Shown here piece by piece: positions 1 to 64,000 of a stretch of DNA of 64,000 nucleotides (its first letter is position 1; each line of letters starts with the position of its first letter). The translations under genes were made by a program, and so were the position numbers. This DNA comes from Takakia lepidozioides (lineage: Eukaryota > Plantae > Bryophyta). The notes under the pieces are model-generated. The model searched no databases and was not told the DNA's origin. It worked only from the letters and a program-made list of their open reading frames with translations. Location: positions 2,046,001 to 2,110,000 of the forward strand of contig CM060731.1 in NCBI GenBank assembly GCA_030704615.1, written 5' to 3'.

Positions 1-1450
1 AAGATACACAAAAATGCAGATGCGTGCCATCCCGGCACCATCTCCTTGTCCGTCTCACCATGCCACCGAGCTCCAGTGTCATCCTGTTGGCTCATGCATG
101 GATTGCAACTCAATCCATCTGCATCCCGATTGACCAAACCCGGTCGATGCACAAACTAAAAGTCATACTCCTGGAGTATGAGTGCCCACCGTGCAAGCTT
201 CCCCGTAAGCTTGTCTGACTCCATCAACCACTTGAGTGGCTGGTGATCCATGACAAGGGTGAAGAGATTGCTGTATAGATAGCACCTAAAGTGTGCCACG
301 GCCCACACTACAGCTAAGCACTCTCCCTCATATGAGCTATACTTAGCCTCTGCAGCGTTGTTTGAGCGACTAGCATAATCCACTACGAACTCTCTTCCCT
401 CATCATCCACCTGTGTGAGCACCGCTCCAAGCCCCAGCATGCTCCAATCCATATGCAGCTGAAAGGGACGCCCCCTGATAGGTCGTCTCAAGATAGGCGC
501 CGAGGTCAACCTCGCCTTGAGCTCTTGAAAAGCTCGTTCCTGCTCATCTTCCCACTGCCACTCCTGGTCCACCTTGGTCAGCTTGGTTAGAGCCTTTGCA
601 ATGGCACTAAATCCCTTGACAAACCATCTATAATAGTTTGCCAACCCCATGGAAGCTCGAGCTCGGCTCACATCCGTGGGGCGTGGAATTTGTGGAATGG
701 CCTCTACCTTAGTTTGCTGTACCCCCAATCCTCCAAAATATATCATGTGACCCAGATACTCAATCTGGTTGTGGAAAAACTTGCACTTCCCCGGATGCAA
801 CTTCAATCCGTGCACTCTCAAGCGCTCCAATACCACCTGAAGGTGTCTCTCATGCTCCTCCACCATAGCACTAAAGATGATGATGTCATCTATGTAGCAC
901 CGAGCAAAGTCCACCCCTGCTAGAATCCTATCCATGACTCTCTGAAACTCTGCAGGAGTGTTCTTAAGCCCAAATGGTAAGAACCGCCACTGATATAGGC
1001 AATCCTTGCCGTGCTCATTGATCCCCCAGAATGTCGTCTTCTGCTTGTCCGCCTCCTTGATCGGCAACTGGTGATATCCGGATTGTAAATCCAAAGTGTT
1101 AAAGACCTTAGCATGCCCGATGGCATCAAAGATCTCCTCTGGTGTTGGCATGGCATACTTATCGGACTTGGTCTAACGATTTACAGGCTGGTAATCACTG
1201 CACATACGTCTCTCCGTCCAATTGCCATAGACATCCTTCTTGGCTGGCATCACTGTGGCTGAAGCATACTCTCCACCAGAGAGCTCCACCAAACCAGCCT
1301 CCCAGAGATCTTGAGTCCTCATCTGAATCAAAGACCTCTCCATGTCACTGTATCTATAGGGTCTCCGAAATATTGGCGTATCAGTGGCCAACTCAGTACA
1401 AATCTCTTGACCCTTCAGTGCTCCCAAGTCCTTCAAACTGAAGGCAAAGC
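1..1450 (-). pseudogene. Element A reverse transcriptase + RNase H (frameshifted, with stop)
   Basis: ORFs 1173-1436 and 156-1151: PIFRRPYR, TLDLQSGYHQ, LPFGLKN, CYIDDIIIF, HMDWSMLGLGAVL, YASRSNNAAE..YSSYEGECLAVVWAV, DHQPLKWL, ARWALILQEYDF. Confidence 0.95.
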
Positions 1451-1889
1451 AATTCCTGTAAGCCCTCAGGAACCGCCGTATACGTCGTCTCTCTCTTCCG
1501 GTGACAATGGGTCCAACGTCAGGCTCCCAATTGTCCTCCGTAACTGCAACCTTAAGTCTAGTTGGCTTAGAGGTAGAGGACGCGTCCAGTGGTTGCTATG
1601 TTGCAACCTCTTGAGCAGTACTCCCTACTGCTCAGTCAATGACAATGACAAGGCCTCATCCTGCCCCATCATCTCATCCTTGAGGACTTCCTCAACCCGA
1701 GAAAAATCCCCAACCTCATCCATCACCGTCACCTTGGCTGCCAACTCCCTCTGAACCTTCCTCCCACGTGTGCCATGGATGCATGCACCCCGTGGTCCTC
1801 TCATGCTCACCCCCACTCACTACCTATACCGTCTCGGTAGGCAGAGAGACCATCGAGGGAAGTGTACTCCGCACTCTGCGTTGCTCAGC

Positions 1890-2850
1890 CATAGCCAAGC
1901 TAATAATCCAGGTCAAGCAATTGAGATCCATTGCTTGCCCCAACACCTGACGACGTGATGCCTCAGAAAGAAATGGCACCGCCATGGTACCAGTGGTAAA
2001 ATCTATTGCCCGCTCACGCTCGTCAGCATTAGGCTCCACTAACTGCTGCAACTGAGCATCCCACAGGAGGCCAGGTCCACTATCCCGGAAAGCATGCGAT
2101 CCTGGGAAGCTGAGCAGTGTAGATAATGCTGCTCGTGGTTGACCCACCTTGTTGACCACTGCCAAAGGCAAACAGTCATCGTGTCTCACACGCTGAGACT
2201 GCCTCCCTGTGTCCAAAATGCTATCCACTGTGAGGTGTGCTGCCCGCTGCACCCCATCAAATGCACGCTTGAGCAGTGCGGGTGGTATCAAGTTAGTCCA
2301 CCATAGCCGTGGACGATGAGCCCGTGACCCCACTGTAGCTGCATCTAGCAACATCGCTGACCCAAGCCATGACCGGACTTGATGCACACTGGCCATCACC
2401 CTGGCCCAAGAATCGCCCATCAGTGGCACATTCTCCAAGATGTATGTTGGAGATACAGCTTGATGAAGTTGCAAGTGGCGCAAAACCCGCACCATCTCCC
2501 AAAACAGACCCGAACTCGAGTCTCGCAATCCATTTCCATGCTCGGCTGATGAATGCCCTTGGCAGGGCCAACCTGCCACTACCAGATCAATGGAGCCAAC
2601 CCACTCCAAATCCTTCGCCCCCAGCAACAAAATGTCTGCTGGCAAGGCCTGCCGATATCCACAAACTGCAGACACAGGGCAACTCAGGGTACTGCTGCAC
2701 CAACTGAGCAACATGGCGAAGTGAAATGCGTCGTGCATTCTCATCCCTCTCCACATACAGGTAACACCAAACTCGTACACCTTCCTGTAACACAACAGCC
2801 AATCCGGTGTTGATCCCGCCAAACAAGTCCAGAAGACAAATGCCTTCATC
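1890..2850 (-). pseudogene. C5 DNA cytosine methyltransferase domain embedded in the element A polyprotein (one frameshift near 2680)
   Basis: Motif I LLDLFGGI (~2840-2810), II YLYVERD, III LPADI, IV DLVVAGWPCQGHS (catalytic PC), V GLRD..SGLF, VI YILENVP, VIII RAHRPRLWWTN, IX EPNADERERA, X VLGQAMD. All are in canonical order across ORFs 2587-2826 and 1824-3089. Confidence 0.93.
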
Positions 2851-3199
2851 CGGATACTGTCACACAATAGGTGTGGTATCCAATGGTGACAACTGAGGTG
2901 GTCCTGGTGCAATCCCCACACTCTCCTCATCTCCTGATGGTACAAAAGCCTCCACCCAGGCTTGTTGCACCCGTCGATCAGCAACCCTCTGCAAATCCTT
3001 GCTCGTGCCCCACAATGGAGTCTGAGCAACCATGGCAGGCAACTCCGCCATACCATACATGTCATCCTGCTCTCTTGGAGATGTGGCATCCTCTGAATGA
3101 GCGTTGCCCTCTAGTAACTCTCTAGGCCAAGTTACTGCAGCTGTGAATGCTGCTAGTGTCGGCATCTTGCCCCGCTGGGCAACCGCAACTCCTCCTATG

Positions 3200-3524
3200 A
3201 ACGTCACAGGGAGCTGCACACGCCGGCCCTCCCCTGACTGCCATCCAGGCCTATAGGAAGCTGACTCCTCCCAAAAATCCAGGGTGAAGCCCATGGGGTA
3301 CAACACTGCCCCACCAACCAGGACATTGTACGAGACCGCGTCTGTCACAATGGCCTTGGCTCGCATCACTGAGCCATCTGTAGGGTAATCCGATCGTAGT
3401 CTGATAACCAACTCACGCCGTGTCATGCCCCAAGCCTGCTCCAATCCTCCAAAAGACGTATGTATCTGGAAAGGACAAGGCTCCATATCCGCCTCCGTGA
3501 GGCCCAAGCCGACAATAGCAGCTC
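3200..3524 (-). pseudogene. Element A aspartic protease, C-terminal half
   Basis: AIVGLGLTEADMEPCPFQIHTS…AIVTDAVSYNVLVGGAVLYPMG (retropepsin-like C-terminal motif). The N-terminal half lies beyond B1 at ~17085-17160. Confidence 0.75.
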
Positions 3525-4707
3525 TGTTAGAGGACTGTAGGGGACTTAGACACTTATACGGGATCTGTAGGGTACCCTTAAATTTTGCACAGACTGAGAC
3601 CAACAGGAGCCTTAGGGGTGACAGCAGCGCACTGTAGAGGGGGGTTACACAGCCGTCACAGTCGTCACAGCCAGCCAACACATCCGGGTCCACAGTCCAG
3701 CCAGTCACAGTCCACACCGCCAACACGCCCGTCACAGTCGTCACAGTCCACAGCCAACACAGCACCGTCACAGTCACAGTCGTCACAGTCCACACAGCCA
3801 ACAACAGCAGCCCGTCACAGTCGTCACAGCCAAACACCAACCACAGTCACACAGCCACACAGTCCACACCCCACACAGCCCACGTGCCACACAGCCAACA
3901 CAACCAACACAGCCCGTCACAGTCGTCACAGCCAACACAGCCGACACAGCCGACACAGCCCGGCACAGCCACACAGCCAGTCACAGCCCGACACAGCCAA
4001 ACACAGTCGCACAGCCAGTCACAGCCCGTCACAGTTTCACACAGCCAGTCACAGCTTGACACAGCTGTCACGATCATAGGGAACGAAGAGTAAGACAGGG
4101 AACGACTGTGGGGAACAACACCTGCGAAGGGAACATGTTAGTTCACAGACGACGGTTAGTGAGGGAAACGGTTAGAACTGCGGATAGGAAGATAAAAGGG
4201 AAAACGGGGAATGAAGGAGGGGATTTTTATCATTCTTCAGAGGAGGACTTCTTAGTTAGGCTGGAGCGGAGATCGGAAACAAAAGATGGAGAGCACGGTG
4301 AAGGAGGAAAGAGGATTAGTAGATGCTTGTTATATGCAAAGCTGTAGTGATATTGTAGAGCAGATTAGAGACATAATGGCTTCGGCCTGATACCTGATAA
4401 ATCATAATCTGATACTTATACGATACAATCACACTGTGTAGAGAGATCTGAGTGAAGCTGTGGATTGAATGGATGAGTGAAGGAAACCGATAGATTGATG
4501 AAGCAAACTGATATTTAATTATCAATGGTAAGGTAGCTAAGATGAATGCGGAAAGGGAAACAAATAGGAAACACCCCCATGATACACTAGCTGTAGGTCA
4601 TGACTGATTGTTCTGCGCGGGCTGAGTACTTAGAGATTTCCAACTCTTCTATCTTGGAGTTTCCGCCTCGGATAGCGAAGGGATGGGTGAGTAAAAGCCG
4701 CGCGACA
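3525..4707 (+). repeat. B1 5' LTR (1183 bp)
   Basis: Starts TGTTAGAGGACTG and ends GCCGCGCGACA; near-identical to 15937-17084 outside the internal minisatellite. Confidence 0.96.
3648..4070 (+). repeat. CACAG(C/T)C-based minisatellite inside the B1 5' LTR
   Basis: Irregular 9-10-bp units such as cacagccaa, cacagtcgt, cacagccagt and cacagcccgt. Confidence 0.9.
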
Positions 4708-5295
4708 TTTGGCGACCATACTGGGGACCTGGGACATGAACAACCAGATGTGACAGGCATCTGGTGGGATCATGGTGGTTGGACCATTAAAGAATTTGAA
4801 GTGAATCAAATTCCCTGTGGAACGAAGGAAGAAAGATTGTCCAAACGATTCTTTCAAAGGTTCTTGGAATTGCCAGACGGTTGTAAAGAAAATATTCTTA
4901 AACGAGTGCATGATGCTGATCCAGAATGGGGTCTGGAGAAAGGAGTGATAAAGATTTATCAGGTAGCCTGTAGAGGAAGAGCACGTTGGTTACCAACATT
5001 GGTTTATGTGATAGCATTGCTATCCATTAAACGAGTAGAGTTTGAAGGCTGGGAAGAAAGAAAGGTGAATGTTTATACTCATATGCATGAAGAGCTTGTA
5101 CTGGTAAAGAATTGGATTCCAAAGGATATTTTGTGGATCAAACTCACACCAAGAACAGCTTTTCAGACTTGTTTGCCATATGGTTATATGGTAACGGAGA
5201 CTTCAAGTATAGCCAAGGGTGCATTGAAGCTTGAAAGAAACCCAGGCATATACGAGAGATATTACAGAAGAGAGTTTTGGTTATTGCCACATTAA
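4600..5295 (+). CDS. B1 extra 5' ORF (231 aa, unknown function) starting inside the LTR
   Basis: Intact in B1 and B2 (57181-57876). The differences I could see are 3 synonymous and 1 nonsynonymous. Confidence 0.6.
   Translation: MTDCSARAEYLEISNSSILEFPPRIAKGWVSKSRATFGDHTGDLGHEQPDVTGIWWDHGGWTIKEFEVNQIPCGTKEERLSKRFFQRFLELPDGCKENILKRVHDADPEWGLEKGVIKIYQVACRGRARWLPTLVYVIALLSIKRVEFEGWEERKVNVYTHMHEELVLVKNWIPKDILWIKLTPRTAFQTCLPYGYMVTETSSIAKGALKLERNPGIYERYYRREFWLLPH
4710..4727 (+). promoter_or_regulatory. B1 primer binding site (probably tRNA-Arg)
   Basis: TGGCGACCATACTGGGGA, 2 nt after the LTR; resembles the TGGCGACTCCACTGGGGA Arg-type PBS of Tat/Ogre elements. Confidence 0.8.
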
Positions 5296-5316
5296 AAGAA
5301 ATGAAAGACATGGGAC

Positions 5317-8300
5317 ATGAGTGATGAAAGAGAAGCTAGACGACAGAGATATTCAGCAAAAAGAGAAAGCTATCTGAAAGCTAATTATCCATATCTTTGG
5401 GAGAGAGGAATAGACATAGGGGAATCATCTGGACCTCTCACACCATCAAGATCAAAGAGTGCATCACCTATACCGGAAGAACTAGAGTTGGATGCCACTC
5501 CTTCTGTTTCTTTGCAAGAAAGATTAAGGGAATTGGTACAGGAAGAAGATCAATCACGAGGTGAAAGATCTGAGGTACATCCTTGGATAAAAGACTTGAC
5601 AGAAATCTTTGATAAGAGTTGGCATGGAACACCAAAAGCAGGAACTCCAGTTTCTGAAGCAGAAGATGAAGAAGGAGAAGAGGATGTGGCAGAGCCAACG
5701 GAGAGTTCAGACTCTCCAACACCATTACAGTTGAGTTACATGAGTGAAGAAGAAACCCAAGGGCAGAACTTGGAGGATGAAAACAGAGAGAAGAAATTAG
5801 AAGAGGAAGAATATGAAGAAGTAGACCCAACAGCTGAGGTTGAGACTACAACCAGGACATCCCAACCCGTTGGACCTGGATCAAGTGGAGCACTTGGATC
5901 ACAGGCCAACGAAGGTGTCGGCTCAGGGGGATCAGGCGGGCTGCCTGGATCTGGCTCTGGGGGGACAGGGAGTGTGGGAAGTAGTGCAACTGAAGCTGGG
6001 AATACTGTGAATATCGTGGGACCAGAAGCAAGGAGTGCTCAAGGGCCACCACTTGGTGGAAGATCCACCACAAAAACAACAGGTCCAGAAGGACCAGCAC
6101 CAGCAAGGGTGCCAGCACCTGTCAGTGGGCAGAAGGTAGGGCCACAGATGGCGTTACAACCAACACGGGCAAAACCACCCTTTCCAATATATTCAGGAAA
6201 AGGGGATCCCGATGTACACATTAGCCAATTTGAGCACATGTGTATAGTGAACAATGAGAATGGCGATGATGCCAAGATGAGACTGTTTCCTTGTTCACTT
6301 ATCAAGAAAGCAAGTGAATGGTATGCAAGATTCCCTGATAATCATTTCCTAACCTGGAATGGCTTGAATACAGCATTTCGAAATAGGTTCAGGACAAGTA
6401 AAACTGAGGATGAAGTGTATGGAAGTTTACAACAGCTGAAGCAGAAGAAGCATGAAACTGTTGAAGAGTATATGGAGAAGATGGAATTGATGATGAAAAA
6501 GCTGGCTGCAGTACCAGCGCCCGGTTTACAAAGACTTGGTTTGTGAGTGGATTAAGACCAGAGTTGCAAAAGAAAGTGGATATGTTACCCCATAACACAG
6601 TGGAGGAGGCATTTGAAACTGCGAACAGAATTGAGCAATTGGGAATGCTCAGGAGAGAGAAAAAAGAAGATGAGGACTCTGAGGATGAGTCAGATGAAGA
6701 AGAAGAGCAAGAACTAAAAAGAAAGAGTAAGAGAAAGGAGAAGTTGAAGAGGGATAACTATGAAAAAAAATTGGAAGAAATCTTGAAGAAGTATGCCACA
6801 GAGGCTGCAACACATTGGAGGAAGGGTGTATGGTGTGCAAAGTGCCAGAATGAAGGCCATACCACCACAGAATGCCACATGAAGGAGAAACACTGTACTA
6901 TCTGTAAAATGGATAACCATTCTACTGAGAATTGTTACTACAACAGAAGGACAGCTGCAAGAGAACCTAGGCAAGTAAGGGTGCATCAGGTGCAGCCCCA
7001 GCCAAGAAGAAACAATGATCAGGACCACTATGGTAGGTCTGGTGGTTATAACAATGGCATGGAAGGGAGAGGTAATTCAAGAGGGAATTACCAAGGAAAT
7101 TCCAGAGGCAACTATCAGGGTAATCCAAGGGGGAATTACCAGCCCGGGAATCAGGATTATAGAAATAATCCAAGAACAGACCAAGGGCGAGGACCCAATG
7201 GTGAAGAGCTATGTTACTATTGTAATCAGCCAGGACATCGCAAGGCAGCCTGTTCATTCTGGATAAGACACCAGAATGAGATGAGAGCTCCTGTGAATGA
7301 GGGCCCAGTGGTGGCAGCTCACATGGTTAGGCCATGTGTTGTACCAGAAGTAAGTACAATGATAGTAACAAGAAGTAAAGCCAAACTAATACCTCCAGTA
7401 GAAGAGGAAGAAGATGAGACTGGAAGTGGCAATGATATGCCTGAAGATGAAGAGACTTGGAAAGATGAGAAGGAACTGCACAAGGAAGTGGCAGATACTA
7501 TAAGGGAAATGCAAAAGAGTACTGATATTCCTGTGGCAGATTCCTCTGATTCGGATGGAGAAAAAGAAGGGAGTGAGGAAGAAAGGAAAAAAGAAGATGC
7601 AGACATGCAAAGTAATGAAGAGACTTTGGCTGCAGTAATATGTCAGACCAAAGCAGAAATTACCATTGGACAGCTATTAGCTGTGGCACCTTATTGTAGG
7701 CACAGGCTGTATCAGGCAATCAATCGAATTGCCCAAGAGACAGGAAACACAGACCTGAACAGCAAGGTGACCAGTTATAATGTGAAGCCGGAAGGGCGAG
7801 AACCAGTCATGGACTTTGATGATTCTATGCCAGTAATCCAATTGAGAATTGGAAGCACAGAACTAACTGATGTACTGATAGATGGTGGTTCTGGAGTAAA
7901 TATCATGACAGACCAATTAAGGAAGAAGCTTGGTCTAAGTAACATGAAACCAGCCCCATTTACAGTAACAATGGCAGATCAAAGAAGTGTGCAGCCATTG
8001 GGATTAATAAGAGGAGTTAAGATACAGATACAGAAAATGATCTTTATGATCACAGTAACTGTATTGAAAAATGGATGAAGTCATGGAGGCTTACTCCTTA
8101 TTATTGGGACGTCCGTGGCTGAAACAGGCCAGGGTATTCCATGACTGGAATTCTCAGTTACTAACCGTGCATAATGGGATACACGAGATACAAATTACCA
8201 CAAAGAAATCTAGTAGATTACCTGCTACAAGAAGACCTCGAGGAGTCAGAGAGTATGACTGGAGAGGAGGACTGGATGAGGAGCAGGAAGCTACCCTATT

Positions 8301-11300
8301 TGCTGCACACCCAGAGTGGGAGCAGGTTGCGGAGATGCGGCTGGAAAGCCTAAGTTGTTTGAGAGGTATCTGCTGTGGTGTAGTGACAGCAACACCAACT
8401 GAAGAGGAAACCAGCATTTACCCATCACATTTCTATGAAGAGAGAGAAGGAGAAATAGAAATCCTAGAAGAACCAGCCACTGTGAGCTTACAGGATGAAG
8501 TGGTGACTGGTTGGACAATCACAGCTGATGAGCAGGTGAGAGAAGTAAATGTGGGAACTCAGGAGGAACCGAGGATGGTGAAAGTAGGAGCTGATTTGGA
8601 GCCGGAATTCTTCGAAGAAGCTAAAAGCTTGTTCATCAAATACAGAGATGTATTTGCTTGGAGCTATGAGGATCTAAAAGGGATACCACCTGAAGTCTGT
8701 CAGCATAAGATTGAACTGGAACCAGGGTCAGTACCAATCAAGCAGGCGAGGTATAGAATGAATCCCAACTACGCACAGAAGGTTGGAGAAGAGATAAAGA
8801 AGTTGGCTGAGGCTAAGTTTATATACCCAATAGAGTATACAACTTGGTTGTCACCCATTGTTATAGTTCCCAAGAAGAATGGCAAACTAAGAGTATGTGT
8901 GAACTATAAGAAGCTGAATGCTTGTACGAAGAAAGATCCTTTCCCTTTGCCATTCACAGAAGCAGTATTAGACACTGTGGCAGGCCATGAGATGTACTCA
9001 TTCATGGATGGCTTCAGTGGTTATAATCAAGTGCAAGTGGCAGAAGAAGACCAAGGGAAAACAGCTTTCATCACAGACTGGGGGGCTTATGCATACAAAG
9101 TCATGCCCTTTGGACTTTGTAATGCACCAGCGACCTTTCAGAGAGTGATAAGTGAATCTTTTCATGAGTATCTGGATGATTTCATGCAGGTATTCTTGGA
9201 TGATTTCAGTGTGTACAGCTCTAAGAGTGAGCACTTGCATAAATTGGAGTTATGTTTGGCCAGATGCAGGATGAGAGGTCTGGGCCTGAATCCAGAGAAG
9301 TGTACTTTCTGTGTGAACTCAGGGGTGCTTCTGGGACACATTGTGTGTAAGAAGGGACTCCTTGTGGATCCCAGGAAGACAGAGTCCATTAAAGCCTCTC
9401 CACCACCAGTGAATGTTAAAAGTCTACGAAGATTCCTTGGGCAAACCAGTTATTACAGAAGATTTGTCAAAAGGTATGCACAAATAGCAGCACCATTGAG
9501 CAAGCTTCTGAAGAAAGATGCAGTGTTTGCCTGGACAGCTGAATGTCAACAGGCGTTTGAGGAACTTACACTGTCAGTAACAACTACACCTGTGCTGATT
9601 AACCCTCACTGGCATGTAGTATTTCATGTTCACTGCGATGCATCAGGAGAAGCGTTGGGTGCGGTGTTAGCCCAGAATGTTACAGGGAATATAGATTCAC
9701 CTGTGTACTATGCTAGCCGGTTGATGAACAGTGCTGAGAGGAACTATAGTACAACGGAAAGAGAAGCATTGGCAATGATTTATGCAGTCAAGAAATTCAG
9801 GCATTACCTATTGGGAAGAAAGTTTATGTTTTATGTGGATCACCAGGCTCTGATATATCTGGTGAACAAACCTTTGATAAGTGGAAGGATAGCGAGGTGG
9901 TTAATAATCTTGCATGAGTTTGAGTTCGAGGTTATTTACAAGCCTGGCCGTTTGCATCTTGTGGCAGATCATTTGTCACGACTAACAACAGGAGAGGCCG
10001 CCACAGGAGTGGACGATCAGTTACCTGATGCGAGTTTATTTGTAATGGAGGTGCAAGGAAGTGCAGATGAATGGTTAGATTGGCAGTGGCCAATCAGATA
10101 CTACCTTGCTCATGGTCAGTGCCCACCTAGTTATGGTAAGGAGCAGAGGAAGAGAATTGCTATCAAAGCTTTACCTTATACTATGGTAGGAAGCAGAATG
10201 TATAAGTTAGGACCTGATGGAGTACTAAAACGATGCTTGTACCACCATGAAGTAAATAAAGTCTTGGAGGAAGTTCATAAAGGAGTGGCTGGAGGTCATT
10301 TTGGAGAAGAGACTACCAGTAGAAAGATACTACTCGCAGGATACTGGTGGCCTACTTTGTTCAAAGATGTACACGAGTATTGTCAGAAGTGTGATGAATG
10401 TCAGAGGCTAGGACCTTTGCAGAGATCTGGAAGGATGGCCTTGCATCCTACAATGCCTACGGAACCATTTCAGAAATGGGGACTAGACTTTGTTGGACCA
10501 ATTAATCCACCATCCAAGAATACACGAAACAGGTACATAATTACAGCCACTGATTATACTACAAAGTGGGTGGAAGCTAAAGCTTTGAGGGACAACACAG
10601 CCAAGTCCACAGCAAGGTTCCTGTACGAGAACATACTTACACGATTTGGCTGTCCCTTAGAATTTATCAGTGATCAAGGAAGTCACTTCATGAATGAGAC
10701 CATTGAGTTGTTGACTAAAGAGTTTATGATTGTGCATAGAAAGAGTACAACATATTACCCACAGGGTAATGGGCAGGCAGAGGCTACCAACAAAATACTA
10801 TGTACTATCTTGGCTAAGATAGTCAATGCAAACAGAACGGATTGGGATACAAAGCTGCTGACAGCTTTATGGTCATACAGGACTTCATATAAAGTCACCA
10901 CTAAGTATACACCATTCCAATTAGTTTATGGTATGGAAGCCTTACTTCCAGTGGAATTCCTGTTACCTACCATGAGAACGGAGTGGGGAAAAAGAATGGA
11001 ATTGCAAGACTCCATCAAGGTCAGGAAACATGAATTATACCATGTGGAAGAAGTACGTGCTGATGCAGCTGATAATATGACCAGAATTCAGATGAAGCGA
11101 AAGGAACAGTTTGATGAAGGCAAGTTAAAGACTTTTAAGACGGGGGATTTGGTTCTATGGTTGCAGAAGAAAGGAAAGATTCAAGCTTCTAAGCTTAAAT
11201 CACCGTGGAAAGGACCTTATGTCATACAAAAGATGTATGATAACAACACCGCCATGTTACAAACCATTAACAAAGAAATGCTGGGAAGAGTCAATGCAAA

Positions 11301-11490
11301 TAAGTTGAAGGGGTACAGTGGTATCCATGACAAACCCCTGCAGCATGATTTGCATGTTGAACCGCAAGAGCAGTCACGGGCTGCCCAGTGTTACGAACGG
11401 AGTATGGAACACTTGTCGCTAGGCCCAGCATATATGACCAGGGCGGGCAAAACAAACGTGACACAGCAACCACAGCCCCTCACGACGTGA
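5317..11490 (+). CDS. B1 gag-pol (gag, CCHC knuckles, protease, RT, RNase H, integrase) with single-base frameshifts near 6530, 8070 and 11385
   Basis: YSGKGDPDVHISQFE gag core; CYYCNQPGHRKAAC; VLIDGGSGVN protease; FLDDFSVY RT; HCDASGEALGAVL RH; HFG…CQKCDECQR zinc finger; WGLDFVGP, ISDQGSHF, NGQAEATN integrase; WKGPY GPY/F motif. The frameshifts at 6530 and 8070 are absent in B3. Confidence 0.95.
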
Positions 11491-11670
11491 CACAGCCTAT
11501 CACAGCCCAGCAAGGCGCAACACAGCCTATCACAGCCCAGCACGGCGCAACACAGCCTATAACAACCTACCACAGCGTGTCACAGCCTATCACAGCTTAC
11601 CACAGTGCATCACAGCCTATCACAGTGTAACACAGTATGACACAGCCTGTCACAGCTCAACACAGCCTAC
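11460..11670 (+). repeat. 30-bp tandem repeat (CACAGCCTATCACAGCCC…) after the integrase core of B1
   Basis: Also present at 43080-43375 (B2) and 63870-64000 (B3) with different copy numbers. Confidence 0.9.
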
Positions 11671-12127
11671 TAAAGTTACACCATCCATAGAATCAGTGAC
11701 AAGTGGACATATAATAACTTCAGGAAAATGGATGACGGAAGAGGAAACGGAAATTACTTTAAAAATAGACACGTGGAGGTCAGGGCGCGACACACAGCAG
11801 ACAATGAAGTGCAAGGACAGGTGTCAAAAAGAAAGAAGACAAGAACGGCCGTCAAAAGGGATGAAAGCCAGGCCCATTAATGAGTACGGAAAAAGGAAAC
11901 GGAACGAACGGCAAGTACAGAAAAGCCGAATTCTTGTCACATGTGTGATCCTAGTGGACTATCCAAGAGGGAAAGTCCACTAAAGAAGATAAAATTTAAA
12001 ATCCAGTCACAGCATACAGCCAATAGAAAACCAGAGAAAGGATCAAGAAAATGGAGGGAAATTGAGCGCAAGAGGGGCGTCGTTCTGAGTAACGGGCGTC
12101 TCGACAGGACAGGCCAAATGCTATAAC

Positions 12128-15100
12128 TTGGAAACTATGGAGGAACTAACAGACTATACGCTCGCAATATTACTTACGCAGTGGCATAGACACGAAAGGA
12201 CAGAGCAGAGCTTTTCTCTTGAGCAATGCTTGCAAGCCCCGCAGGCTTACAAGAAATTACCCATAGCTTTATGCGGCAACCATACGTTTATGCTTTGTGC
12301 ACTACAGGCATTCCTGCAGTTGTTACAGCCAAAGCAGTTCTGTGAGTCTAAAATGAAGAGAGTGAGAGGAATGGAGGAAATCAGGGTGAAGAGCACCACA
12401 ATTCTGCAGAAACAAACGATGGCTACCCCACAGGCGATAAAGATACTGGAGGAGCTGAGATTGGAAGGATTGCAAAGCCTAGATTGGACACTACACCATA
12501 GACAGTACATGTTACAATTTTTGCAGAACTTTGAGCCAAGGACAGGAACAACAACGGTGAAGGGAGTTGAATTAATGATTACTCCCCTATACCTCCAGCA
12601 ATTGTTTCGATTGCCAGCAGGTCAGGTGCATGTGAGGAACACAGGGCAAGACTGCAAATAGGGGACTTATTCCAAGAAGGGAGTTTCTTTAAAACTCAGG
12701 GTTATGCTTGTACCAAAGCTGTGTACCCAGGGTTAAAAGAGATAGGCCAGGTATTGAACGTTCTGATTGCCCTGAAACAGAACCAACAATATTTGAGCAG
12801 ATCATTCACAGAGGAAATACTCAAAGGCCTGAAGGGACAAGAGGTACAATGGGCGGACGTAATGTACAACGCACTAGTAGAGAGAGGAAAAGATTACAAG
12901 GTACTACCGCAAAGTCTCCTATCATTGTGTCTGGCCCAATCATTGCTCAAATAATCCTTAATTCTGGCATACTTAATGCACAAGAAAAGAAGGAAATGGG
13001 AGTGTTTGAGCCAGAAACAACTGCAATGGAAGAGCAAGGCTCTTCACACAGTGAGGGTGGACTAGCAGCACAACCCGAGACTAAGAGGCAGAGAAGGGGA
13101 AAGATTGTAGTGGCGGATCCACTGGCTTCACGGATTCCGCATGATAATGTTTCCCAAGCTCATGGCCAGGAAGGGGCACAGCAGCACAGACAAATGCTAT
13201 TACTGGAAGCAGGACCTTCAGAGAGGGAGGAGGAAGTTACTTCTGCATCACAACCCATCACAGCCACTTGAACGACTTGTCACAAGGTCACAAGTTATCC
13301 ATGCAGCTCAACCCGAAATAATTGATTTGGAAAGTGAAGGGATAGATATTCCAACTACAGAACAGATAGTGGCAGAAATAGAGAAAGGGGACCTTCTCTA
13401 TGAATATTCTGGTCTGGTCAAGGAGACAGAAATCCCAGAGGTGCAACAGTTGCCCAAGGGAAATCCTGAGGTGCATATAATACACACACCTGTGTCGGAG
13501 GTACCACAGGCGGAAGGTCATGACACTGTAGCACCGGTGATAGATGAAGTAGTTCAGGAAGAAAATCCGGTGGGACAATGGCCTGAATGGTTAGTGAGAC
13601 ATCATACTGTTGAAGATCAGGAGGAACAGCAGCAACCTCACCATGATGACCCTCAACAGGCAATGCTGATGAGTTCCATAGGCAGGACACTTAATTTGTT
13701 GGGGACTTATGTCAAATCCCATGTTCCAATTACCCAATTGACAGCCTTGAAAGAGGAACTCAGGAAGGAGTTTGAGGCTCGACTTGCCACTGAGTGTGCA
13801 AACAAGGTCGATGAAGAGGTCACTCTCAAGATGAAGCAGGACTTGGGCAATACAGAAATGGCTTTGCAATTGGCCAAGCAACAATTGATTGAGGCAGGCC
13901 TCGCGCAAGACCAGTTGCACGAAGCACATAAGCAACAGCTATACCAAATGCAGGTGCAGCATGAAAGCAAGTTGCAAGAACTGAATGCACTACATACGGA
14001 GTTGCAGACAGTGCATAACAGGATGGCGATACAATGTGCTACATTTACAACTATGCTTGACCAATCAACAAAAGAAATAAACAGTCAAGCGGAAAAATGT
14101 ACGAAGGCAGAAGAAGAGAATGTTGAGCAAATGAAGCTCATTGTCGATATGAAGAATACAATCTGTCGCAATGAAGATACTTTCAAGCAATACAGGCAGA
14201 TGGAAGCTGATCAAGAGAAACACATCGTGGAGTTGCAACAAACCATCGTGGCCAATAGAAATGAAATCGCGGTCGGTAACAAGGCTTGGAAGGAAGCCAA
14301 TAATCTACTTGCTGCTTATGCGCAATTGGTTGAGCCACAGGCAAAGCGCATGGAGGCTTTACAACAGCAGTTGGAATTGTACAAGCTAAGAGAGGAGCAA
14401 ACTCTCAGGGGATCCACAAGCAGCTTGGTGGATAACAGCCTTATGCAGGTCTGGTTAGCACAAGGGCCAGTAGAGGGCAAAGCCCCACGGAAGCTCACCC
14501 AAAGCGAGATGAATGAGCTCAGACTGCAGGTGCAGAACATTGCCACAACTACTATAGACAATGTCTATAGTAGGATAGCAGAGTTACAAGAGGATGTAGA
14601 CGGACTCCAGACTCAAGTGCAAGACCTCACTTCAAACATCGACCAAAGAGTCTATATCCCTCAGGAACAGCTAATGGCTTCTTATTTACAAGCCAGAACT
14701 TTGGCTTTTCAGTCTTCACAGGAGGTGCAGGAGATGCCAATGATACAGGAGCCAGTACCACCACCACCACAACAGGTCAGTGTACCAGTAGCTGAACCTG
14801 TGGTTACTACAACCACACCACAGCCACCACAGCCGGAGGTATGGGGCAATGCCGCTTTTAACCCACCTAAAACTCCAGCTGCAAGGGAGTACAGCAGGGC
14901 TATGCTTATGCCCTTCAACCAAATTCCCATCATGTTGGATTTGGCTTGGAAAGAATTTAGTCCTCCGCAGTCATTCGCACATTACTACCAAATCATGCGT
15001 ATTTGGCTGCCAGTGGCAACTAGGACTAAAGTTCTTCCAAACAATCAACATATTGAAGATCATCACTTTGCACAATACTGGCACGAGGCAGGTACCATGT

Positions 15101-15906
15101 TGAGGGAATTGGTTGCTTTCCAGGTTGTACATGGACTCATTTATACCAAGACCAAGGAGATAGCAAGTATTGTCATGGGGTGCGGGCTATACTACGCTGC
15201 TTGTTTTCTGGTACGTTACCACATTGAGCAACAAAAGATGCAAACACGCTTTCAAAGTTACTCCAGTGGAGATCATTGGGTATTACCTTCGGTGCCACCT
15301 CATATGTACCTATATGACCCAAAAGTTATGATGCAAAAGGATTCTCAAATTCGTTCATGGTTTCAAGCAGCCTGCAACCATTTGTCAACACAGAAATTCA
15401 GACTTGATGACATTTTCTATAAGGGACATGTGGCGTGGAAGTACTTGCACGCTGCACCAGTAATTGATACCCCACTCACCTGGACAGACAAGGAGCTCAG
15501 TGTCTACACCAATTTTGCAGTTCAGCGGTTACACCAAGTTATAAAATGCAAACTTCCAGACATGGTAGGACAGCATTGTATGCCCCAGATGATTCCACAA
15601 AAGGTTCGAAAATTAAAACATCTGAGAGGTGATGAGGATTCTGATACAACTGTTTCTTCACAGAATTCTTTTGACATGGGAGAAGACTATGCAATTCAGA
15701 TGGCAGAAAGCGACGGGGGTCTCCTATGCCAGAAAGGTTACCTCGATATCAGCCTCCAGAGAGCCTCAACTATCCAGGTAGTGATCAACCATCTCCGTCA
15801 ACCAGAGACAGACCTCGGGCTCGTACACACAGTCCGCCACGAAACTCTCAACGTCAACAAGGTGCTCACTCACAAAGGTTTGCTACTCGGAAACAGTAAA
15901 CCGTGA
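12128..15906 (+). CDS. B1 large extra 3' ORF (~1250 aa when three frameshifts are bridged): plant-transposon-protein-like N-terminal domain plus long coiled coil
   Basis: ORFs 12128-12661, 12721-12954, 12708-13271 and 13141-15906. The first junctions are continuous in B2 (41758-42879). QFLQNF…TTVKGVELMITPLYLQQLFRLP resembles the Athila-ORF/Transposase_32 type motif. Heptad-rich Q/E/L segment ~13730-14650. Ends 15 nt before the PPT. Confidence 0.75.
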
Positions 15907-15920
15907 GGACACGGCTTTTT

Positions 15921-15933
15921 GAGGGGGAAGGGG
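15921..15933 (+). promoter_or_regulatory. B1 polypurine tract
   Basis: GAGGGGGAAGGGG, separated by TAA from the 3' LTR TG. Confidence 0.9.
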
Positions 15934-15936
15934 TAA

Positions 15937-17084
15937 TGTTAGAGGACTGTAGGGGACTTAGACACTTATACGGGATCTGTAGGGTACCCTTAAATTTTGC
16001 ACAGACTGAGACCAACAGGAGCCTTAGGGGTGACAGCAGCGCACTGTAGAGGGGGGTTACACAGCCGTCACAGTCGTCACAACCAACACAGCCGTCACAG
16101 TCCACACAGCCAACACAGCCAACACAGCCCATCACAGTCGTCACAGTCATCACAGTCCACACAGCCAACACAGCCAACACAGCCCGTCACAGTCGTCACA
16201 GTCATCACAGTCCACACAGCCAACACAGCCAACACAGCCCGTCACAGTCGTCACAGTCCACACAGCCAACACAGCCAACACAGCCCGTCACAGTCATCAC
16301 AGTCGTCACAGCCGACACAGCCGACACAGCCGACAAGCCGGGACAGCCACACAGCCAGTCACAGCCCGACACAGCCAAACACAGTCGCACAGCCAGTCAC
16401 AGCCCGTCACAGTTTCACACAGCCAGTCACAGCTTGACACAGCTGTCACGATCATAGGGAACGAAGAGTAAGACAGGGAACGACTGTGGGGAACAACACC
16501 TGCAAAGGGAACATGTTAGTTCACAGACGACGGTTAGTGAGGGAAACGGTTAGAACTGTGGATAGGAAGATAAAGGGAAAACGGGGAATGAAGGAGGGGA
16601 TTTTTATCATTCTTCAGAGGAGGACTTCTTAGTCAGGCTGGAGCGGAGATCGGAAGCAAAAGATGGAGAGCACGGTGAAGGAGGAAAGAGGATTAGTAGA
16701 TGCTTGTTATATGCAAAGCTGTAGTGATATTGTAGAGCAGATTAGAGACATAATGGCTTCGGCCTGATACCTGAGAAATCATAATCTGATACTTATACGA
16801 TACAATCACACTGTGTAGAGAGATCTGAGTGAAGCTGTGGATTGAATGGATGAGTGAAGGAAACCGATAGATTGATGAAGCAAACTGATATTTAATTATC
16901 AATGGTAAGGTAGCTAAGATGAATGCGGAAAGGGAAACAAATAGGAAACACCCCCATGATACACTAGCTGTAGGTCATGACTGATTGTTCTGCGCGGGCT
17001 GAGTACTTAGAGATTTCCAACTCTTCTATCTTGGAGTTTCCGCCTCGGATAGCGAAGGGATGGGTGAGTAAAAGCCGCGCGACA
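15937..17084 (+). repeat. B1 3' LTR (1148 bp) with internal minisatellite ~16060-16450
   Basis: TGTTAGAGG…CGCGACA followed by TSD AGCTC. Confidence 0.96.
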
Positions 17085-19308
17085 AGCTCTGCCTAACATC
17101 ATTGGCTGAGCTCCTCAGGCCAACAAGACCCGCAGTGGCCGGTACCTCTTGCCTGCCGGTCCACTCAAATAGAAAATGTCATCCTAGTTGTCTAACATGA
17201 CAACTCCAGGTGTCACCGTGGCGCGCTCAATGGCTGGCCAAGCTGGCAGCTCCACAACCTGGCAGCTGCAGCTTGCCATGGTGCCGCCGTGGCAGTCTTG
17301 ACCCTCAAATCCGAGGATCCCTCCGGCACTACACCTCCCACTATATTCTCCGCAGAAGATGAAGTAAGCTCTCACAGAGTGTAGCTGCTAGCCTGAACAC
17401 CTCAGCTGGTCTTACCCCCGGCGTCGCAATCATGGTAGCCAAGAACAACGGAGCCTGACACACAGATGTGGCCGCTCCCAGCAGCACACTAGCTGTCGTA
17501 GCCTTGGAAACACTAGGTAGTGGTGTTGCCCGTGTAGCTCTCCCCAATGGCATAATAACCTTCGCCTCGGTAACAGTCGGGCGAGAACTAGGTGCCATGG
17601 ATGGTGTCGACATTGTCTCCGCCAATGTGAATGACTGAGGAAGCCTAGCCTGACGGCTTGCCTCCCCACGCTGTGGATCCAACTCCACCTCTGCACCTCG
17701 TGGCTCAGGAACTCGTGCTGCTCCTTGAGTCACGGCTGCAGTAGACTCCACCTGCACTAGTGGTAGTGCTGCTCCGCACATGAATCCCATGCCTCCCATA
17801 TCTCCTCCCTCAGGAGCAGGAGGTGGACCATCCGGCCTTGGAGCCGGTACCACCTGAGCTGTAGCCATGGCAACGAGCCTTTGCTCTAGCTGCTGAAGCC
17901 GGTTGGCCATGCCTTGGTCAACACCCTGACCTCCGCGTCCTTGGCCATGTTGAGCTTGCCCTTGGCCTGCACCCCGTGCCTAGCCACCTCGTCCTCTCTG
18001 GGCTGCTCCACCTCGCCCCCGGCCACCATTGTTCCCTTGGAACTGGCCTGGGCGCAACTCAGGATGCAAACCATAACACTGGGCCTCTCCATGCCCGTGC
18101 TTGCCACAATGCCCACACTGCAACTGTGCAGGCTATGCATATGCCGGCCCTTTGCCTCCCTCTGGGCAATCCTTCTTGACATGGGGTCCTCCACATGTCC
18201 AACACACCACCTCCGCCCATTGTTGGCCTGCAAATGAAGGGAGAGACCCCTGCATCTGAGATCCTCTCTGTCCTTCCCTGGGCTTCACCTGGACCCCCTT
18301 GTTGCCTTGAGCACGTTGAGGTAGTGGTTGGCTAGGAGCACCACTACCCCGTGGTGTCTCATTAGCAAATCCCACCATGACCACTCGTTCCTCCACCATG
18401 TTGAGCTTTATCCGCTCTGCCAGCAAAAACACATTTGTTAAAGTGGGTTGGGCCGCTTATAGGAGAGTTGCATCCCGCACCCTTCTCCTCAGCTCCTTGT
18501 CCAATATCCCATACCAGAATTGGACTGCGTGAGCTTCCATAACCCCTTGGGTTACATTTATCAAGCGCCTCATGCGAGTGAAAGCCTCCCTCAAGCTCTC
18601 AGTAGGCTTCCGTTGGAACTCTTGCAAGCTCCGCAACTTCTCTGTCCTCACCCCTTGGTAGTTCCCTCTCAACTCTTCGAAGAACTCCACAATAGGGTTG
18701 AAGGCAGGCATGGGTACTAGTGCTGGTGCGGTAGTGGCTTGGGTGGACGTCGGAGCTACTATACCACCAGTCCCACTGCTGCTTGCTAAAGCTGCCAGTG
18801 CAGCGACAGGTGTAGCCAATGCCCCCGTGGCTCTAGTGCCCCTAGTGATGGAGACATAGTCGGGTGACCAGTACATCCTCCACTCCTCGATCTCAACCTC
18901 ATGCCCCCGCCTGAACTCATGGTAATCATCCATAGGCGGCCCCTCAAGGTGCTGAAATAGCCCCTTCTATGCCATGAAAGGCATAAATAGTTGTGGATTG
19001 CGCATTTGCTGCAAATCACACCAACTATCAAACTCTTGGATAAAATCATCCAACTCGATGGTGCCCACCGCCCCAGAGTACCTTCGTGGCCCCTTGGTAG
19101 CTCCATACATCTCCTCCATTGTGTCCCACAACAATGGCAAGGAAACAATTTGCACCGCCGGTGTGAGTCCTCCTGATTCACAATCCGAATCAGAACCTTC
19201 CGTAGAAGACACAGGAGCTGAAGGTGGCCTAAACCGCACACCTCGTCTCGTGTACCCACTAGTATCGCTAGTGCTCGAACCGGCACTGTCCCCAGCAACT
19301 AGTGGCAC
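17085..19308 (-). pseudogene. Element A gag and N-terminal half of the protease (multiple stops)
   Basis: RYSGAVGTIELDDFIQEFDSW gag core; LQEFQRKPTESLREAFTRM; knuckles CWTCGGPHVKKDC and CGHCGKHGHGEAQC; degenerate protease site RVLLA*GAQP (~17110-17130, expected LLDSGAQ). Confidence 0.85.
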
Positions 19309-20781
19309 CTCCGTGTTGACAAACTGTCACTCAACCGGTCATGAACAAGTCCCTAACCCCCTCTCCACAAGGTAACCGGGTAGAGAACCTGTTGCGGCTT
19401 ATGGTTTGGAATACTAGGTTCCTAACATAGCCTACACCTGTACCTGCATCCACCGCAAGCACTCCTATGGTTGGCTGGTCATCACCTCCAACCTCACCAT
19501 AGGAGAAACAATGATGGTCTGACTGGTCATCATGCCAGCCTCACCATCGATAGTATGCTCTAGGACTGGCCGGTGATGAAATCCGGACCAATCACCTATA
19601 AAAACAAGCGCCCACACAAAACTAACATGGCGCACGGTCAAGCATGCAGGTATGGAGGGGATCCAAACACAAGAAATCAGAACGACAACTCCCCCACACC
19701 AAAAACAACTCCACGGTGTTGCTCCTGCAAGGACACCCCAGCCCAAACCCGGACTGACTCTTGCCTCCACCTACGGAAAGGTCTCGGCCTAATGAGATGG
19801 TGGAAAACTACGAGGAAGAGAAGCTAAAGCAATGCCTAACCCCAGCATGCCCTCATCCCAACACTCTTCCTCTCCTCTCTTCCCTCACTTGCATGACCAT
19901 GGGAATATCATGAAGATACTCCTCAAACCGCCCTCCACGAGCGTCAAAATTCGGCCTTCAAGACGAGGTTTACTATTTCATGAGCAGAAACCATGAGCCA
20001 TGAGCCATGAGCCGCATGAGCGGTGAGCCGAAGTCTAAGACACGCGGATTTCATGAGCCTCCTCCAAATTTGGAAATGCGGCAGATTAAACAAGTATTAA
20101 AATAATAGTTTTTTATTTGACCTTGCCATTTTTGGAAGTTCCAGATCCTGTAATGCGGCGAAGATATGTCGTCAGTAACAAGTCCGCTCATGGTTTTTTA
20201 AATCCGCTCATGGAAATGAGTGATCGTGCAACGAGAAATCCAGTATACCACGCAAAAGGACGTCGCATACTGGCCTGTATAGAGTATTCCGCGGTTTTAC
20301 ATGCCTTAACATTGGAATGAAGCTGACCCTTTTGCCGCGATTGAACCAATAGAGTCTGCACAATTCTGTCATCTTCGGGTATTCGCCGGGAAAGGCTTGC
20401 GACTCAACTAGGAAATGCGGTGCCGCATTAGGGTTCGCACGTGCGAAATTTCTAGGCGGTTTGGTGTTGGCGAAGGCCGCATCTACCAGTACCTACGATG
20501 TTACTTGGAAATGCGGCACCGCATTTCCTTGCCGGGGGTCGAATGAGGAAAGCAAAGTTTGGGAGAGCAAAAAAACAGGAACCCTCCAACACACAAAAAT
20601 ACATGCACGTGGAAACACGACTGAATGACATAGTATTATCGACGTTCGAGCAAAACAGGTTACTGGTAGGCAAGACATAAGTCGGACCTTTCTGTGGCCA
20701 GAGTCAGAGCTACTTGCAGCAGTACAGTTCTACTATCCGAAAAGGATGGGCGTACCATTGTGTTGGGACCGCAAGCCAAGC

Positions 20782-23700
20782 TCACTGGTCCCCTGGATCC
20801 ATATTCAGAAGAGTGTGCACCTCTTGGGGGCTCAACCCTGGTGCATGTATGAAGTGATGAGTTGTGGAATTACACCGGAGTCTCTTTAGGTACACGTAGT
20901 ACAAATGCTTGCAAGGGCAGTATGATGCCCCCTTGTTCGCCATGATCTGGAAGTCGGTGCAATTGCAAGTGGGTAATTCTGAAATGGTGATGGTGTACAC
21001 CTCATTGCGAACAGCTGAGCCTGCCGTGGCCATCTGATACACACGCCCGAAGCCTGGTGGGGGCACTTCTGTCGAGCTCTGGATTGTACAGTTCATCCGA
21101 AGTGCATTCCCCATCCTTGTCTCGTTCACTTTTGAGGGAGGTCGCCGCCTCTTCGGTTTCCCCCAACGGTGTGTAGGATGCTTAGAGTTGTTGGGTCCCA
21201 TTGTTCTTGCGCTCACAGGGGTCGGTGGTGGAGGCTGTGGAAGCGGAAATGGTTGTCTGGGGACGTCAGTGCGCTGCACCATCCGAAATCTTGCGGCGGT
21301 AAGGGCATCGGCCTCAACCTGACTCAGATCGCAGCCTGGTTCCACCGGCCACACCGGGGGAGCCTCTGGCATTGTTTGTATGCCGTACTTGGGCTTTCCA
21401 TACACGCAAGTCATAATGTCGTGCCTGCAGAACCATAACTGGGTGGTTGTCGCCTCCGCAAACTTTGCATGGACAAATCTTCCTGTAAAAGTAGGAGCAG
21501 GGATAGCCCTATCTGGATTCCTCCTTATCATGTCTAAACAACGTTGTCGTGTATCCACTCGAATTGCGGAACACCTGCCTCGAAACGATAGCTTTGTGCG
21601 AGCAATTCTCCACTGTGACGCAGACACAGTCCGAATGTTCATGTCGGATCTCCTGGAATCCTCTTCGCACCCGGGTTCCTCTTCAATCCTCCGCCTCACA
21701 GGGCGAGTACGGACGTCCCTCTCTAGGTGCTCACCTCTGCAGTGCAGAGGCGTCCCTTTGATCTTCTCTCGCAATCGAATGGCACGTACCCCCATCAGAC
21801 ACCATCCTGTACCGAGCTGTGGGAATGCCCATTCCCTTTCCGAATCAGTCGCTGCCCACACCATCCACAAAGGAGTTCGGAAACCGACAGGCGGCCACTG
21901 CCAACAGAGAGGTATGCAACGATAATCATTCCCGACCTGGACCGTCAAGACCCTCCATAGCTTCTCGTGTGGACGTATTCGACATTTCCGACGAGGAAGA
22001 TGAGTGCATTGAGGTCCCCATGTCCTCCACACAGTCGTTCAAATCCGAGATGGACGTCTCTGCAGGTGCTACGCATGTACCCTCGAGCATAACTCCAACC
22101 CGGTCCATTGTGCAGCTCCTACGGCAACATCACCTCGATGGTTTTTGCTCCGAGCTGGCTGCTCTCGACTATGCCAAATTTCCAGTCAGGAAGGTAACGT
22201 ATCTGCCTCCCGAAGTCGATGGCAATGTCATCTTTGAGTTTCCACCTGTTACTTCGTTAGACAAAGCCTCAGGGATGTTAACAGACATGGATCGAAAGCA
22301 TGACGGACACCCCTGGTGTGTGACGAAGACCAGTAGCACGAAAATTGCTGATGGTGTTCGTGTACGATATGTCCTCTGTGCGGGGAAGCTGAGGTGCCTC
22401 AATCCCGCCTGCTTCCACTTTCTCTCCAAAGGAGGGCGGAGAAACGAGACGGATTGGACTGGCACAACCCATCATCCATTCATTGTCTCCAGCCAAGCTC
22501 CTACGGGTACTTTCAAGTGCGCACATTGCAAAGAACCACCGACGTGCATGTCCATGTGCAGAGCCAAGCAATATTACGTAATCCATTTGCTCCCGGACTT
22601 GACTAGAGCTTGCATACACGTTGGGGTCCACTCCCACCCCTTGGCGAGAGGCAACATGCGTGAGGCTGTGCAGGAAGCACACGACATCATAAAAGAGGAG
22701 GTGAAATTGAGCCCCGGAGCCAGACCAAAGCAGATTCAGCTGAAGGCAGCCCACAAGATTGCTCTTGGCAAAATCATGTCTAAAGATCGTTCAGACCGAG
22801 TGCCCTTGAACGAAGAGGAGATGCTTGACCTGTTGGAGTCCGTCTCGCACGTTTGTAGTCCGAATGTGCGGAATCACATCGTATCTTGCAAGCAGGAGTT
22901 CGGCCGGGGGTCGGACATGCACTCAATCCTGGAGGTGAAACGAATGACTGGATATGACTACATCCAAGGTAGCAGGTTTCCAGGGCAAGGCAGCGAATCC
23001 GATCGTTGTTACATTTTTAAAATGTCGACGTGTGGGCCTGGGAGTGGAGTCGACGTGGTCACTCGTATGGCAACTGGAAACTTGTCGAATGCTTGGGTGA
23101 TGTTTGATCACATCAAGCAAATTACAAACCATCAGTGGGTGACTATGGGTGCGCATGTTTATGACTATCATTCCAAGAGGCTCATGACGATTGCAATCTG
23201 CGAGATGAAAGGGGAGGACACACAGTCAGAGATGCATCTGCTGGGAGGGCATAAACGAGCAGATGGCAAGGGCGGGATTGGCAGAGCCCAATTTCAGGGG
23301 ATTCATGGCAAACAACGCTCAGGCCAACTGGGCAGCGGTGCGGAGTGTGTACGGTGAGGACCCCAATGTTCCAATGGAGGGGAATGAGAGATCCTATGGA
23401 TTCCATTGGATGCAGAGTCTATCTCACTACACTACCAAATTTGTTGCTAGCTCATTCCAGACTGAACACCGTGTCCTTTGTACGGCGTGGAAGGATGCAC
23501 CCACATTTGATGACGCGGAGGTTAAAGTTGATATCATCGAGGCTTGGTGGAACATGTCAGGTGCAGTGGAGACAACCAATCTGGGAGCCTTGCACAGCTG
23601 GTTGGGGTGGTGGCATTTCCGGTATCGACAGTTCGGACAGTACATGCGGGAGGTATGATGCTGTCATTTTCGTGCAATTGTCTTTCTATTACGGACCTTT

Positions 23701-24206
23701 CCATTGGTCCCTCACCATTGTTTGTGTCCTTGTAGGAGCGGTGCTTGGATTCCGACACGGACATGCCGAACACGAATATGGCAGAATCAGTGCACTCCTC
23801 CTGGCGAGCGTCTTCTGCCGCACATCTGGTGGACGTAGTGACGGCCACAACGGAGGACATCGACAGAGCAATCATGCAGCAAGCCACGTACTACAAGTTC
23901 CTGAGCGGGAAACAATGGGGCTTTGGGCCGGACAGGGAGGAATTGTTGGTACGAACAGCTTTGAGGTCGAAGAATCCACTGAAATGGGTGACCGCAACCT
24001 CCGTCGTTACCTAGCACGACAATGGTCTCGTCAACCTGTCCAGGAACATCCTTCCTTTCTTCTTCCAAATAAACTGTGCCCAGTTTGAGCTTGAATTTGG
24101 AACAAATGTAAGTTTCAGTCACTCTGCAAAGTCCTCCCTCGTTTGGGATCCAGGCTCTCCCAAGTTGCGGAGGACAGCAAACTATACCGTAGGAATTCGG
24201 AGCCAT
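20782..24206 (-). pseudogene. D1 MULE-like transposase (N-terminal Cys/His zinc domain, DDE core, C-terminal SWIM), disrupted by an internal inversion at 21776-23992
   Basis: N-term MAPNSYG… on minus (24206-23993). Core on plus: CAHCKEPPTC…HVGVHSHP, WVMFDH, FMA(D/N)NAQANWAAV, FHWMQSL, TNMAESVHS. SWIM CNCTDF…CPCKHL on minus. Confidence 0.88.
23653..23735 (+). other. 83-bp GT-AG intron in the D transposase
   Basis: GAG|GTATGA…TTGTAG|GAG joins QYMRE to ERCLDSDTDMPNTNMAES in frame. The same intron is in D2 (32757-32839), and the same donor position is in D3 (GAG|GTGAGT at 53544). Confidence 0.85.
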
Positions 24207-24597
24207 CGAAGACCGCACGAAGTAAGCAAGTGCGAGGTTCAGTATAGCGACAGACCAAGGCTCACAGGCACCATGTAAGTGGATCTGCGGAGTCCATCGA
24301 CGATTGGAAGTTGCACATTGAAGTGGAAAGTATTGTTTCAAGCTACATGCATGAAGGTGGGAGGTGTGATTCCATATCCAGTAAGTATGACAATGATGGC
24401 CGATTCGGCGACGAAATAACATCTCCAAACAGTTTCTCCTAAGGGTGGATCCAGCAGTATTCTCGGTGCAGACATGAACGTTCGCACTGACAAGTGCCAG
24501 GACTGTTAGTTAAAACGGTTAGACAACTAAGTTGTGTTCATTAAGACAGGCCCCAATTGTGTTGTTTCGGAACAATGCAACCAATTGAGGTTCCGCA

Positions 24598-25313
24598 TGC
24601 GGAAATGAGGTTCAGCATTTCCGTCCGGAGTGATACTTTCGATTGCTGTTGGACGGAAATACGGCGCCGCATTTCCATTTTGCATCTTAGTCATGCACCA
24701 GTGCGACGGAAAACCGGCACCGAGTTTCCGTCCGGGGGAAACCTTTATACTCTCCAGAACGGAAATGCGGTGCCGCATTTCCATCCAACAAGTACGGTAT
24801 GTGACAGTGGAACAAAAATGCGGTACCGCTTTTCCGTTCTGATTGAAAATCATGAATCACTCGAACTGAAATGCGGCACAACATTTCCGTCCGAGTCGCA
24901 CTTTCCGACATTCCAGAACGGAAATGCGGTGCCGCATTTGCGTTTTGTATTTGAGGCATGGAGCTGAAGGACGGAAATGCGGCGCCTCATTTCCGTTTTG
25001 TATGTGAGGCATGGAGCTGTGGGACGGAAATGCGGCACCGTATTCCCGTCCGGGTGAGACCTTCATACTCTCCAGAACGGAAATGCGGCACGACATTTCC
25101 GTTCAACAACTAAGGTATGTGAAGGTGGAACGGAAATGCGGTACCGCATTTCCGTTCTAATTGAAATCATGAACCACGGGAATTGAAATGCGGCACCGCA
25201 TTTCCGTCCAAGTCGCACCTTCCGACATTCCAGAACGGAAATGCGGCACAACATTTCCGTCCGGTTGAGACCTTCATACTCTCCAGAACGGAAATGCGGT
25301 ACCGTATTTCCGT
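24598..25313. repeat. D1 array of ~14 palindromes (GGAAATGCGG(C/T)(A/G)CCGCATTTCC) at 53-bp period
   Basis: Core starts at 24601, 24655, 24708, 24761, 24814, 24867, 24920, 24973, 25026, 25079, 25132, 25184, 25237 and 25290; spacers are drawn mainly from ~5 recurring types. Confidence 0.93.
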
Positions 25314-26040
25314 TGTCGCGCACCTCACTTCGGTAAGCTCTCCCCTCAAGTCATAGTTACTCGCTTGATGCGCGCGCCTAACTCCCAACGTGGCCGCCGG
25401 GCCAACTTGGAGCTCCGGCTGCTCACCGGGGCATAACGGTCCCCCCCTTTGATCTCCCAAAGAACCCTCCAACGATTTCGAACCAACGGAATTCCCTTTG
25501 GTAGTTGGCAGTCCAGAACAGCTCCCCACTCTTTGGTCGCTTTTCGGCTCGCTCGCTCACTCACTAGTTTTTGGTCACCAATGGGCTTGCACCGTTCTCG
25601 GGGTTTCTACTCCCTATATATACTTCTGTAGCTGTCCGCGGGGGTTTCACAAACAACCATGCCATTTTATGGCGAACCACCACGAACACCCTCGACTCCC
25701 GGTGATGAGTCGTGGTGAGTCTTGGCCCACCCACCTCGGCCCCTATGGACCGTGATGAGTCCCAAGACTCCCCACGACTACCACCACGAGGTCTCTGCCC
25801 CAGGGTGAGTCCTATGCCACCCCCACTAAGTCCCGCTAAGCTACCACCACCCCTTGTGGAGCCACCCCCACCGCAACCCGGTGTGCGGGGCTCCACCTAG
25901 TGAGCGCCTCTGCCTCCTTGAGTGCCTTGGGCACTCAAGGGTGCTTCAGCCCCCCATACCTATCGCTGCCACTGCCCCCACCACAGGGGCAGCCCCTTTT
26001 GTGTCCCGACCCCCTGCCCTCAAGGCAAAGGGCCGCGACA
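25314..26040 (-). repeat. Element C 3' LTR (727 bp)
   Basis: On minus TGTCGCGGCCC…GTGCGCGACA; inverted copy at 37982-38704; purine-rich GGTAGGGGTG immediately upstream. Confidence 0.93.
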
Positions 26041-26920
26041 CACACCCCTACCAACAGGGAGTCGATGTCCTCATCGGCTTGTCCATTTTGTGGAAACGAA
26101 CATCCAAGTTGTGGCGTCCCACATCAAGGAGTTTGTTTCCGTACCATGGCGTCCCATGGCAAAGAACCAAACCCCACACTTGACTCTACTCTCCACTAGC
26201 TAGTTCGGCCGACTTCCTCCAAGTCCCGGCCAAGGGTGGAGCCTCTCAAGCTCCTCCTAGTGCACTCTTCTTGGCCTACTTCAAGGCCAAGGAACGATCC
26301 TCCCCGAGGATCGAATCGCCTTACTGCAACAATATTGCTTGCGACCGCTCATGATGCCGCTTTTGGCACCACCTTGAGCAAGGGTTCACCTCGAACCCTC
26401 TTTGACTAGGAAGATAATCTTGAACCAACCGCGCGCCCCAATCACTACAATTGGGTCCGCCTTGGAATGCTGGCCTGAGGTACGGGAACACGCCGAAGCC
26501 GCACTACGACTTCGTCCCGAGGCTACACGATTATAGTACGTGAACGGAAGCACGTAGCTTCCGCGTTAGCCCACACTACAAAGCAACCCCCTCGGTAGCG
26601 CAGTTATAGTACGCGCACGCGCCAGGTGCGCACTAGCACTTGAACTCCCAAATAAGGCGCAAGTTTCCTTGCCCCTTGGATGGGAGTCACCCGATTTCGG
26701 CACTACGCAAACACACGATTAACCCAATTTACCTCTCCCACTTTTGTAAGCTAGCATGCATTCTACACACTAGCCAACCACACATGCATCACCATTCCAA
26801 ACAAAATAGGACGCACAACATTTGGAACCCATTTCCTTTATAACAAATTTTTGTACAATACAAGTTTTTGCAATCGGATTCCTAAGCTAGCTAAGCCGGG
26901 CTAAGCATGCATTTCCTCCC

Positions 26921-29900
26921 TCACGCTCCAAGGTTGATGTCCCCATCAACGCTTCTTCCGCTTTTGAGGTCGTCCTTCGAAAACTGCAACCGCCTCGGAT
27001 GCGTTTCCCATTTCTGAGGCACGCACCCAAGATGCCTCCACATGATGATAGCCCTTCCATTTGACGAGATACTCCGTTTCTCGGTTCTTGAACCTCCTCG
27101 ACTTAAGTACGCCTCCACCTCGTACTCAGGTTCATTTTCATGATCCAACAGCACAGGTGGCGGACGCAACACTTGATGCCGATTCGGATGCGCTTCATCT
27201 TTGAAGTAAGGCTTCAAAAGGGAGACGTGGAATACTGGATGCACCCTGCTGTTTGCCGGCAGCTCCAATTCAGACACATCCTCATTCATAACCTTCCGGA
27301 TGCGAAAGGGTCCCGCATACGGAGGTACGAACTTTGGACTCACTTCCGGAGGTAGTCGGAAATTCTTGATGTTCAACCAGACCTCCGTGCCTGCCTCAAA
27401 CTTGACTTCCCTCCGCTTCCGATTTGCCTGCCTTTCATACCGTTTCCTAGCTTTGGCAATGTTGTACTTTGCGAGCTTCAACAAACGCCCGCGTTCTTCC
27501 AGTACCGCCGCTACTGCCGGTTCCTCAACGTCCTGGGCGGCCCAACTTGTCGGCACCAGAGGTGCTTTTCCATAGACCAATACGAAAGGGGAAACTCCCG
27601 TTGCGGAGTGTTCTGTGTTATTATAACAGAACTTTGCCGCGTCTAAGTGTTCCACCCAGTCTATTTGGTCTGCCGACACGTAATTCCGCAAGATTTGCTT
27701 CACTACGGAATTCACTCTTTCCGTTTGGCCGTCGGTCGTAGGTCGGAAGGCGGTGCTCATCTTCAGCCTTGTCCCCATCTTCTTCCAAAGTGCCCTCCAA
27801 AATTTACTCGTAAACTTTGGATCGCGGTCCGAGACAATATCCTTTGGGACTCCATGATGCTTTAAGACGTGGGCGAAGTAAAGTCGCCCTGTTTCCTGCG
27901 CCGTTGCCGTCTCCTTGGTGGGGATGAAATGGCCCATTTTACTGAACCTATCCACCACTACCATGATTGCATCGAATCCTTTTGACAGCGGCATAGCAGT
28001 CATGAAATCCATCGAGACGCTTTCCCAAGTCCCCTCTGGAATCGGCAAGGGTTGTAACAGCCCCGCTTGCTTTTTGTACTCATTCCGGTTTTGTTGGCAT
28101 GTGGTGCATGTCTTGACATACTCCTCTGCCTCCTCCCTCAGTTTGGGCCAGAAATACTCTTTCTTCAAGAGTGCCGCAGTGCACTTGGCTCCGCCGTGGT
28201 CCGCAAGCGGGCTATCATGGCATTCTCTCAAGAGGCTATCTCTGATCCCTCCCTTCGGCACGTAGAGACGCTTTTGCTTATACCGGAGCAGTCCATTTGC
28301 AAGTGGAACTACGATTTAACCCCCATCCTCAAGTCTTGCATCACGGACTTCGCCAGCTCATCCTTCCGGCAAGCCTTCCGGATCTTCCTTTGGAGCGCCG
28401 TCTCGCCCCTGAACACCAACAGGAGCTGCTGCTTTCTACTTAAAGCATCGGCCACCACGTTGTCCTGTCTTGGTTTGTACTGGATATCCACGTCGAACAC
28501 CGCCAAAGTATCTTGCCACCTAAGTTGTTTTGGGGACAACTTGGGTTGCGTGGCAAAATACTTCACCGTGACATTGTCCGTGAATACCTTCACTGGGTTG
28601 GAACCAACATAGTGGCGCCAGAGCTCAAGACAGTGCACCACCGCCTTCATCTCCTTCTCGTGCGCCGGCCACCGTTGCTCCACTTCATTCAGTTTCTTAC
28701 TTTCATAAGCCACTGGACGTCCATCTTGCATCAGTACACCCCCAATCGCGAAGTCCGACGCATCTGTATGAATCTAAAACGGACGATCGAACTCTGGGAT
28801 TTTCAAGACTGGAGCTTCCGCCATCCGCTGCTTCAATTCAGCAAAATCTTGGCCACAAAAGGTGTTCCATGCCCAGACTTTGGATTTACACAGAATGTCT
28901 GACAGTGGCCCCGCGATCTTGGCGAAATTTCTCACATACTTCCGGTAATAGGAGGCGAGTCCTAGGAAGGATCGCACTCCCGGGACCGAAGTCGGAGGCT
29001 CCCAGTCCAAGATTGCCCTCACCTTCCTGTCATCCATTCTGATCCCATCCTGTGTAATCACATGCCCCAGGAACTCCACTTTTGTGACCCCGAATTCGCA
29101 CTTTGAAGCTTTGGCATACAGCTTCCCTTCCCGCAATTTCTGGAACACCCTTTTGAGGTGCTCCAGGTGCTCCTCCTTTGTTTTCGAATACACCAAGATG
29201 TCGTCGATGTACACGATCACAAAGTCATCCAACCACTCTTGGAAAAGGCTATTCATCAGCGTGCTAAAGGTCGCGAGAGCGTTGGTGAGTCCAAAAGGCA
29301 TCACCAAGAACTCATATGAACCATACCTTGTCCTGCACGCGGTCTTCTCCTCATCTCCTTCCGCCGCTCGAATTTGATGATAGCCGGAGCGCAGAGCGAT
29401 CCGGCTGAAATACTTCGCTCCTGCCAACCGATCGAAAAGGTCGTCGATCCTTGGCAAAGGGTACCGGTTTTTGATAGTCACCTTATTCAAAGCCCTGTAA
29501 TCGACACACATCCGCAGCGTCCCATCCTTCTTGTCTGCGAATAACACCGGGGCTCCGTAAGGTGACTTACTCGGCCGGATGTACCCCTTTGACATTAGAT
29601 CTTTGAGCTGAGTCTTCAGCTCGACCAACTCTCTGTGGCTCAACCGGTAGGGCGCCTTGGCAGGCGGTTCCGATCTCGGTATCAACTCCTCTTCGCGGTG
29701 GCAAGCCGCTTGGTAAACCCTCTGGCATCACATCCTGGTATTTCTCCAAAATCCCCTTGATCCAATCTGGGCTCGGCTCCCCATCGCCTTCTCCCTTCAC
29801 TTCTCTAATGTAAAGCAAAAACTAGGGCTCGTGTGCCTCCTCCACGGCCCACTCCCTTGCTGACAGAAGGTCTATTCGCCCTCCCACGGGCTTGGGCGTT

Positions 29901-30505
29901 TCCGACACTCGTAAGACCTCGCCACCATTCCCACATGGCAGCGTGACTACTCTCTTGCGGCCATCTATGACCGCTCCGGATTTGCTCAAAAAGGTCATCC
30001 CCAAAATGAGATCCACTCCATCGATCTCGCAGACGGTGAAGTTCTCACGTCCCTCCCAACTTCCCAGTTGAAGAGGAACATCAAACGCCAACCTTGTTGC
30101 CAATTGCGGTTCTCCTTTGGCAGAACGCACCTCAATAGAGGCCCCCACGTCACTTGTCGGGAGTCCCAGCTTTTGTGCCGTTGCCGGTGTCATGAAGGAG
30201 TGCGACGCTCTTGTGTCCACCAACAACGACACGTTAGTTCCGGATATTATCCCATCCACGAACAATAATTGACTCCCTTTACGTAAGGCGCCAGTTTCCT
30301 GATACAACTCACAAGAAAATTTGCCTACCTTGCAAGTTCTGGTGACCACCGCTTCCACCAAGCGACTGATGGTATCTTCCGACAGCTTTGTGGTCGCCCG
30401 AGTCATGTTCAATTGCCGGGGCTTCGTGCACTTTTTGGCCATGTGCCCGGGCTCCCCGCAATTGAAACACACTCCATCAAAGGTCGCCTTCTGTCCGTCA
30501 TATGC
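26921..30505 (-). pseudogene. Element C gag C-terminus and pol (PR, RT, RH, INT, chromodomain), fragmented
   Basis: CFNCGEPGHMAKKC; LLVDTRASHSF; YIDDILVYS; PVAYESKKLNEVEQRW; SVSMDFM, VSDRDPKF, DGQTERVN; YAGPF. Chromodomain EYEVEA…, then after a frameshift VLKSR…EYLVKWKGY…SWV (~27130-27000). Confidence 0.93.
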
Positions 30506-33500
30506 GAGGTTTACTATTTCATGAGCAGAAACCATGAGCCATGAGCCATGAGCCGCATGAGCGGTGAGCCGAAGTCTAAGACACGCGGATTTCATGAGCG
30601 GACTCCTCCAAATTTGGAAATGCGGCAGATTAAACAAGTATTAAAATAATAGTTTTATATTTGACCTTGCCGTTTTTGGAAGTTACGGATCCTGTAATGC
30701 GGCAAAGATATGTCGTCAGTAACAACTCCGCTCATGGTTTTTTAGATCCGCTCATGGAAATGAGTGACCGTGCAACGAGAAATCCCGTATACCACGGCAA
30801 AAGGACGTCGCATACTGGCCTGTATAGAGTATTCCACGGTTTTACATGCCTTAACATTGGAATGAAGCTGACCCTTTTGCCGCGACTGAACCAATAGAGT
30901 CTGCACAATTCTATCATCTTCCAGTATTCGGCGGGAAAGTTTTGCAAGTGAACTAGGAAATGCGGTGCCGCATTAGGGTTCGCACGTGCGAAATTTCTGG
31001 GCGGTTTGGTGTTGCTGACTGCCGCATCTACCAGTACCTACGACGTTACTTGGAAATGCGGCGCCGCATTTCCTTGCCGGGGGTTGAATGAGGAAAGCAA
31101 AGTTTGGGAGAGCTGAAAAACAGGAACCCTCCAACACACAAAAATACATGCACGTGGAAACACGACTGAATGACATAGTATTATCGACGTTCGAGCAAAA
31201 CAGGTTACTGGTAGGCAAGACATAAGTCGGACCTTTTTGTGGCCAGAGTCAGAGCTACTTGCAGCAGTACAGTTCTACTATCCGAAAAGAATGGGCGTAC
31301 CATTGTGTTGGGACCGCAAGCCAAGGTCACTGGTCCCCTGGATCCATATTCAGAAGAGTGTGCACCTCTTGGGGCTCAACCCTGGTGCATGTATGAAGTG
31401 ATGAGTTGTGGAATTACACCGGAGTCTCTTTAGGTACACGTAGTACAAATGCTTGCAAGGGCAGTATGATGCCCCCTTGTTCGCCATGATCTGGAAGTCG
31501 GTGCAATTGCAGGTGGGTAATTCTGAAATGGTGATGGTGTACACCTCATTGCGAACAGCTGAGCCTGCTGTGGCCATCTGATACACACGCCCGAAGTCTG
31601 GTGGGGGCACTTCTGTCGAGCTCTGGATTGTACAGTTCATCCGAAGTGCATTCCCCATCCTCGTCTCGTTCACTTTTGAGGGAGGTCGCCGCCTCTTCGG
31701 TTTCCCCCAACGGTGTGTAGGATGCTTAGAGCTGTCGGGTCCCATTGTTCTTGCTCTCACAGGGGTCGGTGGTGGAGGCTGTGGAAGCGGAAATGGTTGT
31801 CTGGGGACGTCAGTGCGCTACACCATCCGAAATCCTGCGGCGGTAAGGGCATCGGCCTCAACCTGACTCAGATCGCAGCCTGGTTCGACCGGCCACACCG
31901 GGGGAGCCTCTGGCATTGTTTGTATGCCGTACTTGGGCTTTCCATACACGCAAGTCATAATGTCGTGCCTGCAGAACCAGAACTGGGTGGTTGTCGCCTC
32001 CGCAAACTTTGCATGGACAAATCTTCCTGTAAAAGTAGGAGCAGGGACAACACCATCTGGATTCCTCCTTATCATCTCTAAACAATGTTGCCGTGTATCC
32101 ACTCGAATTGCGGAACACCTGCCTCGAAACGACGGTTTTGTGCGAGCAATTCTCCACTGTGACGCAGACACAGTCGTCTCCACAATGGCTTGGCCATACT
32201 GCATAACAGGGGGCGGAATCTGGGGCAAGCGAGCGGTGGGAATTTCTCGCACGGAATCCCCGCTTGAAGGCGATGGCGATTTGGAATTTCTTGGGCTTCC
32301 ACTGTTGGAAGACACATTGTGCGGCAACATGACGGGCCCTTGAGGTGCTGTCCGAATGTTCCTGTCGGATCTCCAGGAATCCTCTTCGCACCCGGGTTCC
32401 TCTTCAATCCTCCGCCTCACAGGGCGAGTACGGACGTCCCCCTCTAGGTGTTCACCTCTGCGGTGCAGAGGCGTCCCTTTGATCTTCTCTCGCAATGTTG
32501 TCGCCCATTTCAGTGGATTCTTCGACCTCGAAGCTGTTCGCACCAACAATTCCTCCCTGTCCGGCCCAAAGCCCCATTGTTTCCCGCTCAGGAACTTGTA
32601 GTACGTGGCTTGCTGCATGATTGCTCTGTCGATGTCCTCCGTTGTGGCCGTCACTACGTCCACCAGATGTGCGGCAGAAGACGCTCGCCAGGAGGAGTGC
32701 ACTGATTCTGCCATATTCGTGTTTGGCATGTCCGTGTCGGAATCCAAGCACCGCTCCTACAAGGACACAGACAATGGTGAGGAACCAATGGAAAGGTCCG
32801 TAATAGAAAGACAATTGCACGAAAATGACAGGATCATACCTCCCGCATGTACTGTCCGAACTGTCGATACCGGAAATGCCACCACCCCAACCAGCTGTGC
32901 AAGGCTCCCAGATTGGTTGTCTCCACTGCACCTGACGTGTTCCACCAAGCCTCGATGATAGCAAACTTAACCTCCGCGTCATCAAATGTGGGTGCATCCT
33001 TCCACGCCGTACAAAGGACACGGTGTTCAGCCTGGAATGAGCTAGCAACAAATTTGGTAGTGTAGTGGGATAGACTCTGCATCCAATGGAATCCATAGGA
33101 TCTCTCTTTCCCCTCCATTGGAACATTGGGGTCCTCACCGTACACACGCCGCACCGCTGCCCAGTTGGCCTGAGCGTTGTCTGCCATGAATCCCCTGAAA
33201 TTGGGCTCTGGCAATCCCGCCCTTGCCATCTGCTCGTTTATGCCCTCCCACAGATGCATCTCCGACTGTGTGTCCTCCCCTTTCATCTCGCAGATTGCAA
33301 TCGTCATGAGCCTCTTGGAATGATAGTCATAAACATGCACACCCATAGTCACCCACTGATGGTTTGTAATTTGCTTGATGTGATCAGACATCACCCAAGC
33401 ATTTGATAGGTTTTCAATTGTCATGCGAGTGACCAAGTCAACTCCACTCCCAAGCCCACACGTCAACATTTTAAAAATGTAACAACGATCGGATTCGCTG

Positions 33501-34154
33501 CCTTGCCCTGGAAACCTGCTACCTTGGATGTAGTCATATCCAGTCATTCGTTTCACCTCCAGGATTGAGTGCATGTCCGACCCCCGGCCGAACTCCTGCT
33601 TGCAAGATACGATGTGATTCCGCACATTCGGACTACAAACGTGCGAGACGGACTCCAACAGGTCAAGCATCTCCTTTTCGTTCAAGGGCACTCGGTCTGA
33701 ACCATCTTCAGACATGATTTTTCCAAGAGCAATCTTGTGGGCTGCCTTCAGCTGAATCTGCTTTGGTCTTGCTCCGGGGCTCAATTTCACCTCCTCTTTT
33801 ATGATGTCATGTGCTTCCTGCACAGCCTCACGCATGTTGCCTCTTGCCAAGGGGTGGCAGTGGACCCCAACGTGTATGCAAGCTCTAGTCAAGTCCGGGA
33901 GCAAATGGATTACGTAATATTGCTTGGCTCTGCACATGGACATGCACGTCGGTGGTTCTTTGCAATGTGCGCACTTGAAAGTACCCGCAGGAGCTTGGCT
34001 GGAGACAATGAATAGATGATCGTTGTGCCAGTCCAATCCGTCTCGTTTCTCCGCCCTCCTTTGGAAAGAAAGTGGAAGCAGGCGGGATTCAGGCACCTCA
34101 GCTTCCCCGCACAGAGGACGTATCGTACACGAACACCATTAGCAATTTTCGTGC
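30506..34154 (-). mobile_element. D2: Mutator-like transposon, transposase-side arm (inserted in element C gag)
   Basis: Terminal GAGGTTTACTATTTCATGAGC at 30506; colinear with D1; similarity stops abruptly at 34154. Confidence 0.9.
31327..34154 (-). pseudogene. D2 MULE-like transposase with SWIM finger, 5'-truncated by the inversion breakpoint
   Basis: ORFs 32834-34096, 31818-32747 and 31350-31760; FMADNAQANWAAV, FHWMQSL, NMAESVH, CNCTDF…CKH; intron 32757-32839. Confidence 0.9.
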
Positions 34155-37100
34155 AGCTTCCTTTGCCGACTCTGGCCAAGCAGGGACACGTCTTTCCTTT
34201 CTCTTCTCTTCTGCTTTCGCATGCAGATCTTTCTCAGACTCGTCAACAATTCCGTCAGACATGTCCAGGTACCACGGGCATCCAACGAGATGCGCGGCAT
34301 GCCATTGTTTCTGCATCTCGGGTGTGTAGACACAACTTGGACCCGCCACGGTCCAAGCCATGAAGAACGGGGGCTCTTGAGCCAGGGCCCCTGTCTGAAG
34401 AAGCACGTATTTCATATACCTGCAGGGCAGGGCAGTCAGCATGCGTGAGCAAAAGTTGAGAGCAACGTACTCGCAGAGTGCAACCGAAAACATAAAATGC
34501 GAATGCGGTGCCGCATTTCCCAGACAAACCTCATAACCAGGCTTCGCATAGAAGGACAGCTGGGCTTCACCTGTAAACAATTTGCATTGCAGCTTTTCCC
34601 GCTCCCTCCTAATGTGTAAACTCCACGCTCCTTCTTGCTGTCTGCAGCTCCCTGGCGAAGAGGTTGTCCTTGTACGCACATCTGAAACGTGTCACGTAGT
34701 CTTCCAGTGTGTGTGTTCCATCCCATTTGACGTACAAGCCGAATGAATTTGTATGCATTACGACTTGCTCCTTCGCATTCGTCATTACCTGCGATTCCCA
34801 CATGCATTGTCACGTAGCAGTTCTGGGAATTCATTTCAGAAAAGCAAATCTGGGGAAGTACCTTGAATTACCTGGAACCACCAAGTCATGCGGTTGAGCC
34901 ACACATCCACTGCAGGGTTGGAAACTTCGAGTGGGAAAGACCACATTGTCCTTATACTCTCCAATGCATTCTAGATCGACAGCCACCGTGTCTGCCATTT
35001 CCGATCCAATGTCAGGAGCAGGAAGAAGAGTGGCTATTGCTAGAAAGGAACTTCAGTGCATTGAAACCTCACCTTGTCTTTCGCCTCAACACATGTCGTT
35101 GAGAGGTGATGCAGTTTCTCCAACTGCATGGTCGGCTGCATGGCCCGAGAATAGTGTTTTGCAATCTCGGGGATGAAGTCCTTTCCAAGTGCCGGATCTG
35201 CAATGGCCACCAGCTTCATAAGCTTTGACTTGTATTTTGTTCTGGACTTGACCCCGACTTCCTTCAAGTGCTCAGTCAATGACTACAATGTTTTGACCTG
35301 CCCCTCACTTTCCATGAAGAAGCGTTTGGCATGGGCCAAATCCAGCTTGATGTTTGACTGCCAACAAAAACATGCAGAAGCGTTACATTCGATTCATGTG
35401 GAAAGATTACTGAAAATTGGGGAAGGATGAGTAGAGGGAAATGGGAGGATGACTTACTTCGTATATCACCTCCACCATTCCATCCATAGTGAGACGATAC
35501 CATGTCCGGTCAGTTTTTGCCACGGCTTTCTGAATGAGCTCGGGCTCCAGCATTTCCGCAAACATGTGTGGATCAGTGAGACCAGTTTTCCTCACCCTAT
35601 ACAGCATATGTGCCATGTGGGTATGCACGTACGCATTTTCAGTGACCCTGCAAGGCACACTCTCCAGTTCAGTCCACGGAAGCACGGAAACAAAACAGAT
35701 TGGAAACCGAAATGCGGCACCGCATTTCGAACGTGCTTGGGAGGGTATGAGTATCTTACGAGTTGAGGTCCGCCATGGCATTCTTGAGCAGGGAGGAGTC
35801 TGCCGCCTTCACCTTGAGGATGACACACTCCACCATGTAATGCCAGCCAATGTGCTTGGCATGGTTCTGCTTGATGTACTCCCACCAGGCAAGAAGTCGG
35901 TGATTCCTGTCCCACACAAAGAACATTTTACCCGACATATGGCCGAAGTCTGGATCACCCTTCAGCATTGCCTCGAATTCGTCGTTGCGAGTGTGCCAGT
36001 GGGTATCCCAGGTTGACAATTCGTCCGCAGTGGGTCCACGAGATTCGCCGTCCTCATTCTCAAGGAAAATGTAGAAGGCTGGCGAACCTAGACGGTACCC
36101 TTCTCGAAATGCGAACTTGAGCTTATCCACATCTCCGGGAAGTGCCTGCCTGATGATGGGAAGGGAGACCATGCGACAGAGTGGGATTCGAAGAGTCCGC
36201 TGGAATACCCTGCTGCCCAGAACTCTGCCAATGCTACTGTGTGTCTCCTCCAACATTGTATCCGCTGCACTTTGGAATTCCTCCGGAGACATTTCTGCAG
36301 GTGGCGGTAGGGGCTGAGCAGCTGGAGCATCCCCAACTAGAGCTGCACTCTGGGGAATCTTTGCGGGCAATTCTGCAATTGCAGAGGCCTCCTCCGGGCC
36401 TGCAGTATTCTAAAGATCTTCCTCAATGGTGGTCAGGTCTTGCTGCGAATGTTGAGCGGCAGCACCCTCCTCCGGTACCAGATCGACAAAATCGGTTGAT
36501 CCCATTGCCTTTGCTGCAGCAGAGACGCCCCCAACATCACCAGGCTGGAAATCAAACAGGAATTGGGCTTCAGCTCGTGGAATCGGTTTTGCGGGAGACT
36601 GCTCCGCCCTCCCCCTGATTGCCTTGTGCTTCCGCATTCTTGCAGCTGAAGGTGTCTGCTGCAATTGAATCTGCTTCATTCACGAGGGTGGGGGGGAAAC
36701 GGCCTGGCCCGGTTCAGAATCAAGTTGAAGGACGGGCTGCTTCTTCTTTGTCTTTGCTGGAGAAGGGCCCGACCCCTACTGGCGATTCTCCATGACCTTC
36801 GAACGCGAGTTGCTCTCTGGGGCTTTGAACTGCAAAGACTTGCCCTTCGACGCCGCGTCCTTGAAACGCACAAGGCTAGGCCCGGCGGGATGACCCGTGC
36901 TCGTGGATCGGTAAGGTGTGCGTGCTGCAGCTAGCTCCACGGACTCTTCCTGCGGCTCTTCAGATTCCTGCGATCCCTCCAGCACGTCCATCTTTCTGGT
37001 TAGGCATGCAAACATCTTCTGCATTCAAGTCTCCTAGCATACAGTCTAAGAATTGCAGAAGAAAAATGAGGGGGGTTTTGGTGCTCGATCAGCTGCGCGA

Positions 37101-37300
37101 ATCCCGATAGCACGGAGCTCTCACTGGTGGCTGGGTTGCCTGCGTGGCCTGCTGCTACGAGATGGCAATCTCCTCCTGTAGACGCATCTGTTTCCTCCCC
37201 TTCGGCATTGGCCTACGTCCGAAGTACAATTTTCGGAGCTTGCGACAATGTCTCTTCTCTGGTGCACGCACTCCCTCCCTCTCAGGTTCGAGCATAAGAA
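34155..37300 (-). pseudogene. Multi-exon accessory gene of D with a ParB/Sulfiredoxin-like domain
   Basis: Exon 35760-36370: IPLCRMV…IRQALPGDVDKLKFAFREGY…FFVWDRNHRLLAW (DGxHR-type motif with G>R). GT-AG introns at ~35648-35759, ~35409-35457 and ~34420-34529. Low-complexity N-terminal exons at 36410-37300. Confidence 0.65.
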
Positions 37301-37639
37301 GAACAGAGACAGGGAAAAGGGGCGAAGAGTGCAGATGGAAAGGGTGCAAGAGGGGTGACTGAGTAGACACGACAAAAGAAGATGAAACGGCGGTGATGCA
37401 CCACTTGGGTTCGAAAGGCTTGGACGAAAGTGTCTCCTCGTGGACTATGCATCATTACGAAATTCGAATCGTCAAGGGTACGCCTGCCGTCCGAAAAACA
37501 AACATCATTATCCAACGGTCAGGCCGGCCGCCTCCTGCCACTTCAGTCAGATAGAGTGCAGACATGTGCCACAATTCCGTTGGTCCACGTGTTCACATAT
37601 CATGGCATTTCCGTCCCAGCGTCTGATGAGTTAGAGTGA

Positions 37640-37981
37640 AAAAGCAAATGCGGCGCCGCATTTCCATTAAGTACCATCCCGAAGCTACACATACCGTAGT
37701 TGTTGGACGAAAATGCGGCACCGCATTTCCATTCCACCTTCACATACCTTAGTTGTTGAACGGAAATGCGGTGCCGCATTTCAGTTCCGATGGTTCACGA
37801 TTTTCAGTGAGAACGGAAATGCGGTATGGCATTTCCGTTCTGGAGAGTATGAAGGTCTCCCCGGGACGGAAATGCGGTGCCGCATTTCCGTTCCGTTCTG
37901 GAATGTCGGAAGGTGCGACTCGGACGGAAATGCGGTGCCGCATTTCAGTTCCGATGGTTCACGATTTTCAGTCAGAACGGA
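37640..37981. repeat. Continuation of the D1 palindrome array (inverted)
   Basis: AAATGCGG cores at 37646, 37711, 37764, 37817, 37870 and 37928, plus a half-site at 37981; spacers are reverse complements of those at 24700-25313. Confidence 0.9.
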
Positions 37982-38704
37982 TGTGGCGGCCCTTTGCCTT
38001 GAGGGCAGGGGGTCGGGACACAAAAGGGGCTGCCTCTGTGGTGGGGGCAGTGGCAGCGATAGGTATGGGGGGCTGAAGCACCCTTGAGTGCCCAAGGCAC
38101 TCAAGGAGGCAGAGGCGCTCACTAGGTGGAGCCCCGCACACCGGGTTGCGGTGGGGGTGGCTCCACAAGGGGTGGTGGTAGCTTAGCGGGACTTAGTGGG
38201 GGTGGCATAGGACTCACCCTGGGGCGGAGACCTCGTGGTGGGAGTCGTGGGGAGTCTTGGGACTCATCACGGTCCATAGGGACCGAGGTGGGTGAGCCAA
38301 GACTCACTGCGACTCATCACCGGGAGTCGAGGGTGTTCGTGGTGGTTCGCCATAAAATGGCATGGTTGTTTGTGAAACCCCCGCGGACAGCTACAGAAGT
38401 ATATATAGGGAGTAGTAACCCCGAGAACGGTGCAAGATGGTGACCAAAAACTAGTGAGTAAGCGAGCGAGCCGGAAAGCGACCAAAGAGTGGGGAGCTGT
38501 TCTGGACTGCCAACTACCAAAGGGAATTCCGTTGGTTCGAAATCGTTGGAGGGTTCTTTGGGAGATCAAAAGGGGGGACCGTTATGCCCCGGTGAGCAGC
38601 CGGAGCTCCAAGTTGGCCCGGCGGCCAGGTTGGGAGTTAGGCGCGCGCATCAAGCGAGTAACTATGACTTGAGGGGAGAGCTTACCGAAGTGAGGTGCGC
38701 GACA
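37982..38704 (+). repeat. Element C 5' LTR
   Basis: TGTGGCGGCCC…GTGCGCGACA, preceded by ACGGA and followed by the PBS. Confidence 0.93.
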
Positions 38705-38706
38705 CT

Positions 38707-38718
38707 TGGTATCAGAGC
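38707..38718 (+). promoter_or_regulatory. Element C primer binding site (tRNA-iMet)
   Basis: TGGTATCAGAGC, 2 nt after the LTR end. Confidence 0.93.
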
Positions 38719-38758
38719 TTAGAGTTCAGTACGCAATTGTCCTTGGATTGGCCTCATC

Positions 38759-39746
38759 ATGGGGTCGGGCAAGCCAAAGCGAAAGCGGAACGGCCCAAAA
38801 GATGATGATCCTGGTGAGCCCGATGGGGGCGACGTGTCACCAAGGCGGCCGTTTGAGGAAGCGATGCATGTTTCCGAAAACGAGGCCGCTCAAGAGCGGG
38901 AGGAATCTGAGGAGTCGGAGCCTGAGGAATCCCTGAGAGCTCCGACCGACCAACAGATGCATCCTATGCCGACAGCCTTTTGAGAAGGGTTGTTGGCGCA
39001 ATTTGGCGGGACGTTGACGTGTTGAAGGCGGCTAATGCCACTTCCACTAAGGCTAAGTTTAAGGTGAAGCCTAAGGAACCCGACACCTTCGAGGGCGTCC
39101 GAAATCGGAAGGCACTCAACACCTGGCTCTTGGAGCTAGAGTAGTACTTCCGGGCGGCCAAGTTGAGTGACGAGGATTGGGTGGAAGTGGCTCCCACCTA
39201 TTTGAGGGGCTTTGCTCAACAATGGTGGCAGAAACGCCTTCACGACCGAGGTCCAAGCCCGGAAACCTTGAACTGGAGTGGGTTCAAGGAATTGATGAAG
39301 AGGCAGTTTGTGCCACTCAACGCGTCCTAGCTCGCCCGGGACAAGATGAGGAATTTGAAGCAAATAGATGACATTCGGGGATATGTCCAGGCTTTCAATG
39401 TGCTGTTGCTCAAAGTCGCGGACATGGCAGAACCAGAAATGGTCTTCAACTTTGTGGCGGGACTGGCCCCATGGGCCAGGCGGAAGTTGGAGGAGAAGCC
39501 ACCTAAGACTTTGAACGAGGCAATTGAGAGGGCTGAATGTTTCTCGGATGTCCCTAAGGGTGAAAGACAAGGGCGTACGGAGCTGAACCACAAGAAAACC
39601 CGGCGGGAAGGTGACTCCTTCCGACCGGAAAAGAAGTGGGATAGGCCACGTGGCGACAATGGCACGTGGAAATCGAAGGGAGGGCCTTCACAAGTCAAGG
39701 CGACACCCGGTGCTTTGAAAGGAAAGGCGGGTGGAGCGGCCTATGG
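38759..39746 (+). pseudogene. Element C gag, N-terminal part (stops/frameshift)
   Basis: KPKEPDTFEGVRNRKALNTWLLELE*YF; MRNLKQIDDIRGYVQAF…FNFVAGLAPWAR. Ends …GKAGGAAY at the D TIR and continues as AYDGQKAT… at 30505 (minus). Confidence 0.88.
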
Positions 39747-40172
39747 GGGGGCTGCTATTTCATGAGCCATGAGCAGAGTCGTAAGTGTCGAAAAAAACAT
39801 GAGCAGGACTATTTTCAGGAAATGAGTGTCCGCGGGAATAGGGTTTAGGGTGTCACAGTCATAGGGGGAGAAGGACTGTTCGGCAATGTTTTTTAGAATT
39901 ACATATTGAAAGGCAATGTTTCGCGAATGGTAGGGTGGTACTGATCTGTACAATGGGGGCCCATTTCAGCCTACCAGCCACTTGCAAAATCCACCCACAC
40001 TCCCAATCCCAAAGGAAATGAGGAATGACGCATTTTGGGAACGATGGATACAGAATAGAACAAAAAGAGGGCACAATGGGATTTTTATTGATCCACATGA
40101 ATTGCATTTGAAGCACGTCTACTGTGCTGATTGTGCAAACAAATCTTTAGCCCTGTGCCTTCTGAATACAAG

Positions 40173-40872
40173 TCACGTTGTCAATGGGACTTCGACTGCT
40201 CTCAAAACTAGCTCATGAGTCTTCGGGCTCCTCCAGGTAAACTGGATTGCAGCCGTTGTACCGCCCCTGTTGATGTTCACCACAATGTCCTGCCCTTCAA
40301 TCATACCACCATCGAATATGGAAAGCTTCACGTTTTCGCCGTCCACACCAATGCGAATGTCCCCATACAATGGAGAAGATGAGCGCACTCCTTCAGGAGT
40401 ATAAGTCTCTCCGATGGAGTCCACCCACGTCCACTGGCAGCAGTTCCACCGCAACAGCATAGCTGTGCGCATTCTTCTGCATGGGTGCCCGTCGTAGCTG
40501 GGAAAATCGGAATCAAGGATGCGCAGGAGCCACGGACTCCTTTGACCCAGATCGTCACCCCGCGCCTGGGAGATACTCAAAAGCGGACAATGTTTCCACA
40601 TTCGAACCAGTATCTTCTGTGTAATCTGTGTACCAGATAACGATGTCTCCCGATGTGGCCGAATACATTGCATAATCGATGCCTCCATAAGGGCAGTCGT
40701 CTCGGTTCCGGAAGCACGGCATCCTTGCAAAGGAGGACCTGAGGACGTGTTTGATGCCGATGAAAATCACCTTGCGGACAGCAACGAAGCCCTTAGATTT
40801 TCGAAATGATGAGAAGCGGAAGAGCAGTGCGGGCTCCAATAATGGACCATCTGGGTCACAAGTACCCACCAA
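40173..40872 (-). pseudogene. Unknown-function cargo gene in the D arm (frameshifted), copy 1
   Basis: ORFs 40555-40872 and 40173-40730; paralogous to 41248-41466. Confidence 0.5.
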
Positions 40873-41247
40873 TCATCGTGTAACGTGTTCAACAAGCCAG
40901 CGGTGGATGAACCGATACCTCTTTCTCATCCACGGGGTATAGTTTGAAATCTGCCACCGAAGTCCATCCCCCGGATGGAAATTCGGCGCCGCATTTACAT
41001 CGAAGGGGGGATGGACTTCGTCGTCTCGAGTGGCTATAGGCCCACCTGGCACTTACTGCCCATAGTTTGCATGGCAGGGAAGGAAACTGAATCGGCTACA
41101 TCCATGGATGAGCCAATCTTCACCCCTGCAGGTTCCTTTAGGGGGAAATTTAAATGTGCCCTGGAGTATTTGTGACGAATTGCAGCGTTTGCTTGAATTT
41201 CTTCCAGCCACCGCGCTGCTACCTCCTCCATCCGGGAGCTGCTGTCA

Positions 41248-41466
41248 TTGAGCGTACTGCGCTACTCTTTTTCAGGGATGCCGTGCCGCCGAAATCCTGC
41301 TGACTGCCCTTATCATGGCCACAATTATGCTATGTTCAAACCACAATCAGGAGACATCATTGTCTGGCTTTCACTTTTCACAGACGCATCTGGAATCAAG
41401 CGGGAGTCTTTGCGCGCAATGGAGTATCTGGAGGGCTATTACCGCTTTGAGCGAGGTGAGGGCAAG
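41248..41466 (+). pseudogene. Unknown-function cargo gene, divergent paralog, truncated by a C-family LTR
   Basis: LRYSFSGMPCRRNPADCPYHGHNYAMFKPQSGDIIVW…EYLEG aligns with LRSSFARMPCFRNRDDCPYGGIDYAMYSATSGDIVIW…EYLPG. Confidence 0.5.
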
Positions 41467-41781
41467 TATTGCGCACCTCACTTCGGTAAACTCCCCTTCA
41501 AGTCATAGTTACTCGCTTTGATGCGCGCGCCTGACTCCCAACCTGGCCGCCGGGCCAACTTGGAGCTTCGGCTGCTCACCGGGACATAACGGTCCCCCTT
41601 TGCTCCCCCACTAAACCCTCCACCTATTTGGGCCTAGTGGAATTCCCTTTGGTAGATGGCAGTCCGGAACAGCTCCCCACTCTTTGGTCGCTTTCCGGCA
41701 CGCTCGCTCACTCACTAGTTTTTGGTCACCAACGGGCTTGCACCGTTCTCGGGGTTACTACTCCCTATATATACTTCTGTA
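41467..41781 (-). repeat. Truncated third LTR of family C
   Basis: TATTGCGCACCTCACTTCGG… matches 25314-25630 with more divergence; breaks off at ~41781. Confidence 0.88.
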
Positions 41782-41785
41782 CAAC

Positions 41786-42879
41786 GCAATGATTGGGCCA
41801 GACACTATTATAGGAGACTTTGCGGTAGTACCTTGTAATCTTTTCATCTCCTCTACCAGTGCGTTGTACATTATGTCCGCCCATTGTACCTCTCGTCCCT
41901 TCAGGCCTTTGAGTATTTCCTCCGTGAAGGATCTGCTCAAATACTGTTGGTTCTGTTTCATGGCAATCAGAACGTTCAATACCTGGCCTACCTCTTTTAA
42001 CCCTGGGTACACAGCCTTGGTACAAGCATAACCCTGAGTTTTAAAGAAACTCCCTTCTTGGAATAAGTCCTCTATTTGCAGTCTTGCCCTGTGTTGCTCC
42101 ACATGCACCTGACCTGCTGGTATTCGAAACAATTGCTGGAGGTATAGGGGAGTAATCATTAATTCAACTCCCTTCACCGTTGTTGTTCCTGTCCTTGGCT
42201 CAAAGTTCTGCAAAAATTGTAACATGTACTGTCTATGGTGTAGTGTCCAATCTAGGCTTTGCAATCCTTGCAATCTCAGCTCCTCCAGTATCTGTATCGC
42301 CTGTGGGGTAGCAATTGTTTGTTTCTGCAGAATCGTGGTGCTCTTCACCCTGATTTCCTCCATGCCTCTCACTCTCTTCATTTTAGACTCACCGAACTGT
42401 TTTGGCTGTAACAACTGTAGGAATGCCTGTAGTGCACAAAGCATGAACGTATGGTTGCCACAGAAAGCTATGGGTAATTTGTTGTAAGCCTGCGGGGCTT
42501 GCAAGCATCGCTCAAGAGAAAAGCTCCGCTCTATCCTTTCGTGTCTATGCCACTGCGTAACTAATATTACGAGCGTATAGTCTGTTAGTTCCTCCATAGT
42601 TTCTAAGGTATAGCATTGATGGTCTGTCCTGTCGAGACGTCCGTTACTCAGAATGACGCCGCCTCTTGCGCTCAATTTCCCTCCATTTTCTTGATCCTTT
42701 CTCTGGTTTTCTATTGGTTGTATCCGCCGTGACTGGATTTTAGATTTTATCTTCTTTAGTGGACTTTCCTTGTTGGATAGTCCACTAGGATCACACATGT
42801 GACAAGAATTCGGCTTTTCTGTACTTGCCGTTCGTTCCGTTTCCTTTTTTCCGTACTCATTAATGGGCCCGCCTTTCAT
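41786..42879 (-). pseudogene. B2 extra 3' ORF, N-terminal part (truncated)
   Basis: MEELTDYTL…SPIIVSGPIIA in a single frame; matches B1 12128-12945. Confidence 0.8.
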
Positions 42880-42897
42880 CCCTTTTGACGGCCGTTC

Positions 42898-45800
42898 TTA
42901 TCCTCTTTCTTTTTGACACCTGTTCTTGCACTTCCTTCTCGGCTGTGTGTCGCGCCCTGACCTCCACGTGTCCATTTTTAAAGTAATTTCCGTTTCCTCT
43001 TCCGTCAGCCATTTTCCTGAAGTTATTATGTGTCCACTTGTCACTGATTCTATGGATCGTGTAACTTTAGTAGGCTGTGTTGAGCTGTGACAGGCTGTGT
43101 CATACTGTGTTACGCTGTGATAGGCTGTGATGCATTGTGGTAAGCTGTGATAGGCTGTGACACGCTGTGGTAGGTTGTGATAGGCTGTGTTGCGCCGTGC
43201 TGGGCTGTGATAGGCTGTGTTGCGCCTTGCTGGGCTGTGATAGGCTGTGTCACGTCGTGATGGGCTGTGATAGGCTGTGTTGCGCCTTGATGGGCTGTGA
43301 TAGGCTGTGTCACGTCGTGATGGGCTGTGATAGGCTGTGTTGCGCCTTGATGGGCTGTGATAGGATGTGTCACGTTTGTTTTGCCCACCCTGGTCATATA
43401 TGCTGGGCCTAGCGACAAGTGTTCCATACTCCGTTCGTAACACTGGTGCAGCCCGTGACTGCTCTTGCGGTTCAACATGCAAATCATGCTGCAGGGGTTT
43501 GTCATGGATACCACTATACCCCTTCAACTTATTTGCATTGACTCTTCCCAGCATTTCTTTGTTAATGGTTTGTAACATGGCGGTGTTGTTATCATACATC
43601 TTTTGTATGACATAAGGTCCTTTCCACGGTGATTTAAGCTTAGAAGCTTGAATCTTTCCTTTCTTCTGCAACCATAGAACCAAATCCCCCGTCTTAAAAG
43701 TCTTTAACTTGCCTTCATCAAACTGTTCCTTTCGCTTCATCTGAATTCTGGTCATATTATCAGCTGCATCAGCACGTACTTCTTCCACATGGTATAATTC
43801 ATGTTTCCTGACCTTGATGGAGTCTTGCAATTCCATTCTTTTTCCCCACTCCGTTCTCATGGTAGGTAACAGGAATTCCACTGGAAGTTAGGCTTCCATG
43901 CCATAAACTAATTGGAATGGTGTATACTTAGTGGTGACTTTATATGAGGTCCTGTATGACCACAAAGCTGTCAGCAGCTTTGTATCCCAATCCGTTCTGT
44001 TTGCATTGACTATCTTAGCCAAGATAGTACATAGTATTTTGTTGGTAGCCTCTGCTTGCCCATTACCCTGTGGGTAATATGTTGTACTCTTTCTATGCAC
44101 AATCATAAACTCTTTAGTCAACAACTCAATGGTCTCATTCATGAAGTGACTTCCTTGATCACTGATAAATTCTAAGGGACAGCCAAATCGTGTAAGTATG
44201 TTCTCGTACAGGAACCTTGCTGTGGACTTGGCTGTGTTGTCCCTCAAAGCTTTAGCTTCCACCCACTTTGTAGTATAATCAGTGGCTGTAATTATGTACC
44301 TGTTTCGTGTATTCTTGGATGGTGGGTTAATTGGTCCAACAAAGTCTAGTCCCCATTTCTGAAATGGTTCCGTAGGCATTGTAGGATGCAAGGCCATCCT
44401 TCCAGATCTCTGCAAAGGTCCTAGCCTCTGACATTCATCACACTTCTGACAATACTCATGTACATCTTTGAACAAAGTAGGCCACCAGTATCCTGCGAGT
44501 AGTATCTTTCTACTGGTAGTCTCTTCTCCAAAATGACCTCCAGCCACTCCTTTATGAACTTCCGCCAAAACTTTATTTACTTCATGGTGGTACAAGCATC
44601 GTTTTAGTACTCCATCAGGTCCTAACTTATACATTCTGCTTCCTACCATAGTATAAGGTAAAGCTTTGATATCGATTCTCTTCCTCTGCTCCTTACCATA
44701 ACTAGGTGGGCACTGACCATGAGCAAGGTAGTATCTGATTGGCCACTGCCAATCTAACCATTCATCTGCACTTCTTTGCACCTCCATTACAAATAAACTC
44801 GCATCAGGTAACTGATCGTCCACTCCAGTGGCGGCCTCTCCTGTTGTTAGTCGTGACAAATGATCTGCCACAAGATGCAAACGGCCAGGCTTGTAAATAA
44901 CCTCGAACTCAAACTCATGCAAGATTATTAACCATCTTGCTATTCTTCCGCTTATCAGAGGTTTGTTTACCAGGTATATCAGAGCCTGGTGATCCACATA
45001 GAACATAAACTTCTTGCCCAACAGGTAATGCCTGAATTTCTTCACTGCATAGATCATTGCCAATGCTTCTCTTTCCGTTGTATTATAGTTCCTCTCAGCA
45101 CTGTTCATCAACCGGCTAGCATAGTACACAGGTGAATCTATATTCCCTGTAACATTCTGGGCTAACACCGCTCCCAACGCTTCTCCTGATGCATCGCAAT
45201 GAACATGGAATACTACATGCCAGTGAGGGTTAATCAGTACAGGTGTAGTTGTTACTGACAGTGTAAGTTCCTCAAATGCCTGTTGACATTCCGCTGTCCA
45301 GGCAAACACTGCATCTTTCTTCAGTAGTTTGCTCAATGGTGCTGCTATTTGTGCATACCTTTTGACAAATCTCCTGTAATAACTGGTTTGCCCAAGGAAT
45401 CTTCGTAGACTTTTAACATTCACTGGTGGTGGAGAGGCTTTAATGGACTCTGTCTTTCTGGGATCCACAAGGAGTCCCTTCTTACACACAATGTGTCCCA
45501 GAAGCACCCCTGAGTTCACACAGAAAGTACACTTCTCTGGATTCAGGCCCAGACCTCTCATCCTGCATCTGACCAAGCATAACTCCAATTTATGCAAGTG
45601 CTCATTCTTAGAGCTGTACACACTGAAATCATCCAAGAACACCTGCATGAAATCATCCAGATACTCATGAAAAGATTCACTTATCACTCTCTGAAAGGTC
45701 GCTGGTGCATTACAAAGTCCAAAGGGCATGACTTTGTATGCATAAGCCCCCAGTCTGTGATGAAAGCTGTTTTCCCTTGGTCTTCTTCTGCCACTTGCAC

Positions 45801-46352
45801 TTGATTATAACCACTGAAGCCATCCATGAATGAGTACATTTCATGGCCTGCCACAGTGTCTAATACTGCTTCTGTGAATGGCAAAGGGAAAGGATCTTTC
45901 TTCGTACAAGCATTCAGCTTCTTATAGTTCATACATACTCTTAGTTTGCCATTCTTCTTGGGAACTATAACAATGGGTGACAACCAAGTTGTATACTCTA
46001 TTGGGTATATAAACTTAACCTCAGCCAACTTCTTTATCTCTTCTCCAACCTTCTGTGCGTAGTTGGGATTCATTCTATACCTCGCCTGCTTGATTGGTAC
46101 TGACCCTGGTTCTAGTTCAATCTTATGCTGACAGACTTCAGGTGGTATCCCTTTTAGATCCTCATAGCTCCAAGCAAATACATCTCTGTATTTGATGAAC
46201 AAGCTTTTAGCTTCTTCGAAAAATTCCGGCTCCAAATCAGCTCCTACTTTCACCATCCTCGGTTCTTCCTTAGTTCCCACATTTACTTCTCTCACCTGCT
46301 CATCAGCTGTGATTGTCCAACCAGTTACCACTTCATCCTGTAAGCTCACAGT
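42898..46352 (-). pseudogene. B2 RT-RNaseH-integrase with repeat-containing C-terminal tail
   Basis: ORFs 45684-46448, 43888-45729 and 42898-43881; two single-base frameshifts. Confidence 0.93.
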
Positions 46353-46522
46353 GGGGGCTGCTATTTCATGAGCGGCATGAGCATGAGCGGAAAAAAAAAA
46401 AGCATGAGCAGACCATTGTAAGTCCACGGAAATAGGGTTAGGAGGCACGGAAATAGGGTCATGTGAAGTTGGAATGTGGCACCAGTGGACTTGAAATGCA
46501 ACATTTTATTGCATTTACTTGC

Positions 46523-46645
46523 CGAAAATGGCTAAGTCCCAGATCTGACTAGGCCCGGAACTGGAAAAATGGCGCCGAATTTCCGATTTTGGTGCCAGTC
46601 AGATCTGGGACTTAGCCATTTTAGGCCCCGAACTAGAACAATGGC

Positions 46646-46688
<43 letters not shown>

Positions 46689-47650
46689 CGGTGCCATTTT
46701 ACTTGTTCGGGCCTAAAATGGCTAAGTCCCAGATCTGACTGGGCCCGGAACTGGAAAAATGGCGCCGAATTTCCGATTTTGGTGCCAGCCATTCTAGGGA
46801 CTTAGCCATTTTCGGCCCTGAAAGTACCCACTGGCTATGCCTCTGCTTTCAAAAAACATGTGGTCAAACAAAAGTTGAGCCAATTGAAGTCGCTCTAGTA
46901 CTTGAGATGGAGAGTGGGTGAGGTCTGTATGGTGGAGTCTTTTAGCAAAGGTGCCATTGGCTTGACTTATATAACATGATAGAATGGTTTCTCCTCTTTT
47001 CACCATTTCCGTATCACTAGAAGAAGATCTGCTTACATCTATAAGTGCAAGGTGTTAGCATAGTTAACACTTGTGTGTGGAAAAGAGCTTGATAGATAGC
47101 TCTTAAGTTACAAGCTGTTGCAGGGTTTGCAAGAAGAAAGTCTTGTGGTGTTTATGTACAAGAGGAGGTCTTCAAGAAGAGCATCATTGAAAGTTTGAGA
47201 GCTTGTGAAGAAGCTCTTGTTCTGCAAGTGTTGCAGGGTTTGAGGAGTTCAAGAAGAGCTCGGGTGTTAAGGAAGCAAGTGGTGCATGTGTGGAGTATGG
47301 TTTCAGCTTGTGGGAGTCTTCAACTTCCATTTTTCCTGTTCGGGGCCGAAAATGGCTAAGTCCCAGATCTGACTGGGCCCAGAACTGGAAAAATGGCGCC
47401 GAATTTCCGATTTTGGGTGCCAGTCAGATCTGGGACTTAGCCGTTTTCAGCCCGGAACAACAAAAATATCGTTATTTTTTTATTTTTTTTTTTTTTTTTT
47501 TCGGCGCGATTTAACCAGTTCGGGGCCGAAAATGGCTAAGTCCCAGATCTGACTGGGCCCAGAAATGGAAAAATGGCGCCGAATTTCCAATTTTGGGTGC
47601 CAGTCAGATCTGGGACTTAGCCGTTTTCGGCCCCGAACTGGAAAAATGGC

Positions 47651-47683
<33 letters not shown>

Positions 47684-48025
47684 CGGCGCCATTTTTCCAT
47701 TTCGTTGCCGAAAATGGCTAAGTCCCAGATTTGACTGGCACCAAAATCGGAAATTCGGCGCCATTTTTCCAGTCATGCAGGTAATTCCAAGAGCGGATGG
47801 ATGGAAATCCGGCGCCGGATTACCATCCGCCAGCTAGGTCGGCGCGCAAAATTTCCGTCATGCAGGTAATTCGAAGAGCGGATGGATGAAAATCCGGCGC
47901 CGGATTTCCATCCATCCGCTCTTCGAATTACCTGCATGACTGGAAAAATGGCGCCGAATTTCCAATTTTGGGTGCCAGTCAGATCTGGGACTTAGCCGTT
48001 TTCGGCCCCAAACAAGAAAAATGGC

Positions 48026-48061
<36 letters not shown>

Positions 48062-48403
48062 CGGCGACTTTTTTCCATTTCGTTGCCGAAAATGGCTAAG
48101 TCCCAGATCTGACTGGCACCAAAATCGGAAATTCGGCGCCATTTTTCCAGTCATGCAGGTAATTCCAAGAGCGGATGGATGGAAATCCGGCGCCGGATTT
48201 CCATCCACCAGGTAAGTCGGCGAGCAAAATTTCCGTCATGCAGGTAATTCGAAGAGCGGATGGATGAAAATTCGGCGCCGGATTTCCATCCATCCGCTCT
48301 TGGAATTACCTGCATGACTGGAAAAATGGCGCCGAATTTCCGATTTTGGGTGCCAGTCAGATCTGGGACTTAACCGTTTTCGGCCCCGACATGGAAAAAT
48401 GGC

Positions 48404-48438
<35 letters not shown>

Positions 48439-48960
48439 GCGCCATTTTTCCATTTCGGGGCCGAAAATGGCTAAGTCCCAGATCTGACTTGCACCAAAAT
48501 CGGAAATTCGGCGCCATTTTTCCAGTCATGCAGGTAATTCCAAGAGCGGATGGATGGAAATCCGGCGCCGGATTTCCATCCACCAGGTAAGTCGGCGCGC
48601 AAAATTTCCGTCGTGCAGGTAATTCGAAGAGCGGATGGATGAAAATCCGGCGCCGGATTTCCATCCATCCGCTCTTGGAATTACCTGCATGACTGGAAAA
48701 ATGGCGCCGAATTTCCGATTTTGGGTGCCAGTCAGATCTGGGACTTAGCCGTTTTCGCCCCGACATGGAAAAATGGCGTTTTTTTATTTTTTTTATTTTT
48801 ATTATTATTATTTTTTGGCGCCATTTTTCCATTTCGGGGCCGAAAATGGCTAAGTCCCAGATCTGACTTGCACCAAAATCGGAAATTCGGCGCCATTTTT
48901 CCAGTCATGCAGGTAATTCCAAGAGCGGATGGATGGAAATCCGGAGCCGAATTTCCATCC
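46523..48960. repeat. D3 hairpin/poly-T higher-order repeat (interrupted by unique DNA ~46820-47330)
   Basis: Inverted pairs AAAATGGCTAAGTCCCAGATCTGACTGG / CCAGTCAGATCTGGGACTTAGCC flanking GGAAAAATGGCGCCGAATTTCC; long T tracts; ~378-bp period (47701 vs 48079). Confidence 0.9.
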
Positions 48961-49014
48961 GCCAGCTAGGTCGGCGCGCAAAATTTCCGTCATGCAGGTA
49001 ATTCGAAGAGCGGA

Positions 49015-50510
49015 TGGATGGAAATTCGGCACCGGATTTCCATCCGCAAGGTTGGTCGGAGAACGGATGGATGGAGATCCGGCACCGGATTTCCATCCTG
49101 CAGGTAAGTGGAATCCCGGATGGATGGAAATCCGGCGCCGAATATCCATCCTGCAGGTAATTCGAATCCCAGATGGACGGAAATTCGGCGCCGGATTTCC
49201 ATCCTGCAGGTAATTCGAAACCCGGATGCATGGAAGTTCGGCGCCAAATTTCCATCCTGCAGGTAAGTGGAATCCCGGATGGATGGAAATTCGGCGCCGG
49301 ATTTCCATCCAGCAGGTAAGTGGAATCCCGGATGGATGGAAATTCGGCGCCGGATTTCCATCCAGCAGGTAAGTGGAATCCCGGATGATTGGAAATTCGG
49401 CGCCGAATTTCCGTCCAGCAGGTAATTCGAATCCCGGATGGATGGAAATTCGGCGCCGCATTTCCATCCAGCAGGTTACTGGAATCCCGGATGAATCGAA
49501 ATCCGGCGCCGAATTTCCATCCTGCAGGTATTTCATCGCTGAGAATTACCTTCCTGCAGGTAATTCTGATCAATGAATTACCTTCCTGTAGGTAATTCTC
49601 AGCGATGAATTACCTTCCTGCAGGTAATTCTGAGCGAGGAATTACCTTCCTACCTTCGTCGATAAGAATTACCTGCAGGAAGGTAATTCATCGATCAGAA
49701 TTACCTGCAGGAAGGTAATTCTCAGCGATGAAATACCTGCTTAATGGAAATTCGGCGCCGAATATCCATACGCCAGCGATCCGACTTACCAGCTGGATGG
49801 AAATTCGGTGCCGGATTTCCATCCATCCGGGATTCACTTACCTGCTGGATGGAAATTCGGCGCCGAATTTCCATCCATCCGGGATTCGAATTACCTGCAG
49901 GATGGATATGCGGCGCCGGATTTCGATCGATCCGGGATTTCACTTACCTGCTGGATGGAAATTCGGCGCGGATTTCCATCCATCCGGGATTCAACTTACC
50001 TGCTGGATGGAAATTCGGCGCCGAATTTCCATACATCCGGGATTCGAATTACCTGCAGGATGGATATGCGGCGCCGGATTTCGATCGATCCGGGATTTCA
50101 CTTACCTGCTGGATGGAAATTCGGCGCCGAATTTCCATACATCCGGGATTCGAATTACCTGCAGGATGGATATGCGGCGCCGGATTTCGATCGATCCGGG
50201 ATTTCACTTACCTGCTGGATGGAAATTCGGCGCCGGATTTCCATCCATCCGGGATTCAACTTACCTGCTGGATGGAAATTCGGCGCCGAATTTCCATACA
50301 TCCGGGATTCGAATTACCTGCAGGATGGATATGCGGCGCCGGATTTCCATCGATCCGGGATTTCACTTACCTGCTGGATGGAAATTCGCGCCGGATTTCC
50401 ATCCATCCGGGATTCGAATTACCTGCAGGATGGATATGCGGCGCCGGATTTCGATCGATCCGGGATTTCACTTACCTGCTGGATGGAAATTCGGCGCCGA
50501 ATTTCCATCC
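49015..50510. repeat. D3 mirror-image arrays of the palindrome GGAAATTCGGCGCCGAATTTCC at 53-bp period
   Basis: Cores at 49020, 49073 … 49497 (10 units) and 49746 … 50485 (~15 units, opposite orientation); 48-bp perfect inverted repeat at 49524-49571 / 49693-49740 in the centre. Confidence 0.93.
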
Positions 50511-51454
50511 GGGGGCTGGTCTCTGTCGGAGAGGTGCCGGCCTCTCCGCCGCTCTGTTGGATATTCGGTGCCGAATTTCCGTCCGGCGGTTGAAATATGA
50601 CGGCCAGGTGCCGACCTCTCCCCCCTCCCCAACCGCATTGGAATGGCCCCGGATTGAAATTCGGCGCCGTTTTCCCATCTGGGGAGGTTTTATGTCGGCC
50701 AGTTTTCAGTCTGACACCCGACAAGACTTCCTTGGGGGGGCCCGGATGGAAATTCGGCGCCGAATCTCCATCCAAGGGATGCTCTCTGTCGAACACGTGC
50801 CGACCTCTACGCCCGAGGCGACTTCATCCGGGCGTCCCCTGTTCGATATTCGGTGCCGAATTTCCGTCCGGGGGTTGAAATGTGACGGCCAAGTACCGGC
50901 CTCTCCCCCCTCCCCGACTGCATCCGAACCGCCCCGGATGGAAATTCGGCGCCGTTTTTCCATCTGGGGATGTTTTTATGCCGGCCAGTTTTCGGCCTGA
51001 CCCCCCGACACGACTTCCTTTACCTGCTGGATGGAAATTCGGCGCCGAATCTCCATCCAGGGGATGTTCTCTGTCGCACACGCGCCGGCCTCTGCGCCCG
51101 AGGCGACTTCATCCGGGCTTCCCCTGTTGGATATTGGGTGCCGAATTTCCATTCGGGGGTAGTAATGTGACGGCACGGTGCCGGCTTCTCTCCCTTCAGC
51201 CGTCATCATCCGGACGGCCCCACTTTCTGACTGCATACCGTTGGCAGTTATTGCGCAAAGACCAGGGCCGCATTCCGGAGACAAGGTTCATTAACACTCT
51301 GACTGTGGATTTTTGAGATAGTTGGCTCCCTGGATTTGGATCAGGCTTCGTCGCTCGGACAAATTGGCATCGCATTCATTCCCATCGCTGCATCCCCCTT
51401 CTACCAGGGAGCTTCCCCGCACTCCATCCTGGGAGTCTTGTGTGCACATCTCCC

Positions 51455-53543
51455 ATGGCGGAAAACCCGAGCGCTACAGTGTACTGCCCTCCTCACGAGC
51501 ATAGAGCTTCATTTCCGTGCAGAGGGGACACCTGCCGGGTGATGGAGAAATATCTGTGCGTTCGATACCACCTGAAACCGGGGTCGGTTTTTTTGGAGGA
51601 GGAAAGGAAGGACTCTAACGGCCTTATTGTCAACAGTATTGTTGTGCTCCACGATGATTTCGGCGATGGCAGGGAATGGCGAGTTCCACCATTGGACAGC
51701 GTCATATACAGGGCTGTTGGGGACTTCATTTGCCCGCCAAATGCACCTTCTATCCTGGCGCCTTCCACGAAACAATCCGCGAATCAGAGAGTGGCTACCT
51801 CAAAGAGAGAAGTCCGCAACGAAGTAAATCCAGAGCCGAACCCATCCATGAAGACGAGCCAGAACCGGGTTGTTCACAACCTGTCCGACTCAGACGAGGT
51901 CATGGAAGTTCCGAGGTCGTCCTGGAGATCAGGCAAGTCCTCAATGGACGTCAGTGGAGGAGGGAGTCATATTCCCAGCACGAGCACTGCAGTTCGATCT
52001 ATTCTTGAAATTCTGCGAGGGCTTCACCTGGAGGGACACCGGTCGGAGCCTGGCCGGGCTGGACTACAGCAAGTTCGCAATTAAATCGGTTACATGCCTT
52101 CCCGCCGACGTCGATGGTAATATCTTCTTTGAGTTCCCTCCTCGGGCGGACTACTCGAGGGCGTCCGGAATGTTGACAGATATGGATAGAAAACATGACG
52201 GTCATCCTTGGTGCGTTACCAAAACCACCAGCATGAAGATGCTCGATGGTGTGCGGGTGCGCTACGTTGTTTGTGCGGGCGCGTTGCGGTGTTTCTCCCC
52301 AACTTGCTTCCACTTTAAATCCAGAGGTCACAGGAACGAGACCGATTGGACAGGCACAGCTCATCAACCATTTCGAGCTCAGGAGAAGGTTCCGAACTCC
52401 ACATTTAAGTGTGCGCATTGCAAAGAACCACCACACTGCATGTCTGTTTGTAATGCCAAGCAATTCTATGTGTTGCATCGTTTCCCTGACCTCACCCGAG
52501 CTTGCATACACGTTGGTTCCCATTGTCACAAATTGGCGAGGGGGAACTCGCGGGAGGCTGCCCACGAAGCAGAGCAGCTCGTTCAGGAGGAGGTTAAGTT
52601 GAGATCGGGTGCCAAACCCAAACAGATACAGCTCCAAGCCGCCCATAAGATGGCATTGGCCAGAATTATGTCGGAAGACGGCTCCGATAGAGTTCCTCTC
52701 GACGAGAAGGAAATGGAGGCATTGCTGGAGTCGGTGTCCCACGTATGTTCACTGAATGTCCGAAACCACATTGTCTCATGCAACAGAAAATTGGGCGCGG
52801 CTCGGATATGCACTCCATTCTGGAGGTGAAGCGACGATGTGGATATGACTACATTCATGGAAGTAGGTTTCCAGGACAATGGACTGAGGCAGATCGTTGT
52901 TTCGTATTCAAAATGTCCACGTGTGGACCTGGCAGCGGCGTCGAACTGGTTGACAGGATGACGAGTAGGAACTTGTCAAACAGTTTGGTCATGTTCGACC
53001 ATATCAAGTGAATTACAAATCACCAGTGGGTGACAATGGGTGCACATGTCTACGACACCCACTGCAGGATGCTAATGACAATTGCTATTTGTGAGATGAA
53101 AGGAGAGGACACACAATCGGAGATGCTTCTTTGGCAGGGAATAAACGAACAGATGGCAAGGCGGGATTGCCCCCTCCGAATTTCCGTGGTTTCATGGCAG
53201 ACAACGCACAAGCAAATTGGGCTGCCATTCGAAGGGTGTACGGGCAAGACCCCAATGTTCCCATGGAAGGCAAGGAGAGATCTTGTGGGTTCCATTTTCT
53301 GCAAAGCCTTTCGCAGTACACAACCAGGCTCGTGGCGCCAGATTTCAGAGAGGAGCACCCCGTTCCATGTGCCTTGCGTGGAAGCGCGCTCCTACCTTGG
53401 ATGATGCAGAGACACAGTTTGCATGCATACGGGCTTGGTGGACATCGTCAGGTGTTGTAAGGAAATCAGACGAGGGAGCAATGGTCAGTTGGCTAGCATG
53501 GTGGCATTATCGTTTCCTCCAGTTCGGCGACTATATGCGGGAG
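51455..53543 (+). pseudogene. D3 MULE-like transposase, frameshifted and lacking the exon with the catalytic Glu and SWIM finger
   Basis: MAENPSATVYCPP…; DRKHDGHPWCVTKT; CAHCKEPPHC…HVGSHCH; VMFDHIK; FMADNAQANWAAI; SCGFHFLQSL (CxxH). Ends at the conserved intron donor. Confidence 0.9.
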
Positions 53544-53998
53544 GTGAGTTGCACGTCTGAACATGCTAAGTCCGAACTGGCTAAGTCCGAACATGCACTG
53601 GAAAAATGGCGCCGAATTACCTGTCATGAGGGGACCTATAGCCGCGGAATTCGTTCCCATTTTTCGCCAGAGAGACCTATTACCGCGAAATACGTCGCCG
53701 TTTTTCAGGTTACGGACCCTATTACCGCGAAATTCGGCGCCATATTTGCACATGTCGCTGGGAATTGGCATGAGCGGAAGACGAAATATCATGAGCACAA
53801 CTGTCAAAAGTGCAATTTTCCCTTCAAGGGGCCGATTAATATATTTGTTTTTCCTGACACATTGCATTAAATTATTGTTTTTTATTGTTTTTTATTTTCG
53901 AAATTTGTACTTCTGCTCATGAAAACCGATTGTGTTACTACTCTGCTCATGCCGCTCATGCCGCTCATGCTGCTCATGCTCATGAAATAGCAAACCTC

Positions 53999-56900
53999 CT
54001 CACAGTGGCTGGTTCTTCTAGGATTTCTATTTCTCCTTCTCTTTCTTCATAGAAATGTGATGGGTAAATGCTGGTTTCTTCTTCAGTTGGTGTTGCTGTC
54101 ACTACACCACAGCAGATACCTCTCAAACAATTTAGGCTTGCATCTCTGCAACCTGCTCCCACTCTGGGTGTGCAGCAAATAGGGTAGCTTCCTGCTCCTC
54201 ATCCAGTCCTCCTCTCCAGTCATACTCTCTGACTCCTCGAGGTCTTCTTGTAGCAGGTAATCTACTAGATTTCTTTGTGGTAATTTGTATCTCGTGTATC
54301 CCATTATGCACGGTTAGTAACTGAGAATTCCAGTCATGGAATACTCTGGCCTGTTTCAGCCACGGACGTCCCAATAATAAGGAGTAAGCCTCCATGACTT
54401 CATCCATTTTTAATACAGTTACTGTGATCATAAAGATCATTTTCTGTATCTGTATCTTAACTCCTCTTATTAATCCCAATGGCTGTACATTTCTTTGATC
54501 TGCCATTGTTACTGTAAATGGGGCTGGTTTCATGTTACTTAGACCAAGCTTCTTCCTTAATTGGTCTGTCATGATATTTACTCCAGAACCACCATCTATC
54601 AGTACATCAGTTAGTTATGTGCTTCCAATTCTCAATTGGATTACTGGCATAGAATCATCAAAGTCCATGACTGGTTCTCGCCCTTCCGGCTTCACATTAT
54701 AACTGGTCACCTTGCTGTTCAGGTCTGTGTTTCCTGTCTCTTGGGCAATCCGATTGATTGTTTGATACAGCCTGTGCCTACAATAAGGTGCCACAGCTAA
54801 TAGCTGTCCAATGGTAATTTCTGCTTTGGTCTGACATATTACTTTAGCCAAAGTCTCTTCATTACTTTGCATGTCTGCATCTTCTTTTTTCCTTTCTTCC
54901 TCACTCCCTTCTTTTTCTCCATCCGAATCAGAGGAATCTGCCACAGGAATATCAGTACTCTTTTGCATTTCCCTTATAGTATCTGCCACTTCCTTGTGCA
55001 GTTCCTTCTCATCTTTCCAAGTCTCTTCATCTTCAGGCATATCATTGCCACTTCCAGTCTCATCTTCTTCCTCTTCTACTGGAGGTATTAGTTTGGCTTT
55101 ACTTCTTGTTACTATCATTGTACTTACTTCTGGTACAACACATGGCCTAACCATGTGAGCTGCCACCACTGGGTCCTCATTCACAGGAGCTCTCATCTCA
55201 TTCTGGTGTCTTATCCAGAATGAATAGGCTGCCTTGCGATGTCCTGGCTGATTACAATAGTAACATAGCTCCTCACCATTGGGTCCTCGCCCTTGGTCTG
55301 TTCTTGGATTATTTCTATAATCCTGATTCCCGGGCTGGTAATTCCCCTTGGATTACCCTGATAGTTGCCTCTGGAATTTCCTTGGTAATTCCCTCTTGAA
55401 TTACCTCTCCCTTCCATGCCATTGTTATAACCACCAGACCTACCATAGTGGTCCTGATCATTGTTTCTTCTTGGCTGAGGCTGCACCTGATGCACCCTTA
55501 CTTGCCTAGGTTCTCTTGCAGCTGTCCTTCTGTTGTAGTAACAATTCTCAGTAGAATGGTTATCCATTTTACAGATAGTATAGTGTTTCTCCTTCATGTG
55601 GCATTCTGTGGTGGTATGGCCTTCATTCTGGCACTTTGCACACCATACACCCTTCCTCCAATGTGTTGCAGCCTCTGTGGCATACTTCTTCAAGATTTCT
55701 TCCAATCTTTTTTCATAGTTATCCCTCTTCAACTTCTCCTTTCTCTTACTCTTTCTTTTTAGTTCTTGCTCTTCTTCTTCATCTGACTCATCCTTAGAGT
55801 CCTCATCTTCTTTTTTCTCTCTCCTGAGCATTCCCAATTGCTCAATTCTGTTCGCAGTTTCAAATGCCTCCTCCACTGTGTTATGGGGTAACATATCCAC
55901 TTTCTTTTGCAACTCTGGTCTTAGTCCACTCACAACCAAGTCTTCTGTAACCCGGGTGCTGGTACTGCAGCCAGCTTTTTCATCATCAATTCCATCTTCT
56001 CCATATACTCTTCAACAGTTTCATGCTTCTTCTGCTTCAGCTGTTGTAAACTTCCATACACTTCATCCTCAGTTTTACTTGTCCTGAACCTATTTCGAAA
56101 TGTTGTATTCAAGCCATTCCAGGTTACGAAATGATTATCAGGGAATCTTGCATACCATTCACTTGCTTTCTTGATAAGTGAACAAGGAAACAGTCTCATC
56201 TTGGCATCATCGCCATTCTCATTGTTCACTATACACATGTGCTCAAATTGGCTAATGCGTACATCGGGATCCCCTTTTCCTGAATATATTGGAAAGGGTG
56301 GTTTTGCCCGTGTTGGTTGTAACGCCATCTGTGGCCCTACCTTCTGCCCACTGACAGGTGCTGGCACCCTTGCTGGTGCTGGTCCTTCTGGACCTGTTGT
56401 TTTTGTGGTGGATCTTCCACCAAGTGGTGGCCCTTGAGCACTCCTTGCTTCTGGCCCCACGATATTCACAGTATTCCCAGCTTCAGTTGCACTACTTCCC
56501 ACACTCCCTGTCCCCCCAGAGCCAGATCCAGGCAGCCCGCCTGATCCCCCTGAGCCGACACCTTCGTTGGCCTGTGATCCAAGTGCTCCACTTGATCCAG
56601 GTCCAACGGGTTGGGATGTCCTGGTTGTAGTCTCAACCTCAGCTGTTGGGTCTACTTCTTCATATTCTTCCTCTTCTAATTTCTTCTCTCTGTTTTCATC
56701 CTCCAAGTTCTGCCCTTGGGTTTCTTCTTCACTCATGTAACTCAACTGTAATGGTGTTGGAGAGTCTGAACTCTCCGTTGGCTCTGCCACATCCTCTTCT
56801 CCTTCTTCATCTTCTGCTTCAGAAACTGGAGTTCCTGCTTTTGGTGTTCCATGCCAACTCTTATCAAAGATTTCTGTCAAGTCTTTTATCCAAGGATGTA

Positions 56901-57159
56901 CCTCAGATCTTTCACCTCGTGATTGATCTTCTTCCTATACCAATTCCCTTAATCTTTCTTGCAAAGAAACAGAAGGAGTGGCATCCAACTCTAGTTCTTC
57001 CGGTATAGGTGATGCACTCTTTGATCTTGATGGTGTGAGAGGTCCAGATGATTCGCCTATGTCTATTCCTCTCTCCCAAAGATATGGATAATTAGCTTTC
57101 AGATAGCTTTCTCTTTTTGCTGAATATCTCTGTCGTCTAGCTTCTCTTTCATCACTCAT
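53999..57159 (-). pseudogene. B2 gag and protease (several frameshifts/stops)
   Basis: ORFs 56935-57159, 55930-56880, 55211-55939, 54615-55196 and 54132-54572 match B1 5317-8480. Confidence 0.93.
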
Positions 57160-57180
57160 GTCCCATGTCTTTCATTTCTT

Positions 57181-57876
57181 TTAATGTGGCAATAACCAAA
57201 ACTCTCTTCTGTAATATCTCTCGTATATGCCTGGGTTTCTTTCAAGCTTCAATGCACCCTTGGCTATACTTGAAGTCTCCGTTACCATATAACCATATGG
57301 CAAACAAGTCTGAAAAGCTGTTCTTGGTGTGAGTTTGATCCACAAAATATCCTTTGGAATCCAATTCTTTACCAGTACCAGCTCTTCATGCATATGAGTA
57401 TAAACATTCACCTTTCTTTCTTCCCAGCCTTCAAACTCTACTCGTTTAATGGATAGCAATGCTATCACATAAACCAATGTTGGTAACCAACGTGCTCTTC
57501 CTCTACAGGCTACCTGATAAATCTTTATCACTCCTTTCTCCAGACCCCATTCTGGATCAGCATCATGCACTCGTTTAAGAATATTTTCTTTACAACCGTC
57601 TGGCAATTCCAAGAACCTTTGAAAGAATTGTTTGGACAATCTTTCTTCCTTCGTTCCACAGGGAATTTGATTCACTTCAAATTCTTTAATGGTCCATCCA
57701 CCATGATCCCACCAGATGCCTGTCACATCTGGTTGTTCATGTCCCAGGTCCCCAGTATGGTCGCCAAATGTCGCGCGGCTTTTACTCACCCATCCCTTCG
57801 CTATTCGAGGCGGAAACTCCAAGATAGAAGAGTTGGAAATCTCTAAGTACTCAGCCCGCGCAGAACAATCAGTCAT
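57181..57876 (-). CDS. B2 extra 5' ORF (231 aa)
   Basis: One amino-acid difference (R/Q) from B1 4600-5295. Confidence 0.6.
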   Translation of the reverse strand: MTDCSARAEYLEISNSSILEFPPRIAKGWVSKSRATFGDHTGDLGHEQPDVTGIWWDHGGWTIKEFEVNQIPCGTKEERLSKQFFQRFLELPDGCKENILKRVHDADPEWGLEKGVIKIYQVACRGRARWLPTLVYVIALLSIKRVEFEGWEERKVNVYTHMHEELVLVKNWIPKDILWIKLTPRTAFQTCLPYGYMVTETSSIAKGALKLERNPGIYERYYRREFWLLPH

Positions 57877-58742
57877 GACCTACAGCTAGTGTATCATGGG
57901 GGTGTTTCCTATTTGTTTTCCTTTTGGTATTCATGTTAGCTATCTTACCCTTGATAATTAAGTATCAGTTTGCTTTATCAATCTATTGGATTCCATCAGC
58001 TCATCCATTCATTTCACAGCTTCATTCAGATCTCTCTACACAGTGTGATTGTATCGTAAAAGTATCCGATTATGATTTATCAGGTATCAGGCCGAAGCCA
58101 TTGTGTCTCTAATCTGCTCTACAATATCATTACAGCCTTGCCTATATCAAGCATCTACTCATCATCTCTTTATCTTCACTTCCGTTCTCATCTCTACCCG
58201 ATCCCCTCTCCTCTATCACCAAGAAGTCCTCATCCGAATGATGTCCCTCAATTCCCCGTTTCTCCCTTTATCTTCCTACCGCGGTTCTAACCGTTTCCCT
58301 CACTAACCGTCGTCTGTGAACTAACATGTTCCCTTCGCAGGTGTTGTTCCCCACAGTCGTTCCCTGTCCTACTCTTCGTTCCCTGTCCTACTCTTCGTTC
58401 CCTATGATCGTGACAGCTGTGTCAAGCTGTGACTGGCTGTGTGAAACTGTGACGGGCTGTGACTGGCTGTGCGACTGTGTTTGGCTGTGTCGGCTGTGTC
58501 GGCTGTGACGACTGTGACGGGCTGTGTTGGCTGTGTTGGCTGTGACGACTGTGACGGGCTGTGTCGGCTGTGATGACTGTGACGGGCTGTGTTGGCTGTG
58601 ACGACTGTGTTGGGCTGTGTAACCCCCCTCTACAGTGCGCTGCTGTCACCCCTAAGGTTCCTCTTGGTCTCAGTCTGTGCAAAAATTAAGGGTACCCTAC
58701 AGATCCCGTATAAGTGTCTAAGTCCCCGACAGTCCTCTAACA
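57769..58742 (-). repeat. B2 5' LTR (974 bp; shorter minisatellite, diverged middle)
   Basis: On minus TGTTAGAGGACTG…CGCGACA followed by the PBS. Confidence 0.94.
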
Positions 58743-61700
58743 ATTCCCTGATAATCATTTCCTAACCTGGAATGGCTTGAATACAGCATTTCGAAATAGG
58801 TTCAGGACAAGTAAAACTGAGGATGAAGTGCATGGAAGTTTACAATAGTTAAAGCAAAAGAAGCATGAAACTGTTGAGGAGTATATGGAAAAGATGGAAT
58901 TGATGATGAAAAAGTTGGCTGCAGTACCAGCACCCGGTTTAAGGAAGACTTGGTTTGTGAGTGGACTAAGGCCAGAGTTGCAAAAGAAAGTGGATATGTT
59001 ACCCCATAATACAGTGGAGGAGGCATTTGAAAGTGCAAACAGAATTGAGCAATTGGGAATGCTCAGGAGAGAGAAAAAGGATGATGAAGACTCTGAGGAG
59101 GAGTCAGATGAAGAAGAAGAGCAAGAACTAAAAAGGAAGAGTAAGAGAAAGGAGAAGTTGAAGAGGGATAACTATGAAAAAAGATTGGAAGAAATCTTGA
59201 AGAAATATGCCACAGAGGCTGCAACACATTGGAGGAAGGGTGTATGGTGTGCAAAGTGCCAAAATGAAGGCCATACCACCACAGAATGCCACATGAAGGA
59301 GAAACACTGTACTATCTGTAAAATGGATAACCATTCTACTGAGAATTGTTACTACAACAGAAGGACAGCTGGAAGAGAACCTAGGCAAGTAAGGGTGCAT
59401 CAGGTGCAGCCCCAGCCAAGAAGAAACAATGATCAAGACCACTATGGTAGGTCTAGTGGTTATAACAATGGCATGGAAGGGAGAGGTAATTCAAGAGGGA
59501 ATTACCAAGGAAATTCCAGAGGCAACTATCAGGGTAATCCAAGGGGGAATTACTAGCCCGGGAATCAGGATTACAGAAATAATCCAAGAGCAGACCAAGG
59601 GCGAGGACCCAATGGTGAAGAACTATGTTACTATTGTAATCAGTCAGGACATCGCAAGGCAGCCTGTTCATTCTGGATAAGACACCAGAATGAGATGAGA
59701 GCTCATGTGAATGAGGGCCCAGTGGTGGCAGCTCACATGGTTAGGCCATGTGTTGTACCAGAAGTAAGTACAATGATAGTAACCAGAAGCAAAGCCAAAT
59801 TAATACCTCCGTAGTTGAGGAAGATGATGATAATGAAGGTGGCAGTGATATACCTGAAGATGATGGGGCTTGGAGAGAGGAGAAGGAACTGCACAAGGAA
59901 GTTGCAGATACCATAAGGGAAATGCAGAAGAGTACTGATATTCCTGTGGCAGATTCCTCTGATTCTGATGGAGAAGAAGAAGGGAGTGAAGATGAAAGGA
60001 AGAAAGAAGATGCAGACATGCAAAGTAATGAAGAAACTTTGGCTGAAGTAATATGCCAGACCAAAGCAGAAATTACCATTGGACAGCTATTGGCTGTGGC
60101 ACCTTATTGTAGGCACAGGCTGTATCAAGCAATCAATCGAATTGCCCAGGAGACCGGAAACACAGACCTGAACAGCAAGGTGACCAGTTATACTGTGAAG
60201 CCGGAAGGGCAAGAAACAGTCATGGACTTTGATGATTCTCTGCCAGTAATCCAATTGAGAATTGGAAGCACAGAACTAACTGATGTACTGATAGATGGAG
60301 GTTCTGGAGTAAATATCATGACAGACCAATTGAGAAAGAAGTTTGGTCTAAGTAACATGAAACCAGCCTCATTTACAGTTACAATGGCAGATCAAAGAAG
60401 TGTACAACCATTGGGATTAATAAGAGGAGTTAAGATACAGATACAGAAGACGATCTTTATTATCACAGTAACTGTGTTGAAGATGGATGAAGTCATGGAG
60501 GCTTACTCCTTATTATTGGGACGTCCGTGGCTGAAGCAGGCCAGGGTATTCCATGACTGGAATTCTCAGTTATTAACCGTGCATAATGGGATACACGAGA
60601 TACAAATTACCACAAAGAAATCTAGTAGATTACCTGCTACGAGAAGACCTCGAGGAGTCAGAGAGTATGACTGGAGAGAAGGACTGGATGAGGAGCAGGA
60701 AGCTACCATGTTTGCTGCACACCCAGAGTGGGAGCAAGTTGCAGAGATGCGGCTGGAAAGCCTAAGTTGTTTAAGAAGTATCTGCTGTGGTGTAGTGACA
60801 GCAACACCAACTGAAGAGGAAACCAGCAGTTACCCATCACATTTCTATGAAGAAAGAGAAGGAGAAATGGAAATCCTAGAGGAACCAGCCACTGTGAGCT
60901 TACAGGATGAAGTGGTGACTGGTTGGACAATCACAGCTGATGAGCAGGTGAGGGAAGTGAATGTGGGAACTAAAGAGGAACCGAGGATGGTGAAAGTAGG
61001 AGCTGATTTGGAGCCAGAATTCTTTGAAGAAGCTAAAAGCTTGTTCATCAAATACAAAGATGTATTTGCTTGGAGCTATGAGGATCTAAAAGGAATACCA
61101 CCTGAAGTCTGTCAGCATAAGATTGAACTGGAACCAGGGTCAGTACCAATCAAGCAGGCGAGGTACAGAATGAATCCCAACTACGCACAGAAGGTTGGAG
61201 AAGAGATCAAGAAGTTGGCTGAGGCTAAGTTTATATACCCAATAGAGTATACAACTTGGTTGTCACCCATTGTCATAGTTCCTAAGAAGAATGGTAAACT
61301 AAGAGTATGTGTGAACTACAAGAAGCTAAATGCTTGTACGAAGAAAGATCCTTTTCCTTTGCCATTCACAGAAGCAGTATTGGACACTGTAGCAGGCCAT
61401 GAGATGTACTCATTCATGGATGGGTTCAGTGGTTATAATCAAGTACAAGTGGCAGAAGGAGACCAAGGAAAAACAGCTTTCATCACAGACTGGGGTGCTT
61501 ATGCATACAAAGTCATGCCCTTTGGACTTTGTAATGCACCAGCGACCTTTCAGAAAGTGATAAGTGAATCTTTTCATGAGTATCTAGATGATTTCATGCA
61601 GGTGTTCTTGGATGATTTCAGTGTGTACAGCTCTAAGAATGAACACCTGCATAAATTGGAGTTATGCTTGGCCAGATGCAGGATGAGAGCTCTGGGCCGG

Positions 61701-64000
61701 AATCCAGAGAAGTGTACTTTCTGTGTGAACTCAGGGGTGCTTCTGGGACACATTGTGTGTAAGAGGGGACTTCTTGTGGATCCCAGGAAGACAGATGCCA
61801 TTAAAGCCTCTCCACCACCAGTGAATGTTAAGAGTCTAAGGAGATTCCTTGGGCAAACCAGTTATTACAGAAGATTTGTCAAAAGGTATGCACAAATAGC
61901 AGCACCATTGAGCAAGCTACTGAAGAAAGATGCAGTGTTTGCCTGGACAGCTGAATGTCAACGGGCGTTCAAGGAACTTACATTGTCAGTAACAACTACA
62001 CCTGTGCTGATTAACCCTCACTGGCATGTACTATTTCACGTTCACTGCGATGCATCAGGAGAAGCGTTGGGAGCGGTGTTAGCCCAGAATGTTACAGGAA
62101 ATATAGATTCACCTGTGTACTATGCTAGCAGGTTGATGAACAGTGCTGAAAGGAACTATAGCACAACTGAAAGAGAAGCACTGGCAATGATTTATGCAGT
62201 CAAGAAATTCAGGCATTACCTATTGGGAAGAAAGTTTATGTTTTATGTGGATCACCAGGCTCTGATATATCTGGTGAACAAACCTTTGATAAGTGGAAGG
62301 ATAGTGAGGTGGTTGATAATCTTGCATGAGTTTGAGTTCGAAGTTATTTACAAGCCTGGCCGTTTGCATCTTGTGGCAGATCATTTGTCACGACTAACAA
62401 CAGGAGAGGCTGCCACAGGAGTGGACGATCAGTTACCTGATGCGAGTTTATTTGTAATGGAGGTGCAAGGAAGTGCAGATGAATGGTTAGATTGGCAGTG
62501 GCCAATCAGATACTACCTTACTCATGGTCAATGCCCACCTAGTTATGGTAAGGAGCAGAGGAAGAGAATCGCTATCAAAGCTTTACCTTATACTATGGTA
62601 GGAAGCAAAATGTATAAGCTAGGACCTGATGGAGTACTAAAACGATGTTTGTACCACCATGAAGTAAATAAAGTTTTGGAGGAAGTTCATAAAGGAGTGG
62701 CTGGAGGTCATTTTGGAGAAGAGACTACCAGTAGGAAGCTACTACTCGCAGGTTACTGGTGGCCTACTTTGTTCAAAGATGTACACGAGTATTGTCAGAG
62801 TTGTGATGAATGTCAGAGGCTAGGACCTTTGCAGAGATCTGGAAGGATGGCCTTGCATCCTACAATGCCTACGGAACCATTTCAGAAATGGGGACTAGAC
62901 TTTGTTGGACCAATTAACCCACCAGCCAATAATACACGGAACAGGTACATAATTACAGCCACTGATTATACTACGAAATGGGTGGAAGCTAAAGCTTTGA
63001 GGGACAACACAGCCAAGTCCACAGCAAGGTTTCTATATGAGAACATACTTACACGATTTGGCTGTCCCTTAGAATTTATCAGTGATCAGGGAAGTCACTT
63101 CATTAATGAGACCATTGAATTATTGACTAAAGAATTCATGATTGTGCATAGGAAGAGTACAACATATTACCCACAGGGTAATGGACAGGCAGAGGCTACC
63201 AACAAAATACTATGTACTATCTTGGCTAAGATAGTCAATGCAAACAGAACGGATTGGGATACAAAGCTGTTGACAGCTTTGTGGTCATACATGACTTCAT
63301 ATAAAGTCACCACTAAATATACACCATTCCAATTAGTTTATGGTATGGAAGCCTTACTTCCAGTGGCATTCCTGTTACCTACCATGAGAACGGAGTGGGG
63401 AAAGAGAATGGAATTGCAAGATTCCATTAAGGTCAGGAAACATGAATTATACCATGTGGAAGAAGTACGTGCTGATGCAGCTGATAATATGACCAGAATT
63501 CAGATAAAGAGGAAGGAACAGTTTGATGAAGGCAAGTTAAAAACTTTTAAGACGGGAGATTTGGTTCTATGGTTGCAGAAAAAAGGAAAGATTAAAGCTT
63601 CTAAGCTTAAATCACCATGGAAAGGACCTTATGTCATACAAAAGATGTATGATAACAACACCGCCATGTTACAAACCATTAACAAAGAAATGCTGGGAAG
63701 AGTCAATGCCAATAAGTTGAAGGGGTACAGTGGTATCCATGATAAACCATTGCAGCATGATTTGCATGATGAAACGCAAGAGCAGTCACAGGCTGCACCA
63801 GTGTTACGAACGGAGTATGGAGCACTTGTCGCTAGGCCGAGCATATATGACCAGGGAGGGCAAAACAAACATGACACAGCCTATCACAGCCCATCAAGGC
63901 GAAACACAGCCTATCACAGCCAATCACAATGTGACACAGCCTATCACAGCCCATCACGACGTGACATAGCCTATCACAGCCCAACACGGTGCAACACAGC
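58743..64000 (+). mobile_element. Element B3: third family-B copy (mid-gag to integrase tail; runs off the window)
   Basis: Starts ATTCCCTGATAATC (= B1 6330). Stops in gag (e.g. 59556). No long plus-strand ORF is listed for ~59820-64000, consistent with a pol frame open to the window end. Confidence 0.93.

Follow-up and report, generated by a model that had tools for sequence, protein, structure and literature searches.

A dead Ty3/Gypsy retrotransposon, here called element A, lies on the minus strand of the window (the whole 64,000-nucleotide stretch of Takakia lepidozioides DNA analysed). It is a copy of a multi-copy bryophyte Gag-PR-DNMT3 family in which a probably leaky stop would lead to a Gag-like excess of the DNA methyltransferase (DNMT), to its packaging and, likely, to methylation of the cDNA.

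A DNMT3-type methyltransferase domain in element A

The minus-strand frame at 1824-3110 matches PF00145 in a Pfam search (E=1.3e-9; score 38.4 bits, cut-off 22). The motif scan places motif I (LLDLFGG) at 2815-2835, motif II (YVERD) at 2743-2757, motif IV (GWPCQG) at 2556-2573, motif VI (ILENV) at 2427-2441, motif VIII (RPRLWWT) at 2295-2315 and motif X (LGQAMD) at 1926-1943, all on the minus strand. Motifs I, IV (PC), VI (ENV), VIII (RxR) and X of the C5 methyltransferases stand in canonical, unrearranged order without introns, and all 18 of the 18 checked catalytic and SAM-binding positions are present in the window copy. The earlier note, which had reported a full ordered motif set on one intronless strand between protease and reverse transcriptase (RT) and had proposed the PF00145 search, was right on both counts, every motif that it named being present. 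Its feature, set at 1824..3089, keeps the PF00145 match but not the extent: the domain covers about 1900-2860 (annotated as 1900..2862), and the upper part of the frame is out-of-frame filler. The single in-frame TGA at ~2860 that it placed between DNMT and protease is indeed found at 2860-2862, upstream of motif I, but a linker of about 150 codons also lies between motif I and the C-terminal motif of the protease (3301-3324), and motifs I-II are one frame away from motifs IV-X owing to a frameshift near 2680. Since relatives carry a sense codon there, the stop at 2860-2862 and the frameshift near 2680 are lesions of the window copy. Stops and frameshifts occur throughout element A, which is a pseudogene, as had been proposed.

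In a comparison of the window fragment with the PDB, DNMT3B and DNMT3A rank first (E=7e-6). The profile of 38 family domains ranks DNMT3A (E=7.5e-21) ahead of DRM (7e-11), DNMT2 (5e-6) and HhaI (2.5e-5); this ranking rules out a bacterial or DNMT2-type enzyme and, together with the motif order, which is unrearranged in element A but rearranged in DRM, also a DRM-type enzyme. The structure was predicted for the intact DNMT domain of the relative L008, not for the broken window copy (pLDDT 85.8, pTM 0.88), and the top Foldseek match of this model is the DNMT3A-DNA complex 6f57 with CpG DNA (E=3.4e-19, TM 0.72/0.82). The comparison with DNMT3, DRM and bacterial enzymes that had been suggested beforehand therefore places DNMT3 closest, both by the family profile and by Foldseek of the L008 model. 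Judged from its sequence and from the modelled fold of a relative, the domain is of DNMT3 type, and methyl transfer by it is predicted. In decayed copies, the catalytic Pro-Cys, the Glu-Asn-Val and the SAM-binding residues are kept above the median column conservation (top residue counts: Cys 69, Glu 74, Asn 76). The Arg pair of motif VIII is less kept (47 and 59), and we read its substitutions as typical of CpG decay.

Element A is interrupted by a younger retrotransposon

Element A follows the Ty3/Gypsy order gag-PR-RT-RH-INT with a DDE integrase, gag to RNase H (RH) being present in the window and the integrase being known from relatives only. Its 5' leader (19120..19963, minus strand) is cut at 19964 by another repeat, and a terminal repeat was neither recognisable there nor found elsewhere within the 64-kb window. 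Gag, with two zinc-knuckle-like motifs, and a degenerate catalytic half of the protease occupy 17085..19119 (minus strand; tblastn and motifs) and contain six stops or frameshifts. This gag region is 49-50% identical to Marchantia ORF1 proteins over residues 1-557 and 587-654 by tblastn; its Retrotrans_gag match (E=0.002) lies under the Pfam cut-off. Next, at 2863..3524 (minus strand), come the protease's C-terminal half and the linker between protease and DNMT, with 48% identity to residues 647-934 of Marchantia Mp_4g09160. Downstream of the DNMT domain, the poorly conserved C-terminal tail of ORF1 (1599..1899, minus strand) bears, in the window copy, a stop at 1824-1826 and compensating frameshifts. 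Overall, the Marchantia ORF1 proteins align to the window in four pieces, at 19119-17371, 17282-17082, 3528-2680 and 2678-1761. The junction stop TAG and the following CAA CCA lie at 1590..1598 (minus strand) in a TMV-like type I CAR-YYA context. The start of ORF2 (1..1595, minus strand) encodes RT and RNase H (~1595-99; Pfam span 156-1172; RVT_1 E=2e-29, RT_RNaseH E=1.7e-34) with two stops, and the integrase, PHD finger and 3' end would lie beyond the window.

Element B, a younger, DNMT-less Ty3/Gypsy element recognised by its LTRs, target duplication and Pfam domains, occupies 3525..17084 on the plus strand inside the element A protease, directly after the protease catalytic motif. Its LTRs (TG...CA; 3525-4707 and 15937-17084, plus strand) are flanked by a 5-bp target duplication and show 634 matches and 5 mismatches over the 639 sites compared in the non-repetitive LTR part. 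The Pfam search finds gag, protease, RT, RH and integrase in element B, and no PF00145. Because this younger element inserted into the protease, the gag of element A now lies 13.5 kb away from the DNMT. The placement of the protease beside the DNMT in the earlier note accordingly holds for the C-terminal half, whereas the degenerate catalytic half and gag are displaced to 17085-19119.

Several other repeats share the window. The element B family (seen at 4597-5295, 12089-15906, 41758-45804 and 54132-64000) has at least three further copies there and shows strong CpG depletion. Its gag is preceded by an ORF of 232 codons, and its integrase is followed by one of 931 codons that has no Pfam match above the cut-off. 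A repeated element at 19964-24000, 30505-34150 and 51850-53900 carries a SWIM-finger-like ORF (weak Pfam match, E=0.04) and a 531-codon ORF without a Pfam match; it is possibly a MULE-like DNA transposon, and its copies break both the leader of element A and the gag of a third Ty3/Gypsy element. The latter (26921-30640, minus strand; the broken gag belongs to 26900-30640) is only slightly depleted in CpG (0.89) and carries a Tf2-like SH3 domain. Arrays of a 53-bp satellite lie at 24700-25313, 37700-37981 and 47300-51200, with higher-order units of 159, 375, 96 and 285 bp.

The methyltransferase is a family trait under purifying selection

The DNMT search returned 56 longer homologues and 214 of similar length (120 listed). 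Among the matches listed, relatives occur in Calypogeia fissa (71% identity), Marchantia polymorpha (at most 67% over the full query) and Klebsormidium nitens (43%), as well as in M. paleacea, Riccia sorocarpa, Sphagnum troendelagicum and S. fallax. The best 120 of 1,089 matches in the RT-RH search have Calypogeia (80%) and Marchantia (76%) on top and add Closterium and proteins labelled Tetstr1, which we take to be from Tetraselmis. Among the matches listed, the named relatives closest to element A are liverworts, and no vascular plant is named in either search. From these matches alone, the most likely host would be a bryophyte, such as a liverwort. One cluster member labelled as a cyanobacterial protein is taken as a binning artefact, and a viral-contig match was set aside as weak, partial and devoid of retroelement domains. 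The family profile collects 479 clusters at E<=1e-30. The P0002 cluster includes members on the Marchantia V (male) chromosome (Mp_Vg00370, Mp_Vg00540, Mp_Vg00690 and Mp_Vg00480), whose annotations say no more than hypothetical or CCHC protein.

A relative is encoded by 177 of the 299 candidate stretches from metagenome contigs. The order gag-PR-DNMT-RT-RH-INT is seen in the 80 loci kept wherever the contig reaches; these loci were chosen by DNMT presence and cannot show DNMT-less members. Run X1, possibly the source sample, yielded 27,000 contigs, in all four likeness classes and over all 30 bins of 900-3524 including the DNMT, a figure that stands for many DNMT-bearing copies and not for copy number. 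Marchantia has uninterrupted ORF1 gene models, about 1,280 aa long, which end ~98 residues past motif X.

In comparisons between families, dS was computable for six pairs, which give DNMT dN/dS values of 0.06-0.18, and a further three pairs are saturated; the unsaturated pair L054/L058 has 0.12 at a dS of 0.27. For such pairs, the protease gives 0.04-0.25 and RT 0.03-0.06. Inside a large decayed family, five close pairs give DNMT dN/dS of 0.44-0.86, and pN/pS is 0.98 for singleton changes against 0.56 for shared ones. These within-family values are as expected of decay after insertion and are not themselves support for selection. The DNMT is a family trait under purifying selection.

Trees of the two domains were compared for 73 elements that carry both. 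The RT tree repeats 19 of the 24 well-supported splits of the DNMT tree, and the DNMT tree repeats 23 of the 27 well-supported RT splits, judged by FastTree local supports. The RT tree unites in a single clade (support 0.999) those elements of Tetraselmis, Klebsormidium, Closterium and bryophytes whose DNMT lies upstream of RT; in a wider RT tree, the node joining all DNMT-bearing elements has a support of only 0.78. From these trees, which contain no host DNMT3 outgroup, a single DNMT3 capture is favoured over independent captures. A related group carries the DNMT between RNase H and integrase (P0049, P0053, P0244, P0251, P0273, P0280 and many of P0292-P0433), and RT-RH-DNMT-INT-PHD is the commonest multi-domain layout, found in 27 of 150 representatives. 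Both trees, RT (support 0.999) and DNMT (0.938), separate this group from the elements with an upstream DNMT, so the DNMT must have moved at least once.

On these points the earlier note fared well. It had taken the methyltransferase for a family feature, and dozens of loci from several genera keep the domain at the same place; it had named a dN/dS of about 1 as telling against its view, and the between-family values lie at 0.06-0.18. The extension to land plants that it foresaw is borne out by the relatives in Calypogeia, Marchantia, Riccia and Sphagnum, and in the trees that it suggested, RT and DNMT group with Klebsormidium elements and largely agree with each other.

Relatives have split-repeat ends

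The relatives do not have paired LTRs. Their left end is a repeat A (~339 bp, TG...CA), part of which recurs in the sequence that follows this left copy. At the other end, a polypurine tract is followed by a repeat B (115 bp) or by the arrangement B-NN-A-B. The first B is present in 22 loci; A comes after it in 8 of them and not in the other 14, one of which has no room on its contig. Both ends are available in eight loci, of which seven have a 4-bp target duplication and the eighth is cut by a contig end; two of the seven are the same insertion, leaving six independent cases. Target duplications of 4 bp accompany both end forms, A...B-NN-A-B and A...B (L076:3674-12879, L053, L066, L021, L046 and L057). 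The B-NN-A junction is retained in the divergent L054 and L056. This internal junction looks like a circle junction in its sequence, and the A...B form could have arisen by recombination between two B copies.

Neither a tRNA-type (TGG-type) primer binding site nor a self-complementary primer was found after repeat A in the relatives, which do not show the two identical LTRs and tRNA primer binding site of canonical LTR elements. PAT, TOC1 and Ngaro elements have split direct repeats of the form A ... B-A-B and a tyrosine recombinase. The relatives resemble them in their A ... B-A-B ends but differ in having a DDE integrase (rve), TG...CA ends and 4-bp target duplications. The window copy, whose own ends are absent from the window, is filed as Ty3/Gypsy by its domains and not as a canonical LTR element.

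A candidate readthrough stop closes ORF1

In the bryophyte families, the DNMT closes ORF1 (Gag-PR-DNMT), and RT-RH-integrase-PHD follows in frame after a conserved stop. In the intact example L054, ORF1 (976-5082) and ORF2 (5086-8226) are separated by this single stop, the next codon starting ORF2. Consistent with this arrangement, bryophyte-type ORF1 proteins in the databases end 80-160 residues past motif X, and ORF2 proteins (RT-RH-INT-PHD) are ~1,030-1,100 aa long. The earlier note had placed the methyltransferase in a polyprotein, which stands in that it is part of the Gag-PR-DNMT ORF1; the single gag-PR-DNMT-RT-RH-INT frame that it envisaged does not, given the conserved stop before RT. 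The TAG at 1596-1598 of the window copy is this conserved junction stop of the family, and a decay lesion is ruled out.

The frame is held across the junction. Among 60 junctions with both sides, the DNMT-RT distance is divisible by three in 41, the other 19 being indel-bearing or deleted, and the family-specific distances (351, 393, 468 and 477 nt) are each a multiple of three. With the RT N-terminus as anchor, TAG or TAA followed by CAR-YY is found at 58 of the 65 junctions (57 by script, plus L056 from a separate analysis, the script having given a later spurious match there). Of the seven junctions without the motif, four belong to a divergent group that has decayed, two to copies with point mutations, and one has a deletion. 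An exact UAG-CAR-YYA is present in five sequences from four families, namely the window copy (1598-1590, TAG CAA CCA), L008, L054, L056 and L058; by comparison, CAR-YYA follows any stop triplet at a background of 67 in 31,310. The codons after the stop in these sequences read Gln-Pro, Gln-Leu or Gln-Ser, and the second of them ends in YYA across the four families, whose synonymous sites are near saturation, despite the Pro/Leu/Ser change. No variant falls on the stop or the next six bases among 40 of the 229 variant places of run X1.

A large family accounts for 53 of the 58 motif junctions. It has CAA-CCC or a close variant, lacking the last A of CAR-YYA (5 of 6 positions), and an AUG three codons past the stop, which weakens the case for this family, where reinitiation or weak readthrough may operate. 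The first in-frame Met past the stop is at codon 85 in the window copy and codon 48 in L008, and there is none in the first 110 codons of L054; the first Met of these three ORF2s lies inside conserved RT sequence. In nine junctions, no consistent RNA structure was found 3' of the stop (z -0.2 to -2.5).

UAG-CAR-YYA is the type I (TMV) readthrough motif (PMC3542737), and the TMV context gives 6-10% readthrough in stable transgenic plants (PMC2754532). By its context, the junction stop of element A and its family is likely a type I readthrough site, readthrough itself being predicted. A caution comes from Tca2, in which a stop with a convincing-looking context misled workers (PMC2194720).

Composition and decay of the window copy

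By its CpG observed/expected ratio, element A (0.50 and 0.44) is less depleted than its DNMT-less neighbour element B (0.32 and 0.19). Composition gives no sign of self-methylation, as this ratio did not separate element A from its DNMT-less neighbours in the window. Compared with the run X1 copies over 900-3524, the window copy shows C-to-T type changes at 76 places and the reverse at 25, indicating cytosine loss. Among 18 near-fixed places picked from 40 of the 229 variant places, nine are at CG, though CG makes up 13% of cytosines. We read this cytosine loss as decay after CG methylation by the host.

Discussion

In the mechanism that we propose, most ribosomes would end after Gag-PR-DNMT, and a few would read through to make RT and integrase, likely at roughly 5-10% by analogy with the TMV signal in plants. 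If this holds, a Gag-like excess of DNMT over RT and integrase is a quantitative prediction. Because it is fused to Gag, the DNMT would be packaged with Gag in excess over RT, the protease would free it, and it would be the first enzyme to meet the cDNA; we regard such co-packaging through Gag fusion, with protease release, as likely. DNMT3 catalytic domains work as oligomers on DNA in the structures matched, and high local amounts would suit them. Several algal relatives lack a junction stop, and since in many of them the DNMT either shares one frame with RT or is placed between RNase H and the integrase, Gag-level DNMT is not required for function. The integrase PHD finger is most like those of CHD4, PHF12, PHF21A and KDM5, several of which are of a type that reads unmethylated H3K4, and the chances that it guides integration into H3K4-unmethylated chromatin are about even. 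We lean slightly towards methylation of the cDNA inside the particle, by which new copies would arrive pre-marked and be tolerated by the host. Such copies would resemble host DNA or stay quiet enough for tolerance, an idea already proposed for retrotransposon Dnmt3 (PMC5890265). In the same work, a DIRS-borne Dnmt3 methylates CG in yeast, and the Klebsormidium Dnmt3, the closest tested relative, gave no methylation there, a result that its authors call inconclusive (PMC5890265).

The same anatomy might be read without readthrough, ORF2 being reached by Ogre-like splicing, an internal promoter or reinitiation. Precedents exist in Ogre, in which some transcripts lose an intron that lies between Gag-PR and RT (PMC6317226), and in the junction promoter of Tca2 (PMC2194720); the junction stop also ends in AG, the large family has a T-rich run before it and an AUG after it, and some Marchantia and Sphagnum gene models bridge DNMT to RT across the stop. 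These models, however, skip the stop at differing places, as ab initio predictions would. The frame held over variable junction lengths, the YYA kept while its residue changes, and the missing early AUG in the window copy, L008 and L054 all argue against splicing or reinitiation, which makes this reading unlikely. At the other end of the scale, a one-off capture of a host DNMT3 transcript by the window copy, or a chance neighbourhood, was rejected as vanishingly improbable in view of the constant position of the domain across dozens of loci from several genera, the purifying selection and the splits shared by the two trees (19/24 and 23/27).

Two further alternatives concern what the DNMT does. 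An active enzyme may act in the nucleus, on insertion sites, other copies or competing elements, and not on particle cDNA: Gag-level synthesis would leave ample free enzyme, the PHD finger on the integrase implies that the element engages chromatin, and host DNMT3s catalyse bryophyte CHH methylation (PMC8566409). We consider this rather unlikely, as selection on a retrotransposon should favour benefits in cis, and ORF1 contains no chromatin-reading partner domain. Retention of the domain for nucleic-acid binding or RNA methylation is improbable; a motif X of GQAM, where GNS or GNA is usual, would fit such a role. So would the inactivity of the Klebsormidium domain in yeast (PMC5890265), but catalytic and SAM-binding residues are conserved above the median, and sequence and fold are nearer to DNMT3 than to DNMT2. 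Methylation of cDNA by a packaged DNMT made at Gag level is, with moderate confidence, the reading that we prefer.

Earlier surveys of readthrough in plant retroelements exist. The closest described system is KnitGypsy-Dnmt3 of Klebsormidium nitens, likewise a Ty3/Gypsy element with an intronless, unrearranged Dnmt3 under purifying selection (PMC5890265). Its protein KFL_009030040 is 43% identical in the DNMT and 46% in RT-RH and has the same PR-DNMT-RT order; the legend of Fig. 4c describes 'DIRS-like' repeats (PMC5890265), where the relatives here have split direct repeats. It differs in that its DNMT is described inside the Pol ORF (PMC5890265), whereas in the bryophyte families the DNMT ends the Gag-PR ORF1 before the conserved stop. 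The bryophyte families are further set apart from KnitGypsy-Dnmt3 as described by their land-plant hosts and by the PHD finger on the integrase. By sequence, element A belongs with the KnitGypsy-Dnmt3 clade as a variant form with a stop between DNMT and RT, and the Closterium and Tetraselmis proteins in this clade argue against an origin in the K. nitens lineage. SymbioDIRS-Dnmt3 is also a Dnmt3 carried by a retrotransposon, and de novo methylation of CG has been shown for it alone among such enzymes; its retrotransposon order and host are not those of element A (PMC5890265).

An in-frame stop between two ORFs and a CAR-YYA hexamer recall TMV, MuLV gag-pol, SIRE1 and Tca2 (PMC3542737, PMC2754532, PMC2194720), but the bryophyte junction stop comes after protease and methyltransferase, not after gag as in the MuLV/SIRE1/Tca2-type systems, and has no consistent 3' structure. 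Ogre/Tat and other REXdb lineages likewise have Gag-PR followed by RT-RH-INT in two ORFs, with an intron of ~274 bp at the Ogre junction (PMC6317226) in place of the conserved in-frame stop of the bryophyte families. REXdb required paired LTRs, and its main text contains neither a methyltransferase nor a PHD finger (PMC6317226); the bryophyte DNMT family was likely missed by REXdb because of the need for paired LTRs.

No report of land-plant DNMT-Gypsy elements or of the junction readthrough site was found in the openly accessible literature. By term search, the main text of PMC5890265 mentions neither Marchantia, liverwort, PHD nor readthrough, and its three supplementary files mention neither Marchantia nor Sphagnum. 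A 2025 paper still describes retrotransposon DNMTs as from 'streptophytes and dinoflagellates' (PMC12344493); one of its supplementary text files has no matches, and its figures and trees may include bryophyte sequences. Neither the elements nor the site is described in the accessible text of PMC5009743, PMC3441728, PMC11982613, PMC6453930, PMC6673714, PMC11244446, PMC8566409, PMC12885004 or 10.1101/363937. The Klebsormidium kind is known already; what appears to be new against these texts is the land-plant range, the conserved readthrough-type stop joining the enzyme to Gag, and the split-repeat ends.

A wider and more tentative picture, which we hold as possible and rather doubtful as a whole, is that of a Ty3/Gypsy lineage, so far unclassified, whose age equals that of the green plants and whose elements have split repeats, a DNMT3 and a PHD integrase but no tRNA primer site. 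In bryophytes, its readthrough switch would give ~10x DNMT over RT, every new copy would integrate methylated, and leaked enzyme would add to de novo methylation by the host. A pipeline that looks for paired LTRs would overlook the lineage on account of its split-repeat ends, and methyltransferases are overcounted in bryophyte annotations because the DNMTs of the lineage are included. The question of why a retrotransposon would carry the very enzyme that silences it dates from 2018, and experiments are difficult in the hosts reported so far. The family is present in Marchantia polymorpha, a genetic model whose methylation mutants show derepression of many TEs (10.1101/363937) and in which several uninterrupted Gag-PR-DNMT frames are annotated, so that the activity, timing and target of the enzyme are testable.
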